Part shown: in pieces, positions 1-64,000 of the stretch | How the letters are laid out: each line of letters opens with the position of its first letter | How positions within the stretch are numbered: the stretch's first letter is position 1 | Source of the DNA: Nannocystis bainbridge | Lineage (GTDB): Bacteria; Myxococcota_A; Polyangia; Nannocystales; Nannocystaceae | Length of the DNA: 64,000 bases | Direction of reading: 5' to 3' | Assembly (NCBI RefSeq): GCF_028368995.1 | Contig: NZ_JAQNDL010000003.1 | Location: 192,001 to 256,000, forward strand | Made by a program: the position numbers and the translations under genes | The notes under the pieces: model-generated | Databases searched by the model: none | Told to the model about the DNA's origin: nothing | Seen by the model: only the letters and a program-made list of their open reading frames with translations

Positions 1-214
1 TCGGCCGGCGACGCGCACGCGAATGCGAAGAGAGCGAAGGTCGTCGCGCACGCTGAGAGAGACGGCCGCCGGCTCGTGGTCACCCCGCGACTCTATCACG
101 GGCGCTCCTCCGGTTCCGCTCGCCGCTCGGGGCGCCGCATCGACCCTGAACGCTCCTCGTCGGAGAGCGGCGATTGCTGGCAATCGCGGCCGCGCCCCGA
201 CGAGCCCCCGCGAT

Positions 215-541
215 TTACAGCGGCGGCGGCGTGGGCGAAGGCGCCGGCGACGGGCCGGGCGGCTGCGGCGCCGGCGACGGGTTCGGAGGCGGCTGCGGCT
301 GCGGCTGCGGCGGCTTCGGAGCCGGCGGCGGCGGATTGGGGTTCGGGTTCGGGTTCGGATTGGGGGTCGGCGTCGGCGACGGCGTGGGGTTGGGCGTCGG
401 CGACGGCGCCGGCGGGCTCGGCTGCATCGCGTCGGCCGAGACCGCTGCCTCGGCCTCCGGCGCCGCGACAGCGACCAGCGTCAGCGCGGCGATCGCCGCC
501 GCAGCGGACTTGAGCATGCGGGTCATGATGCGTTCTTTCAT
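215..541 (-). CDS. Small secreted proline-rich protein
   Basis: Signal-peptide-like N-terminus (MLKSAAAAIAALTLVAVAAPEAEAA) followed by a mature part made almost entirely of PS/PT/PN/PQ repeats. The real start may be at 526 or 517. Confidence 0.6.
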   Translation of the reverse strand: MKERIMTRMLKSAAAAIAALTLVAVAAPEAEAAVSADAMQPSPPAPSPTPNPTPSPTPTPNPNPNPNPNPPPPAPKPPQPQPQPPPNPSPAPQPPGPSPAPSPTPPPL

Positions 542-1009
542 GCATCGACCGTAGGCAACCTCCCATCACCCGTCCAGCGGCGCGGCGGCCATGCCTGCAC
601 TCCTCACATTCACCGGCGGCGCGCATCTATCGCCGGAGCCGCCCTACCAGCGAGGCCAAGCACGCCGATCGCCGCCCAGGGGCCCCTCGCGCCGAGAAAG
701 TGGCGGCGCGAGAAGCCTCGCTCGCGGATCGCCGCGGCGTTGCATGCTCTCGCGCCCGCACGGGTCGCGAGCACCGCGCTGCTCGCGCGAGCCGCCCTTG
801 CACCGATTCCACACCTGCGATTCGCAATCCTCGCAGCCGGTGATCGCGGGCCGCGACAATCGCCTGAGTGCGCTTCTCACCTGACCTTCGCGCCAGGTTT
901 GAATCATCGCGGCGACGCTGCCGGACCCAGCCCTGACCTCTCACCTGCGCTTCTCACGCGATCTCCTCAGGGCCGCGCAGATCCCCCTCTACGGCCCCCA
1001 GACAAATAC

Positions 1010-1025
1010 TAAAGTTTTAACTTTA
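1010..1025. promoter_or_regulatory. AT-rich inverted repeat, probable ArsR-family operator
   Basis: TAAAGTT-TT-AACTTTA inverted repeat about 30 bp upstream of the ArsR gene, in an otherwise GC-rich context. Confidence 0.6.
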
Positions 1026-1057
1026 CTTTCTGGCGGCCGCCTCGCATCCTCCACTGC

Positions 1058-1438
1058 ATGCTCGATCCAGGCGCTGTCGACCGGGTGTTTCATGCGCTCG
1101 CGGACCCGACCCGGCGCGCTCTGGTCGAGCGGCTCGGCCGGGGCCCGGCGTCGGTCAAGGAGTTGGCCGCGCCGTTGCCCATGAGCCTCGCGGCGGTCGT
1201 GCAGCACGTCCAGGTGCTCGAGCAGAGCGGCGTCATCCGCACCGAGAAGATCGGGCGGGTCCGCAGCTGTCGCCTCGACCCGACCGGGCTGGACGTCGCC
1301 GGGCGGTGGATCGCGGAGCGTCGCGCCCTGTGGGAGCGCCGCCTCGATCGCCTGGGCGACCTGCTGGCCGAGCCCGATTCGCCCTGTGAGCAGCGAGCGC
1401 AGCCCCACGACCCCAACACCACGGAGGAACAGTCATGA
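1058..1438 (+). CDS. ArsR/SmtB family transcriptional regulator
   Basis: VFHALADPTRR...ELAAPLPMSLAAVVQHVQVLEQSGVI...GRVRSC winged-HTH pattern; coupled to an SRPBCC gene. Confidence 0.92.
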   Translation: MLDPGAVDRVFHALADPTRRALVERLGRGPASVKELAAPLPMSLAAVVQHVQVLEQSGVIRTEKIGRVRSCRLDPTGLDVAGRWIAERRALWERRLDRLGDLLAEPDSPCEQRAQPHDPNTTEEQS

Positions 1439-1902
1439 CCCCGGAGTCCGTCGTCCACAGCACCATCATCGTCGAGCGCACCTACCCCGTCCCGCCCGAG
1501 CGCGTCTTCGCGGCCTGGGCCGACCCCCGGCAGAAGCAGCGGTGGTTCGCCGACGGCGAGGAGGGCAGCGTGCTGCAATTCGACATGGACTTCCGCGAAG
1601 GCGGCCGCGAGACCGCCCGCTTCCGCAACGGGCCCGACGGCCCCGAGTTCCGCAACGACGGTCATTATCAGGACATCGTGCCCGATCGGCGGATCGTCAT
1701 CGCCTATACCATGAGCAGCGGCGCGAAGCGGTTCTCCGCCTCGCTCGGCACCGTCGAGCTGCGGCCGCAGGCCGGCGGCACCCGGCTCGTCTACACCGAG
1801 CAGGCCGCCTTCTTCGAGGGCGCCGACGGCCCGCGCATGCGCGAGCAGGGCTGGCGCCAGCTGTTCGAGCGGCTCGCCGGCAAGCTCGACGCCCCGCGCT
1901 GA
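1435..1902 (+). CDS. SRPBCC/AHSA1 (activator of Hsp90 ATPase-like) domain protein
   Basis: IVERTYPVPPERVFAAWADP...W, DFREGG and GW C-terminal helix; ATGA overlap with the ArsR gene. Confidence 0.9.
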   Translation: MTPESVVHSTIIVERTYPVPPERVFAAWADPRQKQRWFADGEEGSVLQFDMDFREGGRETARFRNGPDGPEFRNDGHYQDIVPDRRIVIAYTMSSGAKRFSASLGTVELRPQAGGTRLVYTEQAAFFEGADGPRMREQGWRQLFERLAGKLDAPR

Positions 1903-1935
1903 GCTCGGCGGCGGCCTCGCGCATTCCGCCGGCGA

Positions 1936-3255
1936 TCAGCGCAGCGGCAATCGCAGCACCTGCACCGGCGACAGCCGCTCGTGCGGGAAGATCTGCCCGC
2001 CCGCGAAGCTGCGCAGCTGCGAGTTGGCGATATAGACCAGAGAATCGCCGTCCAGCACCCCCGTCGTCGGGATGTGAAAATCGGGGTGTCCCGCCTCGAG
2101 CACCCGCGCCGCGACGATCCGGTCCAGGCCCGCGGCCAGCGTCAATTGCACGATCCGCCCCCCGCCCGCGCTGTTGTCGATCCCGACCAGCGCGCCGCGG
2201 TGAAAATCCAGCCCGTCGAAACCGTGCGTCGCCACCCCGCGCGGGTGCGGCAGCGTGTGCAGCCGGCGAGTCGCCAGCGGGATCGCCGTCAACCCGCGCA
2301 CGAAGTCGGCCACGAACAGGACGCCCCCGTCGTCCGACAGCGCGATCCCGTTGGGGTACGCGAATTCGCCGGCGGGGGCGACGACCTCGAATTGCGCGCC
2401 CGGCCCCGGTCGCAATCGCAACACCTCGCCCGCCTCGCTGTCGGTCAGGTACAGCGCGCCGTCGGCCGCGATCACCAGATCGTTGAGCAAATGTCGGCCC
2501 GGCGATTCGCGCGGGTAACGGGCCCGCGATCGACCGGTCGACGGATCGAGCTCGTGCAGGGCCGCCCGCCCGCGATGCTCGGCCTCGACGAAGCCCTGCA
2601 TCTCCGGCAGGCCGGCGCTGGCCACCCACAGCGATCCGCGGCGCCGATCGAACTTCATGCCCAGCGGGCTATAGAGCCCGTTCGTGGCGTCGGCGACGGC
2701 GAGGTCGCGGGCCGCCCCGCCGCGCTCGACCGCCACGATCTTGCGCTTGTGAATGCTGCCGACGAAGAACGTGCCGGCGCCCGGGTCGTGGGCGATACCC
2801 TCGGGGATCAGCGCGCGGTCTGCCAGCGTGAATGCGCGGACGCTGGGCGAGGCCGGCAGGCGCGCGCGCGCGGCCGCGGCCAGGCGCTCCAGCGCGGGGC
2901 CGACGAGCCCCGGAAAGTCATGCGCCTGCGGCACGAGCAGGCTGCCCGCCGCGTCGAGCCGGCCCAGCACCGCGAGCGCCTCCTGCTCGCGCCCCGCGGC
3001 CGCCAGCACCGCCGCCCGCAGGTACTCGAGCGCCGGATCGCCGACATCGATCGCCGCCGCCGCGTCGAGCGCGACCAGCCCCGCCGCGAATTCCTGGCGC
3101 CCGAGCGCGGCCCCGAGCTGGCCGTACGCGGCCGTCAGCGCGCCCATCTCGGCCTCCGAGAGCCTCGCCGCGGCCGGCTCGCCCGCCGGCGCCGCCGGCT
3201 CGCCACGGGGCGTGCAGGCGGTCGCAAGGATGGCCAGCAGCAGCAGTCGTCGCAT
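1936..3255 (-). CDS. Lipoprotein with TPR-like N-region and SMP-30/gluconolactonase/LRE beta-propeller
   Basis: Lipobox LATAC; PEGIAHD, LNDLVIAADGALYLTDS, PNGIALS and DGL propeller motifs. Confidence 0.8.
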   Translation of the reverse strand: MRRLLLLAILATACTPRGEPAAPAGEPAAARLSEAEMGALTAAYGQLGAALGRQEFAAGLVALDAAAAIDVGDPALEYLRAAVLAAAGREQEALAVLGRLDAAGSLLVPQAHDFPGLVGPALERLAAAARARLPASPSVRAFTLADRALIPEGIAHDPGAGTFFVGSIHKRKIVAVERGGAARDLAVADATNGLYSPLGMKFDRRRGSLWVASAGLPEMQGFVEAEHRGRAALHELDPSTGRSRARYPRESPGRHLLNDLVIAADGALYLTDSEAGEVLRLRPGPGAQFEVVAPAGEFAYPNGIALSDDGGVLFVADFVRGLTAIPLATRRLHTLPHPRGVATHGFDGLDFHRGALVGIDNSAGGGRIVQLTLAAGLDRIVAARVLEAGHPDFHIPTTGVLDGDSLVYIANSQLRSFAGGQIFPHERLSPVQVLRLPLR

Positions 3256-3592
3256 CCCCGCGACCCTATCCGAACTCGCGCGCCGCCTCGACCGCGGTGC
3301 AGCGCGCGGGCGCCCGCCCGTGACCGGCCGGGCACGATCGGTGACGCAGGTCGGTGATCGTCCCGCACGTCCCGCGGCACTTCAAGAGCGGGGCACGCCG
3401 CACGCAACCGGGTGATGGTCGCTGCAATTCTTGCCGGAGGGGCCCCGCCTTCTGCGTCGGGCCGTATGGCCGGGCCGACGACGCCAGGTCGAGGCGAGCA
3501 GCACGGCGCCTGCTCGTCGCATTCGAGGTCCTCATAAAAACGACCTCGGAGGACGACGGGAACGATACCAAGCGCCACTGTATAGACGTCGG

Positions 3593-4843
3593 ATGGGCTC
3601 TCTCGCAAAACCAGTATGTTCCCCGCTACCCTGGGCCGCGGTCGCCTTTATGTTCGCCGCAGGGGCGACGCCGGGCCCGGCCGGGGCCGATGTCGCCGGT
3701 CCGCCCGGTCCGAGCCGCGTCCTCGACGGATTTGAGGTCGAACCGTGCGCCTGGCCCTCGGCCGTCTATCTCCCGGATTCGAGCGGATTCTGCAGCGGCG
3801 TCCACATCGGCGGGCGGATCGTGCTCACCGAGGCCCATTGCCTCGAGGACACCTACGAGACCGAAGTTTCATGCCAGGAGAACGCCGATTGCCCCGAGCA
3901 GGACGCGTTCGGCAACCCCCTGGCGCTGAGCTGCGAGGACCTCGGCGGCGGTGAGGGCGTCTGCCGCGACACCGCCTCGCTGATCGTCAATTCCCTGCCG
4001 TCGGTCCTGTTCGGCGAGTCCTACCCGAACCACGACGGCCACCCGCGCCGCACGATCCCCGTCGAGTACTGCCGCCAGCGAGAGGTCGGAAAAAAGCCCG
4101 CTTTCGACTTCGCTTATTGTGTGCTGAGCGAAGACCCCGCGGTCCAGCCAGTGCCGATGATGATGCACTGCGAGGCCGACCAGTTTTTGACAAAGGGCGC
4201 GCCGCTGGTCGCCATCGGCTTCGGCAGCGAGGACCTCGACGACAAGCCGCCGCCGAAGGGCACCAAGCGCTTCCTCCTCTCGTCGCTGAAGTTCGACGCC
4301 TCGTCGATCGGCAACATCTCCCATACGCCGTGGATCGGCGCCGGTGACGCGCCGGGGCTGGCGGAGGGCGACTCCGGTGGGCCGCTGTTCGTGCAGCTGC
4401 CCGACAAGACGTGGCGGCTCGTGGGCCTGGCCGAGACGGCGATCTCGCACACGCACGTGTGGATGCACGTCGCTTGGATGCTCGAGGACCCGCACGTCGT
4501 CGCCGAGCAGAGCAAGATCTTGCCGTGCCACACGGCGGACGGGAAATGGGCGCCCACGCCGTCCTGCGGGCAGTTCCCGCTGGCCCCCGACCTCCCCCAG
4601 GGCGACTGGACCCGCGGCGCCTTCGCCTGCCATCACCCCGAGGTCAGCGGCCCGAGCACCACCTGCGGTCAGCCTTTCTCGTCGCTCGCCGCGCAAGACC
4701 TGCCGCCGGGGTCCATGGACGATCGCACGGAGGTCTCTGCATCGCCGGATCGCAGCAATCAAAAAATCGCGCTGCTTGGCCCCCTGCTGGCCGGAGGCCT
4801 CGGCCTGTGGGCCTCGCAGCGGCGGAGGAACCGTCATGACTGA
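3593..4843 (+). CDS. Secreted trypsin-like (S1) serine protease with C-terminal membrane anchor
   Basis: Catalytic triad motifs VLTEAHC, DFAYCVL and GDSGGPL; N-terminal signal; C-terminal hydrophobic stretch plus RRR. Start chosen at ATG 3593. Confidence 0.85.
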   Translation: MGSLAKPVCSPLPWAAVAFMFAAGATPGPAGADVAGPPGPSRVLDGFEVEPCAWPSAVYLPDSSGFCSGVHIGGRIVLTEAHCLEDTYETEVSCQENADCPEQDAFGNPLALSCEDLGGGEGVCRDTASLIVNSLPSVLFGESYPNHDGHPRRTIPVEYCRQREVGKKPAFDFAYCVLSEDPAVQPVPMMMHCEADQFLTKGAPLVAIGFGSEDLDDKPPPKGTKRFLLSSLKFDASSIGNISHTPWIGAGDAPGLAEGDSGGPLFVQLPDKTWRLVGLAETAISHTHVWMHVAWMLEDPHVVAEQSKILPCHTADGKWAPTPSCGQFPLAPDLPQGDWTRGAFACHHPEVSGPSTTCGQPFSSLAAQDLPPGSMDDRTEVSASPDRSNQKIALLGPLLAGGLGLWASQRRRNRHD

Positions 4844-6200
4844 ACATCGTCTCGCTGCGATCGCACTCGGCGTTCTCGCGGCCTGCTCGCCCGGCGGCGG
4901 TGACGACGGCTCGGCCACGGCCGGTGATACCGCGTTCACGACCACCGGCGAACCAGTGGAGACCTTCCCGACCGAAGGCAGCGCCTCCGACTCCGGCTTC
5001 AACCCCGATTTCCGCCGCGTGCTCGGCGGCACCACCGTCGAGTCCGCCTATACGCGGGTCCGGGTCGGTCAGCTCGATCGCGTCGATGCGACCGGCTGCT
5101 GCGCCGACTATGTGCTCGCGGGGCCGGCCCAGAACCACGTAAAGATCCTCTTCGGCGCGCCCTCCCGCGGCCTGTTGTTCCTCGCGGACACCCCCGATCA
5201 GGCGTTCACCATGGGCCCGGCGACCGTCGGCATCGACGACATCGTGGTCGGCGATTTTGATGCCGACGGCCGCGAGGACGTGCTCGCGCTCCGCAGCGAC
5301 GGGATCGTCGGCATTCGCCGCGGCGTGGGCGTCGCCGCGCCGGCCCTCGTGCTCTCCGAGCAGCTGATCGAGGTCCCGCTGACGACCAAGCACACCCGGG
5401 GCCGCCGCTCGCTTGCGCTCGCCGACCTCGACTGTCTCGGCAAGCCCGACCTCGTCGCCGTCTCGCCCGCGGACGACCACGTGGTGTACGCTCTGGCGGT
5501 GCCTGGTGATGTGTTCAGCCCCGCGCAAGTCCATGCGACCGGCGCCGGCACGGCCCCGCAGCAGCTCGCTGTCGGCGACGTCGACGGGGACGGCGACAAC
5601 GACATCATCACCGGCAACAGCCACGGCTCGGCCTCGGTCCTGCGCAACGAATGCGCCGGCGCCTTCGCGCCCGCCGTCGAGTTCCCCCTCTTCACAAAAC
5701 CGTTCGACACGCCCGGCATGCAGGTCGCCATCGGTCGCATGTGCATCGGCGAGACGACCTCGCATTGGCCGGCCATCGCCCTCGGCCACGCCGACCAGGT
5801 CTTCATCCTCTGCGGCAACAGCAAGGGCACCTTCGACGCGATCGACGAGGAGCCGTCGGCCGCGTTCGGCGTGCCCGTCGACTACATCATGGACAGCAAC
5901 GAGAAAGGTACCGATGACGGCGCCACGGTGTTCCAGCTGCAGTACTGGGAGCCGACGCTCAGCCTGCACGTGCTGTGGTCGGGGCAACAAGAGGTCGTGC
6001 GCTTCGTCGCCTCGCCCCTGGCAGGATCCGTCGGCCCCGGGGTGCCGGTCGCAGATCTCGCAGGCCGGGACTTCATCATGGGCGAGGGCCACAAGTCCTT
6101 CGCGCTCCATCGCAGCCAGGCAGCGGCCGGTTTACAGTGGACACATATCGTACGACTCGTGCAAGGCAGTTCCTTGACCGACATCGGTTTTGCGAGGTGA
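4836..6200 (+). CDS. FG-GAP/VCBS repeat lipoprotein
   Basis: Lipobox VLAAC; GDFDADGREDV, ADLDCLGKPDL and GDVDGDGDNDII repeats; GGAGG RBS; overlaps the protease stop. Confidence 0.85.
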   Translation: MTEHRLAAIALGVLAACSPGGGDDGSATAGDTAFTTTGEPVETFPTEGSASDSGFNPDFRRVLGGTTVESAYTRVRVGQLDRVDATGCCADYVLAGPAQNHVKILFGAPSRGLLFLADTPDQAFTMGPATVGIDDIVVGDFDADGREDVLALRSDGIVGIRRGVGVAAPALVLSEQLIEVPLTTKHTRGRRSLALADLDCLGKPDLVAVSPADDHVVYALAVPGDVFSPAQVHATGAGTAPQQLAVGDVDGDGDNDIITGNSHGSASVLRNECAGAFAPAVEFPLFTKPFDTPGMQVAIGRMCIGETTSHWPAIALGHADQVFILCGNSKGTFDAIDEEPSAAFGVPVDYIMDSNEKGTDDGATVFQLQYWEPTLSLHVLWSGQQEVVRFVASPLAGSVGPGVPVADLAGRDFIMGEGHKSFALHRSQAAAGLQWTHIVRLVQGSSLTDIGFAR

Positions 6201-6203
6201 AAC

Positions 6204-6554
6204 ATGCGGGTATATGCACCCCTCTCCATCGTGTTCGGTTGGTCCCTGGCCGCTTGTGGCGAAGACCCGGCCGAACCTGATCTGGAAGCCATCAGCCGCG
6301 ACTATTGTACCATCGTTCAAGAGTGCAATCCTGCGGCTGCCTTTCCCAGCCAGGAGGAGTGTGAGGCCCACTCCTCGCAGGAATACGCCCTCGCGCGAAA
6401 AGACGATCCCCCGTGCTTCGAAGCGCTCATGAACTGGGAGGCTTGCGTGGGCGCGCTGGAAAATTGCGAAGAGTATGACCTCTATCTATACGCCATGGGC
6501 ACGCAATGCCTGGAGGAACGCGATGAATTCTATAACTATTGCATGGTCATCTAG
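6204..6554 (+). CDS. Small Cys-rich lipoprotein
   Basis: Lipobox LAAC; 8 further Cys; GAGG RBS; noticeably more AT-rich codons than its neighbours. Confidence 0.75.
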   Translation: MRVYAPLSIVFGWSLAACGEDPAEPDLEAISRDYCTIVQECNPAAAFPSQEECEAHSSQEYALARKDDPPCFEALMNWEACVGALENCEEYDLYLYAMGTQCLEERDEFYNYCMVI

Positions 6555-6969
6555 GATATTGACCGCAGCCTTCGTAATGTTCACCGCCTGCGCCGACCGA
6601 GCCCTCGAGGACGGCGCATCGGAGAGCTCGACCACCCTCGCCGCGGAGACGGCGGACCCCAGCGAGCATCCCGAGGCCGACACGATCGCGCGGCGCTGCG
6701 CGTGGATCGTCGACTGCCAGTTCGGCTGGGACGAGCGCGCCGAGTGCGAGCGCGACCACGCGGCGCGCCTCGCCGGCTATCGCGCGGACGACACCGCGTC
6801 GCTCGACTGCGTCCCCGCGACCCTCGATTTCTGGGCCTGCGGCAACGAGGCCACCGACTGCAGGGAGTTCTGGTTCAGCTGGGGGCTGCTCGAACACAAC
6901 GAGCGGTGCGGCGACGCCAAGGAGCGGGTCTGCGAGGCCCGCTGCGGCGGCTGCGTCAGCGACACCTGA
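6523..6969 (+). CDS. Small Cys-rich lipoprotein, paralogous in Cys spacing to 6204-6554
   Basis: GGAGG RBS before ATG 6523; lipobox FTAC; similar C-x5-C...C-x9-C-x6-C pattern. Confidence 0.7.
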   Translation: MNSITIAWSSRILTAAFVMFTACADRALEDGASESSTTLAAETADPSEHPEADTIARRCAWIVDCQFGWDERAECERDHAARLAGYRADDTASLDCVPATLDFWACGNEATDCREFWFSWGLLEHNERCGDAKERVCEARCGGCVSDT

Positions 6970-6975
6970 CGCCGC

Positions 6976-8484
6976 TCATTGCTGGTACCAGTCGTCGAAC
7001 GGTGCCAGCGCCCACAGCACCGTCTTCCACGTCGTGTACGTATCGACCGCCTGCGGCCCGCAGTCGCGGCCGAAGCCTGACGACTTCACCCCGCCGAACG
7101 GCACCTCGACCGGCGTCGGGTTGTAGTTGTTGATCCACACATAGCCCGACTGCAGCTCCTGCGTGCACCGCAGCGCCCGCTGCACGCTCCCCGTCCATGC
7201 CCCGGCCGCCAGCCCGAACTCGGTCGCGTTGGCCAGCGCGATCGCCTCGTCGTCCGTCGTGAACTTCGTGATGGTCACCACCGGCCCGAAGATCTCCTCC
7301 TGGAACACGCGGTGCTCCGGCTTCACCTCTGCCAGCACCGTCGGCAGGTACCAGTGCCCGCGCGCGAAGTGCTGCTCGGCCGGCGGCGGCCCGCCGCACA
7401 GCCGCTTCGCCCCCTCCGCCAGCCCGACCTCCACGTAGTCCGCGACCTTGCGCGCGTGCGCGGCCGAGATCAGCGCGCCCATCTGGCTGCGCTCGTCGAG
7501 CGGCGGCAGCACGCGGATCGCCCGCGCGCGCTCGACCAGGCGGGCCACGAAGCGCTCGTAGATCCCCGCCTGCACGAGCAGGCGGCTGCCCGCGTTGCAG
7601 TTCTCGCCCTGATTATAAAAGATGCCGAACGCCGCGCCGGCGCTGGCGCGCTCGAGGTCGGCGTCGTCGAACACGATGTTGGGTGATTTGCCGCCGAGCT
7701 CGAGCTGCGTCGGTCGCAGCAGATCGGCGCGCGCGTGCAGCACCTTGCGCCCGGTCACCACCCCGCCGGTGAACGCCAGCACGTCGACGTGGGGGTGGCT
7801 CGCCAGCGGCGCGCCGGCGTCGCTCCCGGTGCCGCAGACGACGTTGAACACCCCCGGCGGCACCCCAGCCGCCAGCGCCAGCTCGGCCGCCGCCAGCATC
7901 GTCAGGCTCGTCAGCTCGCTGGGCTTGAGCACCACGCTGCAGCCGCTGCACAGCGCCGGCGCGAACTTCCACGCGCCGACGTACAGCGGGAAGTTCCATG
8001 GCGTGATCTGCCCGACCACCCCGGCCGGCTCGCGGATCACCGTGGCGAAGCTGTTGCCCGGCACGCGCGTGGTCTGCCCGAACAGCTGCGACGCCAGGCC
8101 GGCGTAGTACTCGAGGATCTCCGCGGTGCCGACGATGTCGGCGCGGGCCTCGGCGATCGGCTTGCCGCTGTCGCGCGTCTCGAGCCACGCCAGCGCCTCG
8201 GCCTCGTCGCGGATCGCCCGCGCGAACGCCCACAGCACGCGCCCGCGGTGGGCCGGGTCGGCGCGCGACCAGGCGCCGGCGACGAAGCTGGCGCGCGCAG
8301 CCCGGACCGCGCGATCGATGTCCTCGGCGCCACCCGCGGGGATCGTGGCGAAGATCTCGCCGGTGGCCGGGTCCTCGACGGGCAACGTCGCGCCGCCCGT
8401 CGACGGCACCACGCGGCCGTCGATCACGTGGCCCTGAGGGTGGAGGAAGCGCGCGGCGCCGGCGGGGATCGTGGCAGTGCTCAT
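6976..8484 (-). CDS. Aldehyde dehydrogenase family protein
   Basis: ITPWNFP, LKPSE, FTGG, LELGGKSP, FYNQGENC (catalytic Cys), EEIFGPV and PFGGVKSSG. Confidence 0.95.
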   Translation of the reverse strand: MSTATIPAGAARFLHPQGHVIDGRVVPSTGGATLPVEDPATGEIFATIPAGGAEDIDRAVRAARASFVAGAWSRADPAHRGRVLWAFARAIRDEAEALAWLETRDSGKPIAEARADIVGTAEILEYYAGLASQLFGQTTRVPGNSFATVIREPAGVVGQITPWNFPLYVGAWKFAPALCSGCSVVLKPSELTSLTMLAAAELALAAGVPPGVFNVVCGTGSDAGAPLASHPHVDVLAFTGGVVTGRKVLHARADLLRPTQLELGGKSPNIVFDDADLERASAGAAFGIFYNQGENCNAGSRLLVQAGIYERFVARLVERARAIRVLPPLDERSQMGALISAAHARKVADYVEVGLAEGAKRLCGGPPPAEQHFARGHWYLPTVLAEVKPEHRVFQEEIFGPVVTITKFTTDDEAIALANATEFGLAAGAWTGSVQRALRCTQELQSGYVWINNYNPTPVEVPFGGVKSSGFGRDCGPQAVDTYTTWKTVLWALAPFDDWYQQ

Positions 8485-8580
8485 GAGGACGGCGGCGAGT
8501 CTACCCGTGAAGGCGTCACCGCGGATACCGCCGAACGCCCGGCTCGGGCGACCGCCGCGGGCGCTGGTATCCTCGCCGCC

Positions 8581-8958
8581 ATGGTCACCGAGACGCCCGT
8601 GTTCGCCGCCCTCCTGCTCCTGCTCGTCACGCTGCTGGCCGTGAACACCTCGCTCACGCGCATGCGCCTGCAGATCCGCCTCGGCGACGGCGGCGACGAA
8701 CGCATGACTCGCGCCATTCGCGCGCACGCCAACGCGTTCGAGCATGTGCTGCCATTCGTCCTGCTGCTGTTCTTCTACGAGCAATCGGGCGCCTGCGCGA
8801 CCGCCATTCGCTGGTTCGGCGGGCTGTTCCTGGCGGCGCGGCTCGGCCACGCGATCGGCATGCTGCGCGGCCCGTTCAACCTGCTGCGCTTCGGCGCCTC
8901 GCTCACCGCCGTGCTCGAGGTGTGGCTGGCGCTGTCGCTGCTGCGCAACCTCCTGTGA
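8581..8958 (+). CDS. MAPEG family membrane protein
   Basis: LGDGGD...RAIRAHANAFE...ARLGHA; four hydrophobic segments. Confidence 0.88.
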   Translation: MVTETPVFAALLLLLVTLLAVNTSLTRMRLQIRLGDGGDERMTRAIRAHANAFEHVLPFVLLLFFYEQSGACATAIRWFGGLFLAARLGHAIGMLRGPFNLLRFGASLTAVLEVWLALSLLRNLL

Positions 8959-8961
8959 CGG

Positions 8962-10362
8962 TCACTGCGGCAGCCGCAAGTCCAGGAACCCGTCGACCAC
9001 CGCGCGCGAGAGCACGTTCGGCAATGCCGGCACGATCGCCGCGGCCGCCGCCGGCACCTCGTCCGGGTGAATCACCGCGACCTGCACCGCGCGCGCGGAC
9101 TCGTCGAGCAGGAACAGGTAATAACGATCGTCCTGCGCCCGCCGCCACGCCGGGCCCTCGGCCGACGCCGGATCGTCGGCGTCGATCACCGCCCCGTGGT
9201 CCATCGCCGTCAGGCTGTTGACGTCGACCAGATCGGCGTCGCCCGGGAACTGCTCGATGCCGCACGACTCGATCCCGCAAGTCACCCCGCCGAGCGAGCC
9301 GACCTGATACGAGCGAATGCCGGTGCTGATGATGTCGCGGTTGCCCCACTGCGGCCCGGACGCCTCCGGAATCACCTCGAACACGTTGATCTGCCCGCAG
9401 CCATCGCCCAATTGGCCATTGTCGGTATTATTAAAACAATGACATGGGTGGTAGCCCGACCAGCCGTCGCGGTTCAGCTCCGACGGCGACACCCCGATCC
9501 ACGGCGCGTCCTGCTCCCGCTCGTCCTCGCCGTCGGCGATGCAGCTGAGCGGCGACAGCCCGGGATCGTCGGCGTACGGCATCGACGCCAGCAGCACGAC
9601 GAGCTTCGAGCCGGCCCAGCCGTGGTAATCGAGGTCCGACCCGGGGCAGTACGGCTCGCTGCCGGGGCCGCACGGGAACGGCTGCGCCTGCATCGCATAA
9701 TAGGCGCAGTTGTTGCCGAGGTCGCCGAGCAGCTCCTTCGCCCCGTTCGGGCCCGACAGCTGGAGGTTGTACGGCTGGTCCGGGGTGCGGCGGTCCCACA
9801 GCGAGCGGATCGCCCACGGGCCGTCGCTCGGCCCGAGCGGCTGATACACCGCCAGCGCCTTGATGCGCAGCGGCCCCTCGAGCACCAGGTGGAGCTGCTC
9901 GTTGAACGGCGTCAGTCGGTCGGAGGTCACCTCGTGCCGCGTGCGGCAGCAGAACTCGGAGCCCCACCCGAAATCGATGGTCTCCGACTGCACGTCGCAG
10001 CGCGCATCGCCGGGCTCGGCCTCGATCCGGCGGCCCCAGTAGCCGGGCGCGCCGATGTTGGTAAACGTCAGCGTCCCGCCGCGCGTGGGCTCGCCGTCGT
10101 TGTCCGGCTCGACCGGCGGATGCGGCGGCGCGTGCGGCTCGTCGAGGTCGTCCCAGCCGCCCGTGTCGGGCTCGCCCGCCGACGTCGACCCGCCCGCCGA
10201 TGTCGGCTCTCCTGCCGACGTCGGCTCGCCCGCCGAAGTCGGCTCGCCCGCCGAAGTCGGCTCTCCCGCCGACGTCGATCCGCCGGCCGAAGATGGCCCC
10301 CCGTTCGCGCCGCACGCGGTGATCACCGCCAGCAGCGACAGCGCGCGCTGCCAGTCCCTCAC
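8962..10362 (-). CDS. Lipoprotein with fungal Tos1/YJL171C-like (DUF2403+DUF2401, GH16-like) domains
   Basis: Lipobox ITAC; TSAGEP linker repeats; LTFTNIGAPG, LTPFNEQLHLVLEGPLRIKALAVYQP, KLVVLLASMP, DAPWI and CHC...GCGQINVFEV match the Tos1 family pattern. GTG start overlaps the upstream stop (GTGA). Confidence 0.75.
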   Translation of the reverse strand: MRDWQRALSLLAVITACGANGGPSSAGGSTSAGEPTSAGEPTSAGEPTSAGEPTSAGGSTSAGEPDTGGWDDLDEPHAPPHPPVEPDNDGEPTRGGTLTFTNIGAPGYWGRRIEAEPGDARCDVQSETIDFGWGSEFCCRTRHEVTSDRLTPFNEQLHLVLEGPLRIKALAVYQPLGPSDGPWAIRSLWDRRTPDQPYNLQLSGPNGAKELLGDLGNNCAYYAMQAQPFPCGPGSEPYCPGSDLDYHGWAGSKLVVLLASMPYADDPGLSPLSCIADGEDEREQDAPWIGVSPSELNRDGWSGYHPCHCFNNTDNGQLGDGCGQINVFEVIPEASGPQWGNRDIISTGIRSYQVGSLGGVTCGIESCGIEQFPGDADLVDVNSLTAMDHGAVIDADDPASAEGPAWRRAQDDRYYLFLLDESARAVQVAVIHPDEVPAAAAAIVPALPNVLSRAVVDGFLDLRLPQ

Positions 10363-11798
10363 AGGTCCTCGATGATGGCGAACACGTGGTCGCCGCGGTC
10401 CTGGAACACCGGGCCGTTGACGATGAAGCGGCCGTTCGCGTCGTTGAGCGAGTGGACCTCGGGCCCCTCGCCGGTCGGGATCCACTCCTGATTGGGCTGC
10501 TGTTCATACGACAGCGTGCCGAGCAGCTCCGTCTTGTCCTCCTGGCCCAAATAGCGGTACAGCGTGATCTTGTAGAGTTGCTCGCTCGTCGGGATGTCGC
10601 CCATCGCCGTCCTCGCCGCGCGCAGCTCCGGCCATGTGAAGCCCTCCGCGTGGGCGAAGTTGTAGCCCGCGCGATCGCAGCCGCCCGAGTACGGCTTGTG
10701 GAAGTTGCCCGGCGAGTTGAGGCCCGGCGCCCCGTCGTCCTCCCAGATCGCCACCTCCTCCATCGGCCGGCCCTTGTGGCCCCAATACTTGTGCCCCGGC
10801 GCCCCGGCCGACGCGTAGCCCGGCAGGAACGTCTCCGACGGGTAGTAGGATTCGTTGCCCGGGAACTGCGTGCGCGTGGTCGGCACCGGCGCGCTCGCCC
10901 GGTTGATCGTCACGCACGCGTGATAGTCGTCCCAGCCGTCGTCGTGATTGGCGACGGTGGCCCGCTCCGGCTTCGGCACGTAGACCTTGCCCTCGGGATC
11001 GACGTAGAGGCCGAAGTTGAGCTGCCAGTTCGCCCCGTGGCGCGGCCACTCGAACCCGTGCGAGTCGGGCGCCTCCGGGTTCAGGAAGAACATCGTGTAG
11101 CCGTCGCCCTCGGGGTGCACCACCCACGTGGGCCGAAAGCCGGTGAAGTTGATCGGGTCGTCGGGCAGCGGGTCCTGGTTGTACGTCGAATAGCCGTACT
11201 CGTAGCCCGCGTTGACGTGATAGACGAACGGCCGCATCCCGCCGTTTTCGGCGACGAGCTCCGCCGGATCGTCATTTTCGCCGATCGCCCAGCCCTTGTT
11301 CTTGGCCCCCGGCATCCAGGCGACGTCGTCGGTGACGCCCGCGATCCACGGCACCTCGAAGTCGCTGTCGACGATGTAGTGGGTCTCGGTCTCCTCGATC
11401 GGGAATTCCTTGCCGCACTGGACCGCCGACAGCGTGTAGCTCCACGGCATCGCCGTGATGATCGGATACGGCTGGCCCTCGAACGTCGTGTCGGCGAGTG
11501 GGATCACCCGATAGATGTCCGAGAACGGCGTCGTATTGTCGACGCCGTCGACGCTGCAGCCCGCGGGCGGTGGTTGCCCCGTCCCCCCGGAGCCGTCGGT
11601 CCCGTCGGAGCCGTCGGTCCCATCGGTCGGGTCGGTCCCGTCGGAGCCGGGGTTGCCCCCGGTCGCATCGGTCGCCTCGGTCCCGCCGGTCGCCTCGGTC
11701 CCGCCGGCGCCGTCGGTCTCGTCGCTCGGATTCGTCGCCGAGCATGCGACCATCATCAGCGACACCCACAGGATCCTGCCCTCGACCGCGTTCCGCAT
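10359..11798 (-). CDS. Lipoprotein of unknown function (aromatic/acidic-rich domain)
   Basis: Lipobox MVAC; GTD/GTE linker; about 380-aa globular domain with strongly GC3-biased codons. The supplied ORF is over-extended 5'. Confidence 0.8.
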   Translation of the reverse strand: MRNAVEGRILWVSLMMVACSATNPSDETDGAGGTEATGGTEATDATGGNPGSDGTDPTDGTDGSDGTDGSGGTGQPPPAGCSVDGVDNTTPFSDIYRVIPLADTTFEGQPYPIITAMPWSYTLSAVQCGKEFPIEETETHYIVDSDFEVPWIAGVTDDVAWMPGAKNKGWAIGENDDPAELVAENGGMRPFVYHVNAGYEYGYSTYNQDPLPDDPINFTGFRPTWVVHPEGDGYTMFFLNPEAPDSHGFEWPRHGANWQLNFGLYVDPEGKVYVPKPERATVANHDDGWDDYHACVTINRASAPVPTTRTQFPGNESYYPSETFLPGYASAGAPGHKYWGHKGRPMEEVAIWEDDGAPGLNSPGNFHKPYSGGCDRAGYNFAHAEGFTWPELRAARTAMGDIPTSEQLYKITLYRYLGQEDKTELLGTLSYEQQPNQEWIPTGEGPEVHSLNDANGRFIVNGPVFQDRGDHVFAIIEDL

Positions 11799-12067
11799 GC
11801 ATGCAGCGTATCGGACCGCGCAGACCGGCGGAAGCACGAAAAGCGAGCGCGGGAGGTGTGATACGCACCCTCGGCAAAGAGGTCTATCGCCACCCATGGC
11901 GGCAAATCGTGGGCTGCGGCCTCCAGACGTCTGCGCGAGCGGTCGGTCCTTACCCCTGCGGCTGCTCGGCCATCGCCCGAGCGCGATACTCGGTGATTCC
12001 ATGCACCGCGGAGCCGCGACCTCGCGCGGGCGCACCATTGGGGGCACCGCGCTCGCCTGCACGATCC

Positions 12068-12988
12068 TCAGCGCCTTCGCTGCGGCTTCGTGGGGAACAG
12101 CGCCGCTACCCGCTCGCGCAACCACTTGTGAGCCACGTCGTCCTGGCGCGACGCCGCGTAGAGCAGCCCGAAGCGGACCTCCGGCAGCTCGAGCGGCGGC
12201 GCGAACGTCACCAGCGGCGCGTGGCGGACGTACTCTGTCACCAGGCTGCGCGGGGCCGTCACCAGCAGATCGGTGCGGGCCGCGATCGCCAGCGCCGTCT
12301 GGAAGCACGGCGTGCGCAGCACCACCCGGCGCGCGCGGCCGAGGCTCGCCAGGTGATTGTCGACCACCCCGCCCGGCAGCGCGCGCGGGGCCACCAGCAC
12401 GTGGCGGGCCGCCAGATAGCGCTCGAGCGTCAGCCGCCCCGGCGCGTGCTCGGCCGCGATCGCCACCACGAACGGGTCGCGCAGCAGCGGCCGCAGCATC
12501 AGCCCGCCGCGCTCCGAGAACGAGGCCCCGAGCGCCAGGTCGGCCTCGCCGCGCTGGACCACGTCCTCGACCGCGTCGCCCACGATCTGCGTCACCACGT
12601 CGATGCCCGGCGCCTCGCACGCCAGCGCCGTCAGCAGCCGCGGCAACACCACCAGCTCCGCGTAGTCGGCCGCGATGATGCGAAAGCTGGCCTTCAGCGT
12701 CGCCGGGGCGAACCCCTCGCCGGCCTGGAACACCCGGCCCACGGCCGCCAGCGCCTCCGCCAGCGGCCCGCGCAGCGCCAGCACCCGCTCGGTCGGCGCC
12801 AGCTTGCGACCGACGCGCACGAACAGCGGATCGCCGAGCGCCGCCCGCAGCCGCCGCAGCGCGTGGCTGATCGCGCTCTGCGTCAGCCCGAGCTCTCGGG
12901 CCGCGCGGACGGTGCTGTGCGTGCGCAGCAGGACGTCGAGCACGCGCAGGTGGCCCAGATCGATCCCCGACGTATGAACCAGATTCAT
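12068..12988 (-). CDS. LysR family transcriptional regulator (NodD/DntR-like)
   Basis: IDLGHLRVLDVLL...STVRAARELGLTQSAISHALRRLR...DPLFVR HTH; substrate-binding domain follows. Confidence 0.93.
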   Translation of the reverse strand: MNLVHTSGIDLGHLRVLDVLLRTHSTVRAARELGLTQSAISHALRRLRAALGDPLFVRVGRKLAPTERVLALRGPLAEALAAVGRVFQAGEGFAPATLKASFRIIAADYAELVVLPRLLTALACEAPGIDVVTQIVGDAVEDVVQRGEADLALGASFSERGGLMLRPLLRDPFVVAIAAEHAPGRLTLERYLAARHVLVAPRALPGGVVDNHLASLGRARRVVLRTPCFQTALAIAARTDLLVTAPRSLVTEYVRHAPLVTFAPPLELPEVRFGLLYAASRQDDVAHKWLRERVAALFPTKPQRRR

Positions 12989-12999
12989 GGCTGACATGA
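12985..12999. promoter_or_regulatory. Probable LysR recognition site
   Basis: TCATG-N5-CATGA inverted repeat overlapping the LysR start, between divergent genes. Confidence 0.45.
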
Positions 13000-13046
13000 C
13001 GACGATGAGCTTCATGATGCCATGCTCCGGGCGCACAGTCGTGGCC

Positions 13047-13673
13047 ATGACGACCACCAAGCTGCTCGCGCCCGCCCTGCTGACCGCCGCCTTCGCCCTC
13101 GCCTGCGCCCATGGCTGCGACGGCGACGACACCGAGAACCCCGAGGCCGCCCCCGACATCGCCGGCACGTGGGTCGGCGACTGCCTGCCGAGCCCCCAGG
13201 CCGACGGCTCGACCCAGTACCTGCGGCTCGAATTCGCCATCACGGGCGACGCCTGGAAGCTCGACTACGTCACCCACGCCGACGACGCCTGCGCCACCAA
13301 GCTGGCGACCGTGCACATCGAGGGCCCCTACGCGCTGCAGCAGCCCTCGAGCGCGGTGGAGGGCGCATGGGAGGCCCGGTTCGGCTTCACCACCAAGACG
13401 ATCCGCCCCGAGGTCGACGGCCTGCGCGACTACCTCAATTCACTCGAAGGCTGCGGCGCCTCCGAGTTCGCCACCGGCGTCGCCCAGGACGTCCTGACGA
13501 CCGGCTGCGCGGGCTTCGGCCAGTACCCGGGCGCCGACTGCCCGGCCGACTTCGACCTCGTGAAGCGCGACGGCGACGACCTGTTCTTCGGCGCCCGCCC
13601 GGCCGACAACGACATGTGCACCGCCGGCAAGCGCCCGACCGCGCTGAGCCCCGTCGCCAACCACCGCCGCTGA
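13047..13673 (+). CDS. APCDD1-like beta-barrel lipoprotein
   Basis: Lipobox AHGC; GTWVGDC, D..C...ATVHIEGPY...S..VEGAWEARF, QDVLTTGC, DLVK and LFFGARP...KRPTAL follow the APCDD1 domain layout. Confidence 0.7.
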   Translation: MTTTKLLAPALLTAAFALACAHGCDGDDTENPEAAPDIAGTWVGDCLPSPQADGSTQYLRLEFAITGDAWKLDYVTHADDACATKLATVHIEGPYALQQPSSAVEGAWEARFGFTTKTIRPEVDGLRDYLNSLEGCGASEFATGVAQDVLTTGCAGFGQYPGADCPADFDLVKRDGDDLFFGARPADNDMCTAGKRPTALSPVANHRR

Positions 13674-13917
13674 GCGCCGAGCGACCCTCCCATCGGCCGG
13701 CGCGCCGGTTCGCGGGTCACCCCACGCGGCGCGCGTCCTCGACCTGCGAGTTCACCTCGCGCAGCGTCGGGGAGACGAATGGCGGCTCGCCCGAGGTTAG
13801 AATGAGTCGTGCGCCACGAGATACTCGCGGGCTGCTTCACCTCGGCCGTCACACTCGGGCGATGAAGCCCGCGCTGCGCTCGATCGACCGTCCCGCCTGA
13901 ATCTCGGCGCGGCCCGA

Positions 13918-15081
13918 TCAGGGCTCGAGGCAGACGGTGGTGTAGCCGGAGCCGCCGAGGTAACCCCAGCCGGACGGGCAGATCAGGGCCTCGTCGGCGA
14001 CGGACTCGGGCCAGGTCTGGCTGTTGGTGTTGCGGGTGAGGTTGATGATCGCGCCAGGGTTGGCCTCCGCGCAGGCGGTGGCCCAGCCGGAGCCGCCGAG
14101 GTAATCCCAGCCGGCGGCGCACATCTCGGCCTCGTCGTCGACGGTCTCGGGCCATGTCTGGCCGTCTTCGCTGCGGGTGAGGTAGGCGAGGGCGAGGCCA
14201 TCGCTGCCGGCGCACACCGTGCTGTCGCCGGAGCCGCCGAGGTATTCCCAGCCGGGCGGGCACATGTCGGCCTCGTCGGTGACGGTCGCGGGCCAGCTCT
14301 GGCCGTCGACGTTGCGGGTGAGGCTGACGATCGAGCGCGCCTCGGCGGTGCTGCAGGCGGTGGCCCAGCCGGAGCCGCCGAGGTAATCCCAGCCGGGCGG
14401 GCACATGTCGGCCTCGTCGGCGACGGTCTCGGGCCAGGTCTGGCCGTCGACGTTGCGGGTGATATAGATGGTCGTGAGCCGCTGGTCGCTCATGCACATG
14501 GTGGCGAAGCTGTTCCCGCCGAGGTAGGTCCAGCCGGCCTCGCACATGTCGGCCTCGTCGGTGAGGATCTCGGGCCAGGTCTGGCCGTCGACGTTGCGGG
14601 TGAGGTTGATGATCGTGCCGGGGGCGTCGAGCAGGCACACAGTGGCGAAGCTCGAGCCGCCGAGGTAGGTCCAGCCGGCCTCGCACATGTCGGCCTCGTC
14701 GGTGAGGACTTCGGGCCAGGTCTTGCCGTCGACGTTGCGGGTGAGATAGGCGACCAGCGACGCGGCCGCGGGCGGCTCGCCGGTCTCGCCGGTCGGATCA
14801 CCGGTGCCGGGCTCGGTCGCGGTGCCGGGCTCGGTCGCGGTGCCGGGCTCGGTCGCGGTGCCGGGCTCGGTCGCGGCGCTGGTCGTCGGTCCACCGTCGC
14901 TGTCCGTACCCGTCGAACCTTGCGTGGGGTCGTCGTCGGTGGTGCCGCCGGGCGTGGTCGAGGGGCCGGGCGTGCCGGTGGCGGTGGGGTTGGTGGTGGT
15001 GGCCCCAGTGAGGTCGGGGCCGTCGTCGCCGCAGGCGGAGCCGAAGATGAGCACGAGGGCGAAGGTGTGTCGGGGGGCCAT
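13918..15081 (-). CDS. Lipoprotein with Thr-rich linker and six tandem 47-aa Cys-containing repeats
   Basis: Lipobox GSAC; TATEPG linker; repeat consensus xxxLTRNVDGQTWPETVxDEADMCPxGWxYLGGSGxATxC, six copies. Confidence 0.88.
   Translation of the reverse strand: MAPRHTFALVLIFGSACGDDGPDLTGATTTNPTATGTPGPSTTPGGTTDDDPTQGSTGTDSDGGPTTSAATEPGTATEPGTATEPGTATEPGTGDPTGETGEPPAAASLVAYLTRNVDGKTWPEVLTDEADMCEAGWTYLGGSSFATVCLLDAPGTIINLTRNVDGQTWPEILTDEADMCEAGWTYLGGNSFATMCMSDQRLTTIYITRNVDGQTWPETVADEADMCPPGWDYLGGSGWATACSTAEARSIVSLTRNVDGQSWPATVTDEADMCPPGWEYLGGSGDSTVCAGSDGLALAYLTRSEDGQTWPETVDDEAEMCAAGWDYLGGSGWATACAEANPGAIINLTRNTNSQTWPESVADEALICPSGWGYLGGSGYTTVCLEP
13921..14760 (-). repeat. Intragenic tandem repeat, 6 x 141 nt
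   Basis: TGCGGGT anchor at 14031, 14172, 14313, 14454, 14595 and 14736, an exact 141-nt period. Confidence 0.95.
14803..14876 (-). repeat. 18-nt tandem repeat (TATEPG linker)
   Basis: GGTGCCGGGCTCGGTCGC repeated four times. Confidence 0.9.
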
Positions 15082-15235
15082 GGGCCCGTCTACAGCGATC
15101 GGTCGGGCCGCGCAAGCCGAGTCACCCGCGGTCGCAGCGGGCGAGCGCGGTCGGGTCCCACACGAGACGAGCCCCGGCTTACCCGATATGTCAGGGTCAC
15201 CCCCTGCGATCTGCAATGGCGCGCCCGCGCGATCC

Positions 15236-16627
<1,392 letters not shown>

Positions 16628-16870
16628 GATGGTCGTTCCTCTCGGCTGCCGCGCGTGACGGCGGCGGACGATACCGCCGGCGAGGACACCCGGTCGAGGC
16701 CGGCGCGCGTCGTCCTGGCCGCAGCGCTCGTCGGCGCCGCGGACGCCGGACGCGCCCGCACGACGGCCAGCCACCGCTTCGATCTCGGCCCCGGGGAACC
16801 ACGTCGAGCAGCGCAAGGCGCGGCGGCATCGACGCCCCCGCGACGCACGAGCACGGGCCCCTCGGCCCAT

Positions 16871-16886
16871 CTGTCCCGAAGGACAG
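16871..16886. repeat. Single copy of 14-bp TGTCC-N4-GGACA element
   Basis: CTGTCC-CGAA-GGACAG; the 20-mer ATCTGTCCCGAARGACAGCC recurs at 55753-55772. Confidence 0.65.
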
Positions 16887-17240
16887 CCGTCACCCACCGT
16901 CGCGCGGTCCTCCGGCGCGCTCGCGGCGAGCCCAGTCACGCCGGCGCCGAGACCCGGCGCGATGAAGATCGCAAGTGCGCGCGCGAACGTCTGCGCCCCG
17001 GCAGGCGGGCGCTCCGCGAGCCGTGCGAGCACGGGTCGGCGTCGAGGCGACACGCCGGCACGTGTCGGCGTGCTGGCGGGGAACACTCACCGGACACCGC
17101 GCGCCTCGCCTCTCGGCGGACGCTCCGCGTCGAGCGACGCGATCCCTCCAGGCGCCCCACCGCCTGCGCCTCGCGGACGCCGACCCTCTGGCGGGCGCGA
17201 CACCTCTGTCTCTCGCATCGACTCGAGCTCCCCTGCGTGC

Positions 17241-18656
17241 ATGCGACGACACCCCATCGCAATCGTGGCAGGTCACCTCGGATGGACTTGCGTCGGCGCC
17301 TGCGCCGGCGCACCGTCCGACGCGCCCTCCGACACTTCCACCTACGCCTCGTCCGACACCTCGGCGCACGCTCCCGACGCCTCGGCCCAGTCGTCGTCCG
17401 GGGCCGCTCTCGACGCCCCGACGTACTACCGCGACGTAGCGCCGCTGCTCGCGAGTCGATGCACCGAATGTCATCGCTCGGGGGGCATCGCGCCGTTCGC
17501 CCTCGGCACCTACGACGAGGCCGCGCCCTTCGCCGCGCTGGTCGCCAGGACCGCCGTCGAGCGGACGATGCCGCCCTTCAACCTCGACAACAGCGGCGCC
17601 TGCAACACCTACGTCGGCGCGCCCTGGCTCGCCGAGAGCGACATCGCCACCCTCACCGCCTGGGCGCAGGCCGGCGCTCCCGCGGGCGAGCCCACCGGCG
17701 AGACCCTCGAGAGCCCGTCCGTCTGGCGGCTCGATCGCGTCGACCTCACCCTCGAGATGCCGACCCCCTACGCCCCGACCGAGCCGATCGTCGACGACTA
17801 CCGCTGCTTCATCCTCGAGCCCGGCCTCGCCGAGGACGCGTTCGTCACCGCCTTCGAGGTGCGCCTCGGCCGGCCCGACGTGGTCCATCACCTGACCCTC
17901 TACGCCCTCGACACGGCGAAGGACGAGCAGGAGGCCGCGGCCCTCGACGCCGCCCAGGACGGCCCGGGCTACACCTGCTTCGGCGACACTCTGGTGCCGT
18001 CGCGCTGGCTGGTCGGCAGCGGCCCGAGCGACAAGGGCGGCGATCTTCCGGCAGGCACGGGGCTGCGCATCGGCGCCGGGCGCAAGGCCGTGCTGCAGAT
18101 GCACTACAACTGGCAGAACGGCGCCGCGCCCGATCGCACCGCCGTCGACCTCAAGCTCGAGCCGATGGTCGAGCGCGAGGCCTTCATCGGCCAGATCGCC
18201 GACAAGGAGCTCGAGCTCCCGCCCGGCCTGCCCGCGGTGAGCGAGTCCGAAGCGCTGCTCATGGACGGCGACTACACGCTGTGGGGCGTATGGCCGCACA
18301 TGCACAACCTCGGCGAGGCGCTGCGCGTGACCGCGAGCCGCCCGGGCAGCGAATCGTGCCTGGCCCAGGTGAATCGCTATCAGTTCCACTGGCAGCGGTT
18401 CGCCTTCTACGACCGACCGGTGCGCGTCTTCGGCGGTGACACCCTGCGGATCACCTGCACCTACGACACCACGAGCCGCGACACCACGACGCAGTGGGGC
18501 TTCGGGACGGACGACGAGATGTGCATCGGCTTCTTCTACATCACGCCGGGCGGCGAGACGGACCGCGCGGATGGACCCCTCGCGGCCGGCGTCAGCCGCT
18601 CGCCAGGAGCCCCTGGATCTGCTCCTTCAAGCCAGCGTCCGCGGTTCGAGCGATGA
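17241..18656 (+). CDS. Copper type II (PHM/DBH-like) monooxygenase with N-terminal c-type heme motif
   Basis: CTECH heme-binding motif; CuH ligands VVHH and QMHY; CuM ligands PHMH and DEMC; N-terminal export/lipoprotein-like signal. Confidence 0.88.
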   Translation: MRRHPIAIVAGHLGWTCVGACAGAPSDAPSDTSTYASSDTSAHAPDASAQSSSGAALDAPTYYRDVAPLLASRCTECHRSGGIAPFALGTYDEAAPFAALVARTAVERTMPPFNLDNSGACNTYVGAPWLAESDIATLTAWAQAGAPAGEPTGETLESPSVWRLDRVDLTLEMPTPYAPTEPIVDDYRCFILEPGLAEDAFVTAFEVRLGRPDVVHHLTLYALDTAKDEQEAAALDAAQDGPGYTCFGDTLVPSRWLVGSGPSDKGGDLPAGTGLRIGAGRKAVLQMHYNWQNGAAPDRTAVDLKLEPMVEREAFIGQIADKELELPPGLPAVSESEALLMDGDYTLWGVWPHMHNLGEALRVTASRPGSESCLAQVNRYQFHWQRFAFYDRPVRVFGGDTLRITCTYDTTSRDTTTQWGFGTDDEMCIGFFYITPGGETDRADGPLAAGVSRSPGAPGSAPSSQRPRFER

Positions 18657-18809
18657 GCGACTCGAGCGCCTCCCTCCGGGCCGCGGCGACGAGGTGCCGA
18701 TCGACGAACAACGCGAGCTGCATCTCGTTGGGTCGCCCATGTCTGCGGTCGGTTGCCGCGCGCTAGCGCCTCGATCGGGCTCGCCTTTTCGGCCGGGTCG
18801 CGCGACGCC

Positions 18810-19330
18810 TTCGAGACATGTCATGAGGGTCAGGCCCGCGCTCGGCCACCAGCGCGGCAGCGCCCCGGTCGAGAGGTCGACCTCGAAGCTCGCCGTCGGC
18901 AAGCCGAGCACCGCCCGACCCGGGGCCCGCGAACGCCAGGCCCGCAGGCTCCACCAGCGCGTCCCACGTCTGCGGCACCGGCCACACCGGGACCTCGGTC
19001 GGCCCGCGGCCCGCCTGCGGCAGCTCGCGCGCCAGCGTCGGCGCCGGCGGCTCGCTCGCCCCCCACGCGGCCAGCACCGCCTGCAGCGCCTGCTGGACCA
19101 CCGACCGGTGGTACGCGCCGACGATCGGCGGCGCCCCCAGCTCGAGCAGCCGCCGCAAGCGGACCGTCGCGTCGATCAGCGCCACCAGGCTGCCGCCGCC
19201 CGGCCCGACCACCCGCGCCCGCGCGGGCTCGTCGGCGGCCGTCAGGCGATCCTGCGCGCGCAAGATCGCCGCGGCATCGGCGGTGAAGAAGCCCGCGAGC
19301 GGATCGTCGCGCACGGCTTTTTCTATCTCG
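18810..19330 (-). pseudogene. Probable frameshifted/truncated hypothetical gene
   Basis: GC3-biased frame (...DALVEPAGLAFAG) switches near 18920 to the 18627-18911 frame (VLGLPTASFEVDLSTGALPRWWPSAGLTLM), then loses coding bias. Confidence 0.4.
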
Positions 19331-19456
19331 AGCGCGCCGCCTTTCGTCCCCTGCGCTGCGAGCCCCGATCTTCGCGGCACGGGGTCGCGCAGACGAGCGG
19401 GCCGGGGGCCCCGGGCGAACGTCGCCGCGGCGTCGCGGGCCGACGGCTCGCCGGGC

Positions 19457-19888
19457 TCAGTGACGCGCGGCGATCGCCACGCGGTTGAGCGCGTTCATCA
19501 GCGCGATCGCCATGGTCAATTCGGAGATCTCCCGCTCGCTGAAGTGCTCCGCGAGCGCGGCGTAACTCGCGTCGGGCGCGTGGGTGCGAGCGATGTCCGT
19601 CACCGCCTCGACCCACTCGAGGGCGGCGCGCTCGCGCGGCGTATAAGCGGTACTCACCCGCCAGCCGGCCAGGGCGTCGATGCGCCGGGTCGTCTCGCCG
19701 CCGTCGCGCAGCGACTTCGCGTGCATCTCGAGGCAATACGCGCAGCCGTGGATCTGCGACACGCGCAGGTACACGAGGTCGATGAGCGGCCGGCCGAGTG
19801 GACCGCGGAGCAGCGCGGCGTGGGACGCGTAGAAGCCCTGGATCACCTCGGGCGAGAGGGCGGCGTAATCGTAGCGGGGCATCGTCAT
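19457..19888 (-). CDS. Carboxymuconolactone decarboxylase/AhpD family protein
   Basis: LVYLRVSQIHGCAYCLEMH, RERAALEW and MNALNR; GGAGG RBS. Confidence 0.92.
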   Translation of the reverse strand: MTMPRYDYAALSPEVIQGFYASHAALLRGPLGRPLIDLVYLRVSQIHGCAYCLEMHAKSLRDGGETTRRIDALAGWRVSTAYTPRERAALEWVEAVTDIARTHAPDASYAALAEHFSEREISELTMAIALMNALNRVAIAARH

Positions 19889-20502
19889 TCCTCCGGTAGT
19901 TGCAGATCCAGCCAGGCGCGCGCGCGTCGTTCCGCGGCCTGCACCGCCTCCGGACCGCGCACGAGGCTCTCGAGGATGTGAAAACGGACGTCGCAGATCC
20001 CCACCACCGACAGCACGTGTTGCAGGTAGGGCGTGACGAAGTCGGGCTGGCGGGGCCCATCGCCGGACACGGCGCCGCCGGCACTCACGACCACGTAGGT
20101 CGGTCGGTCCGCCAGCAGACCCTCCTTGCCGCGGGGCGTCAGCGCGAAGCTGCGTCGCGCCCGCACGACATGGTCGATCCACGCCTTCAGCGTCGACGGC
20201 ACCGTGAAGTTGTGCATCGGCGTGGCGATCACCAGGCGGTCGGTGGCCTCGAGCTCGGCGATCATCGCCTCCGAGCGCGTCAGCGCCTGGCGGTCCGCGG
20301 CGGTGTGGTGCGCCTCCGGCGTCGCCATCGCCGCGGCGTAGGCGGCGTCGATGTGTGGCGGCGGCTCGACGCCGACGCGCCGCACGATCAGGTCCGCGTC
20401 GAGCGAGCGCCGCAGCAGGCGCTCGACCACCATGCGGCCCACCTGCTCGCTGTGAGACGCCGCGCCGCGCGGGCTGGCGTAGATGGCGAGGATCGAGGGC
20501 AT
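19885..20502 (-). CDS. azoR: FMN-dependent NADH-azoreductase
   Basis: ILAIYASPRG...S, ATPMHNFTVPSTLKAWIDHVVRA, GLL and PYL motifs. Confidence 0.88.
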   Translation of the reverse strand: MPSILAIYASPRGAASHSEQVGRMVVERLLRRSLDADLIVRRVGVEPPPHIDAAYAAAMATPEAHHTAADRQALTRSEAMIAELEATDRLVIATPMHNFTVPSTLKAWIDHVVRARRSFALTPRGKEGLLADRPTYVVVSAGGAVSGDGPRQPDFVTPYLQHVLSVVGICDVRFHILESLVRGPEAVQAAERRARAWLDLQLPEE

Positions 20503-20503
20503 G

Positions 20504-20950
20504 TCAGTCCAGGCTCCGGCCGAAATGCATACCGACCGCCAGCAGGCCCTGGCGGAAGTAGAAGCGCTGCGCCAGCGCATTGGCCATCCCGGTGTCGAGC
20601 ACCAGGCGGGCGCAGCCGAGCCGGCGCGCCTCCGCGGCGACCGCGGTGAGCAGCCGCTCGCCGAGCTGCTCGCGGCGGGCATCCTCTCGCACCACCAGGT
20701 CGTCGACGTACACGAAGCGGCCGTAGATCAGGTTCTCCTGCTCGCGGTAGCCGGCGAGCCCGAGCGGCTCCCCGCCGCGCCAGGCGGCCAGGAGGCGGTA
20801 GCCCTGCGCATGCTGGCGACGGACCCGCGTCCGCAGCTCCTCGGCGTCCCGGAGGTCCGGCCGCAGGCTCGCCATCGTCGCATAGCAGGCGCGGAGCTCG
20901 TCGTCGTGCTCCGCGTGGCGCAGCAAAATCTCGTCGGTTGCGATCGTCAC
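20504..20950 (-). CDS. GNAT family N-acetyltransferase
   Basis: VYVDDLVV...R...LGERLL and LDTGMANALAQRFY; GTG start at 20950. Confidence 0.88.
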   Translation of the reverse strand: MTIATDEILLRHAEHDDELRACYATMASLRPDLRDAEELRTRVRRQHAQGYRLLAAWRGGEPLGLAGYREQENLIYGRFVYVDDLVVREDARREQLGERLLTAVAAEARRLGCARLVLDTGMANALAQRFYFRQGLLAVGMHFGRSLD

Positions 20951-20965
20951 CCCGCGAGTATGTGA

Positions 20966-20990
20966 GGACCATGTCCTGGCCAGAAGGTCC
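20966..20990. promoter_or_regulatory. Possible MocR/GabR operator
   Basis: GGACC-N15-GGTCC inverted repeat in the 64-bp gap between the divergent GNAT and MocR genes. Confidence 0.4.
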
Positions 20991-21014
20991 AAGATCTGCA
21001 AAAATCACTGGGAC

Positions 21015-22451
21015 ATGTCCGCCACGGCGTTTCCGCTGACGCTCGACCCCTCGGAGGACACCCCCTATTACCGACAGATCTACGCGCGCGTCCGCGACGC
21101 GGTCGCCGCCGGCCGGCTGCGACCCGGCGATCGGGTGCCCTCGATCCGCGGCCTCGCGAGCGACCTGGGGCTCGCGCGGGGCACCGTCGAGGCCGCCTAT
21201 GACCTGCTGATCGGCGAGGGCTATCTGCTGCCGCAGGGCCAGGCGGGCACCCGGGTGGCCGCGATCGGCCCGCACGCGGCCCGGCTCGGCCGCCCCCGCC
21301 CGGCCGGTCCGGCCGCCGCGCTGCCGGACCGGCGATCGGTGCGTCCCTTCCAGCTCGGCCTGCCGGCGCTCGACGCCTTCCCGCACGCGCTGTGGTCGCG
21401 CCTGACGGGCAGGCGGCTGCGCGACGCGACCCGGCTCGACGACGGCTACCCCGCGCCCGCCGGAGACCCGCGGCTCCGCGAGGCCATCGCGGCCCACCTG
21501 GCGCTCTCCCGCGGCCTCCGCTGCGCCCCGGCGCAGGTGTTCGTCACGGCGGGCTACCGCCACACCCTCGATCTGGTGGCGCGCACCCTGCTGCGCCTGG
21601 ACGACGCCGTGTGGGTCGAAGATCCCGGGTACCCGCCGACGCGCCTGCTCGTCGAGGCTCACGGCGCGCGCGCGGTGCCGGTGCCGGTCGACGCAGAGGG
21701 CCTGCGCGTCGCGGAGGGCCGCCGCTGCGCCGCGCGGGCCAGGCTCGCGGTCGTCACCCCGTCGCATCAAGCCCCGCTGGGGGTCGCCCTCGCCTTGCCG
21801 CGCCGCCTGGAGCTGCTCGCCTGGGCCGCCGGGGCCGGGGCCCGGGTGCTCGAGGATGACTACGACGGCGAATACCGCTACGAGGGCCGGCCGCTGCCGG
21901 CCCTCGCCAGCCTCGACCGCGAGGGCGTGGTCTACTACGCCGGCACTTTCAGCAAGGTGCTGCTGCCCGCGCTGCGCCTCGCCTACGTCGTCGTCCCCGA
22001 GCGGGACGTGCCCCGCTTCGAGGCGACCTGCGCCGCCTTCCACGGCGGGTGCCCGCAGTTGGTCCAGGCGGTCGTCGCGGACTTCATGCGCGAGGGTCAC
22101 TTCGCCCGCCACGTGAAGAAGATGCGCGGCCTCTACGCGCGGCGCCGGGCGGCGGTGGTCGATGCCCTGCGCGCGGTGTTCGGCGCGCGCCTCCGCGTCG
22201 AGCTGCAAGCGGGCGGCATGCACCTGCTCGTGCGCCTGCCGGGCCGCGCCGACGACCGCGAGCTCGCCCGCGCCGCCGACCGAGCAGGCCTGGCGCTGCA
22301 AGCCATGAGCGACTGGCAGCACGAACAGCCAGTCGAGCCGGGGCTGCTGCTCGGCTTCACCAACGTCGCCAGCCCAGCCGCGGCGCGCACCCTCGCTGAG
22401 GAGCTGCGGGCAGCCTGGCGCCCGGCGCCGCCGCGCCGTCGCGCGGGATGA
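21015..22451 (+). CDS. MocR/GabR family regulator (GntR HTH + PLP aminotransferase domain)
   Basis: YRQIY...LRPGDRVPSIRGLA...RGTVEAAY, VEDPGY, VTPSHQ, EDDYDGE and GTFSK. Confidence 0.95.
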   Translation: MSATAFPLTLDPSEDTPYYRQIYARVRDAVAAGRLRPGDRVPSIRGLASDLGLARGTVEAAYDLLIGEGYLLPQGQAGTRVAAIGPHAARLGRPRPAGPAAALPDRRSVRPFQLGLPALDAFPHALWSRLTGRRLRDATRLDDGYPAPAGDPRLREAIAAHLALSRGLRCAPAQVFVTAGYRHTLDLVARTLLRLDDAVWVEDPGYPPTRLLVEAHGARAVPVPVDAEGLRVAEGRRCAARARLAVVTPSHQAPLGVALALPRRLELLAWAAGAGARVLEDDYDGEYRYEGRPLPALASLDREGVVYYAGTFSKVLLPALRLAYVVVPERDVPRFEATCAAFHGGCPQLVQAVVADFMREGHFARHVKKMRGLYARRRAAVVDALRAVFGARLRVELQAGGMHLLVRLPGRADDRELARAADRAGLALQAMSDWQHEQPVEPGLLLGFTNVASPAAARTLAEELRAAWRPAPPRRRAG

Positions 22452-22654
22452 GCGGCGCTGGAGCGTCTCCACCACCGGGCAAGCCTGCTCGACAGGCGCG
22501 GGTCGGAGCGCGAACCAGACCGGGAACGCGAGCAAGCGAGGGCGACCGCCAGGGACTGGCCGCGGGCGCCGAGCGCGAGGGCGGTCGCCGGGGCGTCGGC
22601 GTCCCGGCGGTGCCGGTTTGTACCCCCGTGGACGAACGCAGTAGAGTCCCGCAC

Positions 22655-23485
22655 GTGACCAGGCTCCTGAGCGCGCTCATCCTCGTCGTGGCTTGCAGCG
22701 GCGGTCCATCGCGGCCGCTCGCCGAGGAGATCCTCGGCGAGTGGGAGGTGCTGTGCCGCACTGACAAGGAGTCGACGGCGACCTGCCTCGGCAAGGAGAA
22801 CCGCGGCATGTACAAGACCTTTCTCCCGGCCGGCAAACTGGTGAGCGGCGCGCGCACGGGGATCTCGATGGACGGCACGTGGACGCTGACCGGCGACGAG
22901 CTCGTGCTGGCCTTCGAGGGCGGCGGGATGCGCATCCAGGAGAGCTACCGGGCGCGGATCGAGGACGGCAGGCTGGTGCTGTGGTTCCCGACGCGGGAGT
23001 TCGGGTCCGTGCTCGGTCGAGTCGGGGCGGCGTTCGAGCCCGGCGCGAGCAAACAATCCGCCGGCGGGCCGACGTCGCACGCGATCGGCGGGGTGGCCTA
23101 CACGCTCGCCCTCCCCCCCGACTACCGGCTCGCGCGTGACGACAACAACCGCCAGGAGTGGTCGCCGTCGGCGAACACCGGGTTCATCGTCAAGCTCTCG
23201 ATCTCGGCGCGCTCGCAGACGCAGGTCGACGGCAAGTGGGTGACGCCACCCTGCAATGATTACGATGATGGGGGAGTCTCGGGGTCGGGCAACGTGATCG
23301 ACGGGGTCGAGCGCGACACCTCGATCGGCACCACGGTGTGCCTCGACGGCCGTGACCAGGCGCTCATGTGCTCGGCCGAGCACACGCGCGGGTACCTCGA
23401 GAAGGCCGAGCTGGACGCCGCGCTCGCGCTCTGCAGATCGCTCGTGGTCGAGGGCGGACTCGACGCCCGTCGCGCGCCCAGGTGA
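22655..23485 (+). CDS. Lipoprotein with lipocalin-like N-terminal domain
   Basis: Lipobox VVAC; ILGEW...GTWTLTGDELVL; strong GC3 bias. Confidence 0.7.
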   Translation: MTRLLSALILVVACSGGPSRPLAEEILGEWEVLCRTDKESTATCLGKENRGMYKTFLPAGKLVSGARTGISMDGTWTLTGDELVLAFEGGGMRIQESYRARIEDGRLVLWFPTREFGSVLGRVGAAFEPGASKQSAGGPTSHAIGGVAYTLALPPDYRLARDDNNRQEWSPSANTGFIVKLSISARSQTQVDGKWVTPPCNDYDDGGVSGSGNVIDGVERDTSIGTTVCLDGRDQALMCSAEHTRGYLEKAELDAALALCRSLVVEGGLDARRAPR

Positions 23486-23787
23486 GCGGACAGCTGCACG
23501 CGGGAGTCCGGTCGATGCGCTCCGCGCGGGCGCGCTCGCGGGCCCGGCCGTCGGGGAGCGCCTGGACGGCGTCATGGGCGAAGGGCGGCCGCAACAAGCT
23601 GCTCCTCGCCCTGCACGACCAGAGCGAACACGGGCTCGTCGTTGCTCCGAGATTGGTCGGATCGTGCAATCCGTCGGAACGATTCGTTCCGCGGCTGGCG
23701 ACCACGAGCTGCATCGAGCGACTCTGTCGCGTCGGCGGCGATCCGATCGGTGATCTCGGGTCGAATTGTGCTGTTTGGGCCGCGTGC

Positions 23788-24054
23788 TCAGTCGTCGCCC
23801 CATACGATTTTCATGCGCTCGAGGTCCAGGTGGGCGTCGTCGCCGGCGAAGTTTCCGCCGACGTCTCGCTCGTCGATGTGCAGGTAGCGCGGGCGCACGC
23901 GTGTCTCGTATGAATTCGTCGTGCCGCCGAAGTGGTTGCGAGCCAAGGCCGCGAGCTGCTCTCGGGCCAGCTCTTTGTAGCCGCGGCTGTTGGTCGGTTT
24001 GCCGACGTTGGGGTCCTCGAAGCGTGCGCGCAGCTCGATGAATCGGTGGTCCTT
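23788..24054 (-). pseudogene. Orphan 3' gene fragment (unknown protein)
   Basis: About 88 protein-like codons (KDHRFIELRARFEDPNVGK...KIVWGDD*) with no credible start of their own; overlapped out of frame by the lipoprotein ORF. Confidence 0.35.
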
Positions 24055-24461
24055 GCCCGCGGGTCCGCGCGCCCCGGGTACGGGCAGAGTTCGACCGGAA
24101 TCGTATTTTCGACGCACTTCCAGAGGCCGTCGACACAGCCCGGATTCAGGACACCGTTGGCGCAGAAACCCGGCTCGTCGTCGACCTCGATGCACGCAGC
24201 ACATCGAAGCGGCACCTCGGGGCCGGGGTGCGCATCGGCCTCGCAGTGGAGGGGTGACGTGGTCTCGCTGGGGCTGCCGCTGCCGGTCGGACTCTCAGTG
24301 GTCGTTCCGTTCCCGGTCGTGCTCGTTCCGGCGCCCGACGAGTCGGTCTCGGTCGTGCTCGGCCTGGCGCCCGACGAGTCGGTCTCGGTCGTGCTCGTGC
24401 CGCCGGACGGGCCCGCGCAGGCGACGAGAAGGATCAGAATGAGCGGTCGCAGATTCCCCAC
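23811..24461 (-). CDS. Small Cys-rich lipoprotein (3' end possibly rearranged)
   Basis: Lipobox LVAC; 36-nt duplicated STTETDSSGA linker; Cys-rich domain; the tail loses coding character after ELCPYP. Confidence 0.55.
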   Translation of the reverse strand: MGNLRPLILILLVACAGPSGGTSTTETDSSGARPSTTETDSSGAGTSTTGNGTTTESPTGSGSPSETTSPLHCEADAHPGPEVPLRCAACIEVDDEPGFCANGVLNPGCVDGLWKCVENTIPVELCPYPGRADPRARTTDSSSCAHASRTPTSANRPTAAATKSWPESSSRPWLATTSAARRIHTRHACARATCTSTSETSAETSPATTPTWTSSA

Positions 24462-24537
24462 GGCTCAATCTACGCCTTGCGGCGTCCCGCGACAGCTCGA
24501 TGCAGCCCACTGGCCGCGCGCGGAGACTCCGCTCGCG

Positions 24538-25032
24538 TCAGGACTCTGCCCGGGTGAAATCCATGATCCAGTTGGTCTCCCAGGTCATGCCGCCGTCGTA
24601 GGAGAAGGCCTGGGTCCAGCGTGCGCTGTGCGGCGTGATGTCGGACCAGATGAAGCGGGCGAGGATCGGCTGGTCGCCATCCATGTCGGGGCCCACGAAC
24701 ACGCCGACGCCCCCGTCGAAGCCGCCGCGCACGGGCGGCTGGAGCTGGCCGTCGAGGCTGTTGAGCCACCAGATCGACCACTGGCCCGTCTGCAGATCCA
24801 GCGCCCGCAGGGCCATGCCGGTCCAGCCGCGCGCGGGACAAACGACTTCCTCGACGTTGGCGGCGCCGCCCAGACGCGGTTCGCAGGTCGAGGCGGAGGG
24901 GAAGGCGTCCCAGTCCGCGGCGCCGGCGTTGCGGGTCTTCAGCCGCCGGTTGGCGATGGTCCAGCGACCGTGGATGAAGTGGAAGGCGTGGGCGGCCGGC
25001 GAGGCAGAGGGAGCGAGGGCGGCGGTGGTCAT
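24538..25032 (-). CDS. DUF1579-like conserved protein
   Basis: FHFIHGRWTIANRRLK...W..F, WSIWW, PVRGGF, RFIWSDIT...RWTQAFS.DGG.TWETNWIMDFTR; this type is typically paired with WYL regulators. Confidence 0.82.
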   Translation of the reverse strand: MTTAALAPSASPAAHAFHFIHGRWTIANRRLKTRNAGAADWDAFPSASTCEPRLGGAANVEEVVCPARGWTGMALRALDLQTGQWSIWWLNSLDGQLQPPVRGGFDGGVGVFVGPDMDGDQPILARFIWSDITPHSARWTQAFSYDGGMTWETNWIMDFTRAES

Positions 25033-25084
25033 GACAGGTTCCTCCATGGGCTTGGTGCCCGTTCAGGAGGCATAAGCCCCATAA

Positions 25085-25103
25085 CCTGTCATCCCGTGTC
25101 AGG
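25085..25103. promoter_or_regulatory. Probable WYL/YafY-type operator
   Basis: CCTGTCA-N5-TGTCAGG inverted repeat (one mismatch) between the divergent genes. Confidence 0.6.
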
Positions 25104-25125
25104 ATTTATCGGCTAGCCTCGAACA

Positions 25126-26091
25126 ATGCGCGCCAGCCGGCTGCTTTCCATCCTGCTCCTGCTCCAGACCCGGGGGCGGATGACGGCCGAGGCGCTGGCC
25201 GCCGAGTTCGAGGTGTCGGTGCGCACGATCTATCGCGACATCGACCAACTCAGCGCCGCCGGGGTGCCGGTCCATGCGGATCGCGGGCGGGCTGGGGGGT
25301 TCCAGCTGCTGGACGGCTATCGCACGCGGCTGACCGGCCTGACGGACGGCGAGGCCGAGACGCTGTTTCTGGGCGGGCTGGCCGGGCCGGCGGCGCAGAT
25401 GGGCTTCGCCGAATCGCTGACGACCATGCAGCTGAAGCTGCTGGCCGCCTTGCCGCCCGAGCGCCAGGCGGCGGCGGAGCGGCTGGCAGGACGGTTCCAC
25501 CTCGATCCCGTCGGCTGGTATCAGCATACCGATGGCGCCGAACGCCTGCCCGCCATCGCCCAGGCCATCTGGAACGAGCGCCGGATCGCCGTCGCTTATG
25601 AGAGCTGGAAGGGGCCGGTCGAGCGCGAGCTCGAGCCGCTGGGCCTGATCCTGAAGGGCGGCGCGTGGTATCTGGCGGCCCGGCCGCGCGCGGCCAATGG
25701 CGTACGCACCTATCGAGTGGCGAACATCCGCGAACTGGCGGTCCATGACGAGCGGTTCGAGCGGCCGGCCGATTTCGATCTGGCCGCCTGGTGGGCCGAG
25801 ACGTCGCAGCGGTTCGAGCGCGACCTGTTCACCGGGGAAGCGCGGCTGCGCCTGACCCACGAGGGGTTGAAGCGGCTGTCCAGCCTCGGCGCGGAGCAGG
25901 CTCGTATCGCCTCCGGCGTGGCCTGCGTCGCCGACGGCCATGCCGAGGTCACCGTGCCGATCGAGTCGATCGCTCACGCAGCCCGCGACCTGCTGCGCCT
26001 CGGCGCCGAGGCCGAGGTCCTGGACCCGCCGGAACTCCGTCGCGCCCTGGCCGACACTGCCGCACGCATGGCGACGCTGTATCGCGCCTGA
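25126..26091 (+). CDS. YafY-family HTH-WYL-WCX transcriptional regulator
   Basis: MRASRLLSILLLLQ...EVSVRTIYRDI...GGF HTH; LEPLGL...AWYL...RTYRVANI WYL; AEVLDPPELR WCX. Confidence 0.95.
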   Translation: MRASRLLSILLLLQTRGRMTAEALAAEFEVSVRTIYRDIDQLSAAGVPVHADRGRAGGFQLLDGYRTRLTGLTDGEAETLFLGGLAGPAAQMGFAESLTTMQLKLLAALPPERQAAAERLAGRFHLDPVGWYQHTDGAERLPAIAQAIWNERRIAVAYESWKGPVERELEPLGLILKGGAWYLAARPRAANGVRTYRVANIRELAVHDERFERPADFDLAAWWAETSQRFERDLFTGEARLRLTHEGLKRLSSLGAEQARIASGVACVADGHAEVTVPIESIAHAARDLLRLGAEAEVLDPPELRRALADTAARMATLYRA

Positions 26092-26249
26092 CGATCGGGC
26101 GGGTCTGAGCAACTCCATGACCCGAGCGAGTGCGACGCCGCGTCGGCCGATCGCCCGGGAAAAACAGGAGCGCGGCGGGCGCGAGGGCGAGCGGCACGAG
26201 GCCGAAAAATTCTTCGACGGGAATCGGCGCTGCTGGAGATGCGACCGTC

Positions 26250-26554
26250 ATGCACACGCGCCCTCCATCACGTCTTTCGTCCTCGCCCCCGAAATTGCGG
26301 CGTGGGACGACGTGGACGACGACGACACCGCCTCCGGCACCACGGCCGCGGCCTCGCCAGTGACGACGAGCCCGACCGGTCCGAACGGCGACACCGACGA
26401 CCCGCCCGTCGCTGGCAAGCAGCGACGACGGCGATCTCCACGAATCCCGCGACGAGCGATAGCCCCTCCTATCGACGACGGCGACACGACCCACCTGGCA
26501 ACCGGCGACGACGACGCTGACGGTGATACGACCGGCAGCGACGGGTCGCCCTGA
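26250..26554 (+). pseudogene. Degraded lipoprotein gene remnant
   Basis: GGAG then ATG MHTR, shifting frame into SITSFVLA..IAAWDDVDDDDTASGTT..., which looks like a decayed 'AACDD' Thr-rich lipoprotein start. Confidence 0.35.
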
Positions 26555-26570
26555 TTCGGAGTTCATTCCA

Positions 26571-27944
26571 ATGCGATCCCTTCGCGCCCTCTATTGCTTC
26601 GCCATCCTTTTACCCGCGTGCCCTGGTCCGACCTCGGCCACCTCGGCCAGCGCTTCCGGCGACGGCTCGACCACCGATGCGACCGGCGATCCGACCGCCG
26701 GTTCGACCAGCGATGACCCCACCGGCGGGGATACCGAGCAGTCCGTCGATCCGGTCGACCTCGCCTGCGACCTCATGCGCGAGGCGTGCGAGCGGCAGGT
26801 CGCGTGCGGACACGCGATCGTCAACAACAACCCCGGCAGCGTCGATGACTGCCTCGCGGAGCAGCGGTGCGAGACTGTCGGCGAGCTGCTCGACTTGCCG
26901 AACATCGAGCTCGACCCCGACGCCGTGGAGGCGTGCATCGCGGCGCTCGCGGCCGCGAGCTGCGGCGAACTCGTCACGCACGGGCTGGGGAGCGATCCGA
27001 GCTGCTCGCGGTACCTCGCCGGCACGCTCGGCGAGGGCGAGGCCTGCCACGGCGGTACCGTCTCCGACTGCGCGCCGGGCCTGTCCTGCGTGTTCGAGGG
27101 CGACGCTTGCCCGGGCACCTGCGTGGCCCCGCCCGCGCCTTGCAGCGAGGGATCGTGCGGCGCCGACGCGTTCTGCGCCGTGGACGGCACGTGCCAGCCT
27201 CGGGCCGCGCTCGGCGAGGCGTGCGACGAGACGAAGATCGACTTCGACAACCTGAGCGAACGGGCTTGCGCGGCCGGGAGTCATTGCGAGGAGTCCGTCT
27301 GCGTTGCCGACCTCGGCGCCGGCGCGCAGTGCGGCGGACTGGACGTGCACGCTTGCGGCGACGGGGCGTGCGTGTGCGCCGATCTCGCGAATTGCGACGA
27401 GCCGGCCGATTTCACCTGCAGGCCCGCGCTCGGGGCGACGGGCGAGCCGTGCTCGACCGCCTTCGATTGCGTCGAGGGCCTCTATTGCGACTTCTACGGC
27501 GGGAACCGCTGCGCCCCGCGCGGGGAGCGAGGCGAGGCGTGCAACGAATCGTTCGGCGCCTGCCTCCATTCGCTCGTGTGCGTCGACGGGACATGCGCCG
27601 ACGAACAGGCGAGCGTCACCGAGGTGCCCTTGCTCGCGGAGCACGAGAGCTGCATCGGCGGCGGCTCCTGCCCACTCGGCACGGCGTGCACTTGCGACGA
27701 CGCGGACTGCGTCGACAAGCACTGCCTGCCGGCGCCCGGCCTCGGGGAGAGCTGCGCTGCGCAGGACCTCGACGGTTTCGCCTGCTCCGAGGGCCTGTGC
27801 GACATCCTCGCTAGCCACACCTGCGTGCGCCCGGGCGCCGCGGGGGAGGCCTGCCCCGTGGACGGCTTGACCTTCGCCTGCGCCTCGCTCGTCTGCGTCG
27901 AGGGCCATTGCGCATCCATGGCGCAGACGCTCTGCCAGGAGTGA
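26571..27944 (+). CDS. Cys-rich lipoprotein with Dickkopf-like 'GE.C...C..GL.C' repeats
   Basis: Lipobox LPAC; Thr linker; many LGEAC/GEPC...CVEGLYC modules. Confidence 0.85.
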   Translation: MRSLRALYCFAILLPACPGPTSATSASASGDGSTTDATGDPTAGSTSDDPTGGDTEQSVDPVDLACDLMREACERQVACGHAIVNNNPGSVDDCLAEQRCETVGELLDLPNIELDPDAVEACIAALAAASCGELVTHGLGSDPSCSRYLAGTLGEGEACHGGTVSDCAPGLSCVFEGDACPGTCVAPPAPCSEGSCGADAFCAVDGTCQPRAALGEACDETKIDFDNLSERACAAGSHCEESVCVADLGAGAQCGGLDVHACGDGACVCADLANCDEPADFTCRPALGATGEPCSTAFDCVEGLYCDFYGGNRCAPRGERGEACNESFGACLHSLVCVDGTCADEQASVTEVPLLAEHESCIGGGSCPLGTACTCDDADCVDKHCLPAPGLGESCAAQDLDGFACSEGLCDILASHTCVRPGAAGEACPVDGLTFACASLVCVEGHCASMAQTLCQE

Positions 27945-28107
27945 CGATCGTTCGGGCTCGCCAAGTCGAGGAGCAGTCGTCGGCGTCCGAGAGCGAATCG
28001 TCCACGCCGACCATTGCCCTCGACATCGAGCAAACCAAGCTCCGCGTTCTCCGCCCTGCAGGCGATCGACGCCCGCCTCGCGTCCTCGCGGTGCTACGCT
28101 CGGCGCC

Positions 28108-29322
28108 ATGCTGTTCGAGCCGGAGCGCCACGAGCCACTGACCACGACGGCCTGGGACCCCGAGCGGGCCCGTGCCGCCGTGCGCACGATCGTCGCCGAC
28201 CTCGCCGCCAACTTCGATCCCGCCGCCTTTTGGCCCGAGCACCCGCTCGACGTCGACGGCCCCTCTCCTGCCGGTGGTTGTTATAAATCACTCTACCTCG
28301 GCGCCGCCGGCGTGCTGTGGGCTCTGTGGTGCCTCGCACGCGAGGGCGCGGCCGACCTGCCGTTCGCCCCCGAGGATCACATCGCTCGCGTCCACGCCGC
28401 TTATCTCGCCGCGCCCGACGTCGGCGAGGTCGTGCCCTCCTATTATCTCGGCGAGGTCGGCATCCTGCTCGTCCAGTGGAAGCTGACGCGCGAGCCCGCC
28501 GCCGCCGAGCGGCTCCACGCTGCCATCACCGCCAACATCCCCAACCCCACCCACGAGGCGCTGTGGGCCGCGCCGGGCACCATGCTCGGCGCCTGGCACA
28601 TGTTCCAGTGGACAGGTGAGCCGCGCTGGCGCGAGCTGTTCCTCGCCAACGTCGAGCAGCTATGGCGGACCTGGACCCCGAGCGACGACGCCACGCATCA
28701 CCTGTGGACGCAGGACATGTACGGCCACGTCTACCGCTTCATCGGCGCCGGCCACGGCTTCGCCGGCAACGTCTACCCGCTGCTGCGCGCCCGCGAGTGG
28801 CTCGCGCCCGAGCGACGCGAGCAGCTCTACGCGCGCTGCGTCGAGGCCCTGCGCCACACTGCGAGGATCGAAGGCGACGCCGCCAACTGGCCGCCGGAGT
28901 TCGGCCCGCCGCGACCTGGGCCCGAGAAGCTGCTCCTCCAGTGGTGTCATGGCGCCCCGGGCATCATCACCGCGGTGAACGAATTCCCCGCCGGCCAGTC
29001 CGCCGAGATGGACGCGCTGCTGCTCGCCGCCGGTCAGGCCACCTGGAACGCCGGCCCGCTGCGCAAGGGCGCCGGCCTGTGTCACGGCACCGCGGGCAAC
29101 GGCTACGCCTTCCTCAAGCTGCATCGGCGCACCGGCGATGCGCAGTGGCTCGCGCGCGCCCGGGCGTTCGCTATGCACGCGATCGGCCAGAGCGAGCGCA
29201 TGCGTCAGGACCACGGCCGCGGCCGCTACACCCTGTGGACCGGCGATCCAGGGGTCGCCCTTTACGTGTGGCATTGCCTTCACGAGCGCCACGACCTGCC
29301 GAGCCTCGACAGCTTCGATTGA
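28108..29322 (+). CDS. LanC-like (LanCL) protein
   Basis: LYLGAAG, GAGHGFAG, QWCHGAPG, GLCHGTAG (Zn ligands) and LWTGDPG. Confidence 0.92.
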   Translation: MLFEPERHEPLTTTAWDPERARAAVRTIVADLAANFDPAAFWPEHPLDVDGPSPAGGCYKSLYLGAAGVLWALWCLAREGAADLPFAPEDHIARVHAAYLAAPDVGEVVPSYYLGEVGILLVQWKLTREPAAAERLHAAITANIPNPTHEALWAAPGTMLGAWHMFQWTGEPRWRELFLANVEQLWRTWTPSDDATHHLWTQDMYGHVYRFIGAGHGFAGNVYPLLRAREWLAPERREQLYARCVEALRHTARIEGDAANWPPEFGPPRPGPEKLLLQWCHGAPGIITAVNEFPAGQSAEMDALLLAAGQATWNAGPLRKGAGLCHGTAGNGYAFLKLHRRTGDAQWLARARAFAMHAIGQSERMRQDHGRGRYTLWTGDPGVALYVWHCLHERHDLPSLDSFD

Positions 29323-29331
29323 CGCGCTCCC

Positions 29332-30015
29332 TCATCCACGCGCCGCCGACGATCGCCGACCCGACCCGCGCCTCGCCTGCAGCGATTCTGCCACCACCGC
29401 CAGGTCGGCCACGAACCTCGCCATCTCTGCCCGCCGATCGTCCGCCGTCGGCTGGCGCAGGATCGACGACGGATGCACCGTCGCCAGCACCTGCGGCACG
29501 CGTTCGTCGGCCAGCAGTCGCCCGCGCATCGTCGTCACCCGGAACGCCCGCCCCAGCAGCGCCTGCGCCGCGGTCGCGCCCAGGCACACCAGCACCTCCG
29601 GACGGATGAGCTCGATCTCCTGCTCGAGCCACGGCAGGCACGCCTTCACCTCGCGCGCCCCCGGCTTCTTGTGCAGCCGCCGGCTGCCGCGGCGCTCCCA
29701 TTTGAAGTGCTTGACCACGTTCGTCACGTAGGCGTCGTCGCGGGCGATCCCCGCCTGCTCGAGCGCCTCGTCGAGCACGCGGCCCGCGGGGCCGACGAAC
29801 GGCTCGCCGGCGATGTCCTCGTCGTTGCCGGGCTGTTCGCCGACCAGCATCACCCGGGCGCCGCTGGGTCCGGCGCCGAACACCGTCTGCGTCGCGTCGC
29901 GGTAGAGCGGGCAGCCGTGGCAGCCACGCGCCGCCGACCGCAGGTTCGGCAGCGACAGCCGCTGCGGGAGAAAATCCCGGGCGCTGCCCGTCACCTCGTC
30001 GTCGTCGTCGTGCAT
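29332..30015 (-). CDS. udgX: UdgX-type uracil-DNA binding protein (family 4 UDG)
   Basis: CHGCPL Fe-S ligands, VGEQPG, PFVGPAG, TNVVKHFKW, R-loop RGSRRLHKKP and TVHPSS. Confidence 0.88.
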   Translation of the reverse strand: MHDDDDEVTGSARDFLPQRLSLPNLRSAARGCHGCPLYRDATQTVFGAGPSGARVMLVGEQPGNDEDIAGEPFVGPAGRVLDEALEQAGIARDDAYVTNVVKHFKWERRGSRRLHKKPGAREVKACLPWLEQEIELIRPEVLVCLGATAAQALLGRAFRVTTMRGRLLADERVPQVLATVHPSSILRQPTADDRRAEMARFVADLAVVAESLQARRGSGRRSSAARG

Positions 30016-30111
30016 GCGGGCAGTGTGGTGCAGATTGCCACGATGCGCTTTTCCGCGCCTCACCTTTATCGGCGCGCGTGCTCGCCGGAGATCCGGTGCT
30101 ACATAGCGGCC

Positions 30112-30321
30112 ATGCTCGCGCTCGTCGCATTCGTGCAATCGCTGGCCTGTCCCGATTGCGCCCCCGTCCGCGCCGCCCGCACCGCGATCGCCGCCGACCC
30201 GGACCGCTGGTTGTACGCCCTCGGCGTCGCCGCCCCGTTCCTGGTCGCCTCGGCGGTGATCGCTCTGGTGTATCGCCTCGGCCGCGGCGAGCCGAGCCGG
30301 GAGGTCACGCGATGGCGATGA
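30112..30321 (+). CDS. Small CxxC-containing membrane protein
   Basis: MLALVAFVQSLACPDC... plus a C-terminal TM helix; stop overlaps the DUF2243 start region. Confidence 0.6.
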   Translation: MLALVAFVQSLACPDCAPVRAARTAIAADPDRWLYALGVAAPFLVASAVIALVYRLGRGEPSREVTRWR

Positions 30322-30779
30322 ATTCACAGCATGACGGGCCCCTGATCGCCGCCGGCATCGCGCTCGGCGTCGGCCTCGGCGGGTTCGTCGACGGCATCCT
30401 GCTGCATCAATTGTTGCAGTGGCACAACATGCTCAGCGCCAGGCTCCCGCCGGACAACCTGGTGGCGATGAAGATCAACATGATGTGGGACGGCCTGTTC
30501 CACGTGTTGACCTGGCTGATGACCGTCGTCGGTCTGGCCCTGCTGTGGCGCGCCGGCGGCCGCGAGGACGTGCCGTGGCGCGGGCGCACCCTGCTCGGCG
30601 GCCTCGCGCTCGGCTGGGGCCTCTTCAACTTCGTCGAGGGCCTCATCGATCACCAGATCCTCGATCTCCACCACGTCCACCCCGGCGCCTACGAGCTGGC
30701 CTGGGACCTCGGGTTCCTCGGCTCGGGCCTGCTCGGCATCGCCCTCGGCATCGCCCTCGTCTGCCCGACGCGCCGCTGA
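30312..30779 (+). CDS. DUF2243 family membrane protein
   Basis: LGVGLGGFVDGILLHQLLQWHNMLS, WDGLFH and GWGLFNFVEGLIDHQIL.LHHV; GGAGG RBS. Confidence 0.9.
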   Translation: MAMNSQHDGPLIAAGIALGVGLGGFVDGILLHQLLQWHNMLSARLPPDNLVAMKINMMWDGLFHVLTWLMTVVGLALLWRAGGREDVPWRGRTLLGGLALGWGLFNFVEGLIDHQILDLHHVHPGAYELAWDLGFLGSGLLGIALGIALVCPTRR

Positions 30780-30999
30780 GCGCGCTCGCCTTCCGGTCCC
30801 TCTGCCCGCGCTCGCCGGAGCGCGGGTACGATGATTCGAACCGGGCTCTGCCGCCGAGTGCCATGAATGTGAACGAGCCCGACCGGGCTCGTCCGGGTCC
30901 GACGATTCGCACCTCGGGATCGCGTGGCCCGCCGACCTCGACTTCACCGCGACGCGGCGAGCTCGGCCTTCGCCCGCTCGCCGCTCATGACGGTCGCGT

Positions 31000-31386
31000 T
31001 CACCGCCGCTTCGCCGCGGTCCGCTTGGCCGTCTTCTTGCTCGCCTTCTTGCTCGCCTTTTTGCCGGCCTTCTTGCTGGTCTTCTTGGCCCCGCTCGCGG
31101 CCTTGCGCCGGCGCGTCTCCCAGCCCTTCTTGGCCGCCTCGCTGCGCTTCTTGGCCGACTGGCTGCTGCCGCCGATCCGGCCGCCCTTGCGCGACGACGA
31201 GCGGCTGACCTTTTTGCCGCGGCCGCTCCCGGACTTCTTGCCGCCGCCCGTCTCCTTGTTGACGGTGGCCCAGGCCCGGCTCTCGGCCTCTTCTTCGCCG
31301 ACGCCGCGCTTCTTGTAGCTCTCCTCGATGTGCTCGGCCTGGCGCTTCTGTTTGTCGGTGTAACTGTCCTTGCTTCCGCGTGCCAT
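31000..31386 (-). CDS. Basic general-stress protein ('plasmid stabilization protein'-annotated family) with histone-like Lys/Ala tail
   Basis: SYTDKQKRQAEHIEESY...AESRAWATVNK.TGGGKKSGSGRG; KKAxKKA repeats; GGAG RBS. Confidence 0.85.
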   Translation of the reverse strand: MARGSKDSYTDKQKRQAEHIEESYKKRGVGEEEAESRAWATVNKETGGGKKSGSGRGKKVSRSSSRKGGRIGGSSQSAKKRSEAAKKGWETRRRKAASGAKKTSKKAGKKASKKASKKTAKRTAAKRR

Positions 31387-31496
31387 CGTGGGTCTCCTTC
31401 AGCCGATTCGCTCGAGAAGGTGGCACACACGCGGGCCGCGGCAACACCCGGCCCGACGTTCGGGCGCGACCGATCGCGGCCGTGCGGGACGACCGA

Positions 31497-32261
31497 TCAG
31501 AAATCGACCCCGCAGCACTCGCTGGCCGCCGCGTTCAACGCCGCCGCGTCCTGCCCGGCGCACAGGCCCCGATCGGGGCAGCTGGCGAACTCCTGCTCGC
31601 CGTCGTGGCAGCGACACGTGCCCCCGGAGCAGACGAACGACACTCCGAGCACGTCCGGACATTCGACGAGCGTCGTGCACTGGTCGGGGGCGATGAAATC
31701 GGGGGCGACGAGGCAGTCCCCGCAGCGGACCAGGTAGTTGGCGCCCTCGATGAAGCACGGGGTGTCCGAGTGCAGGTCCACCGAGGCGAGCCCGTCGCAG
31801 TCGAGCGCCGCGCGACAGTCGTTCCAGGCGGTCGCGCTGCACAGGCACGCTGGCGTGTCCTTGACCAGGCGGTCCTGGCCGCAGCTCGTCGCGCAGGCCG
31901 CCGGATCGACCTCGGGGTCGCACCCGCCGAAGACCTCGCACAGCGACGCGCACGACGCCTCGAAGTCGGCCTTCTCGAGGTCGCACAGCGGCTCGCCGGT
32001 GGTCGCGCCGGTGGTCGGCCCCGCCGTCGTCGGCTCCGCCGTGCTCGCGTCCGAGGTCGCGCTCGCCTCGGTCGTCGCCGCGGTCGTCGTCGCGGTCGTC
32101 GTCATCGCTTCGCCCGTCGTCGGCGCCCCGCTCGTCGCGTTCGTCTCGCTGCCCGACGCCGACTCGCCGCCCTTGTCGGGACAGCCGGTCGGGAGCACCA
32201 GCGCCACTGCGCAAGAACCGCGAATTGCACTCGACACCAAGCTTTTAGTTTCAAGTCGCAT
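31497..32261 (-). CDS. Cys-rich lipoprotein with Thr-rich linker
   Basis: PTGC lipobox-like motif; TTT linker; CxxxCxxxxxC...CxxxC domain. Confidence 0.8.
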   Translation of the reverse strand: MRLETKSLVSSAIRGSCAVALVLPTGCPDKGGESASGSETNATSGAPTTGEAMTTTATTTAATTEASATSDASTAEPTTAGPTTGATTGEPLCDLEKADFEASCASLCEVFGGCDPEVDPAACATSCGQDRLVKDTPACLCSATAWNDCRAALDCDGLASVDLHSDTPCFIEGANYLVRCGDCLVAPDFIAPDQCTTLVECPDVLGVSFVCSGGTCRCHDGEQEFASCPDRGLCAGQDAAALNAAASECCGVDF

Positions 32262-32502
32262 TGCGCGAGCATGAATCAGCGAGCTCGACCCGTCCAGCGC
32301 TTTCCTCACGCGGCCTCGCGGCCCCAGGCCCATCAGGACCGCAGTGCACACATACCTAACAATCAAACCCAGGTGATTCACCGATCGAGATCCATGAATC
32401 ATCGCAATCACCCCAGGGCCCGAGCGCCCGAGCGCACGGTGCGCGAATGACCGCACACGGAATCAAGCTTGGCGAGCGGGCCCCAGATGCTATGGCAAGC
32501 CC

Positions 32503-34950
32503 ATGCACCTGCGACCTCTCCTTGGCATGATGATGATTTCGTGGTCCGGCGTCGGCCTGCTGGCCTGCGGCGACGACGGCGACGCCTCGACCACCGACGG
32601 CGCCGGCACCGATCCGACCGGCACCACCGCGACCGTCGGCGAACCGACCACGACGATACCGACCACGACGACGCCCACCACGGACGTCGAACCGACCACC
32701 GGTGACAGCGAGGGTGAGACCAGCTCGACGACCGACACCACGACCGGCGACCCGCCTGCGCTCGCCTGTCACGAGCTCCCGCTCCCGGCCGCGCTCGTCG
32801 AAGACGGCGCCTGGGACGACGACCTGACGATCTCCGGCTTCGCCGGCTACGACGGCCTCACCCCCAAGGTCTACGACTTCGCCCGCGACGCCGACGGCGA
32901 CCTGCTCGCCGTCGGCTACTTCCATTACATCGGCAAGGACAGCGTCCAGCCATTCGCGCGCCACGACGGCAGCGGGTGGATCGAAGACCCGGGCCTCGAC
33001 GTCGCGCTCGAGCGGCCCACGCTCTCGGCCGTCGCCGCCGACGACGGCGGTCGCGTCGCTCTCGCCACCTACTCGGCCCTCCCGTTCGACCTCATGCAGC
33101 GCGACGGCGAGCTGCTGCTGGCCGACGGCGGCGGCTTCGAGGTCATCGCCACCTTCAAGGGGGCGGTCCGCAGCATGGCGTGGTATGACGGCGAGCTGTG
33201 GGTCGCCGGCGTGTTCGCCCTCGACGGCGAGCCTGCCATGCCCCACCTCGCGGTGTACGACGGCGTCGACTGGCACGCCCCGCCGGGCGGCGCGCTGGTC
33301 GGCTTCGGCGCCTTCGAGCTCACCGTCGACGACGAGGTCCTGCTGGTCGGCGGCCGCTTCTCCAACGTCGGCGGCGTCGCGGCGCAATCGGTGGCCGCGT
33401 GGGACGGCGCCGCCTGGACCGCCTTCGACCTGCCCGACGCGACGGTGTACGCGCTGGCGCGCGACGGCCAGGGCGACCTCTACGCCGGCGGCCTGTTCTC
33501 GGTCGAGAACAGCGTCGAGACCGGCGGCATCGCCCGCTGGTCCGGCCAATCATGGCAGTCGGTCGCCGGTGGTCTCGCCAATCCGAGCTTCCGCGGGGTC
33601 GTCTCCGACCTGGCCGTTCGGTCAGGTGAGCTCCACGTCGCCGGCTGCTTCACCGCCGCCGGCGGCGTGCCCGACGATCCCGACGCCATCCCGGCGCCGG
33701 GCCTGGCGCGCTGGGCCGGCGGCGCCTGGGAGGCCCTCGCCGACCCCGCCAGCGGCGTCGGCACGGCGTGGTTCACCCCGCTCAAGTGCGGCGACGAGGG
33801 CCCCGACGCGCTGTGGGACGCCCAGCACCAGCGCCTGTTCGCCGCCGGCGATCGCCTGCTGCTCGGTGGTTCGTTCGCCGGCGTCGACGGCGTCCCGTCG
33901 CAGAGCGTCATCGAGCTCGACGCAGACGATCAATGGATCGCCCAGGGCGAGCCCGGCCGCGGCTTCTCCGGCTCCACCCGCTCGCTCGCCGTCGGCGGCC
34001 GCGAATGTGCGGTCCACGTCATGGGCGGCGTGACCCACGCCGGCGCGCTCGCGGTCGACAATCGCGTGCTGCGCAGCGACGGCGACGCCTGGGTCCCCGT
34101 CGGCCCGCCGATCCCCGCCGAGGCCTATTGTTGGCAGCTCGCGGTCGACGGCGCCGGCGTGCCCGCGCTCGGCTGCGACCTCCCGCCCGAGGGCGACCTC
34201 CCGCCCGAGGGCGGCGTCCTGCGCCTCGTCGACGATTCATGGCAGTTGTTCGGCGCCTCGTTCGTCCAGGGCGGCGTCGCCACCGTCGGCTTCGATCCGG
34301 CGGGCGCGCTGTGGGCCGCCGGCGGCGGCGGTGAGGGCTTCGTCGCCCGCGAGGACGGCAACGCGCTGATCACTCTCGGTACCAGCAATGGCCGGGTCGC
34401 CGCGCTCGCGTTCCGCACCACCCCCGCGGGCGAGCCGGTGCAGCTCGTCGTCGGCGGCTACTTCAGCGAATTCGAGGGCTTCCCGGCCGCCGGCGTGGCT
34501 CACTGGAACGGCGAAGTCTGGGAGCCGCTCGGCCCCGGCATCGTCGGCAGCGTGCTCGCCGTCGCCTACGCCGAGGACGGTGCCATCTATGCCAGCACCG
34601 CCGACGACGGCACCCCCGAACGGCCGATCCTGGCCCGCTGGGACGGCACTTCGTGGCTCGACGTCGCCACCCCCGAGCCCGGACCCGTCGACGCCGGCTA
34701 CGCCTTCTATTCGCTGCTGGCCCGCGGCCAATACGTGGTCGCGTCCGGCTTCGCCTGGCCCGGCTCCGAGCGGCGCAACGTCTTCGTCTACGACGGCACC
34801 AGCTTCGAGAGCCTGCGCGGCGGGGCCACGGCCATCTACGTCGAATCGTCGGCGCTGGCCGGCGACGGCCTGTGGTTCGGCGGCACGATCGCGGAGGCCG
34901 GCCCCCCCGAGGCTCGCGTCTCCTCGGTGGGGATCGCCCACCTCCGGTGA
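32503..34950 (+). CDS. Large beta-propeller repeat lipoprotein (Rax2/'GGxF...ARWDG..W' type)
   Basis: Lipobox LLAC; Thr linker; many LYAGGxF / ARWDGxxW repeats. Confidence 0.85.
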   Translation: MHLRPLLGMMMISWSGVGLLACGDDGDASTTDGAGTDPTGTTATVGEPTTTIPTTTTPTTDVEPTTGDSEGETSSTTDTTTGDPPALACHELPLPAALVEDGAWDDDLTISGFAGYDGLTPKVYDFARDADGDLLAVGYFHYIGKDSVQPFARHDGSGWIEDPGLDVALERPTLSAVAADDGGRVALATYSALPFDLMQRDGELLLADGGGFEVIATFKGAVRSMAWYDGELWVAGVFALDGEPAMPHLAVYDGVDWHAPPGGALVGFGAFELTVDDEVLLVGGRFSNVGGVAAQSVAAWDGAAWTAFDLPDATVYALARDGQGDLYAGGLFSVENSVETGGIARWSGQSWQSVAGGLANPSFRGVVSDLAVRSGELHVAGCFTAAGGVPDDPDAIPAPGLARWAGGAWEALADPASGVGTAWFTPLKCGDEGPDALWDAQHQRLFAAGDRLLLGGSFAGVDGVPSQSVIELDADDQWIAQGEPGRGFSGSTRSLAVGGRECAVHVMGGVTHAGALAVDNRVLRSDGDAWVPVGPPIPAEAYCWQLAVDGAGVPALGCDLPPEGDLPPEGGVLRLVDDSWQLFGASFVQGGVATVGFDPAGALWAAGGGGEGFVAREDGNALITLGTSNGRVAALAFRTTPAGEPVQLVVGGYFSEFEGFPAAGVAHWNGEVWEPLGPGIVGSVLAVAYAEDGAIYASTADDGTPERPILARWDGTSWLDVATPEPGPVDAGYAFYSLLARGQYVVASGFAWPGSERRNVFVYDGTSFESLRGGATAIYVESSALAGDGLWFGGTIAEAGPPEARVSSVGIAHLR

Positions 34951-35450
34951 TTGGCACGACAGCACCCACGTTCACGACGTCGCGTGCGTCTGGCGCGCCT
35001 CGTCGTCGACCGTCGCTGCCGGTTAAAAGGAACGTCGCCGACCACGCTCGCGCCCGGCACCGAGGCCCCGCACGCCGACGGCGTTCGCGCACCCTGCCCC
35101 ACCCCGGGGGCTCACCGGCGAATCGCCATACCCGACGGCCTTCCGGGGAAATAACCGTGTTCTCGCGACCCCGGGGCCCCTCCGATTCAGCGCGGTCGAG
35201 CCCTGTGACGTTGTCCGCGAAAATCCCGGCAGACCTTTTACGAGCCGCGGCGATTGCCCGCTCGAGCCGACTCCGCGACGATCCCGCCGGACCTCATGCC
35301 CCGGTGATTTCCCGCGTGGGCCCGGAGTCGCCGATATGGGAGCACGTCGCATCCGGGCCGTTCGCATCCGCCCGCTGCGCGATCGCGCAATGTTGCGCCG
35401 CTTCGCGGCTTCGGGGCATCATCCCGGGGTTCGATGGAGAGCGGCCGCGC

Positions 35451-36937
<1,487 letters not shown>

Positions 36938-36941
<4 letters not shown>

Positions 36942-37390
36942 AGTCGAACAGCAAGCGTCCCATCACTATACTGATCGCCGACGACGACCCCGAGGACCGC
37001 ATGCTGGCGGCCGAGGCGCTCAAGGAGAGCCGCCTCGCCAACGACATCCGCTTCGTCGAGGACGGCGAGGAGCTCATCGACTACTTGCTGCTGCGCGGCA
37101 AGTTCACCAACCCTGACGACGCGCCGCGCCCGGGCGTCATCCTGCTCGACCTCAACATGCCGCGCAAGGACGGCCGCGAGGCCCTGCGCGAGATCAAGGA
37201 GACCCCGGACCTGCGCCGGATCCCGATCATCGTGCTCACCACCTCCAAGGCCGAGATCGACATCTATCGCAGCTACGACCTCGGCGTGAACTCGTTCATC
37301 GTCAAGCCGGTCACCTTCGACTCGCTGGTCGAGGTCATGCAGGTCCTGCGCAAGTACTGGTTCGAGATCGTCGAGATCGCCGCGGACTGA
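36938..37390 (+). CDS. Single-domain response regulator (Rcp1-like)
   Basis: ILIADDD, ILLDLNMPRKDG, IPIIVLTTS, SYDLGVNSFIVKP and YWF. Confidence 0.95.
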
Positions 37391-37391
37391 G

Positions 37392-39350
37392 ATGCACGAG
37401 CCGGTCGACGTGCTGATCGTGGACGACGACGAGGACGACTTCGTCCTCGCGCAAGACCTGATCGCCGACATCACGGCCAGCGAGTACCGGGTGCGGTGGA
37501 TCCAGTCCTACCAGGACGCCGTGCACGCGCTCCTGACCGCCGCGCCCGACGTCTGCCTGCTCGACTACCGGCTCGAGGCGCGCACCGGCATCGACCTGCT
37601 CCGCGAGGTCCGCGGGCTCGGCTGCGACGTCCCGATCATCTTCCTCACCGGGCAGACCGAGCGTGAGCTCGACGTCGAGGCGATGCACGCCGGCGCCGAC
37701 GATTTCCTGATCAAGGGCAGCTTCACCACCCGCGAGCTCGAGCGGGCCATCCGCTACGCCATCGAGCGCGCGGCCACCGGCGCCGCCCAGCGGCGGCTGA
37801 CCGAGGAGCTGCGGCTGATGCAGGTCCAGGCCCAGCGCTCGAGCCAGGCCAAGAGCACCTTCCTGGCCAACATGAGCCACGAGTTCCGCACCCCGCTGAA
37901 CGCCATCCTCGGCTACAGCGACATGTTGATCGATCAGGCGCGGGCCGGCGAGTTCGAGCAGATCGAGGACGACCTCAACCGGATCCGCGCCGCCGGCAAT
38001 CACTTGCTCGCGCTCGTCACCGACATCCTCGACCTCAGCCGCATCGAGGCCGGCCGGCTCAGCCTCGCGCCCGAGTCTTACACCCTCGGCGAGCTGCTGC
38101 GCGAGGTCGTCGACGCCGTCGCCCCGCTCATCCACCGCAACGGCAACCGCTTCGTCTACGCCCCCGCCGACGAGCTCGGCGAGATGGTCGCCGACGCCAC
38201 CCGCGCGCGCCAGATCCTCTTCAACCTGCTCAGCAACGCCGGCAAGTTCACGCGCAAGGGCCTCGTCTCGCTGGCCGTCACGCGCCGGCCCGCGCGGCTC
38301 AGCGACTTCAACCACCACGCCGGCGACCAGGCGATCGAGGGCGTCGATTGCGTCGATTTCGTGGTCGCCGACTCGGGCATCGGCATGACGCCCAAGCAGA
38401 TGGAGCGGCTGTTCGAGCCGTTCTCGCAGGTCGACGACACCGGCGGGCGCCGCTTCGGCGGCTCGGGCCTCGGGCTTGCGATCAGCCGCCGGCTCGCGCG
38501 GGCCATGGGCGGCGAGCTGCGGGCCCGCAGCGAGATGGGCCGCGGCTCCTCGTTTCGCCTGTCGCTGCCCTCGGACAGCACCGCCGCAGCGCGCTGGCGC
38601 GGCCTCACCCCCGAGCGGCAGTTCGCCACCGGCGAGCGCGGTCAGCTGCCGATCGTGTTCGTGCTCGGGCCGTCCGACGCGTTCGGTCGCCAGCTGCGCG
38701 ACCAATTGGCCGAGGTCCAGCTCGACATCGTCGTCGAGGCCGACCTGCGCCGCGGCGTCAAGTTGGCGCGCGCGCTCGGGCCCTCGCTGTTGGTGGTCGA
38801 GCTCAACGTCGGCTCGCCGGCCACCCTCGTCGCCCTCGGCCAGCTCGCGCGCGAGCCCAGCCTGCAGGAGGCCGACGTGTTGGTCTACCTGGTCGACGAG
38901 CCGGCCCAGTTCGGCTGCCTGCTCCACTGCGACGGGGTCGTCAGCGCCCCGCTGCAGGCGCTGCAGCTGCAGCGCCTCGTCGAGCGCCTGTCCCCGGGGA
39001 CATCTCAGCCGCTGCACCTGTGGTCAAACAGCGCCGGCCTGCTGCAGGAGGCCACCGAGATGATTCGCCACACCCGCCGGCTCGCGGCCGCCGGCGGAGG
39101 CCTCGATGCCAGCGAGCTGCACCTCGTGCACCTGGCCGCGCCGGGGGCCTCGTGGGGCCTCACCGCCGCCCGCCCCGACGCGGGCACCGGCGGGCCCGCG
39201 GTCGTGCTGGTCGCGCCCGACGACCCGCGCGCCGTCCCGCCGAGCTTCGCCGCCGAGATGCGCGCGCTCGTCGAGCAGACCGGCATCCCGCGCCAGGAGC
39301 TCGCGCGCGAGGTCAGCAGCGCGCTCGTGTCGCGCATGACCCGCGAGTGA
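37392..39350 (+). CDS. Hybrid receiver-histidine kinase with degenerate C-terminal receiver-like region
   Basis: N-terminal REC (IVDDDEDD, LLDY); AKSTFLANMSHEFRTPLN, NLLSNAGKFT, DSGIGM and GGSGLGL. Confidence 0.92.
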   Translation: MHEPVDVLIVDDDEDDFVLAQDLIADITASEYRVRWIQSYQDAVHALLTAAPDVCLLDYRLEARTGIDLLREVRGLGCDVPIIFLTGQTERELDVEAMHAGADDFLIKGSFTTRELERAIRYAIERAATGAAQRRLTEELRLMQVQAQRSSQAKSTFLANMSHEFRTPLNAILGYSDMLIDQARAGEFEQIEDDLNRIRAAGNHLLALVTDILDLSRIEAGRLSLAPESYTLGELLREVVDAVAPLIHRNGNRFVYAPADELGEMVADATRARQILFNLLSNAGKFTRKGLVSLAVTRRPARLSDFNHHAGDQAIEGVDCVDFVVADSGIGMTPKQMERLFEPFSQVDDTGGRRFGGSGLGLAISRRLARAMGGELRARSEMGRGSSFRLSLPSDSTAAARWRGLTPERQFATGERGQLPIVFVLGPSDAFGRQLRDQLAEVQLDIVVEADLRRGVKLARALGPSLLVVELNVGSPATLVALGQLAREPSLQEADVLVYLVDEPAQFGCLLHCDGVVSAPLQALQLQRLVERLSPGTSQPLHLWSNSAGLLQEATEMIRHTRRLAAAGGGLDASELHLVHLAAPGASWGLTAARPDAGTGGPAVVLVAPDDPRAVPPSFAAEMRALVEQTGIPRQELAREVSSALVSRMTRE

Positions 39351-39364
39351 CCCGCGAGGCACGC

Positions 39365-40351
39365 TCACAGCAGCGGCAGCCCCTTGTGCTTGACCGGCAG
39401 CTTCAGCAGCGCCGGCTTCGGCGTCCCGGGGAAGATGCCGTAATGGCGGGTGATGGCGAAGCTCGCCACGTACAGCGTCTTCTTGCTCGCGTGCGTCGCC
39501 CCGAACACCAGCGACGACGGCGCGTCGAGCAGCCCGCCCTCGGCGATGATGTCGATGTCGCCGTGCTTGTCGATCGCCACCAGCCGGTCCTGCCCGTTGA
39601 CCGCCACGAACAGCGTGCCCTTGTCGTCGAACGCGAGCCCGTCGGCCCCGGCCAGCGCGTCGTAGTCGTCGGCCCACACATCGATGTCGCCGGGTGAACC
39701 GTCGCACTCGACCTCGACGCGGAGGATCGTCCCGTAATCGAGGTTGCTGACGAACAGGTGGTTCTTGTGACGATCGAAGGCGATGCCGTCGACGCCGAAA
39801 TGCGAGAGCACCAGGTACGGATCGTCCTCGTTGCCCGCGAACGCAGCGTCCTGCAACCACACCTCGGGCGTGCCGTCCTCGTCGATCTTCCAGATCCGCG
39901 CGTGCAGCGGATCGGTCACGAACAGCCCGCCGTGGTCGTCGAACGCCAGATCGTTGGGGTAGCCGGTCGGGTCGAGGGTGGCGTGGGTCGTCACCCCGCC
40001 GTCGGGGTCGACGCGGAACACGAACGCGACCGGCGGCACCGGCGAGATGCTGCCGGTGGCGACAAAGAGGTCGCCGTCCTCGCCGAACTTGAGCCCCGCC
40101 GCCAGCACCCCCGGCGGCAGCGGCAGGGTCGCGAACACGCTCACGTGGCCCCAGGGGGTGATCCGCTTGATGTGGGCGCCCATGGACGCGTAGATGTTCC
40201 CGTCGGCATCCGTGGTGATCGACTCTGGCAATTCGCCGAGGCTCGGGTCGAACTTGGCGACTGTCGAAAGCTTGCCGCCCGCCGCCGCCACCCCCGGCGA
40301 GAGAGACATGAAAAGTCCTACGGACAATAAAACGAACAGGCTTCGACCCAT
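39365..40351 (-). CDS. Secreted SMP-30/gluconolactonase/LRE family protein
   Basis: Signal peptide; PESIT, PNDLAFD, VDGIAFD and ADGLAFD propeller blades. Confidence 0.88.
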   Translation of the reverse strand: MGRSLFVLLSVGLFMSLSPGVAAAGGKLSTVAKFDPSLGELPESITTDADGNIYASMGAHIKRITPWGHVSVFATLPLPPGVLAAGLKFGEDGDLFVATGSISPVPPVAFVFRVDPDGGVTTHATLDPTGYPNDLAFDDHGGLFVTDPLHARIWKIDEDGTPEVWLQDAAFAGNEDDPYLVLSHFGVDGIAFDRHKNHLFVSNLDYGTILRVEVECDGSPGDIDVWADDYDALAGADGLAFDDKGTLFVAVNGQDRLVAIDKHGDIDIIAEGGLLDAPSSLVFGATHASKKTLYVASFAITRHYGIFPGTPKPALLKLPVKHKGLPLL

Positions 40352-40535
40352 GACAAATCCCCCCATTGACGACCGGGCTTGTAGTGAAACAGTACGCTGT
40401 CAAGGATCAACAAGAACACCGTGAAGGACGCACTGCGATGATCGGTGGGCGCGACGGCGAGCGCGGCGACGACGCGCCACGGATTTCGCGAAAGGATAGT
40501 GGGTCGATCGGGTGCGGCTTGCTATCCTGGCGACG

Positions 40536-41924
40536 ATGACACGCTCTGGAATCGTCGCTCACCTGATGCGGCGCACCGCCCCCGGGCCGCGCGGCGGCCT
40601 CGTCCTCGGCAACCTCGCGGAGGTCGCCCAGGGCCGCATGTTCGAGCTCCTGCAGCATATGTGGCGGGCCCACGGCGACATCAGCTGCGCCCGGGTCGGC
40701 ACTCGACTGGTGTATCTCGTGGTCCACCCCGACCAGATCCAGCATGTGCTCGTGACGCGCCGGGAGAACTACACCAAGGCGTCGCACCGCGCCCGGCCGC
40801 TCATCGGCGACGGCCTGCCGGCCAGCAACGGCGAGCTGTGGGCCCGCCAGCGCAAGCTGCTGACCCCGCGGTTCCAGGTCGGCGCCCTGCCACAATTCGC
40901 CCCGCCGCTGCGCGGCGCCATGGAGCGCCAGCTCGGCCGCTGGCAGCAGGCGGCCGCCCGCGGCGACGAGCTCGACCTCGCCGACGAAATGATCGCCCTC
41001 ACCCTCGACGCGATCCTCGGCTCGCTGCTCGGCGAACGGCTCGACGACGAGGAGGCGCGGCTGCGCGCCGCCATCCGCGACGCCGTCGAGTTCGTCGCCG
41101 CCAGCAGCCAGCTGTTCCGCATCCCGCTGTCGTGGCCGACCCGGCGCAATCAACGTTTCCTGGCCGCCCTCGCGGTGATCGACGATTTCATCCTGCAGGC
41201 AATCGCGGCCCACCGGGACCGCCCCGCCGACGATCCTGACCTCCTCACATTCCTGCTCCGCCACGTCTCCGCCGATCCGCAAGCGCCCGACGCGGCGCGG
41301 CTGGTGCGCGACGAGGCGGTCAGCCTGCTGCTCGGCGGCCACGAATCGACCGCGCAGGCGCTGACATGGTTGCTTTATTGCCTCGACCTCCACCCGGAGG
41401 CCAGGGCGCGGGTGATGAGCGAGGTCGATACATTCGGCGACGCCCTGCCGACGGTCGCCGACCGCCAGCGCTTCCCGTTCCTCGCCGCCGCGGTGCAGGA
41501 GGCGCTGCGCCTGTACCCGCCGTTCTGGGCGTTCCCGCGCCACGTCGCCGCGGACGACGAGCTGGGCGGCTACCTCGTGCCCGCCGGCGCGACGGTGATG
41601 CTGTGCCCGTACCTCACGCACCGCCACCCGGCCCTGTGGGACGCGCCCGAGCGCTTCCAGCCCGAGCGCTTCCTCGGCGGCGTGGCCCAGGGCCGGGCGC
41701 GGGCCGCCTATCTGCCGTTCGGCTACGGCCCGCGGACCTGCATCGGCAACCACATGGCGACCACCGAGATCGTGCTGGCCACGGCGGCGATCCTGCGCCG
41801 CTTCACCGTCGAGCGCGTCCACCACGCCCCGGTCGCCCCGGAATTCTCGACGACCCTGCGACCGCGCGGCGGGATTCGCGTCAAGCTGACGTCCCGTCAG
41901 GGCGCCAGCGCCAGCTCCAGCTGA
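40536..41924 (+). CDS. Cytochrome P450
   Basis: GGHEST (I helix), EALR (ExxR), PERF and FGYGPRTCIG heme ligand. The start could alternatively be 40512 or 40566. Confidence 0.95.
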   Translation: MTRSGIVAHLMRRTAPGPRGGLVLGNLAEVAQGRMFELLQHMWRAHGDISCARVGTRLVYLVVHPDQIQHVLVTRRENYTKASHRARPLIGDGLPASNGELWARQRKLLTPRFQVGALPQFAPPLRGAMERQLGRWQQAAARGDELDLADEMIALTLDAILGSLLGERLDDEEARLRAAIRDAVEFVAASSQLFRIPLSWPTRRNQRFLAALAVIDDFILQAIAAHRDRPADDPDLLTFLLRHVSADPQAPDAARLVRDEAVSLLLGGHESTAQALTWLLYCLDLHPEARARVMSEVDTFGDALPTVADRQRFPFLAAAVQEALRLYPPFWAFPRHVAADDELGGYLVPAGATVMLCPYLTHRHPALWDAPERFQPERFLGGVAQGRARAAYLPFGYGPRTCIGNHMATTEIVLATAAILRRFTVERVHHAPVAPEFSTTLRPRGGIRVKLTSRQGASASSS

Positions 41925-42613
41925 TCGAGAACATTGATACGATCGACCTGTGGCCAATTGTTGCGTCGTGCGATTGCCGACAGGGGCGGCCCCGCCTCGA
42001 ACACCAGGGGCCGACCGACGGCGGCGAGCACCTCGCAGTCGCCGGGGCCATTGCCCAGCGCGAGCGACCGTGACAGCCCGGCGCCGCGGGCCGCCGCGAA
42101 TGTACGTAACAATGTCAACTTGCCCCCGCGCGCCCCGGGCATGCTGTAGCATTGACCAGTGTAGCGACCGGCGTCGACCGTGAATCGCGAACCATCACAG
42201 TCGGTTACGCCCAGGTCCGCGGCCAGCAGCGCGACGATCTCGTGGGGACTGGACGACACGATATAGGGAGTTACCCCGACCTGCTCGAGCCGCGCGATCA
42301 GCGGGCGCACGAAGGCGAACAATTCACCGCGCAGCCGCTGCCACGTCGCTCGCGCCAGAGCCTCCAGCGCGGCCTGCTCCGCGCCCGCCAGCGCCGCCGC
42401 GTAGGCCGCGGTGCTGCGGGTCACCATCTCCGGGAAATCGATGGATCCAGCCCGATGCTGGCCGACCGCGGTCATCACCGCCGCCATCGCGTCGGCCCGC
42501 CCGAGCCCGTAGCGGCCCATGTCGTCGAGCAGCGCGAGCCCGATCGACCGCGGGTGCATCGTACCGTCGACATCGAGGATCGCCACGCGCCCCGCGGGTT
42601 CGTCGTACGTCAT
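41897..42613 (-). CDS. HAD-superfamily (IB-like) phosphatase
   Basis: ILDVDGT motif I, IVSSS motif II, GK motif III and GNGPGD motif IV; 3' end overlaps the P450 3' end by 28 bp. Confidence 0.88.
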   Translation of the reverse strand: MTYDEPAGRVAILDVDGTMHPRSIGLALLDDMGRYGLGRADAMAAVMTAVGQHRAGSIDFPEMVTRSTAAYAAALAGAEQAALEALARATWQRLRGELFAFVRPLIARLEQVGVTPYIVSSSPHEIVALLAADLGVTDCDGSRFTVDAGRYTGQCYSMPGARGGKLTLLRTFAAARGAGLSRSLALGNGPGDCEVLAAVGRPLVFEAGPPLSAIARRNNWPQVDRINVLDQLELALAP

Positions 42614-42740
42614 GCCGCGATCATAGCGGAGCGGCGACGCATGCTCCAGACCCCAGACACGCGGGCCGCCGGATAATTCGTCGGTCCGCGCGATGGTCGT
42701 TGATCGTAACCAATAATTCGAGTAGCTCTGATCAAAGGTC

Positions 42741-44381
42741 ATGCTCACCGGAATTGGCGTGCTCGAACAGATCGAGCCGGCGCTAGAGCGCGCCGTGCAA
42801 TTCATGCTCGATCATCGCTTGCCCGACGGGCGCCTCGCGGCCGGCTGCGCCGGGCGGGCCCTGGAGAGCGCCCTGGCGTTGCACCTGCTGCGCACCTGCG
42901 GCCACGGGCCGGCGCTCCAGGCCGAGATCGCGGGCTTCTGCCGGCGCTGGCTGGCCGATGACGACGATGAGTCGAGTCATGCCAGTCGGCTCGACCGCAC
43001 GCTTTCGCGCATCCTCTGCGAGCTGGTGGTGCACGGCCGGCTCGGCGCCGAGGGCCTGGTCGCGCTCCAGCAGACCCTGGCCGCCTTCGATCACCCCACG
43101 CTTTGGCGCAAACGCGTGCTGGTCGAGGTGCTGCTGGTCGAACTCGGGGCACTCCCTCCGGGTCCGGCCGTGTTGCCGCTCGCGGTCGTGCGCGCCGAGT
43201 CCTCGCATCTGTGGGTGACGATCCTGCTGGCATCGATTCGCGTGCTCCAGCTGTGCCAGTCGGGCCGCGCCGACGAGGTCGGCGACGCCGAGCTGGCGCC
43301 GATCCTCGGCGCCCAGGCGACCGACGGCAGCTGGGAGCAGCACGTGCTCGTCACCATCGTCGCCCTGCTGGCGCTGACCCGCCTCGGCCGCGCCGCGCCG
43401 CACCGCGCCCTCGGCCTCAATTTCATCGCCGGCCAGCTGCGGCCCGGCGGCGGCGTCCCGTTCATCACCAACGAAGACGTCTGGGTCACCTGCCTCGCCG
43501 GGCTCGTGCTGACCGAGGCGCGGCGGCCCGCGCACGAGCTGCAGCGGTGCGAACAATTCCTCGTATCACAGCAGCAGCCCGACGGCGGCTGGGCCTACGC
43601 CGAGGGCGTGTCGCAGACCGACGCCGACGACACCAGCATCACCCTGTCGCTGCTGGTCCGCCGCAATCCGGTGATTCATCGTCCCAGCATCCGCCGCGCG
43701 GTCGCCCACCTGCTCGCGCTGCAGAACAGCGACGGCGGGTTCCCCACGTTCGTGCGCGGCGCCGCCTCCGAGGCCGAGATCACCGCCAAGTCGATCACCG
43801 CCCTGCGCGCCAGCCACATGGCCCCGCCCGGGGTCCTCGAGGCCGCGTGGGCCTGGCTGGCCCGCGCCCAGCAGGCCAACGGAGGCTTCCGCGGCGAGTG
43901 GAAGCTGTGCGCCACCTACCCCGCCTTTCACGTGATCAACGCCGCCGCCGGCGAGCGCCACGGCAGCCACGGCGCCGACATCCGTCGCCGCTGCGTCGGC
44001 TTCCTCCGCGGGCTCCGCCGGCCCGACGGCGGCTGGCCGATCCACCCCGACGACGACCGCAGCCACGTGCTCAGCACCGCCTACGCCCTCGGCGGCCTCG
44101 CGGCCTGCCCCGGCAGCCTCACGTCCGGCGAGCTCTACGCCTCGGCCCAGGTCCTGCTGGCCGGGCAGGGCCGCAGCGGCGGCTTCACGGCCGAGGCCGA
44201 CTCGCTCGGCCCGCGCCCCTTCGTCTACGACGTCCCGCTGCTCGCCACGCTCTACAGCGTGTGGGCGCTGTCCCGCGTCCGCGACCAATTGTCCGGGCGC
44301 GCGCACGAGGTCCCGTTCGGCGCGCTCGCACCGCGGCTCTCGCTCCTCAGCCACGACCGCGCCTGGATCTCCACCACCTGA
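42741..44381 (+). CDS. Class II terpene cyclase (beta-gamma), drimenyl-diphosphate-synthase-like
   Basis: DADDT (DxDD) motif; QW repeats (QQPDGGW, QNSDGGF, QQANGGF, RPDGGW); RALESALAL, FDH...RKR and GPRPFVYDVP. Confidence 0.88.
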   Translation: MLTGIGVLEQIEPALERAVQFMLDHRLPDGRLAAGCAGRALESALALHLLRTCGHGPALQAEIAGFCRRWLADDDDESSHASRLDRTLSRILCELVVHGRLGAEGLVALQQTLAAFDHPTLWRKRVLVEVLLVELGALPPGPAVLPLAVVRAESSHLWVTILLASIRVLQLCQSGRADEVGDAELAPILGAQATDGSWEQHVLVTIVALLALTRLGRAAPHRALGLNFIAGQLRPGGGVPFITNEDVWVTCLAGLVLTEARRPAHELQRCEQFLVSQQQPDGGWAYAEGVSQTDADDTSITLSLLVRRNPVIHRPSIRRAVAHLLALQNSDGGFPTFVRGAASEAEITAKSITALRASHMAPPGVLEAAWAWLARAQQANGGFRGEWKLCATYPAFHVINAAAGERHGSHGADIRRRCVGFLRGLRRPDGGWPIHPDDDRSHVLSTAYALGGLAACPGSLTSGELYASAQVLLAGQGRSGGFTAEADSLGPRPFVYDVPLLATLYSVWALSRVRDQLSGRAHEVPFGALAPRLSLLSHDRAWISTT

Positions 44382-44536
44382 GGCCAATGCTTACAGTCCC
44401 GCAATCGTGTGGGATCGCCCCGTACTGACATGAATTGTCCGTCATGCAGGCCCGCTCGCCGTCACGCGGCGATCGGCGGCGACGTCGTATGCTCGAGTTT
44501 CGCCGGGCGTGTGCCAGCTTGAGATCCTGCTTCTCA

Positions 44537-45024
44537 TGTCTTCGCTTCGCCGTGAGGGCGCGCTGTGGGTCGTCGCCGACGTTTTCGAGGCCGACCTGCT
44601 GCAGGTCCGCTCGGGCACCTCGGTCAAGCTGCGCTTCCCCGCCGACCCGGAGCCGATCGCCGGCCGCGTCGTCGGCGTCGGCGGGCTGGTCGACGTCGGC
44701 CAGCGCCGCGCCCCCGTCTACATCGCGCTCACCGACGAGGCCGTCGCCTCGCGCAACCTCACCCCCGGCATGTTCGTGCGCGCCGACATCACCGGCCCCG
44801 TCGGCGTCGGCGTCACGCTGCCCAAGCAGGCCGTCCTGATCAAGGACACCGACACCGCGACCGCCTACTTCGAGGTCGAGCCCGGCACCTTCGAGGCCCG
44901 CCACGTGGTCCTCGGCCACACCTCCGGCGACCACGCGCAGATCGTCTCCGGGGTGAACCCCGGCGAGCGCGTGGCCGTGGCCGGCGCGCTGCTGATCGGT
45001 CAGCAGCTGGCGTCCCGGCCCTGA
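44537..45024 (+). pseudogene. 5'-truncated efflux RND periplasmic adaptor (CzcB/CusB-like), C-terminal half only
   Basis: LWVVADVFEADL, LTPGMFVRA, LPKQAV, FEARHVVLG and IVSGVNPGERVAVAGALL; no signal/hairpin half and no RND pump gene nearby. Confidence 0.75.
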
Positions 45025-45107
45025 GGCCTGTCCGTTCGGGCATGTCGCCGAGGACATGCCCGTTCGCGCATGCCCCTACGGACATGTCCTCAGCGACACG
45101 TCCGTCT
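45024..45107. repeat. Tandem array of 14-bp GGRCATGYCC-N4 units (6 units)
   Basis: aggcctgtccgttc/gggcatgtcgccga/ggacatgcccgttc/gcgcatgcccctac/ggacatgtcctcag/cgacacgtccgtct fills the gap between convergent genes. Confidence 0.85.
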
Positions 45108-45814
45108 CAAGGCGCGTCGTAGCGATCGTGGTGGCGCACCCACGCCATCGGTTCCGCCAGCCCCTCCTCCTGGCGACCGAGCGGCGTCAGGTCGAGCATG
45201 TGGTAGGTCCCCATCAGCACCTCGACGCCGCGGCCGTACGACGAATAGGTGTGATAGACGGCCTCGCCATCGCGCACGAACGCGCTGATGCCCGGCGCCT
45301 CGGGGTGCGGGAACGGCCTCGTCGCGTAGTTGTAATCGACCGCGGCCAGCTCGGCCGGCGCGAACGACACGTGAAAGTCGTAATTGAAGCGGCTGCCGGC
45401 CGACGACACCCACGGGAACGTCCAGCCCATGCGCGCGCGAAAAACCAGCAGCTTGGCCAGCGGCGCCCGCGAGACGGCCACGAACGCGGTGTCGCGGGCG
45501 GCCAGGTGGGCCACCGTGCCCGACAGATGATCGCCGATGAACGAGCAGCTCTTGCAGCCCGCCTCCCACGCCGGGTCGAACATGAAGTGATACACGACCA
45601 ATTGCTGCTTGCCGGCGAACAGCTCGACCAGGCTGCGCTCGCCGTCGGGCCCGGCGAACGCGTACGGGGTGTCGACGCGGACCCGCGGCAGCGCGCGGCG
45701 GGCCGCGCTCAGGGCGTCGCCCTCGCGGGTGTACGCCTTCTCGCGGGCCAGCAGCTCGCGGCGGGCCGCCAGCCAGACTTCGCGGCTCACGACATCAGTG
45801 TTCACGGGGTTCAT
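45107..45814 (-). CDS. DUF899 thioredoxin-fold protein
   Basis: SREVWLAARRELLAREK, LFAGKQQLVVYHFM, GCKSCS, VSRAP, FPWVSS, YHTYSSYGRG and LDLTPLGRQE...WVRHHDRY. Confidence 0.93.
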   Translation of the reverse strand: MNPVNTDVVSREVWLAARRELLAREKAYTREGDALSAARRALPRVRVDTPYAFAGPDGERSLVELFAGKQQLVVYHFMFDPAWEAGCKSCSFIGDHLSGTVAHLAARDTAFVAVSRAPLAKLLVFRARMGWTFPWVSSAGSRFNYDFHVSFAPAELAAVDYNYATRPFPHPEAPGISAFVRDGEAVYHTYSSYGRGVEVLMGTYHMLDLTPLGRQEEGLAEPMAWVRHHDRYDAP

Positions 45815-45956
45815 GACGTTCTTCCTTTCGCGGCTCGGACGAGGGTCGCAGCGCGGGCGAGCGGATCGCTCGCACCACCCACGGACTCAGGGCAGCGCCG
45901 AACCCGGTCGCGGTGGCGACGGTCAGCGCAATCGATTGCCAACAGGCGGGACACAT
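45795..45956 (-). CDS. Small MCPxC peptide with TM segment
   Basis: MCPACWQSIALTVATATGFGAALSPWVVRAIR...; its 3' end carries the AGGAAG RBS for DUF899 and overlaps it. Confidence 0.6.
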   Translation of the reverse strand: MCPACWQSIALTVATATGFGAALSPWVVRAIRSPALRPSSEPRKEERHEPREH

Positions 45957-46031
45957 GACGACTGTGTAAAACAACCCCGCCCGCGCCGCCCGTAACATTC
46001 ATGGCGCGACCGCCTCGCGCGGCCGGCCCCG

Positions 46032-46156
46032 GCCCTCGTGACAATCACCGCCCGACGCCCCGCGCCCTCGTGACATTGTCTCGCCCGCCCGCCCCGCGGC
46101 CCTCGTGACATTGTCCCGTCCGCTCCCGCCTTCACCGCCGCGGCCCTCGTGACATT
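46032..46156. promoter_or_regulatory. Four direct repeats GCCCTCGTGACAWT
   Basis: Copies start at 46032, 46064, 46099 and 46143 in the divergent promoter region. Confidence 0.8.
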
Positions 46157-46183
46157 TCCCGGCCGACGGCCCATCCTCGCCGC

Positions 46184-47389
46184 GTGTCCTCCCTCCTCGA
46201 CGCGGCTCGCGCGCTCGCCGGTGGCGACCCGCTGCGCGCCCTCGCCGGCGTCGGTCGCGACGACAGCGCGCGCGGCCTCACCCTGCGCGGCATCGCCTAC
46301 GCCCAACTCGGCGACCTCGAGCTCGCGCGCAGCGCCCTCGAGCTGGCGGTCACCCGCGCCGACGATCCGCTGCTCGTCGCTCGCGCCCGCGCCGCGCTCT
46401 GCGAGGTCGAGCTCGGCAGCGGCGCCCCGGCGGCCGCCGCCAGCGCCGCCCGGGCCGCCGCCGACGCCCTCGAGCGCCTCGGCGACTCCCGCAACGCCGC
46501 CATGCAGCGGCTCGTCCTGGCCCGCGCCGAGGTCCTGCTCGGCCGCCTCAACGAGGCCCGCCGCGTCGCCGGGGCCGTGCTCGCCCGCGACCTCGGCCCC
46601 GACCTGCGCGCCGTCGCCTCGCTCGTGCAGGCCGAGATCGCCGTGCGCGCGCTGGCCCCCACCGACGCCAGCGAAGCCCTCGCGCGCGCCCGCGAGGCCC
46701 TGACCCTCGCGCCCCATCAATTGCTCGCGCGCACCGTCGAGGCGCTGGAGCACGAGCTGGCCCGCCCGGTCGCCTCGGTCTGGCGCGCCGGCGCGACCTC
46801 CGAGGCCGACCTGTTCGCCATCCAGGCCCTCGCGCGCGGCCACGTGCTGCTCGTCGACGCCTGCCGCCGCCTCGTCCTCGCCGGCCGCGTCACCGTCCCG
46901 CTGGCCCGCCGCCCGGTGCTGTTCGCCCTCCTCCTCGAGCTCGCGCGCGCCTGGCCGGCCGCGCTCGCGCGCGACGAGCTGGCCGCCCGCGGCTTCGCCG
47001 TCCGCCGCGTCAACGACTCGCACCGGGCCCGCCTGCGCGTCGAGCTCGGCCGCCTGCGCAAGCTGATGGACGGCCTCGCCGCCGCGCCCACCGCCCGGGC
47101 CGACGGCTACGTGCTCGACTCGCAGCGCGAGGTCGTCATCCTGACGCCGCCGACCGACGACGAAACCGCCCGCCTCGGCCTGCTGCTCGGCGACGGCGCG
47201 GCGTGGTCGGCCCAGGCGCTGGCCGAGCACGCCGGCGTGTCGCGGCGGACCGCCCAGCGGGCCCTGCAATCGCTCGTCGAGCGCGGCGTCGTGGTCCGCA
47301 CCGGCAAAGGAAAAGACATCCGTTACACCCGCCCCGGCGCCCCGATCGCGTCACGGATGTTACTCCTCGGCCTCGTCCCGGCCGGCTAG
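46184..47389 (+). CDS. TPR-like + winged-helix/HTH transcriptional regulator
   Basis: AARALAGGDPLRAL...LRGIAYAQLGDL helical repeats; RPVLFALLLELA...RLRVELGRLRK wHTH; WSAQALA...SRRTAQRAL second HTH. Confidence 0.8.
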   Translation: MSSLLDAARALAGGDPLRALAGVGRDDSARGLTLRGIAYAQLGDLELARSALELAVTRADDPLLVARARAALCEVELGSGAPAAAASAARAAADALERLGDSRNAAMQRLVLARAEVLLGRLNEARRVAGAVLARDLGPDLRAVASLVQAEIAVRALAPTDASEALARAREALTLAPHQLLARTVEALEHELARPVASVWRAGATSEADLFAIQALARGHVLLVDACRRLVLAGRVTVPLARRPVLFALLLELARAWPAALARDELAARGFAVRRVNDSHRARLRVELGRLRKLMDGLAAAPTARADGYVLDSQREVVILTPPTDDETARLGLLLGDGAAWSAQALAEHAGVSRRTAQRALQSLVERGVVVRTGKGKDIRYTRPGAPIASRMLLLGLVPAG

Positions 47390-47413
47390 ACCTGCTGCAT
47401 GCGACAGGAAGTC

Positions 47414-48082
47414 ATGACCCGCGACAATCACGACACTCGCCACCACGCCGCCGAGATCGTGCGTGAGCACGTCCCGCTCGACGACGGCCAGATCCACGGC
47501 GTCACCTTCGACGGCAAAAAGGTGTGGTTCGCCCGCGACGGCGAACTCGTCGCCTTCGACCCGGCCGCGAACGCCGTCGTGCGCCGCTTCACCGTCCCCG
47601 GGGCCGACGCCGGCACCGCATTCGACGGCCAGCACCTCTATCAGCTGGCCAAGGGCGAGATCCTCGTCATCCGCCCGAGCGACGGACAAATTGTCAGGCG
47701 ATTGCCCGCCCCCGGCAAGGGCGAGGACAGCGGCATGGCCTGGGCCGACGGCTATTTGTGGATCGGTCAATGCTACGGGGCGCGGATCCACAAGGTCGAC
47801 GCCACCACCGGCGAGGTCGTGAAGACCCTGGCGTCGGACCGCTTCGTCACCGGCGTGACCTGCGTCGACGGCCAGCTGTGGCACGGCGCGGCCGCCGACG
47901 ACAAGCCCTGCGAGCTCCGTCGCCTCGGCCCCGACGGCGCGCCGGAAGAGGTCCTGGAGGTGCCTGTGGCCATGATCGCGGGGGTCGAGGCCGCCGGCGA
48001 AGCGGGCGCTTTCTGGTGTGCGGGCGAGCAAGGAAAGCTGCGCCTGGTCCGCCGCAAGTCCGAAGGCGACGCCGCCGTGTGA
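47414..48082 (+). CDS. Glutamine cyclotransferase-like/PQQ-type beta-propeller protein
   Basis: IHGVTFDG, AGTAFDG.HLYQ, DSGMAWADG.LWIGQ and RFVTGVT..DG.LWHG. Confidence 0.8.
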   Translation: MTRDNHDTRHHAAEIVREHVPLDDGQIHGVTFDGKKVWFARDGELVAFDPAANAVVRRFTVPGADAGTAFDGQHLYQLAKGEILVIRPSDGQIVRRLPAPGKGEDSGMAWADGYLWIGQCYGARIHKVDATTGEVVKTLASDRFVTGVTCVDGQLWHGAAADDKPCELRRLGPDGAPEEVLEVPVAMIAGVEAAGEAGAFWCAGEQGKLRLVRRKSEGDAAV

Positions 48083-48098
48083 AGTCACGGCAGATAAA

Positions 48099-48116
48099 TC
48101 AATTGCCCCCAATTGA
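48099..48116. promoter_or_regulatory. AT-rich inverted repeat, possible TF site
   Basis: TCAATTG-CCCC-CAATTGA upstream of the 48273 gene. Confidence 0.35.
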
Positions 48117-48272
48117 AATCTCGCATGATTCCCGGGTGTGTGTGGCGGGCCTGACAAGGTGCTACCGATTTCGGGCTTGTGAAGCCAGGCGCTGATCCGC
48201 AGCGCCGTCGGCGAACACTCATTCCATGGAACCCACGCCGCTCCGACTACGGGGCGAGACCATGGAGACATC

Positions 48273-49010
48273 ATGCGTAGAATCATCGCTACTACCATTC
48301 ACCGCCTCGTTATCGGCCTCGTGCTCGTCGCTGCCTGCGACGAAGGCATTATCGACTCCGGGCAGCACGCCACCCCCGCCTCGCTCGCTTGCGGCGGCGC
48401 CGTCGGCTTCGAATGCCCAGCCGGCCTCGAATGCATCGACCACAGCGGCGCCGCCTGCCACCCCGAGCAGGAGGGCTCCGATTGCTCCGGCATCTGCGAG
48501 CCGATCGATGGCCTCTGCGGCGGCTTCGCCGATGTCGCCTGCGACGAGGGCTGGATCTGCGTCGACCTCGCCGACGCCTGCGACCCCGCAATGGGCCACA
48601 GCGATTGCCTCGGCGGCTGCCGCCCGGCCCCGCAGGAGCCCGACCCGCGCCCCGAGCCCGATCCGCGCCCCGACCCGCGCCCCGAGCCCGACCCGCGCCC
48701 CGACCCGCGCCCCGAGCCCGAGCCGCGCCCCGAGCCCGAGCCCGAGCCGCTGCCCGAGGGCCTCTGCGGCGGCCCGACCCACGGCGAATGCGAGGAGGGC
48801 TGGGTCTGCCACGACCTCGCCGACGATTGCGTGCCCGCCCGCGGCGACAGCGATTGCCTCGGCGGCTGCCGGCCGCTCGAGGTCGACATCGAGCCCGCCC
48901 GCATCTACGTCAGCCACGACCGCGAGGAGTGCGCCGTGGTGCAGTTCGAGTGCGACCCGGACGAGCGCCAGTTCTTCGAGGAGTCCGGCTGCGGCTGCGA
49001 GAAGCTCTGA
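48273..49010 (+). CDS. Cys-rich lipoprotein with three CGG...C..GW.C.D...DC.G.C modules and PEPDPR linker
   Basis: Lipobox VAAC; GGAG RBS; internal 30-nt/12-nt tandem repeats. Confidence 0.82.
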   Translation: MRRIIATTIHRLVIGLVLVAACDEGIIDSGQHATPASLACGGAVGFECPAGLECIDHSGAACHPEQEGSDCSGICEPIDGLCGGFADVACDEGWICVDLADACDPAMGHSDCLGGCRPAPQEPDPRPEPDPRPDPRPEPDPRPDPRPEPEPRPEPEPEPLPEGLCGGPTHGECEEGWVCHDLADDCVPARGDSDCLGGCRPLEVDIEPARIYVSHDREECAVVQFECDPDERQFFEESGCGCEKL

Positions 49011-49039
49011 CCGGCGCGGCGGCCTCACGGCCGATGATC

Positions 49040-49063
49040 ACACATGTCTATTGGGACATGTAC
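49040..49063. repeat. 14-bp element copy (two phased CATG cores)
   Basis: ACATGTCT-ATTG-GGACATGT, CATG at 49043 and 49057; lies between convergent genes. Confidence 0.7.
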
Positions 49064-49100
49064 AATCATCGGCGAGTCTGCCCGCCCAGCCGACGACGGC

Positions 49101-50051
49101 TCAGCCCGGCTCGAGCGCGTGGCAGCAGCCGGTCTTGCAGTACTGGTCCTCGGGGCAGTCGCTCTGGCCCTTGTCGTCGATCTCGCACGGCTGGGCGTCG
49201 CCCTCGCAGGACGCCTCGTCGCAGCCCGGCGGCGGCTCGGTCTCGCCGAAGCACACCTCGCACTCCTCCGGCTGGCACTCGTCGTCGCAGTCGAGGTTCT
49301 TCGTGCACAGCTGGCACGAGCCGATGTCCGACAGCGCGCAGTCCAGGTCGCCGAGGAAGATGTCGTACGTCATCCCCTCGACCACCACGGTGCAGCAGCC
49401 GAAGCAATCGCAGCCGTTCGGCACCTGACACTCGTCGATGCACTGCTGCGGCTGCTCCTGCGGGCAGTTGTTGAAGTTCTCGTCGTACGGGCACTTGTCG
49501 CCGCCCGGGCTCTTCGGGTCGCACTTCAGGTCCCACGCGCAGTCGCCGTTGCCGCCGCCCGAGTTGCCGTCGAAGAAGCAGTCCTGCTTGCACGGGTCCA
49601 TGTTGTCGCCCGGCAGGCCGGTGGCGAACGTCTCCTCGCGGTCGTCGCACGGCGAGACGCACTCCGGGTCGGCCTGGTCGACCAGGCCGTCGCCGTCGTT
49701 GTCCATGCAATCGCCACAGGCGTAGAGCGTGCCGTTGCACAGCAGCGGCACGCAGGCCCCGCCCCCGGTCGTCGTCGTCGTCGTCTCGGTCGCCGTCACC
49801 GGCCCCGTCGAAGCATCGGTCGTCGAGGTCGAGGTCGTCGTCGTGCTGGTGCCCGTGGTCGGCCCGGCCGTGGTCGGCTCCGCCGTCGTGCCCGTCGTGT
49901 CCTCCGTCCCGGAGGTCGGCCCCGCGGTCGTCACCGTCGTGATCTCCGACGCTGTGCCCGTCTCGCTCGCGACCTGCGTCTCCGTCTCGCCTTTGCTCGG
50001 GCTGTTGCAAGCCAGCAGCGCACACACTCCGAGGATGTGTATCGTTTTCAT
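49101..50051 (-). CDS. Cys/Asp-rich lipoprotein with putative Ca-binding DNDGDGLVD motif
   Basis: Lipobox LLAC; Thr linker; CGDCMDNDGDGLVD..DPEC and CKQDCFFDGNSG. Confidence 0.85.
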   Translation of the reverse strand: MKTIHILGVCALLACNSPSKGETETQVASETGTASEITTVTTAGPTSGTEDTTGTTAEPTTAGPTTGTSTTTTSTSTTDASTGPVTATETTTTTTGGGACVPLLCNGTLYACGDCMDNDGDGLVDQADPECVSPCDDREETFATGLPGDNMDPCKQDCFFDGNSGGGNGDCAWDLKCDPKSPGGDKCPYDENFNNCPQEQPQQCIDECQVPNGCDCFGCCTVVVEGMTYDIFLGDLDCALSDIGSCQLCTKNLDCDDECQPEECEVCFGETEPPPGCDEASCEGDAQPCEIDDKGQSDCPEDQYCKTGCCHALEPG

Positions 50052-50181
50052 GCGAGGATCCTGGCGTCAGTCACGATAAAACGCAAATTCATTGTTTCGC
50101 CGGAGCACCGGCGGCGGTTCACAATAGATATATCCGCACGACGGCCGCGCCGCCGTGCTCCGCCGCGCGAGCGGCCTGCGA

Positions 50182-51657
50182 TCATTCGACCACGAACACG
50201 CCGCGCAGATCCTCGGTCGCCGACAGCGGCACGCCCTTGCCGTCGAGCGAGACGGCCCGGAATTGATAGTACAGCCCCGAGGTCAGCGCCGGCCCCTCGT
50301 ACGGCACTTGCACCGTCGCGCTGCCCGACACGCTCGGGACCATGGCGTCTTCCCACACCAGCTCGCCGAACACGTCGAACACGCGCACGAGGTAGCTCTT
50401 CTCGCTCGAATCGTCGGCGAACTCGAACACCGGCGCGGCGCTGGTCGCCGTCGGCGCGGTCTCTCCGGGCGCGACGACCGCGAGCGCCTCGGTGATCTTG
50501 AACCCCGCGTCGACGGTCACCGCCTGGCCGGCCGCGACCGTCACCTCCTGCAACTCGGTGCCGCCGATCGAGGTGTCCGGGTCGCGCACCAGCCGGTCGT
50601 TCTCGAACGCGGCCAGCACCTTGTACGTGCCCGCGGGCACGCCGGCGATCGTGAAGTCACCGGTGACGGCGGGATCGAGCCCCGGGTCCGGCGCCCGCAA
50701 GCCCAGCGGCACCGGCCCGCGCTCGAGCGTCGGGTTGAACACGCTGACGGGCACCAGCACCACGCTCGTCACGCTGTCGCCCGGGGCGTTGACGATCTGC
50801 ACCGACCCGGAGACCGCCCCCAAATTCTCCTCGCCCTCCGCGCTGGCCGTGAGCGCGACCGCATCGAGGTCCGCCGTCGCCACGCTCGCCGTCGCCGCCG
50901 CCAGCTCGAGCCCGCGGCGATACCCGCGGATCGTCGCCTCGCCGGCCTGCACGTTGAAGATCGTGAAGTCCCCCGACCGATCGGCCACCCCGTACTGCGC
51001 GACCGCCTCGCCGCTCACGCCCTCCGCGACCACCAGCGTCCCGCCCGGCTGGACCCCGCCGACCGTGCCCGTCACCGTCACCCCGCCGCGCAGCGCGTCC
51101 GGCAGCATCACCAGCCCGACCGTCGTGAGCGGACCCTCGATCACGTGGGCCGCCCGCGCCTCGTCGTATTCCGCCTCGTCCGCGTGGATCGGCAGCGCCA
51201 CGCGGATCCCCGACGGGAACGGCAAGTAGTCGCGCGCGAACGCCTGCAGCGTGTAGCTCGCGTCGCTCGCCAGCTCGCCGTCCGGGAGGCGCGGCGCCGC
51301 GACCTGCAATTCATAGCGGCCCGTCGCGTCGGTCTCCGCGACCTCGCCGAGCGGCGCCCCGGTGCGGTCCAGGCCGTGGACGAGCGCCCCTGCCAGCGGC
51401 TCGCCGGTCTGCAGATCGATCACCGCCCCGTGGATCTGCAGCGGCTCGCCGCACACCCACGCGTCGGCCTCGCCGGCCACCGGATCGCAGGCGAACCCCT
51501 CGGCGCAATGCGGACCGTTCGCCGCCGCGGGATCGACGATCGGATCGCAGGGCCCGCCCTTGACCGAAGGATCGGTCACGTCGAGCTGCTTCTCCGCGCA
51601 GCTCACGACACCGAACGCGAGCAGCGCCCCCCACCTCAAAATTTCAATCGTTCGCAT
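50182..51657 (-). CDS. Lipoprotein with carboxypeptidase-regulatory-like (prealbumin-fold) repeats
   Basis: Lipobox VVSC; GAVIDLQTGEPLAGALV, TDATGRYEL and GDFTIAGVPAGTYKV; GGAG RBS. Confidence 0.85.
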   Translation of the reverse strand: MRTIEILRWGALLAFGVVSCAEKQLDVTDPSVKGGPCDPIVDPAAANGPHCAEGFACDPVAGEADAWVCGEPLQIHGAVIDLQTGEPLAGALVHGLDRTGAPLGEVAETDATGRYELQVAAPRLPDGELASDASYTLQAFARDYLPFPSGIRVALPIHADEAEYDEARAAHVIEGPLTTVGLVMLPDALRGGVTVTGTVGGVQPGGTLVVAEGVSGEAVAQYGVADRSGDFTIFNVQAGEATIRGYRRGLELAAATASVATADLDAVALTASAEGEENLGAVSGSVQIVNAPGDSVTSVVLVPVSVFNPTLERGPVPLGLRAPDPGLDPAVTGDFTIAGVPAGTYKVLAAFENDRLVRDPDTSIGGTELQEVTVAAGQAVTVDAGFKITEALAVVAPGETAPTATSAAPVFEFADDSSEKSYLVRVFDVFGELVWEDAMVPSVSGSATVQVPYEGPALTSGLYYQFRAVSLDGKGVPLSATEDLRGVFVVE

Positions 51658-51765
51658 CGGGATTGGACCTCTCCTGCGACCGCGATGGCGGGCCGCGCCG
51701 CGCGCCGCCCCGTCGGGTCACATCCTGGGTTTCGACCGACGCGCGAGCGCCGGTTCCAACGCTCC

Positions 51766-52368
51766 TCACAACATGACGTCGATCGCAAACACCCCGTAGT
51801 CGGAGGTCGCAGTGCCGGTCACATGAATCGTCCCCGCCCTGCGGCGAATCGTCCCGTCCGGCGCCTCCTCGGTGTCCCCCGTGATGTCGACGTCGAGCGC
51901 GACCACGCCGGCGAGCTCGCCCGTCATCACGAACTCGCCGCTCAAATTGCCCGTCAGCGTGCCGTCCGGCAGGTCGCGCAGCTTCAGATCGAAGGCGGCC
52001 GGCCCGCCGTCGTAGGCGACCTCGACCATGCCCTCGACCGGTCCGTCCGAGTAATCCTCGAGCGTGACCTGCAGATCCATCCCCTTGTTGGCCGACGCAC
52101 CCTGGTCGACCTTGCCGCCGACGATCATCGTCCCCGACAGCGCGCCCGCGGCCGTCTGCTCGGGGATGTTGGCGCTCGAGGCCGCGTTGAAGCCGGCGAA
52201 GCCGAGCTCGATCGCGCGGTCGACCGCGCGGTCGAGCCCCAGGTAGGCGCGCCGCGCCGCCTCCGGGTCGGCCACCCCGACCGCCGGCGGCTGACAACCC
52301 ACCACCAGCCAAGAAAACATCGCGCAGGTCGCGGCGCGCGCGAGGATTCGTCGAGAGAACGAGGGCAT
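51766..52368 (-). CDS. Lipoprotein, hypothetical
   Basis: Lipobox VVGC; GC3-biased beta-rich domain; same strand as and upstream of the 50182 gene. Confidence 0.75.
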   Translation of the reverse strand: MPSFSRRILARAATCAMFSWLVVGCQPPAVGVADPEAARRAYLGLDRAVDRAIELGFAGFNAASSANIPEQTAAGALSGTMIVGGKVDQGASANKGMDLQVTLEDYSDGPVEGMVEVAYDGGPAAFDLKLRDLPDGTLTGNLSGEFVMTGELAGVVALDVDITGDTEEAPDGTIRRRAGTIHVTGTATSDYGVFAIDVML

Positions 52369-52496
52369 GTTCTATTCGCTGGGACAGACCTGTTGGCCGA
52401 GATTCCAAGCGGATCCACCCGCACCCGCTTCGATCTCCAGGGGGTTCCTCTGCATGCGCAGGACACCCGCGTTTCGCCGGCGCCAGCCGCGCCGCC

Positions 52497-53603
52497 TCAG
52501 CCCGGCGGCACGAACCCGTCACACGCCTCGGCGATGCCCGCGATCGCCTCGTGAAAGAACATCTGATAGTTCTCGGCGCAGATCTGGCCCACGCTGCCGT
52601 ATGTGAACAGCTCGGTGAATGCGATGAGGCGCTCGCCGACCTCCGCCGCGTCCTCGCAGGCCGGATCCTTCGGCCCGATCAGCGACAGCACCACCACGTT
52701 CGACTCGACCCCGCCCTTGAGCCCCGTGATCGCCTCGAACCATTGCGGCGGATCGCCGGCCGAGCCCTCCTCCTCCTCGTCGGTGATCAGCACCAGCACC
52801 AGCAGCGCGTCCTCGCGGACGAACTGCTCGTTGCACCCGCCGGGCCCTGCCAGCTCCGGCCCGAGCGCCGCCAGGGCCGCGTCGATCGGCATCTCGTCGC
52901 CGCTGCCGTCGATCCCGACCTGGGCGGCGCAGGTGAAGCGCGTCGGCAGATCGTCGGCCTCGGTCATGAAGCGATGGCCGCTGACGAACGGCCCGCACTC
53001 CGCGTCGCTCGCCCCCTTGGCGCCGGTCGTCTGCGTCACCAGGGCCCCCAGCGTGTCGGCGCAGCCCGGCTCGTTGTGCTCGTAATCGTCGGTCGTGACC
53101 ACGCCGAGGTGCAGGCTCTCGGCGTCGGCGAGCTCTTGCTGGATCTCGCTGACGAACGTCGGGAAGCTGGCCACCAGGTTGACCTGCTCCTGCTTCATGC
53201 TGCTCGAATTGTCGACCACGAACAGCAGATCGATCTTGACGCACGGCTTGTCCGCCTGCGGCTCGCCCGGAGCCGGCGAATCGCCGAGGTCGAACTTCGG
53301 CCCCGAGTCGTCCGGCTCCTCGCCGCCCGCCGGCGCCTCCTCGGGCTCGCCGGGGTCGCCGCTGGAGCCCGTGCTCGCGCCCTCCGGGCCCGTGGAAGCC
53401 GGTTCGGGCGCCTCGCCCGTCGTCGACGACGACGATACGTCGGCCGGGTCCCCCGGTGAGGCCGTCGTCACCGCCCCGAGCGAGCCGCCCGCCGTCGCCG
53501 AGTCCCGCCCGCCGTCGTCCCCGCAGCCCGCGATGAAAAGACCGACGCTCACTGGCGCCACCAGAGCCGCGCGACGGATGAATTGTCGATTGCCACGATT
53601 CAT
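52497..53603 (-). CDS. vWA-domain lipoprotein (myxobacterial CglB-like type)
   Basis: Lipobox IAGC; PKFDLG; KIDLLFVVDNSSSM (MIDAS DxSxS), HLGVVTTD and LVLVLITDEEE; GGAGG RBS. Confidence 0.85.
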   Translation of the reverse strand: MNRGNRQFIRRAALVAPVSVGLFIAGCGDDGGRDSATAGGSLGAVTTASPGDPADVSSSSTTGEAPEPASTGPEGASTGSSGDPGEPEEAPAGGEEPDDSGPKFDLGDSPAPGEPQADKPCVKIDLLFVVDNSSSMKQEQVNLVASFPTFVSEIQQELADAESLHLGVVTTDDYEHNEPGCADTLGALVTQTTGAKGASDAECGPFVSGHRFMTEADDLPTRFTCAAQVGIDGSGDEMPIDAALAALGPELAGPGGCNEQFVREDALLVLVLITDEEEEGSAGDPPQWFEAITGLKGGVESNVVVLSLIGPKDPACEDAAEVGERLIAFTELFTYGSVGQICAENYQMFFHEAIAGIAEACDGFVPPG

Positions 53604-53699
53604 CAGACCACCTCCACTCCCCACAATCCGTCGCGCGCCGTCCCGCGGTCAACGCCGCGGCCTCGACGCCCGGAACGAGACCGCGCCCCGGCCCAATAC

Positions 53700-53737
53700 C
53701 TACATAACTTTTAAGACATGTCCTTTCAGCCATATCC
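53700..53737. repeat. 14-bp element array (3 phased cores)
   Basis: CATA at 53703, CATG at 53717 and CATA at 53731: AGACATGTCC-TTTC-AGCCATATCC. Confidence 0.6.
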
Positions 53738-54253
53738 TACCATGCCTCCCGGCGGCGAGCCCGGCCCAGCGGCCCGTCCTCCGCGGCGGCCCGAGCGCTT
53801 GCTTTCGCAGTCCTTGAATGAAGACCACCAAACCTGGACACAAACCCCGCGGAACCTCACTTTGAATCCAGGTTCTCACCGCTCGCTCCGGCGTCGGCGC
53901 GCAACGGCCGCCGGGCGGAGGTTCAATCGATCGCACCCTCGCCCCGCAGAGCCCGCTCCGGCGTGACCGCGACCATCGATCCGCCACGCATTGCACATAC
54001 GACACCGCCCACGGCAGAGGTTCGCCGCCAGCCAGCCCCTGCAGCGCAGGGCCCTCGCCGCAATCACCGGTGAATCACCCTGTCCTCATTCACCGCTGGG
54101 CACTTCCCCGATCTGCGGCTTCGCCCCGGTCCCGCGAAGCTGTCTTTCATCGGCTCCGCGTCACGCTGGCCCGGCCGAGGGGGCCGGACCCCGCTGCGCG
54201 CCCGACCACGATCGCTTGACCTGCGGCCGCGGCCTCCTTCACCCTGGCCCTCC

Positions 54254-55738
54254 ATGCCCGCTCGACCTGCCCGCGCCCGCGAGACCCGGCTCGCCCTCGC
54301 TCGCCTCGCCGCCCTCGCATTGGTGGCAGCGCCCGCGGCCACCGCCCACGCTGCCGTCTGTTATCAGCTGCCCTTCCCCAACCCCAACCTCTCCGACGGC
54401 TGGGGCAGCACCTGTTGCGGGCGGACCAGCCCGCACCGCGGCGTCGACTTTCCCCAGGGTGCCGGCACCCCGATCCCCGCCGTCGCCGACGGCGTCGTCG
54501 TCGTCAATCAGTGGTCCGGCTGCCTCGGCAACGTCGTCGTCCTCCAGCACGGCGACGGCATGTTCTCCGGCTACAGCCACATGATCGCCGGCTCGCCGCT
54601 CGGCATCGGCGCCGCCGTCGGCAGGGGCCAGCAGGTCGGCCAGGTCGGCAACACCGGCAGCTGCTCGCAGGGCGCCCACCTCCACCTCACCATGGCGCCC
54701 GCCGCCAATGGCGTGTTTCAGGGCACCACCGTCGACCCGTACGCCTACATCATCGAGCGCCTCGAATGCAACCTCGCCCCGATCGGCTACCTCGATCAGG
54801 CCGGTTGTGACGACATCGTCGGTTGGTCGCAAGACCCTTCCGCGCCCGACGCCGTCATCCCCACCCACCTCTACTTCGGCGGCCCTGCCGGCGATCCCGC
54901 CGCCGTGGGCATCGCCGTCGACGCCGACGTGACCCGCGACGATCTCTGCATGGCGATCGGCTCGTGCCAGCACGGCTTTCGCATGCCCACGCCCCTGAGC
55001 GTGCAGGACGGCCAGCCGCGCCCCGTGCACGCCTACGGCATCGACACCCAGGGCGGCGCCAACCCCGAGCTCGGCTCGAGCCCGCAGGTGCTCGAGTGTC
55101 CGCTGCCGCAGCTCCGCGGCGTGCGTCGGCGCGTCGCCGACCTCGAAGTGTTCGGCGCCTGGCAGTTCTCCGCCTTCACCGACCTCGTCACCCTCACCGA
55201 CGCCCAGGTCGAGGTCTTCGCGCTCAGCATCGACATCCCCGCCGCGCCGACCCTCGCGCGCGCCGACGACGGCAGCCCCGACGTCTGGCTGCTCGACGGC
55301 GAAGGCCTGCAGCGCCGCCGCCACGTCCCCGACCTCGCCACCGCCGCCGCCTGGCACCTCGCGCTCGACACCGCCGCCCTGTGGCCCGCCGCCGACCTGC
55401 TCGCCCTGGAGGAGGCCCCGCCGCTCGGCGAGCGCCCCACCCTCGTGCGCGGCGATCGTGACACCGTGTGGCTGCTCGACGTCGACCTCGACCCGGCTCC
55501 CGCCGGCACCGGCAGCGACAGCGCCGGCGAGCCGACCACCAGCGACACCGGCACCAGCGGCACCGGCGACGAGCCCGACACCGGCACCAGCACCGGCACC
55601 CCCGGCCCGGCCACCGCTGGCCTCCCGCCCGGCTTCGGCAGCGAGGACGGCTGCGCCTGCACCACCGGTTCGCGCCCCGCCCCCGCCTGGCTCGGCGCCT
55701 TCGTCCTGCTGCTCCTGGCCCGCCGCCGCCGCGCCTGA
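54254..55738 (+). CDS. M23 family metallopeptidase with MYXO-CTERM sorting signal
   Basis: Signal peptide; HRGVD (HxxxD), YSHM, VGNTG and HLHL (HxH); C-terminal GCAC...W...LLLLARRRR. Confidence 0.9.
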   Translation: MPARPARARETRLALARLAALALVAAPAATAHAAVCYQLPFPNPNLSDGWGSTCCGRTSPHRGVDFPQGAGTPIPAVADGVVVVNQWSGCLGNVVVLQHGDGMFSGYSHMIAGSPLGIGAAVGRGQQVGQVGNTGSCSQGAHLHLTMAPAANGVFQGTTVDPYAYIIERLECNLAPIGYLDQAGCDDIVGWSQDPSAPDAVIPTHLYFGGPAGDPAAVGIAVDADVTRDDLCMAIGSCQHGFRMPTPLSVQDGQPRPVHAYGIDTQGGANPELGSSPQVLECPLPQLRGVRRRVADLEVFGAWQFSAFTDLVTLTDAQVEVFALSIDIPAAPTLARADDGSPDVWLLDGEGLQRRRHVPDLATAAAWHLALDTAALWPAADLLALEEAPPLGERPTLVRGDRDTVWLLDVDLDPAPAGTGSDSAGEPTTSDTGTSGTGDEPDTGTSTGTPGPATAGLPPGFGSEDGCACTTGSRPAPAWLGAFVLLLLARRRRA

Positions 55739-55754
55739 GCGGGCCTGCGGCGAT

Positions 55755-55770
55755 CTGTCCCGAAAGACAG
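55755..55770. repeat. 14-bp element copy
   Basis: CTGTCC-CGAA-AGACAG, near-identical with flanks to 16871-16886. Confidence 0.65.
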
Positions 55771-55982
55771 CCCGCCACCGCTGCGACCCGAGGCGTTCGC
55801 AAGGCTCCTCGCGCCCGCGACTTCGCGCCGCATTGGGGCCTCCCGAGCAGGAGTGAATGGCCGAGCGCCGACGCCGCTGCGCACGCTCGCCACACCCGAT
55901 GCGATCGGCAGCACGCGCGGCTGCGGGCCCGCGCGCGGGCCATCACTTGCCGCGCTCGCGGCCGTCTGCCAACCTCCGACGC

Positions 55983-56879
55983 ATGCATTGTCTTGGTTTG
56001 AATTATCGTCGCTTCACCCTGCTTGCCTGCGCCCTCGCGCTCGCCTGCGTGCCCAAGGGGCCAGGCGGCGACGACACCACCGCGGCGACCTCCGAGACCT
56101 CCGAGACCTCCGAGACCTCGTCGGCCACCACCACCCTTACCACCACCACCATCACCACGACGGCCCCCACGACCACCGACGCCACCACCGAGACCACCGG
56201 CGGCCCCGAAGCCATGTGTGAAGTCGATGGCAGCGAGAACTACCCCGACGAGGGCATGTTCGCCGTCTTCCCCGAGGGCGACGTCGACGAGCCCTGCACC
56301 CTCGCCAGCGCGCTCGAGGTCGGCAGCGCGCTCGAGCTGACCCTGCAATGCCCCGACTTCGCCGCCCAGTTCGGCGGCGATTTTGTGGTCCGCATCGAGC
56401 ACGGCCCGCGGCCCCAGCCCTCGCCGCCGGCGGGCAGCATCCTCGACGTGTTCGCCACCGGCTTCGACCCCGGCTATCCCTTCACCAGCCACGCCTGGCT
56501 GTCGCTGCGCCACGACGGCGCCTTGCTGTACGCGGTCACCCAGGGCGAGGCGCTGCTGTCCGAGGTCGGCGACCCCGCGGCCTACGAGCCCTTCACGTTC
56601 ACCCGCCTCGACGACTGCCCCTTCGTCGACGGCGTCGACACCGGCGTCGTCGACGCCACCCTGCTCTGCCAGACCATCGCCCGCGCGCACCTGCAGGTGC
56701 TCGTGGGCGGCGACGAGGCGCTCGTGATGTCCGAGGGCGAGACGACCACCGTGCTCGCCGACGCCGTCCCCTACGCCATCGACCTCGTCGCCCTGCGTCG
56801 CCTCAAGGACTGCTACATCGAGCCGCCCGCCGACGACTTCCCCCGCTACGACTTCGCCATCGCCGCCCAGGCCGAGTGA
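55983..56879 (+). CDS. Lipoprotein with Thr-rich linker, hypothetical
   Basis: Lipobox ALAC; TSE repeats; GC3-biased domain. Confidence 0.8.
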   Translation: MHCLGLNYRRFTLLACALALACVPKGPGGDDTTAATSETSETSETSSATTTLTTTTITTTAPTTTDATTETTGGPEAMCEVDGSENYPDEGMFAVFPEGDVDEPCTLASALEVGSALELTLQCPDFAAQFGGDFVVRIEHGPRPQPSPPAGSILDVFATGFDPGYPFTSHAWLSLRHDGALLYAVTQGEALLSEVGDPAAYEPFTFTRLDDCPFVDGVDTGVVDATLLCQTIARAHLQVLVGGDEALVMSEGETTTVLADAVPYAIDLVALRRLKDCYIEPPADDFPRYDFAIAAQAE

Positions 56880-56906
56880 CCGCGCGGCGCCGCGGCGCCC
56901 TCGTCA

Positions 56907-57008
56907 TCACCTGTCCCTTCGGCCATGCCCCGCGCGCGCCGGAGCGGACCTGTCCGTTGGGACATCCTCACGACCTGTCGTTTACGACATGCCCCGCGGG
57001 GCATGTCC
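56907..57008. repeat. 14-bp element array (7 cores)
   Basis: C(A/C)TG-like cores at 56910/56924, 56949/56963 and 56974/56988/57002, with 14-bp spacing within groups. Confidence 0.75.
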
Positions 57009-57191
57009 GAAGCGCCATTCATTCCAGGATCCGGTCAGCCGTCCGAATTTTGAAAATGAAAGCCAAAGTTGATGCTACCTCACGCATCCCCTACCAGCCT
57101 ACCCGCCCCGGCCCGTTGACCCGTCTTTTTGAAAACTGATATCAACAGCTCGAACGCGAAACCGTGCACCCCTTCGCGTCCGGGGCCCCTC

Positions 57192-58883
57192 ATGATCGTC
57201 CGTTCGACCACCGTCCTCCTCACTGCTGTCGTCTCGCTCGCCGCCTGCGGCGACGACGGGTCCACCAGCGCCAGCGACACCGCGGGCACCACCGACACGA
57301 CGGGCACCACCGACACGACCGGCACCACGGTCACCCCCGGCACCACCGACGACGATCCGACGACGGTCGCGCCGACCACGACCTCGGTCGACACCACCGG
57401 CCCGGACACCACCACTCAGCCGGTCACCTCCACGACCGACGACACCACCACGACCGACGGCACCACCACGCTCGACACCACGAGCGACACCACCACGCTC
57501 GACACCACGAGCGACACCACCGACACCACCGGCGACACCTCGACCTCGACCGGCGCCGTCGACGAGACCCCGCCTTCCGTGACCCTCGCGCGTCCGTTCG
57601 ACAACGTCTACGTGGCCAGTCGGCGGCTCATCCTCACCGGCGAGGCCAGCGACGACCTCGAGGTCGTCGCCGTCGAGCTCGTCGTCAACGGCGAGGCCCC
57701 GGTCGCGCTCCCGATCGGGCCCGGGCCGGTGCTCGAGTTCAGCGCCGACGTCCGCCTCCGCCGCGGCTGGAACTCCCTGCAGTTGATCGCCCGCGACGCG
57801 GCCGACAACACCGGCAGCAGCACGCGCCACGTCCACCTCGGCGTGCCGGTGGCCGCCGGCGGGGCCCACTCGCTCGCGGTCGTCGACGGCGCGGCCTGGG
57901 GCTTCGGCCGCAACAACGAGGGCCAGCTCGGCGCCGGCGACCTCGTCGATCACCACCTCCCCACCGCGATGATGGGCCTCGACGACGCGGTCTCGCTGTC
58001 GGCCAACCTCAACCACTCGCTGGCGGTCCTGCCCGACGGCAGCGTCAAGGTCTGGGGCCGCAACGACGAGGGCCAGCTCGGCCAGCCGCCCCCCGTCGAC
58101 GTCGCGGTCCCGGCGACCCTCGCCGGCCTGCCCGAGGTCGTGCTCGTCGCCGCCGGCCAGCGCCACAGCCTCGCGCTCACCGAGGACGGCCACGTGTGGT
58201 CGTTCGGCTTCAACAACGCCGGCCAGCTCGGCCGCGCCGGCGACTCGCTGCCCGCCGTCGTGCCCGGCCTCGAGGACATCGTCGCCATCGCCGCCGGCGG
58301 CACCTACTCCGCCGCGGTCGACGGCACCGGCGTCGTGTGGGCGTGGGGCAACAACACCGACGGCCAGCTCGGCGACGGCATGACCGTCGACTCACCTGTC
58401 CCCAAGGCCATCTCGATGGTCGACGCCGTGGCCGTCGCCGCCGGCAAGGCCCACACCCTCGCCGTCGCGCCGCTCGGCAGCCTGGCCGCCTGCGGCCTCA
58501 ACGTGTCCGGCCAGCTCGGCGACGGCCTCAGCGCCGACAACGTCCTGCTGCCGGTCGCCGTGCCCGAGTTCGCCGACCTCCTGACCGTCGCCGCCTCCGG
58601 CAACCTGTCGCTCGCGCTCGCCGGCGACGCCCAGCTGTGGGCCTGGGGCCAGAATTTCTCCGGCCAGCTCGGCCTCGGCGACAACGCCGATCGCCCCGCG
58701 CCGACGATCGTGCCCGGCCTGCCGCCCGTGCGGGCGATCGCCGCCGGCCTCGCCCACACCGTCGTGTTCGACGAGAACGGCGGCGTCTGGGCCTGGGGCC
58801 TCAACTCGTTCGGCCAGCTCGGCAAGGGCGACGCCGGCAACCCGACCAACAGCGCCGTGCCGCTGCAGGTCGCCCTGCCCTGA
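57192..58883 (+). CDS. RCC1/BLIP-II repeat lipoprotein with Ig-like domain
   Basis: Lipobox LAAC; Thr linker; DETPPSV...ARDAADN Ig-like domain; seven WGxNxxGQLG repeats. Confidence 0.92.
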   Translation: MIVRSTTVLLTAVVSLAACGDDGSTSASDTAGTTDTTGTTDTTGTTVTPGTTDDDPTTVAPTTTSVDTTGPDTTTQPVTSTTDDTTTTDGTTTLDTTSDTTTLDTTSDTTDTTGDTSTSTGAVDETPPSVTLARPFDNVYVASRRLILTGEASDDLEVVAVELVVNGEAPVALPIGPGPVLEFSADVRLRRGWNSLQLIARDAADNTGSSTRHVHLGVPVAAGGAHSLAVVDGAAWGFGRNNEGQLGAGDLVDHHLPTAMMGLDDAVSLSANLNHSLAVLPDGSVKVWGRNDEGQLGQPPPVDVAVPATLAGLPEVVLVAAGQRHSLALTEDGHVWSFGFNNAGQLGRAGDSLPAVVPGLEDIVAIAAGGTYSAAVDGTGVVWAWGNNTDGQLGDGMTVDSPVPKAISMVDAVAVAAGKAHTLAVAPLGSLAACGLNVSGQLGDGLSADNVLLPVAVPEFADLLTVAASGNLSLALAGDAQLWAWGQNFSGQLGLGDNADRPAPTIVPGLPPVRAIAAGLAHTVVFDENGGVWAWGLNSFGQLGKGDAGNPTNSAVPLQVALP

Positions 58884-58900
58884 TCCGCCGCCGCGGCGCG

Positions 58901-58924
58901 AGGCCGGCGGGTCACCGCCGGCCT
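58901..58924 (+). terminator. GC-rich stem-loop after the RCC1 gene
   Basis: AGGCCGGCGG-GTCA-CCGCCGGCCT perfect 10-bp stem; no clear U-tract. Confidence 0.4.
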
Positions 58925-59020
58925 GCTCCCGTCTCGCCGCGACCACCGGCCGATGCACGCCTCTGCGAGGTCGCGGCCCCGCGCTCCGCGATCGAGCCGA
59001 GCGCGACGCCGCCGTCTCTG

Positions 59021-59040
59021 CCACATGTCCCGAAGCACAG
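59021..59040. repeat. 14-bp element copy
   Basis: ACATGTCC-CGAA-GCACA; a second degenerate copy GGTCT-TTTG-GGACA lies at 59210-59223. Confidence 0.55.
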
Positions 59041-59348
59041 ATGCACGAATCTCCGCCAGCTCCGCATTCGTGCATACGCCACAGTAGGCGCGAGTAAGGC
59101 GAATCGCCTACACGCACCCCGGAATGCGGCGCGCAAATGCCACTGGGCCGCTCTGGCCTCACCGCGTTGCCTCGCGGCCTCACCAGACCGCACGCCCCGA
59201 ATAGACATAGGTCTTTTGGGACATATTCTCGCTCGTGATCGCCAAGAGCGGCGTTCTGCGGCCCGCGCGATCGCCGGGGCGCGCCCACGCCCGCGGCGCC
59301 GGGTGCACGCCCGGCGACGGCCGCGTCCTGGATGATATAGATGCAAGC

Positions 59349-59975
59349 ATGCACAACACCCCGCGCATTCTCGCCCTCCTCGCCCTCCTCGCCCCCGTCG
59401 CCTGCGACGTCGACGACGACACCGCGAACGCCGTCGGCGAGGGCGTCATCGGCATCGGCATCGAATCGACCGAGTTCGCCGAGCTCGACATCGACGAGCT
59501 GACCGACGCGACCGACCCCTCGTTCGCCTGCAGCGACGCCGGCTGGAACTCGTCGTGGGCCACGCTCGAGGACCAGGTGCTCACCCTCGTCAACCAGAAG
59601 CGCGCCGCGGGGGCGGTCTGCGGCGGCGTCACCAAGCCGCCGGTCCCGGCCCTCACCGCCCAGGCCCAGCTGCGCTGCGCCGCCCGCAACCACTCGAAGG
59701 ACATGGGCGACAACAACTTCTTCAGCCACACCGGCTCGAACGGCTCGGCCTTCAGCGCGCGGATCACCGCCGCCGGCTACGTGTGGAAGGCCGCCGGCGA
59801 GAACATCGCCGCCGGCTACGCCACCGCCGCCGCGGTCGTCAACGGCTGGATGACCAGCACCGGCCACTGCAACAACATCATGAACGGCAACTACAAGCAC
59901 CTCGGCATCGGCTACTACAACGCCCCGAGCTCGACCTACAAGCACTACTGGACGCAGGACTTCGGCAAGAACTGA
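59349..59975 (+). CDS. CAP/SCP domain lipoprotein
   Basis: Lipobox PVAC; LVNQKRAAG..CGG, AARNHSKDM, FSHTG, GENIAAG, WMTSTGHCNNIM and YWTQDFG. Confidence 0.93.
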   Translation: MHNTPRILALLALLAPVACDVDDDTANAVGEGVIGIGIESTEFAELDIDELTDATDPSFACSDAGWNSSWATLEDQVLTLVNQKRAAGAVCGGVTKPPVPALTAQAQLRCAARNHSKDMGDNNFFSHTGSNGSAFSARITAAGYVWKAAGENIAAGYATAAAVVNGWMTSTGHCNNIMNGNYKHLGIGYYNAPSSTYKHYWTQDFGKN

Positions 59976-60053
59976 GCCCGCCGCGGTCCGCTCTCGGGGC
60001 ATCGCCGTCCACCCGGTGGATCGGCGGTGCCCTCATTCGTCGCCGCGCCGCCC

Positions 60054-61295
60054 TCAGCCGACGTCGAGCTCGATCGTGAAGGTCTGATCGGACCCGGTGA
60101 GGTACTGGTCGTACCACGGCGAATAGGTGCGGACGTGCATCGTCCGCCCGTCGGGCTCGAGCTCGAGCAGGCGCAGGTAACCCTCGCCGCCGAGGTCGCG
60201 GTGCTGATAGTTGGAGAGCATCTGGTGCACCACCCGGCCGTGGTCGTTGACGCTGGCCAGGTAGCCGGAGCCGTCGCCGAGCACGTGGCCGTTGAGCGTG
60301 AGCACGAAGCGGTGCTGGCGGACCAGCTTCTGCCACAGCTCCTCGCCGTCGTTGACCCCGCCCGCCGTGCCGTAGCCGTGCGGGTTGTAGGCCTGCGGGT
60401 GCGCGCTGTCGTTGTGATCGTAGCGGCGGTCGTTGTGGTTGAGGTACGCGTGGGTGACGAGGATCCCGAGCCGCTCCGGGTACAGCGACATCACGTCGTT
60501 GGCCCACGCGATCACCTCGTCGCGCGGGCCCCACTCGAGCAGCAGCGCGACCCATTCGTGGCCCGCGGCGTCGAACAGGTGGAACGTGTTGTCCAGCTTG
60601 CCCGCCTCGTACGACCCGCCGAAGCTAGGCATCAGCTCGCTGTCGTCGAACGAGAACCACTTGTTGAGCAGCGTCTCGCGCGTCGAGGCGTTGCCGTGCG
60701 GCCCGTAGTCGTGGTTGCCGGGGACCACCCCATACGGCACCAGCCCGTCGAGTTCGGCCATCGCCGCGCTGGCCCGCTTCCACTCCGAATCGACGTTGTT
60801 GTGGACCATGTCGCCGAGGTGAAACGCGAAGACGATGTTGCGCTCCACCGCCTTGCGGGCGATCCATTTGGTCTGGGTCGAGAACACGCTGGGGTAGCGC
60901 AGCGAGTAGTACTGCGTATCCGGCAGGACCGCGAAGGTCGTCGAGCCCTCGACGAACAGCGGCAGCGACGGCGGCCCCGGCGGCCCCGGCGGCGGCTCGG
61001 GCTTCGGCTCGCCCGGCGGCAGCGGCCCGTCCGGCATCGTGTTCAGCGAGCAGCCGGCCTTGACCTGGCTGACGAACTCCGCGTCGCGCGTGCTGACCAG
61101 GTCGGCGTCGACCTCATGGTTCGGCCACACCTCGCACGCGCCGCGCGGATCGTCCGCGTCGCCGCCCTCCTCGCCCTCCTCGTCCATCAGCGCCGGCGAA
61201 CCACCGGGATAGTCCTGAAGCATGTCCTGACACGCGACGAGCGACAGGGCGGCGGTGACGAGGCCGAGGTACCCGCGACGAGGAGCATCCACCAT
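60054..61295 (-). CDS. Calcineurin-like metallophosphoesterase lipoprotein
   Basis: Lipobox LVAC; PDTQ, HLGD, GNHD, VTH and GH motifs. Confidence 0.9.
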   Translation of the reverse strand: MVDAPRRGYLGLVTAALSLVACQDMLQDYPGGSPALMDEEGEEGGDADDPRGACEVWPNHEVDADLVSTRDAEFVSQVKAGCSLNTMPDGPLPPGEPKPEPPPGPPGPPSLPLFVEGSTTFAVLPDTQYYSLRYPSVFSTQTKWIARKAVERNIVFAFHLGDMVHNNVDSEWKRASAAMAELDGLVPYGVVPGNHDYGPHGNASTRETLLNKWFSFDDSELMPSFGGSYEAGKLDNTFHLFDAAGHEWVALLLEWGPRDEVIAWANDVMSLYPERLGILVTHAYLNHNDRRYDHNDSAHPQAYNPHGYGTAGGVNDGEELWQKLVRQHRFVLTLNGHVLGDGSGYLASVNDHGRVVHQMLSNYQHRDLGGEGYLRLLELEPDGRTMHVRTYSPWYDQYLTGSDQTFTIELDVG

Positions 61296-61373
61296 GTCCC
61301 GATCGTACCGGCAACGCCGCCCGCTCCGCCGCGCGTCCGCTGGGATTCACGCCCTCACGCCTCGCAGACACGC

Positions 61374-61387
61374 TGTCTCGCGCGACA
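61374..61387. repeat. 14-bp element copy
   Basis: TGTCT-CGCG-CGACA upstream of the phosphoesterase gene. Confidence 0.45.
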
Positions 61388-61638
61388 GGTTACTGTCACG
61401 AGAGGTGCTCGCCGCGGCGATCCTGCGCGACGTCGGCGAGCGTGCGTCGCGACGATCGCCGCGATCGGCGAGCGCTCCCCTCGGCGCTCGTCGACGAAAT
61501 TCTCTCGCGCCCCTCGCTGCCTGACCGCGACGAAAGACGCCGCAGACTGTCTGCATCGATTCGGCGCAGCCGAGGTCGTGCATCGGAGATCTGCGCTCCC
61601 GCCTCGCCGACCGGGCGCTTGCAGCGCCAGCGCGGAAA

Positions 61639-62763
61639 TCAGCTCGCCGGGCTCGCCGGCTCGGTCGGGTTCGCGGGCAAGCCCTCCTCCGGCGGCACCA
61701 CGTAGAGCGTGCGGCTGGGGAACGCGAACTCGTAGCCGAGCCCTCGCATCTCGCGGAGCAGCTCGAGCAGCAGCTGCTGGTGGAGCGCGACGAACACCGA
61801 ATAATCGGCGGTGGTCACCCAGTACACGACCTCGTATTCGATCGCCGATTCGCCGAGGTTGACCAGCGCGGCGCGGTCGAGGCGGACGTGCTCGCGCCGC
61901 TCGACGGCCGCGCGCAGCAGGTCGGGCAGCCGCTCGAGCAGCTCCTGCGGCGTGGTGTAGACGACGCCGATGCGCAGCACGACCCGCCGCTCCTGCATGC
62001 GGGTGAAGTTCTGGATCCGGCTCGACAGCAGGTCGTTGTTCGAGAGCACCAGCTCCTCGCCGCCAGAGGCCGCGAGCACGGTGCTGCGCATCCCGATCCG
62101 CCGCACCGTGCCCGACAGCTGGCCGACCTGGATCGAGTCGCCGGGGGCGAACGGCTTGTCGACGATGATCGAGACCGACGCGAGGATGTCGCTCAGGACC
62201 TTCTGCACCGCCAGCGCGATCGCCACGCCGCCGATGCCGAGGCCGGCCACCAGCGCCGTGATGTCGATGCCCATCGCCGACAGCGCCACCAGCATCACGA
62301 TCGACCAAACGATCACCAGCCCGACCAGGCGCAGCAGCGCCTGGGCGATCGGGGTGACCTGCGGCGACGCGCCCTCGGCGTGCACGTGGCGCGCGAACCG
62401 GCGGTCGACCAGATAGCGCACGATCGTGCTGGCCCAGATCCCGCCCTGGACCATCCCGCCGATGATCAGCGCCACGTGGATCCGGTGGTCCCACCGCTCC
62501 GGCAGGTCGAGCGTCACCGACGCCAGGCGCATGCCGATCAGCGTGAAGAACCACCCGCGCGTGCGCTCGATCAAGGACGCGAGCGTGTCGTCGACGTCCG
62601 ACTCCGTCCGCACCGCGTGCTTGCGCAGCCGCCGGGTCGCCACCCGCCGCACCAGCATCAGCGTCGGCGTCAGCGCCACCAGGATCACCGCCGCGGCCAG
62701 CCACTGCAGGCCCGTAATTCCCAGCCAGGTCCGCTCCAAAAGCGATTCGACAGCCTCTACCAT
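61639..62763 (-). CDS. mscS: Small-conductance mechanosensitive channel
   Basis: ALVAGLGIGGVAIALAVQ, DKPF.PGD.I, GTVRRIGMRST and FAFPSRT. Confidence 0.92.
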   Translation of the reverse strand: MVEAVESLLERTWLGITGLQWLAAAVILVALTPTLMLVRRVATRRLRKHAVRTESDVDDTLASLIERTRGWFFTLIGMRLASVTLDLPERWDHRIHVALIIGGMVQGGIWASTIVRYLVDRRFARHVHAEGASPQVTPIAQALLRLVGLVIVWSIVMLVALSAMGIDITALVAGLGIGGVAIALAVQKVLSDILASVSIIVDKPFAPGDSIQVGQLSGTVRRIGMRSTVLAASGGEELVLSNNDLLSSRIQNFTRMQERRVVLRIGVVYTTPQELLERLPDLLRAAVERREHVRLDRAALVNLGESAIEYEVVYWVTTADYSVFVALHQQLLLELLREMRGLGYEFAFPSRTLYVVPPEEGLPANPTEPASPAS

Positions 62764-62828
62764 GGCGCGGCGAGCATAGCCGAATTCGCCGCGCGCGCCA
62801 CGCCTGCGCGCGTGCGTGAAGCGTCAGA

Positions 62829-62880
62829 GGACATGCCTTTGAGGACATGCCCGAAAGAGCATGCCCGAAGAGACATCCGG
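62829..62880. repeat. 14-bp element array (4 units)
   Basis: ggacatgcctttga/ggacatgcccgaaa/gagcatgcccgaag/agacatccgg. Confidence 0.85.
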
Positions 62881-63069
62881 TCTGGCGCCGACTCGGTCTC
62901 CGTATACGGGCCGGCGGGTCGGCGCGGGGCCCTCGTCGCGCGCCGGCGCGGGGTGCGGCGAACCCGCGGGCGCCGATGCGGAGCCCCCGCGCGGCCTCTG
63001 GCGGGGGGCTACGCTGTTTTCGCGAGCGGGACGGAGGAGCCGGCGGCGCTCACGTATCCTTGTCCCGCC

Positions 63070-64000
63070 GTGATCCCGGGGACAGAGCTGGCGGAGCTGC
63101 TCGACGACGGCCTGCTGGTCGTGTCCCACACCGGCGAGGTGCGCTCCGCCAACCCCGCGGCCGAGCGCATGCTCGGGGCGGAGCGGTCGGCGTTGCTCGG
63201 GCGCGACCTGGCGTCGCTGCTGCCCGGGGCGCCCGAGGGCGCGCTGCACGACGCCTGCGCCGGCGCCCGCGAGTCCAGCCTGCGGGCGACCGACCGCCGC
63301 GGCTTCGGCCTGGCCGTGCGCGTCGTCCCGCGCGCCGCCGACGCGTGGGTGTTCCTGCGCGGCGAGGTCGACCCCACGCCCGCGCCGATCACCAACGCCG
63401 ACGTCGTGCGCACCATCCTCGACCACGCGCCGGTGGTCCTGTTCGCCGTCGACGCCGACGCGACCATCACCCTGAGCGAGGGTCACGGCCTCGCCATGCT
63501 CGGCCGCGCCCCCGGGGCCAACGTCGGCCGCTCGTGCTGGGACGCCTACCACGACGTGCCGTGGATCCTGGACAGCGTCCGCAAGGCCCTCGCCGGCGAG
63601 CCGGTCACGATCGTCGGCGAGCTGCGCGGCCGCGTGTTCGACGTCCACTACGCCCCGGTCCGCGAGGGCGCCGGCGACGTCACCGGCGTGCTCGGCGTGG
63701 CCCTCGACGTCACCGAGCGCGAGCGGGCGATGGAGAAGCTGGCCTCGCAGCGCTCGGTCCTCAAGTACCTGCTCGCCAACGTGCCGCAGGCGATCTTCTG
63801 GAAGGACCGCCAGTGCCGGTTCCTCGGCTGCAACCAGAAGTTCCTCGAGCACACCGGCCTGACCGACGAGCGCCAGCTGCTCGGCAAGACCGACCACGAC
63901 ATCTGGGCCAGCCCCGAGGAGTCCGATTTCTTCCGCCTGATGGACGAGCGGGTCATGTCGAGCGGCGTGCCGATCCTCGACATCGAGGAGCCGCTGCGCC
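63070..64000 (+). CDS. Multi-PAS sensor protein (partial, runs off window end)
   Basis: Open frame from GTG 63070 with three PAS domains: LDDGLLVV...ANPAAERMLG; LDHAPVVLFAVD...VALDVTER; IFWKDRQCRFLGCN...LGKTD. Confidence 0.88.
   Translation, partial: MIPGTELAELLDDGLLVVSHTGEVRSANPAAERMLGAERSALLGRDLASLLPGAPEGALHDACAGARESSLRATDRRGFGLAVRVVPRAADAWVFLRGEVDPTPAPITNADVVRTILDHAPVVLFAVDADATITLSEGHGLAMLGRAPGANVGRSCWDAYHDVPWILDSVRKALAGEPVTIVGELRGRVFDVHYAPVREGAGDVTGVLGVALDVTERERAMEKLASQRSVLKYLLANVPQAIFWKDRQCRFLGCNQKFLEHTGLTDERQLLGKTDHDIWASPEESDFFRLMDERVMSSGVPILDIEEPLR

Follow-up and report, generated by a model that had tools for sequence, protein, structure and literature searches.

A Nannocystis locus that probably encodes a terpenoid cassette, pairing a cyclase of the drimenyl diphosphate synthase family with a stand-alone HAD phosphatase

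Introduction

What might three neighbouring genes of Nannocystis bainbridge, predicted to encode a cytochrome P450, a HAD phosphatase and a class II terpene cyclase, accomplish together? They lie in a stretch of 64,000 nucleotides (here the window), and a sequence-only reading had proposed that they form a split and tailored drimane pathway. Our analysis suggests that the trio is probably a terpenoid cassette with an oxidised bicyclic terpene alcohol as its predicted product. The analysis establishes the family and fold of every protein, shows their catalytic residues to be conserved and finds the genes to be coupled in evolution.

Results

Layout of the locus

The features considered are the following.

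39365..40366, reverse strand: secreted SMP-30/gluconolactonase-like β-propeller, 333 aa (Pfam SGL, 3e-18)
40536..41924, forward strand: cytochrome P450, 462 aa, proposed to tailor the terpene alcohol by oxidation
41897..42613, reverse strand: stand-alone HAD-superfamily phosphatase of subfamily IB (SerB-like, C1 cap), 238 aa, the proposed prenyl diphosphate phosphatase
42614..42740, no strand: divergent HAD/cyclase spacer, 127 bp, presumed shared promoter or operator region
42741..44381, forward strand: class II (protonation-type) βγ terpene cyclase of the SsDMS or 'DMS-2' family, 546 aa

The coordinates and geometry given previously were re-found. The HAD frame ends at 41897 and the P450 stop lies at 41924, so that the two convergent genes overlap at their tails by 28 bp (41897-41924); likewise, the cyclase ATG at 42741 leaves a spacer of 127 bp in front of the gene for the 546-aa cyclase. 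The P450 begins with an ATG at 40536, an in-frame GTG at 40512 being the alternative start. For the HAD gene, the start is placed at the ATG at 42613, corresponding to M65 of a mechanically called ORF of 302 aa; the resulting N-terminus, MTYDEP, recurs in three other Nannocystis species, and a 1-nt indel just upstream of the gene in one related locus (L003) argues against the longer frame. By composition, all three ORFs are real genes, with GC3 values of 0.92 (P450), 0.82 (HAD) and 0.93 (cyclase), the overall value being 0.71. Across four Nannocystis species, a 161-bp stretch that includes the spacer shows 92% identity, and an AT-rich block in this region (about 42692-42734) is invariant among them. 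A scan of the spacer for the sigma-70 consensus gave no match, so that its role as promoter or operator is presumptive.

The neighbouring β-propeller has an N-terminus that, judged by eye, resembles a signal peptide. Homologues detected by tblastn (33-86% identity) lie less than 8 kb from the cyclase in nine of the ten Nannocystaceae-type loci (L001-L010), the exception being L010, a locus of 3.9 kb; the match in L003 is 54% over 84 aa. In L001-L005 the gene precedes that of the P450; in L006-L009 it immediately follows the cyclase gene. Within Nannocystaceae, and there alone, the β-propeller may belong to the cassette as a fourth component.

A cyclase of the SsDMS family

The cyclase is a member of the family of SsDMS, the drimenyl diphosphate synthase of Streptomyces showdoensis (PDB 7XQ4/7XR7). 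Pfam SQHop_cyclase_N/C and Prenyltrans match it above their cut-offs. In a phmmer search of the PDB, residues 28-511 align with 7XQ4 at E 5.7e-61, and SsDMS entries alone make up the top of the list of solved structures (6e-61 to 1e-58); lanosterol synthase follows at 1.7e-07, and at E<=0.01 the list contains neither SHC nor PtmT2 chains. The AF2 model (pLDDT 91.5) superimposes on 7XR7 with a TMt of 0.92 and an rmsd of 2.4 in Foldseek, and its TMq/TMt values are 0.83/0.92 for SsDMS, 0.73/0.65 for SHC, 0.61/0.68 for Rv3377c, 0.58/0.61 for PtmT2 and 0.62/0.69 for Tpn2. An SHC-like or PtmT2-like cyclase is rejected on the phmmer E-values and TM-scores alike, and the enzyme groups with SsDMS rather than with SHC or the PtmT2-type diterpene cyclases, in line with the earlier proposal.

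Several of the sequence features named in that proposal could be located. The DADDT motif occupies residues 294-298 (DADD, 294-297), all six sequence blocks quoted for the cyclase are present, and the SsDMS counterparts given there match 7XQ4_A in the phmmer alignment (CESRVLESALAL, FDHFTAGRKR, RPDGGMPFI, GVAQSDVDDT, NPDGGFPTFARGTSSE and GPRPLLYDVP). Its 'QW repeats' hold only loosely: a regular expression returns six Q..G(G/S)(W/F) strings, two of which end in W. Four functional residues of SsDMS, D303, R132, K133 and R501, are named in PMC12232559. D303 maps to D296, the general acid of the DADD motif, and the three diphosphate-binding residues R132, K133 and R501 are kept as R123, K124 and R492. 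F248 and Y505, the positions mutated in PDB 8ZG0, 8ZG1 and 8ZG5 according to the entry titles, correspond to F241 and Y496 and are both conserved. In place of the SsDMS Mg2+ ligand E169 stands Leu, and every Nannocystaceae member has Leu or Ile at this position. The residues shared with SsDMS are invariant in 74-76 of 76 family rows and thus do not discriminate between substrates.

These residues do, however, bear on whether the substrate carries a diphosphate at all. Conceivably, the cyclase might act on squalene or a prenylated aromatic, as SHC or MstE do, and the three genes would then not constitute one pathway. Pfam indeed names SQHop_cyclase domains only, and the preprint PMC12324236 gives MstE-type enzymes as the nearest monodomain relatives. 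Yet the diphosphate-binding residues are conserved, SHC and MstE give far lower TM-scores than SsDMS, and the phosphatase partner would be left without a role; we regard such a substrate as exceedingly improbable.

A HAD phosphatase coupled to the cyclase in evolution

The HAD protein matches Pfam PF12710 at 3.2e-16 and TIGR01490 at 3.6e-18, the latter below its cut-off, and scores 24.8 with NCBIfam serB against a cut-off of 144. Its motifs are DVDGT (I), S (II), K (III) and GNGPGD (IV). Foldseek with the AF2 model (pLDDT 94.7) returns as best matches M. avium SerB2 (5IT0), 3FVV from Bordetella and the M. jannaschii phosphoserine phosphatase MjPSP (1F5S), which share the fold, the C1 cap (TMq 0.65-0.77) and motifs I to III. 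They differ in that identity to the nearest characterised relatives, phosphoserine phosphatases, is only 17-26%, in the start of motif IV and in the genomic partner, which here is a terpene cyclase. In SerB-type enzymes, the first Asp of motif IV binds Mg2+; its replacement by Asn in the window HAD counts against the phosphatase proposal. Motifs I to III and the last Asp of motif IV are invariant in all 21 cyclase-linked HADs.

Is the proximity of HAD and cyclase meaningful? Of 80 related loci, 21 have an orthologue of the HAD-IB gene, found by tblastn, next to that of the cyclase; they come from Nannocystaceae, Archangium, Enhygromyxa, Nostocales and one actinomycete MAG, and hence from three phyla. 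The arrangement varies: the genes are divergent in Nannocystaceae, the HAD gene lies upstream with a 4-bp overlap in Enhygromyxa (L018), and it lies 16 bp downstream in Nostoc (L016). Trees of the two proteins show the same deep split, with Nannocystis and MAGs on one side and Archangium, Enhygromyxa, Nostocales and L025 on the other, and their pairwise identities correlate with r = 0.96 over 210 pairs, which are not independent. Moreover, HAD and βγ cyclase occur in actinomycetes as a single polypeptide. Four such fusions of an N-terminal HAD to a C-terminal βγ cyclase, 741-791 aa long (P0124, P0126, P0128 and P0129), were collected, their sources being, taken together, Saccharothrix, Nonomuraea, Kitasatospora and a metagenome. 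P0129, with an intact DVDD, aligns at 34% identity with both window proteins, over 224 aa (HAD) and 498 aa (cyclase). Three of the four fusions also carry the motif IV Asn, and P0124 has DAGD without the catalytic Asp, which counts against the proposal. Taken together, these sequence comparisons argue strongly for an evolutionary link between HAD and cyclase.

Synteny in other genomes thus bears out the earlier grouping, the full trio being present in nine loci of Nannocystaceae; an actinomycete MAG has it too, in the form of homologous parts. All the computational checks named in the earlier proposal have thereby gone in its favour. It had not noted, however, that the HAD-cyclase pair reaches far beyond the myxobacteria. 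No report of a βγ cyclase associated with a HAD-IB protein, be it separate or fused, was found in the literature searched.

Alternatively, the HAD might be a housekeeping or unrelated phosphatase, for instance of the phosphoserine type, and the cyclase product might keep its diphosphate for prenyl transfer or a class I step elsewhere. The SerB enzymes as nearest solved relatives, the NCBIfam matches that all fall below cut-offs and the lower GC3 of the HAD gene would fit such a scenario. We consider it very unlikely, given the recurrent adjacency in three different arrangements, the common deep split in both trees, the fusions that unite the same HAD type with the same cyclase type and the low identity to SerB.

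The P450 resembles those of SsDMS-type loci

The P450 (Pfam p450, 3.8e-77) contains the heme loop FGYGPRTCIG, EALR and GGHEST. Among NCBIfam models, those closest to it describe sesquiterpene oxidases, namely albaflavenone monooxygenase (2e-57) and pentalenene oxygenase (5.5e-53), both matched far below their cut-offs. Over 407 aa, the protein shares 41% identity with the P450 encoded at the SsDMS-like locus L040, and it falls into an 11-row clade with the P450s of L040, L060 and L025 (SH-aLRT 94). Its closest relatives outside Nannocystaceae (41% identity) adjoin SsDMS-type cyclases accompanied by a Nudix gene instead of a HAD gene.

Which prenyl diphosphate is cyclised?

In a tree of 77 cyclase rows (quick IQ-TREE search, SH-aLRT support only), the window cyclase falls into a 34-row clade (SH-aLRT 99) together with that of L040, which is SsDMS-like (E 1e-212 to 7XQ4). 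The 12-row subclade of the window cyclase is sister to, not inside, the subclade of L040. That sister subclade includes cyclases adjoining polyprenyl synthase and class I synthase genes (L014, L019, L048 and L061), so that the clade is probably not uniform in substrate or fate. Placement in the SsDMS family thus stands, but 'drimane' and FPP as stated before go beyond the evidence, given an identity of 32-37% to SsDMS or L040, the sister position and the Leu at E169.

The same observations lend weight to a variant of the cassette with another chain length or scaffold: its cyclase would accept GGPP or a further prenyl diphosphate, or would turn FPP into a skeleton other than drimane, and the alcohol released by the HAD for oxidation by the P450 would be of the labdane type or of another kind. 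In addition, MEP-pathway genes (LytB, DXS), a usual context of diterpenoid clusters, recur beside the cyclase family, of which only two members are reported as characterised, SsDMS and CavC (PMC11035983). Both use FPP, however, and the characterised GGPP-using class II cyclases, which are far worse matches, all lie in a different major clade from 'DMS-2' according to the preprint PMC12324236. Neither the window nor any of the 21 HAD-linked loci holds a polyprenyl or class I synthase, which fits the use of a housekeeping precursor; tblastn queries taken from related loci, one polyprenyl synthase and two terpene synthases of class I, gave no match in the window. The kinship of the P450 with those of Nudix/SsDMS-type loci likewise disfavours this variant, which we judge unlikely, albeit a serious contender. 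The earlier statement that the window lacks a prenyl synthase and a redox partner mostly holds: Pfam found no polyprenyl synthase, ferredoxin or ferredoxin reductase among the 38 window ORFs called by a GC3 filter, the set to which that scan applies.

Discussion

How might the three proteins cooperate? We favour, with moderate confidence, a scenario whereby FPP is converted to a drimenyl-type diphosphate, then to the alcohol and finally to an oxidised product. Judging from its family, the cyclase would take a linear prenyl diphosphate as substrate, most probably farnesyl diphosphate supplied by primary metabolism; D296 would protonate the terminal double bond, and the chain would fold into a bicycle with the diphosphate still attached. 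The likeliest such product is drimenyl diphosphate or an isomer that differs in the position of the double bond. The conserved pairing, the gene fusions and the intact catalytic motifs suggest that the HAD-IB protein then strips the diphosphate through the Asp nucleophile in DVDGT, yielding the free alcohol, which the P450 might oxidise with a redox partner encoded elsewhere. The papers searched report no product from these organisms.

A close parallel is the cav cluster of S. clavuligerus, in which a DMS (CavC), a Nudix protein (CavB) and a P450 (CavA) lead to hydroxydrimenols (PMC11035983). In our sequence comparisons, L040 stands in for CavA and CavC. The shared features are the βγ fold, the family, the DxDD acid, the diphosphate-binding residues, a homologous P450 and the logic of cyclising with the diphosphate retained, dephosphorylating and oxidising. 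Besides the cyclase differences described above and the host phylum (Myxococcota), the phosphatase differs, being HAD-IB here and Nudix there. The contrast with Streptomyces drawn previously is borne out by L040, which has a Nudix gene in place of the HAD gene; a Nudix box occurs in only two of the 80 loci, and none was found in the window.

The fused HAD-TCβ drimenol synthases (AsDMS of Aquimarina and fungal DrtB, AstC and AncC) also couple a HAD-fold phosphatase to class II cyclisation of a prenyl diphosphate, with the same net reaction from FPP to a drimane alcohol as proposed here. Their cyclase is β-only and fused to the HAD, whereas in the window a βγ cyclase and a SerB-like IB HAD are separate proteins. 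The AsDMS model matches the window cyclase poorly (TMq 0.36), and the HAD domains of the fused marine and fungal enzymes are absent from the best 50 Foldseek matches of the window HAD. The earlier term 'split' is therefore not to be taken as a statement of homology to these enzymes. Nor is a stand-alone HAD new in itself, a point missed in the earlier proposal: in the astellolide pathway of Aspergillus oryzae (PMC5024094), the stand-alone HADs AstI and AstK, encoded beside the cyclase AstC, dephosphorylate drimanyl diphosphate, and P450s tailor the product. There, two HADs act in succession, AstI then AstK, against one here, and AstC is a HAD-like β cyclase in contrast to the βγ enzyme of the window; this comparison is by description.

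The phosphatase of the Nannocystis cassette thus differs from those of the known bacterial and fungal drimenol pathways, and the association of HAD and cyclase is a convergent, independent recruitment rather than the splitting of a fused marine or fungal enzyme.

A class II cyclase of the SsDMS family

The cassette consists of three genes, each with GC3 of the coding type, in a window whose GC content is about 0.71:

40536-41924, + strand: P450 (GC3 0.92, clear Pfam match)
41897-42613, - strand: HAD phosphatase (GC3 0.82, clear Pfam match)
42741-44381, + strand: class II cyclase (GC3 0.93, clear Pfam match)

These coordinates reproduce the arrangement described in the sequence-only reading, namely a 28-bp convergent overlap between P450 and HAD and a 127-bp divergent spacer between HAD and cyclase. 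The sequence blocks quoted there for the cyclase are found in the encoded protein, and the SsDMS blocks cited beside them match the alignment to PDB chain 7XQ4_A of the Streptomyces showdoensis drimenyl diphosphate synthase (SsDMS). Within the genus, the cyclases of N. exedens DSM 71, Nannocystis sp. RBIL2 and N. punicea share 89-90% identity with that of the window.

Is this protein a relative of SsDMS, or rather a squalene-hopene cyclase (SHC) or a PtmT2-type diterpene cyclase? In a search against all PDB chains, strong sequence matches were restricted to SsDMS entries (E 5.7e-61 to 1.4e-58; residues 28-511), followed by human lanosterol synthase at E 1.7e-07; no SHC or bacterial diterpene cyclase chain appeared at E<=0.01. 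The chains 8ZG0, 8ZG1 and 8ZG5 are the SsDMS point mutants F248A, F248Y and Y505I according to their PDB entry titles. The NCBIfam hopene_cyclase model scores the cyclase at 52 bits against a cut-off of 431. An AlphaFold2 model (pLDDT 91.5), compared with solved structures by Foldseek, adopts the βγ didomain α/α-barrel fold and fits SsDMS better than SHC or the diterpene cyclases. On the PDB search, the hopene_cyclase score and the lower TM-scores, we reject an SHC or diterpene cyclase identity and retain the proposed grouping with SsDMS.

Foldseek comparison of the cyclase model with solved structures
SsDMS (7XR7): TMq 0.83, TMt 0.92, rmsd 2.4 Å
SHC: TMq 0.73, TMt 0.65
Rv3377c: TMq 0.61, TMt 0.68
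Tpn2: TMq 0.62, TMt 0.69
PtmT2: TMq 0.58, TMt 0.61
AsDMS (Aquimarina; 9M7F): TMq 0.36, TMt 0.39

The DxDD motif is present as D294-A-D296-D297. According to published SsDMS work, D303 is the general acid, R132, K133 and R501 bind the diphosphate, and E169 is a Mg2+ ligand (PMC12232559). Our mapping of these residues takes into account that chain index and native numbering differ by 9.

SsDMS residues and their counterparts in the window cyclase
D303, general acid: D296
R132, diphosphate binding, γ domain: R123
K133, diphosphate binding, γ domain: K124
R501, diphosphate binding, β domain: R492
F248, mutated in the 8ZG entries: F241
Y505, mutated in the 8ZG entries: Y496
E169, Mg2+ ligand, γ domain: L162, not conserved

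Each of the conserved residues is shared by 74-76 of the 76 family rows in the site table, from which the very long-branched L049 was left out, and they therefore mark the family and not the product. The E169 position is occupied by Gln (42 of 76 rows), Thr (11), Ile (9), Leu (6) or Glu (6); the nine full-length rows of the Nannocystaceae type all have Leu or Ile there, and the Nostocales rows and L040, the SsDMS-like locus with a Nudix gene, have Glu. By this alignment, the Mg2+-ligand site is variable within the cyclase family.

Position of the cyclase among its relatives

Scanning one genome per species yielded no fewer than 572 relatives; the analysis kept the best 80 loci (L001-L080). A 77-row tree (quick IQ-TREE, SH-aLRT supports only, midpoint root) was built without a characterised SHC or diterpene cyclase outgroup; L004, L056, L066 and L080 had no called cyclase gene and are missing from both the tree and the neighbour clustering. 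The window cyclase and L040 share a 34-row clade (SH-aLRT 99) that falls into two subclades. The first (12 rows, support 100) holds the window cyclase, the Nannocystaceae and two actinomycete loci with P450 neighbours. The second (22 rows, support 95) combines two Nudix-type loci (L040 and L060) with HAD-linked ones, namely L025 and an 11-row group of Enhygromyxa, Nostocales and Archangium; it also includes five loci (L014, L019, L048, L061 and L043) that lie beside polyprenyl synthase and/or class I synthase genes. The remainder of the tree is actinomycete and mostly class I synthase-linked. Since it falls in the sister subclade, the window cyclase is a close cousin of SsDMS and not a demonstrated orthologue. 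Judged by the gene neighbourhoods, the 34-row clade is probably mixed in function.

A preprint on cyclase evolution groups SsDMS and "homologs from other bacteria" as "DMS-2"; the class II cyclases characterised as GGPP-using all fall into another of its major clades (PMC12324236). A polyprenyl synthase gene adjoins the SsDMS-family cyclase in L014, L019, L048, L061 and L013 (Streptomyces, Promicromonospora and Nocardia), accompanied by a class I synthase gene in each of these loci except L019; LytB (beside the cyclase in L019) and DXS (L021) are also recurrent neighbours of the family. Given such neighbours, some "DMS-2" enzymes may belong to longer-chain pathways or to two-step ones in which a class I reaction follows the class II reaction.

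A HAD phosphatase paired with the cyclase

Neighbouring genes were called with a crude GC3-based caller and clustered, and Pfam was run on the cluster representatives.

Recurrent neighbour clusters of the cyclase (cluster size)
Class I terpene synthase: 20, all actinomycetes
P450s: 17 and 8
PF12710 HAD: 16
Methyltransf_19 protein: 7, Nocardia
SGL β-propeller: 6

With the window HAD as query, in-frame tblastn showed that 21 of the 80 best loci have an orthologue of 33-87% identity adjoining the cyclase, so that the synteny of HAD and cyclase extends to other genomes. The placement of the HAD gene differs by group: divergent from the cyclase, upstream and overlapping it by 4 bp, or 16 bp downstream of it.

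HAD-linked cyclase loci
Nannocystis: L001-L004
Nannocystaceae/Myxococcales MAGs: L005-L009
Archangium: L015, L020, L033, L059, L065
Enhygromyxa salina: L018, L035
Nostoc, Scytonema and other Nostocaceae: L016, L022, L024, L029
Pseudonocardiaceae MAG: L025

The window contains no Nudix box in any of its six frames. Across the 80 best loci, only L040 and L060 have such a box; in both it lies immediately upstream of the cyclase, and Pfam identified it as PF00293. With a match of its cyclase to SsDMS at E 1e-212, L040 is taken here as a stand-in for the published Nudix-type cluster. The contrast that had been drawn with the Streptomyces Nudix route is thus supported. A prenyl synthase gene, reported as lacking from the window, was not found there by tblastn, nor in any of the HAD-linked loci, which fits a housekeeping origin of the precursor.

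The window HAD carries the HAD-IB motifs DVDGT (I), SSSP (II), GGK (III) and GNGPGD (IV). All 21 orthologues share motif I (DxDGT), the Ser of motif II, the Lys of motif III and the last Asp of motif IV without change. The first acidic position of motif IV holds Asn in Nannocystis, in L006-L009, in L025 and in three of four fusion proteins (see below), and Asp in the other orthologues. Its AF2 model (pLDDT 94.7) shows a Rossmann-like core with C1 cap helices (24-111) inserted between strand 1 and strand 2. The best fold matches are SerB2, the uncharacterised Bordetella protein 3FVV and MjPSP (TMq 0.65-0.77, identity 17-26%), and all NCBIfam matches remain under cut-off. Conceivably, the protein could be a detached version of the HAD domain of AsDMS, the fused Aquimarina enzyme. 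We reject this origin, because neither the AsDMS HAD domain nor that of the fungal AstC is among the 50 best fold matches.

In the HAD tree, Nannocystis and the MAGs (nine rows, support 98) stand against the remaining 12 rows (support 98), and the cyclase tree has the same deep split. In both, Enhygromyxa, which NCBI assigns to the Nannocystaceae, groups with Archangium and the cyanobacteria. Pairwise identities of HAD and cyclase correlate with r = 0.96 over 210 non-independent pairs. By these sequence comparisons, HAD and cyclase behave as one evolutionary unit. A complex prediction from alignments of 21 rows each scored 0.00 against a mark of 0.32, a result that bears on binding neither way.

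Fusion of the HAD to the βγ cyclase

A search for longer HAD relatives identified a 747-aa Saccharothrix syringae protein (P0124) with PF12710 and SQHop_cyclase domains, and a HMMER search with this fusion protein listed the best 150 representatives. Among the matches listed, more full-length proteins with an N-terminal HAD and C-terminal βγ domains are P0126 (Nonomuraea, 755 aa), P0129 (Kitasatospora, 741 aa) and P0128 (metagenome, 791 aa). Two shorter proteins likewise start with the HAD: P0127 (573 aa) continues far into the cyclase portion, and P0130 (403 aa) runs beyond the junction, with only the HAD confirmed by Pfam. P0129 is 34% identical to the window HAD over 224 aa without gaps, and 34% identical to the window cyclase over 498 aa. 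The acid motif reads DVDD in P0129 and P0128, DTDS in P0126 and DAGD in P0124, so the catalytic Asp is kept in three of four fusion proteins, which at source are annotated only as "haloacid dehalogenase-like hydrolase". Such fusions constitute classical evidence that the separate window HAD and cyclase work together. We infer from the pairing and the fusions, and from these only, that the window HAD may act on a prenyl diphosphate.

Also among the matches listed are cyclase homologues of 760-1850 aa with N-terminal extensions of 120-600 residues (P0136-P0138, P0148, P0153, P0155, P0160, P0168 and P0188). DDxxD-like strings at the start of some extensions suggest fusion to class I synthase domains.

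The P450 and the flanking genes

The P450 has a Pfam p450 match of 260 bits and the expected signatures, with the heme loop FGYGPRTCIG at 395, EALR at 322 and the I-helix motif GGHEST at 267. In NCBIfam, two sesquiterpene oxidase models come closest, each scoring far under its cut-off, and the closest solved structures are 7WZL ("putative P450") and CYP170A1 (3DBG). Identity is 53-93% within the Nannocystaceae; the best relatives beyond them, among all loci, are those of L040 (41% over 407 aa, E 4e-74), L025 (36%) and L060 (35%). These three join eight Nannocystaceae P450s in an 18-row tree (SH-aLRT 94), with the cyanobacterial and other actinomycete P450s outside. The shared clade implies a homologous cyclase and P450 module whose accompanying gene is of the Nudix type in L040 and L060 and of the HAD type in the Nannocystaceae and L025.

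Further features of the locus are:

34653-36941, + strand: PAS histidine kinase
37392-39350, + strand: hybrid kinase/response regulator
39365-40366, - strand: SMP-30/gluconolactonase-like β-propeller (SGL), predicted secreted
42614-42740: HAD-cyclase spacer, within a 161-bp stretch 92% identical in four Nannocystis species
44509-45024, + strand: HlyD-type membrane-fusion protein remnant, 171 aa

In these four species, the 161-bp stretch is about as conserved as coding DNA, and the spacer includes an invariant AT-rich block near 42692-42734. No match to the sigma-70 consensus was found in the spacer. A promoter and terminator scan of 39200-44700 returned no terminator and a single promoter-like site, located inside the SGL gene.

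Homologues of SGL (tblastn, 33-86% identity) lie near the cyclase in L001-L009, the weakest being that of L003 (54% over 84 aa). They are found upstream of the P450 in L001-L004 and L005, and directly downstream of the cyclase in L006-L009. SGL may be a fourth cassette member that acts outside the cytoplasm. Both kinase genes adjoin the P450 in L001-L007 and L009 with flipping orientation (40-46% identity in L005-L007 and L009); the upstream flank of L008 is cut short. Possibly, the kinases are regulators of the cassette, or they merely represent an inherited neighbourhood. The HlyD position is taken by an intact 445-aa gene in L002 and by tblastn matches in L003, and the gene is truncated in L001 too. 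In L004 (Nannocystis pusilla Na p29), the kinase, P450, HAD, cyclase and HTH protein genes at 2000-12400 are each split into several tblastn pieces, suggesting many frameshifts, for which assembly errors are a more likely source than decay of the cluster.

Discussion

How might the cassette make a terpene alcohol? In the scenario that we consider most likely, the cyclase would turn FPP into a drimenyl-type bicyclic diphosphate, the HAD would hydrolyse this diphosphate to the alcohol, and the P450 would then oxidise the alcohol. The general order of class II cyclisation, dephosphorylation by the HAD and oxidation by the P450 is likely. For FPP as the substrate and a drimane-type product, the balance tips only modestly in favour. 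Of the earlier interpretation, in which a stand-alone HAD releases drimenol or an isomer for the P450, the family assignment (PDB and Foldseek), the gene linkage (21 of 80 loci) and the Nudix contrast (L040 and L060) are sustained, and the chemistry keeps the strengths just given.

The closest published logic is that of the Streptomyces clavuligerus cav cluster, in which the DMS CavC, the Nudix hydrolase CavB and the P450 CavA yield 2- and 3-hydroxydrimenol (PMC11035983). The window scheme is this pathway with the phosphatase exchanged: a HAD gene takes the place of the Nudix gene next to the cyclase, whereas the window P450 is homologous to that of L040, the stand-in for CavA. In the fused drimenol synthases AsDMS, DrtB and AstC, by contrast, an N-terminal HAD and a β-only cyclase form one polypeptide, whereas here two genes on opposite strands encode the HAD and a βγ cyclase. 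A fungal precedent for such a stand-alone HAD is provided by AstI and AstK, which act on drimanyl diphosphate (PMC5024094).

Class II cyclases keep the diphosphate on their product, so every pathway needs a means of removal. Two bacterial solutions are in print: a Nudix enzyme beside a βγ cyclase in Streptomyces, and a HAD fused to a β-only cyclase in marine Bacteroidota. The window locus points to a third, a SerB-like HAD-IB partnering a βγ cyclase, in a pair inherited jointly in three phyla and sometimes fused. The full-text literature searched, which covers few subscription journals, describes no HAD-IB, stand-alone or fused, as the partner of a DMS-type βγ cyclase, no three-domain HAD-βγ architecture and no drimane work in myxobacteria or cyanobacteria. 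In its widest form, our proposal is that cyclase and dedicated HAD-IB constitute a hitherto undescribed unit of two proteins with a wide distribution (Nannocystaceae, Archangium, Enhygromyxa, Nostocales and actinomycetes), fused into a single N-HAD/βγ enzyme in some actinomycetes, that would represent a third, independently evolved release route beside Nudix and HAD-β fusions and in Nannocystaceae would feed a P450, giving oxidised drimane-type or new-scaffold terpenoids unknown from myxobacteria; we give this composite claim even chances.

If confirmed, the finding would extend known enzymology and not overturn it. It would supply a simple genome-mining rule for terpene-alcohol clusters, provide drimane-type biocatalysis with a set of phosphatase and P450 enzymes, and offer a first point of entry to the class II sesquiterpenoid chemistry of myxobacteria and Nostocales.
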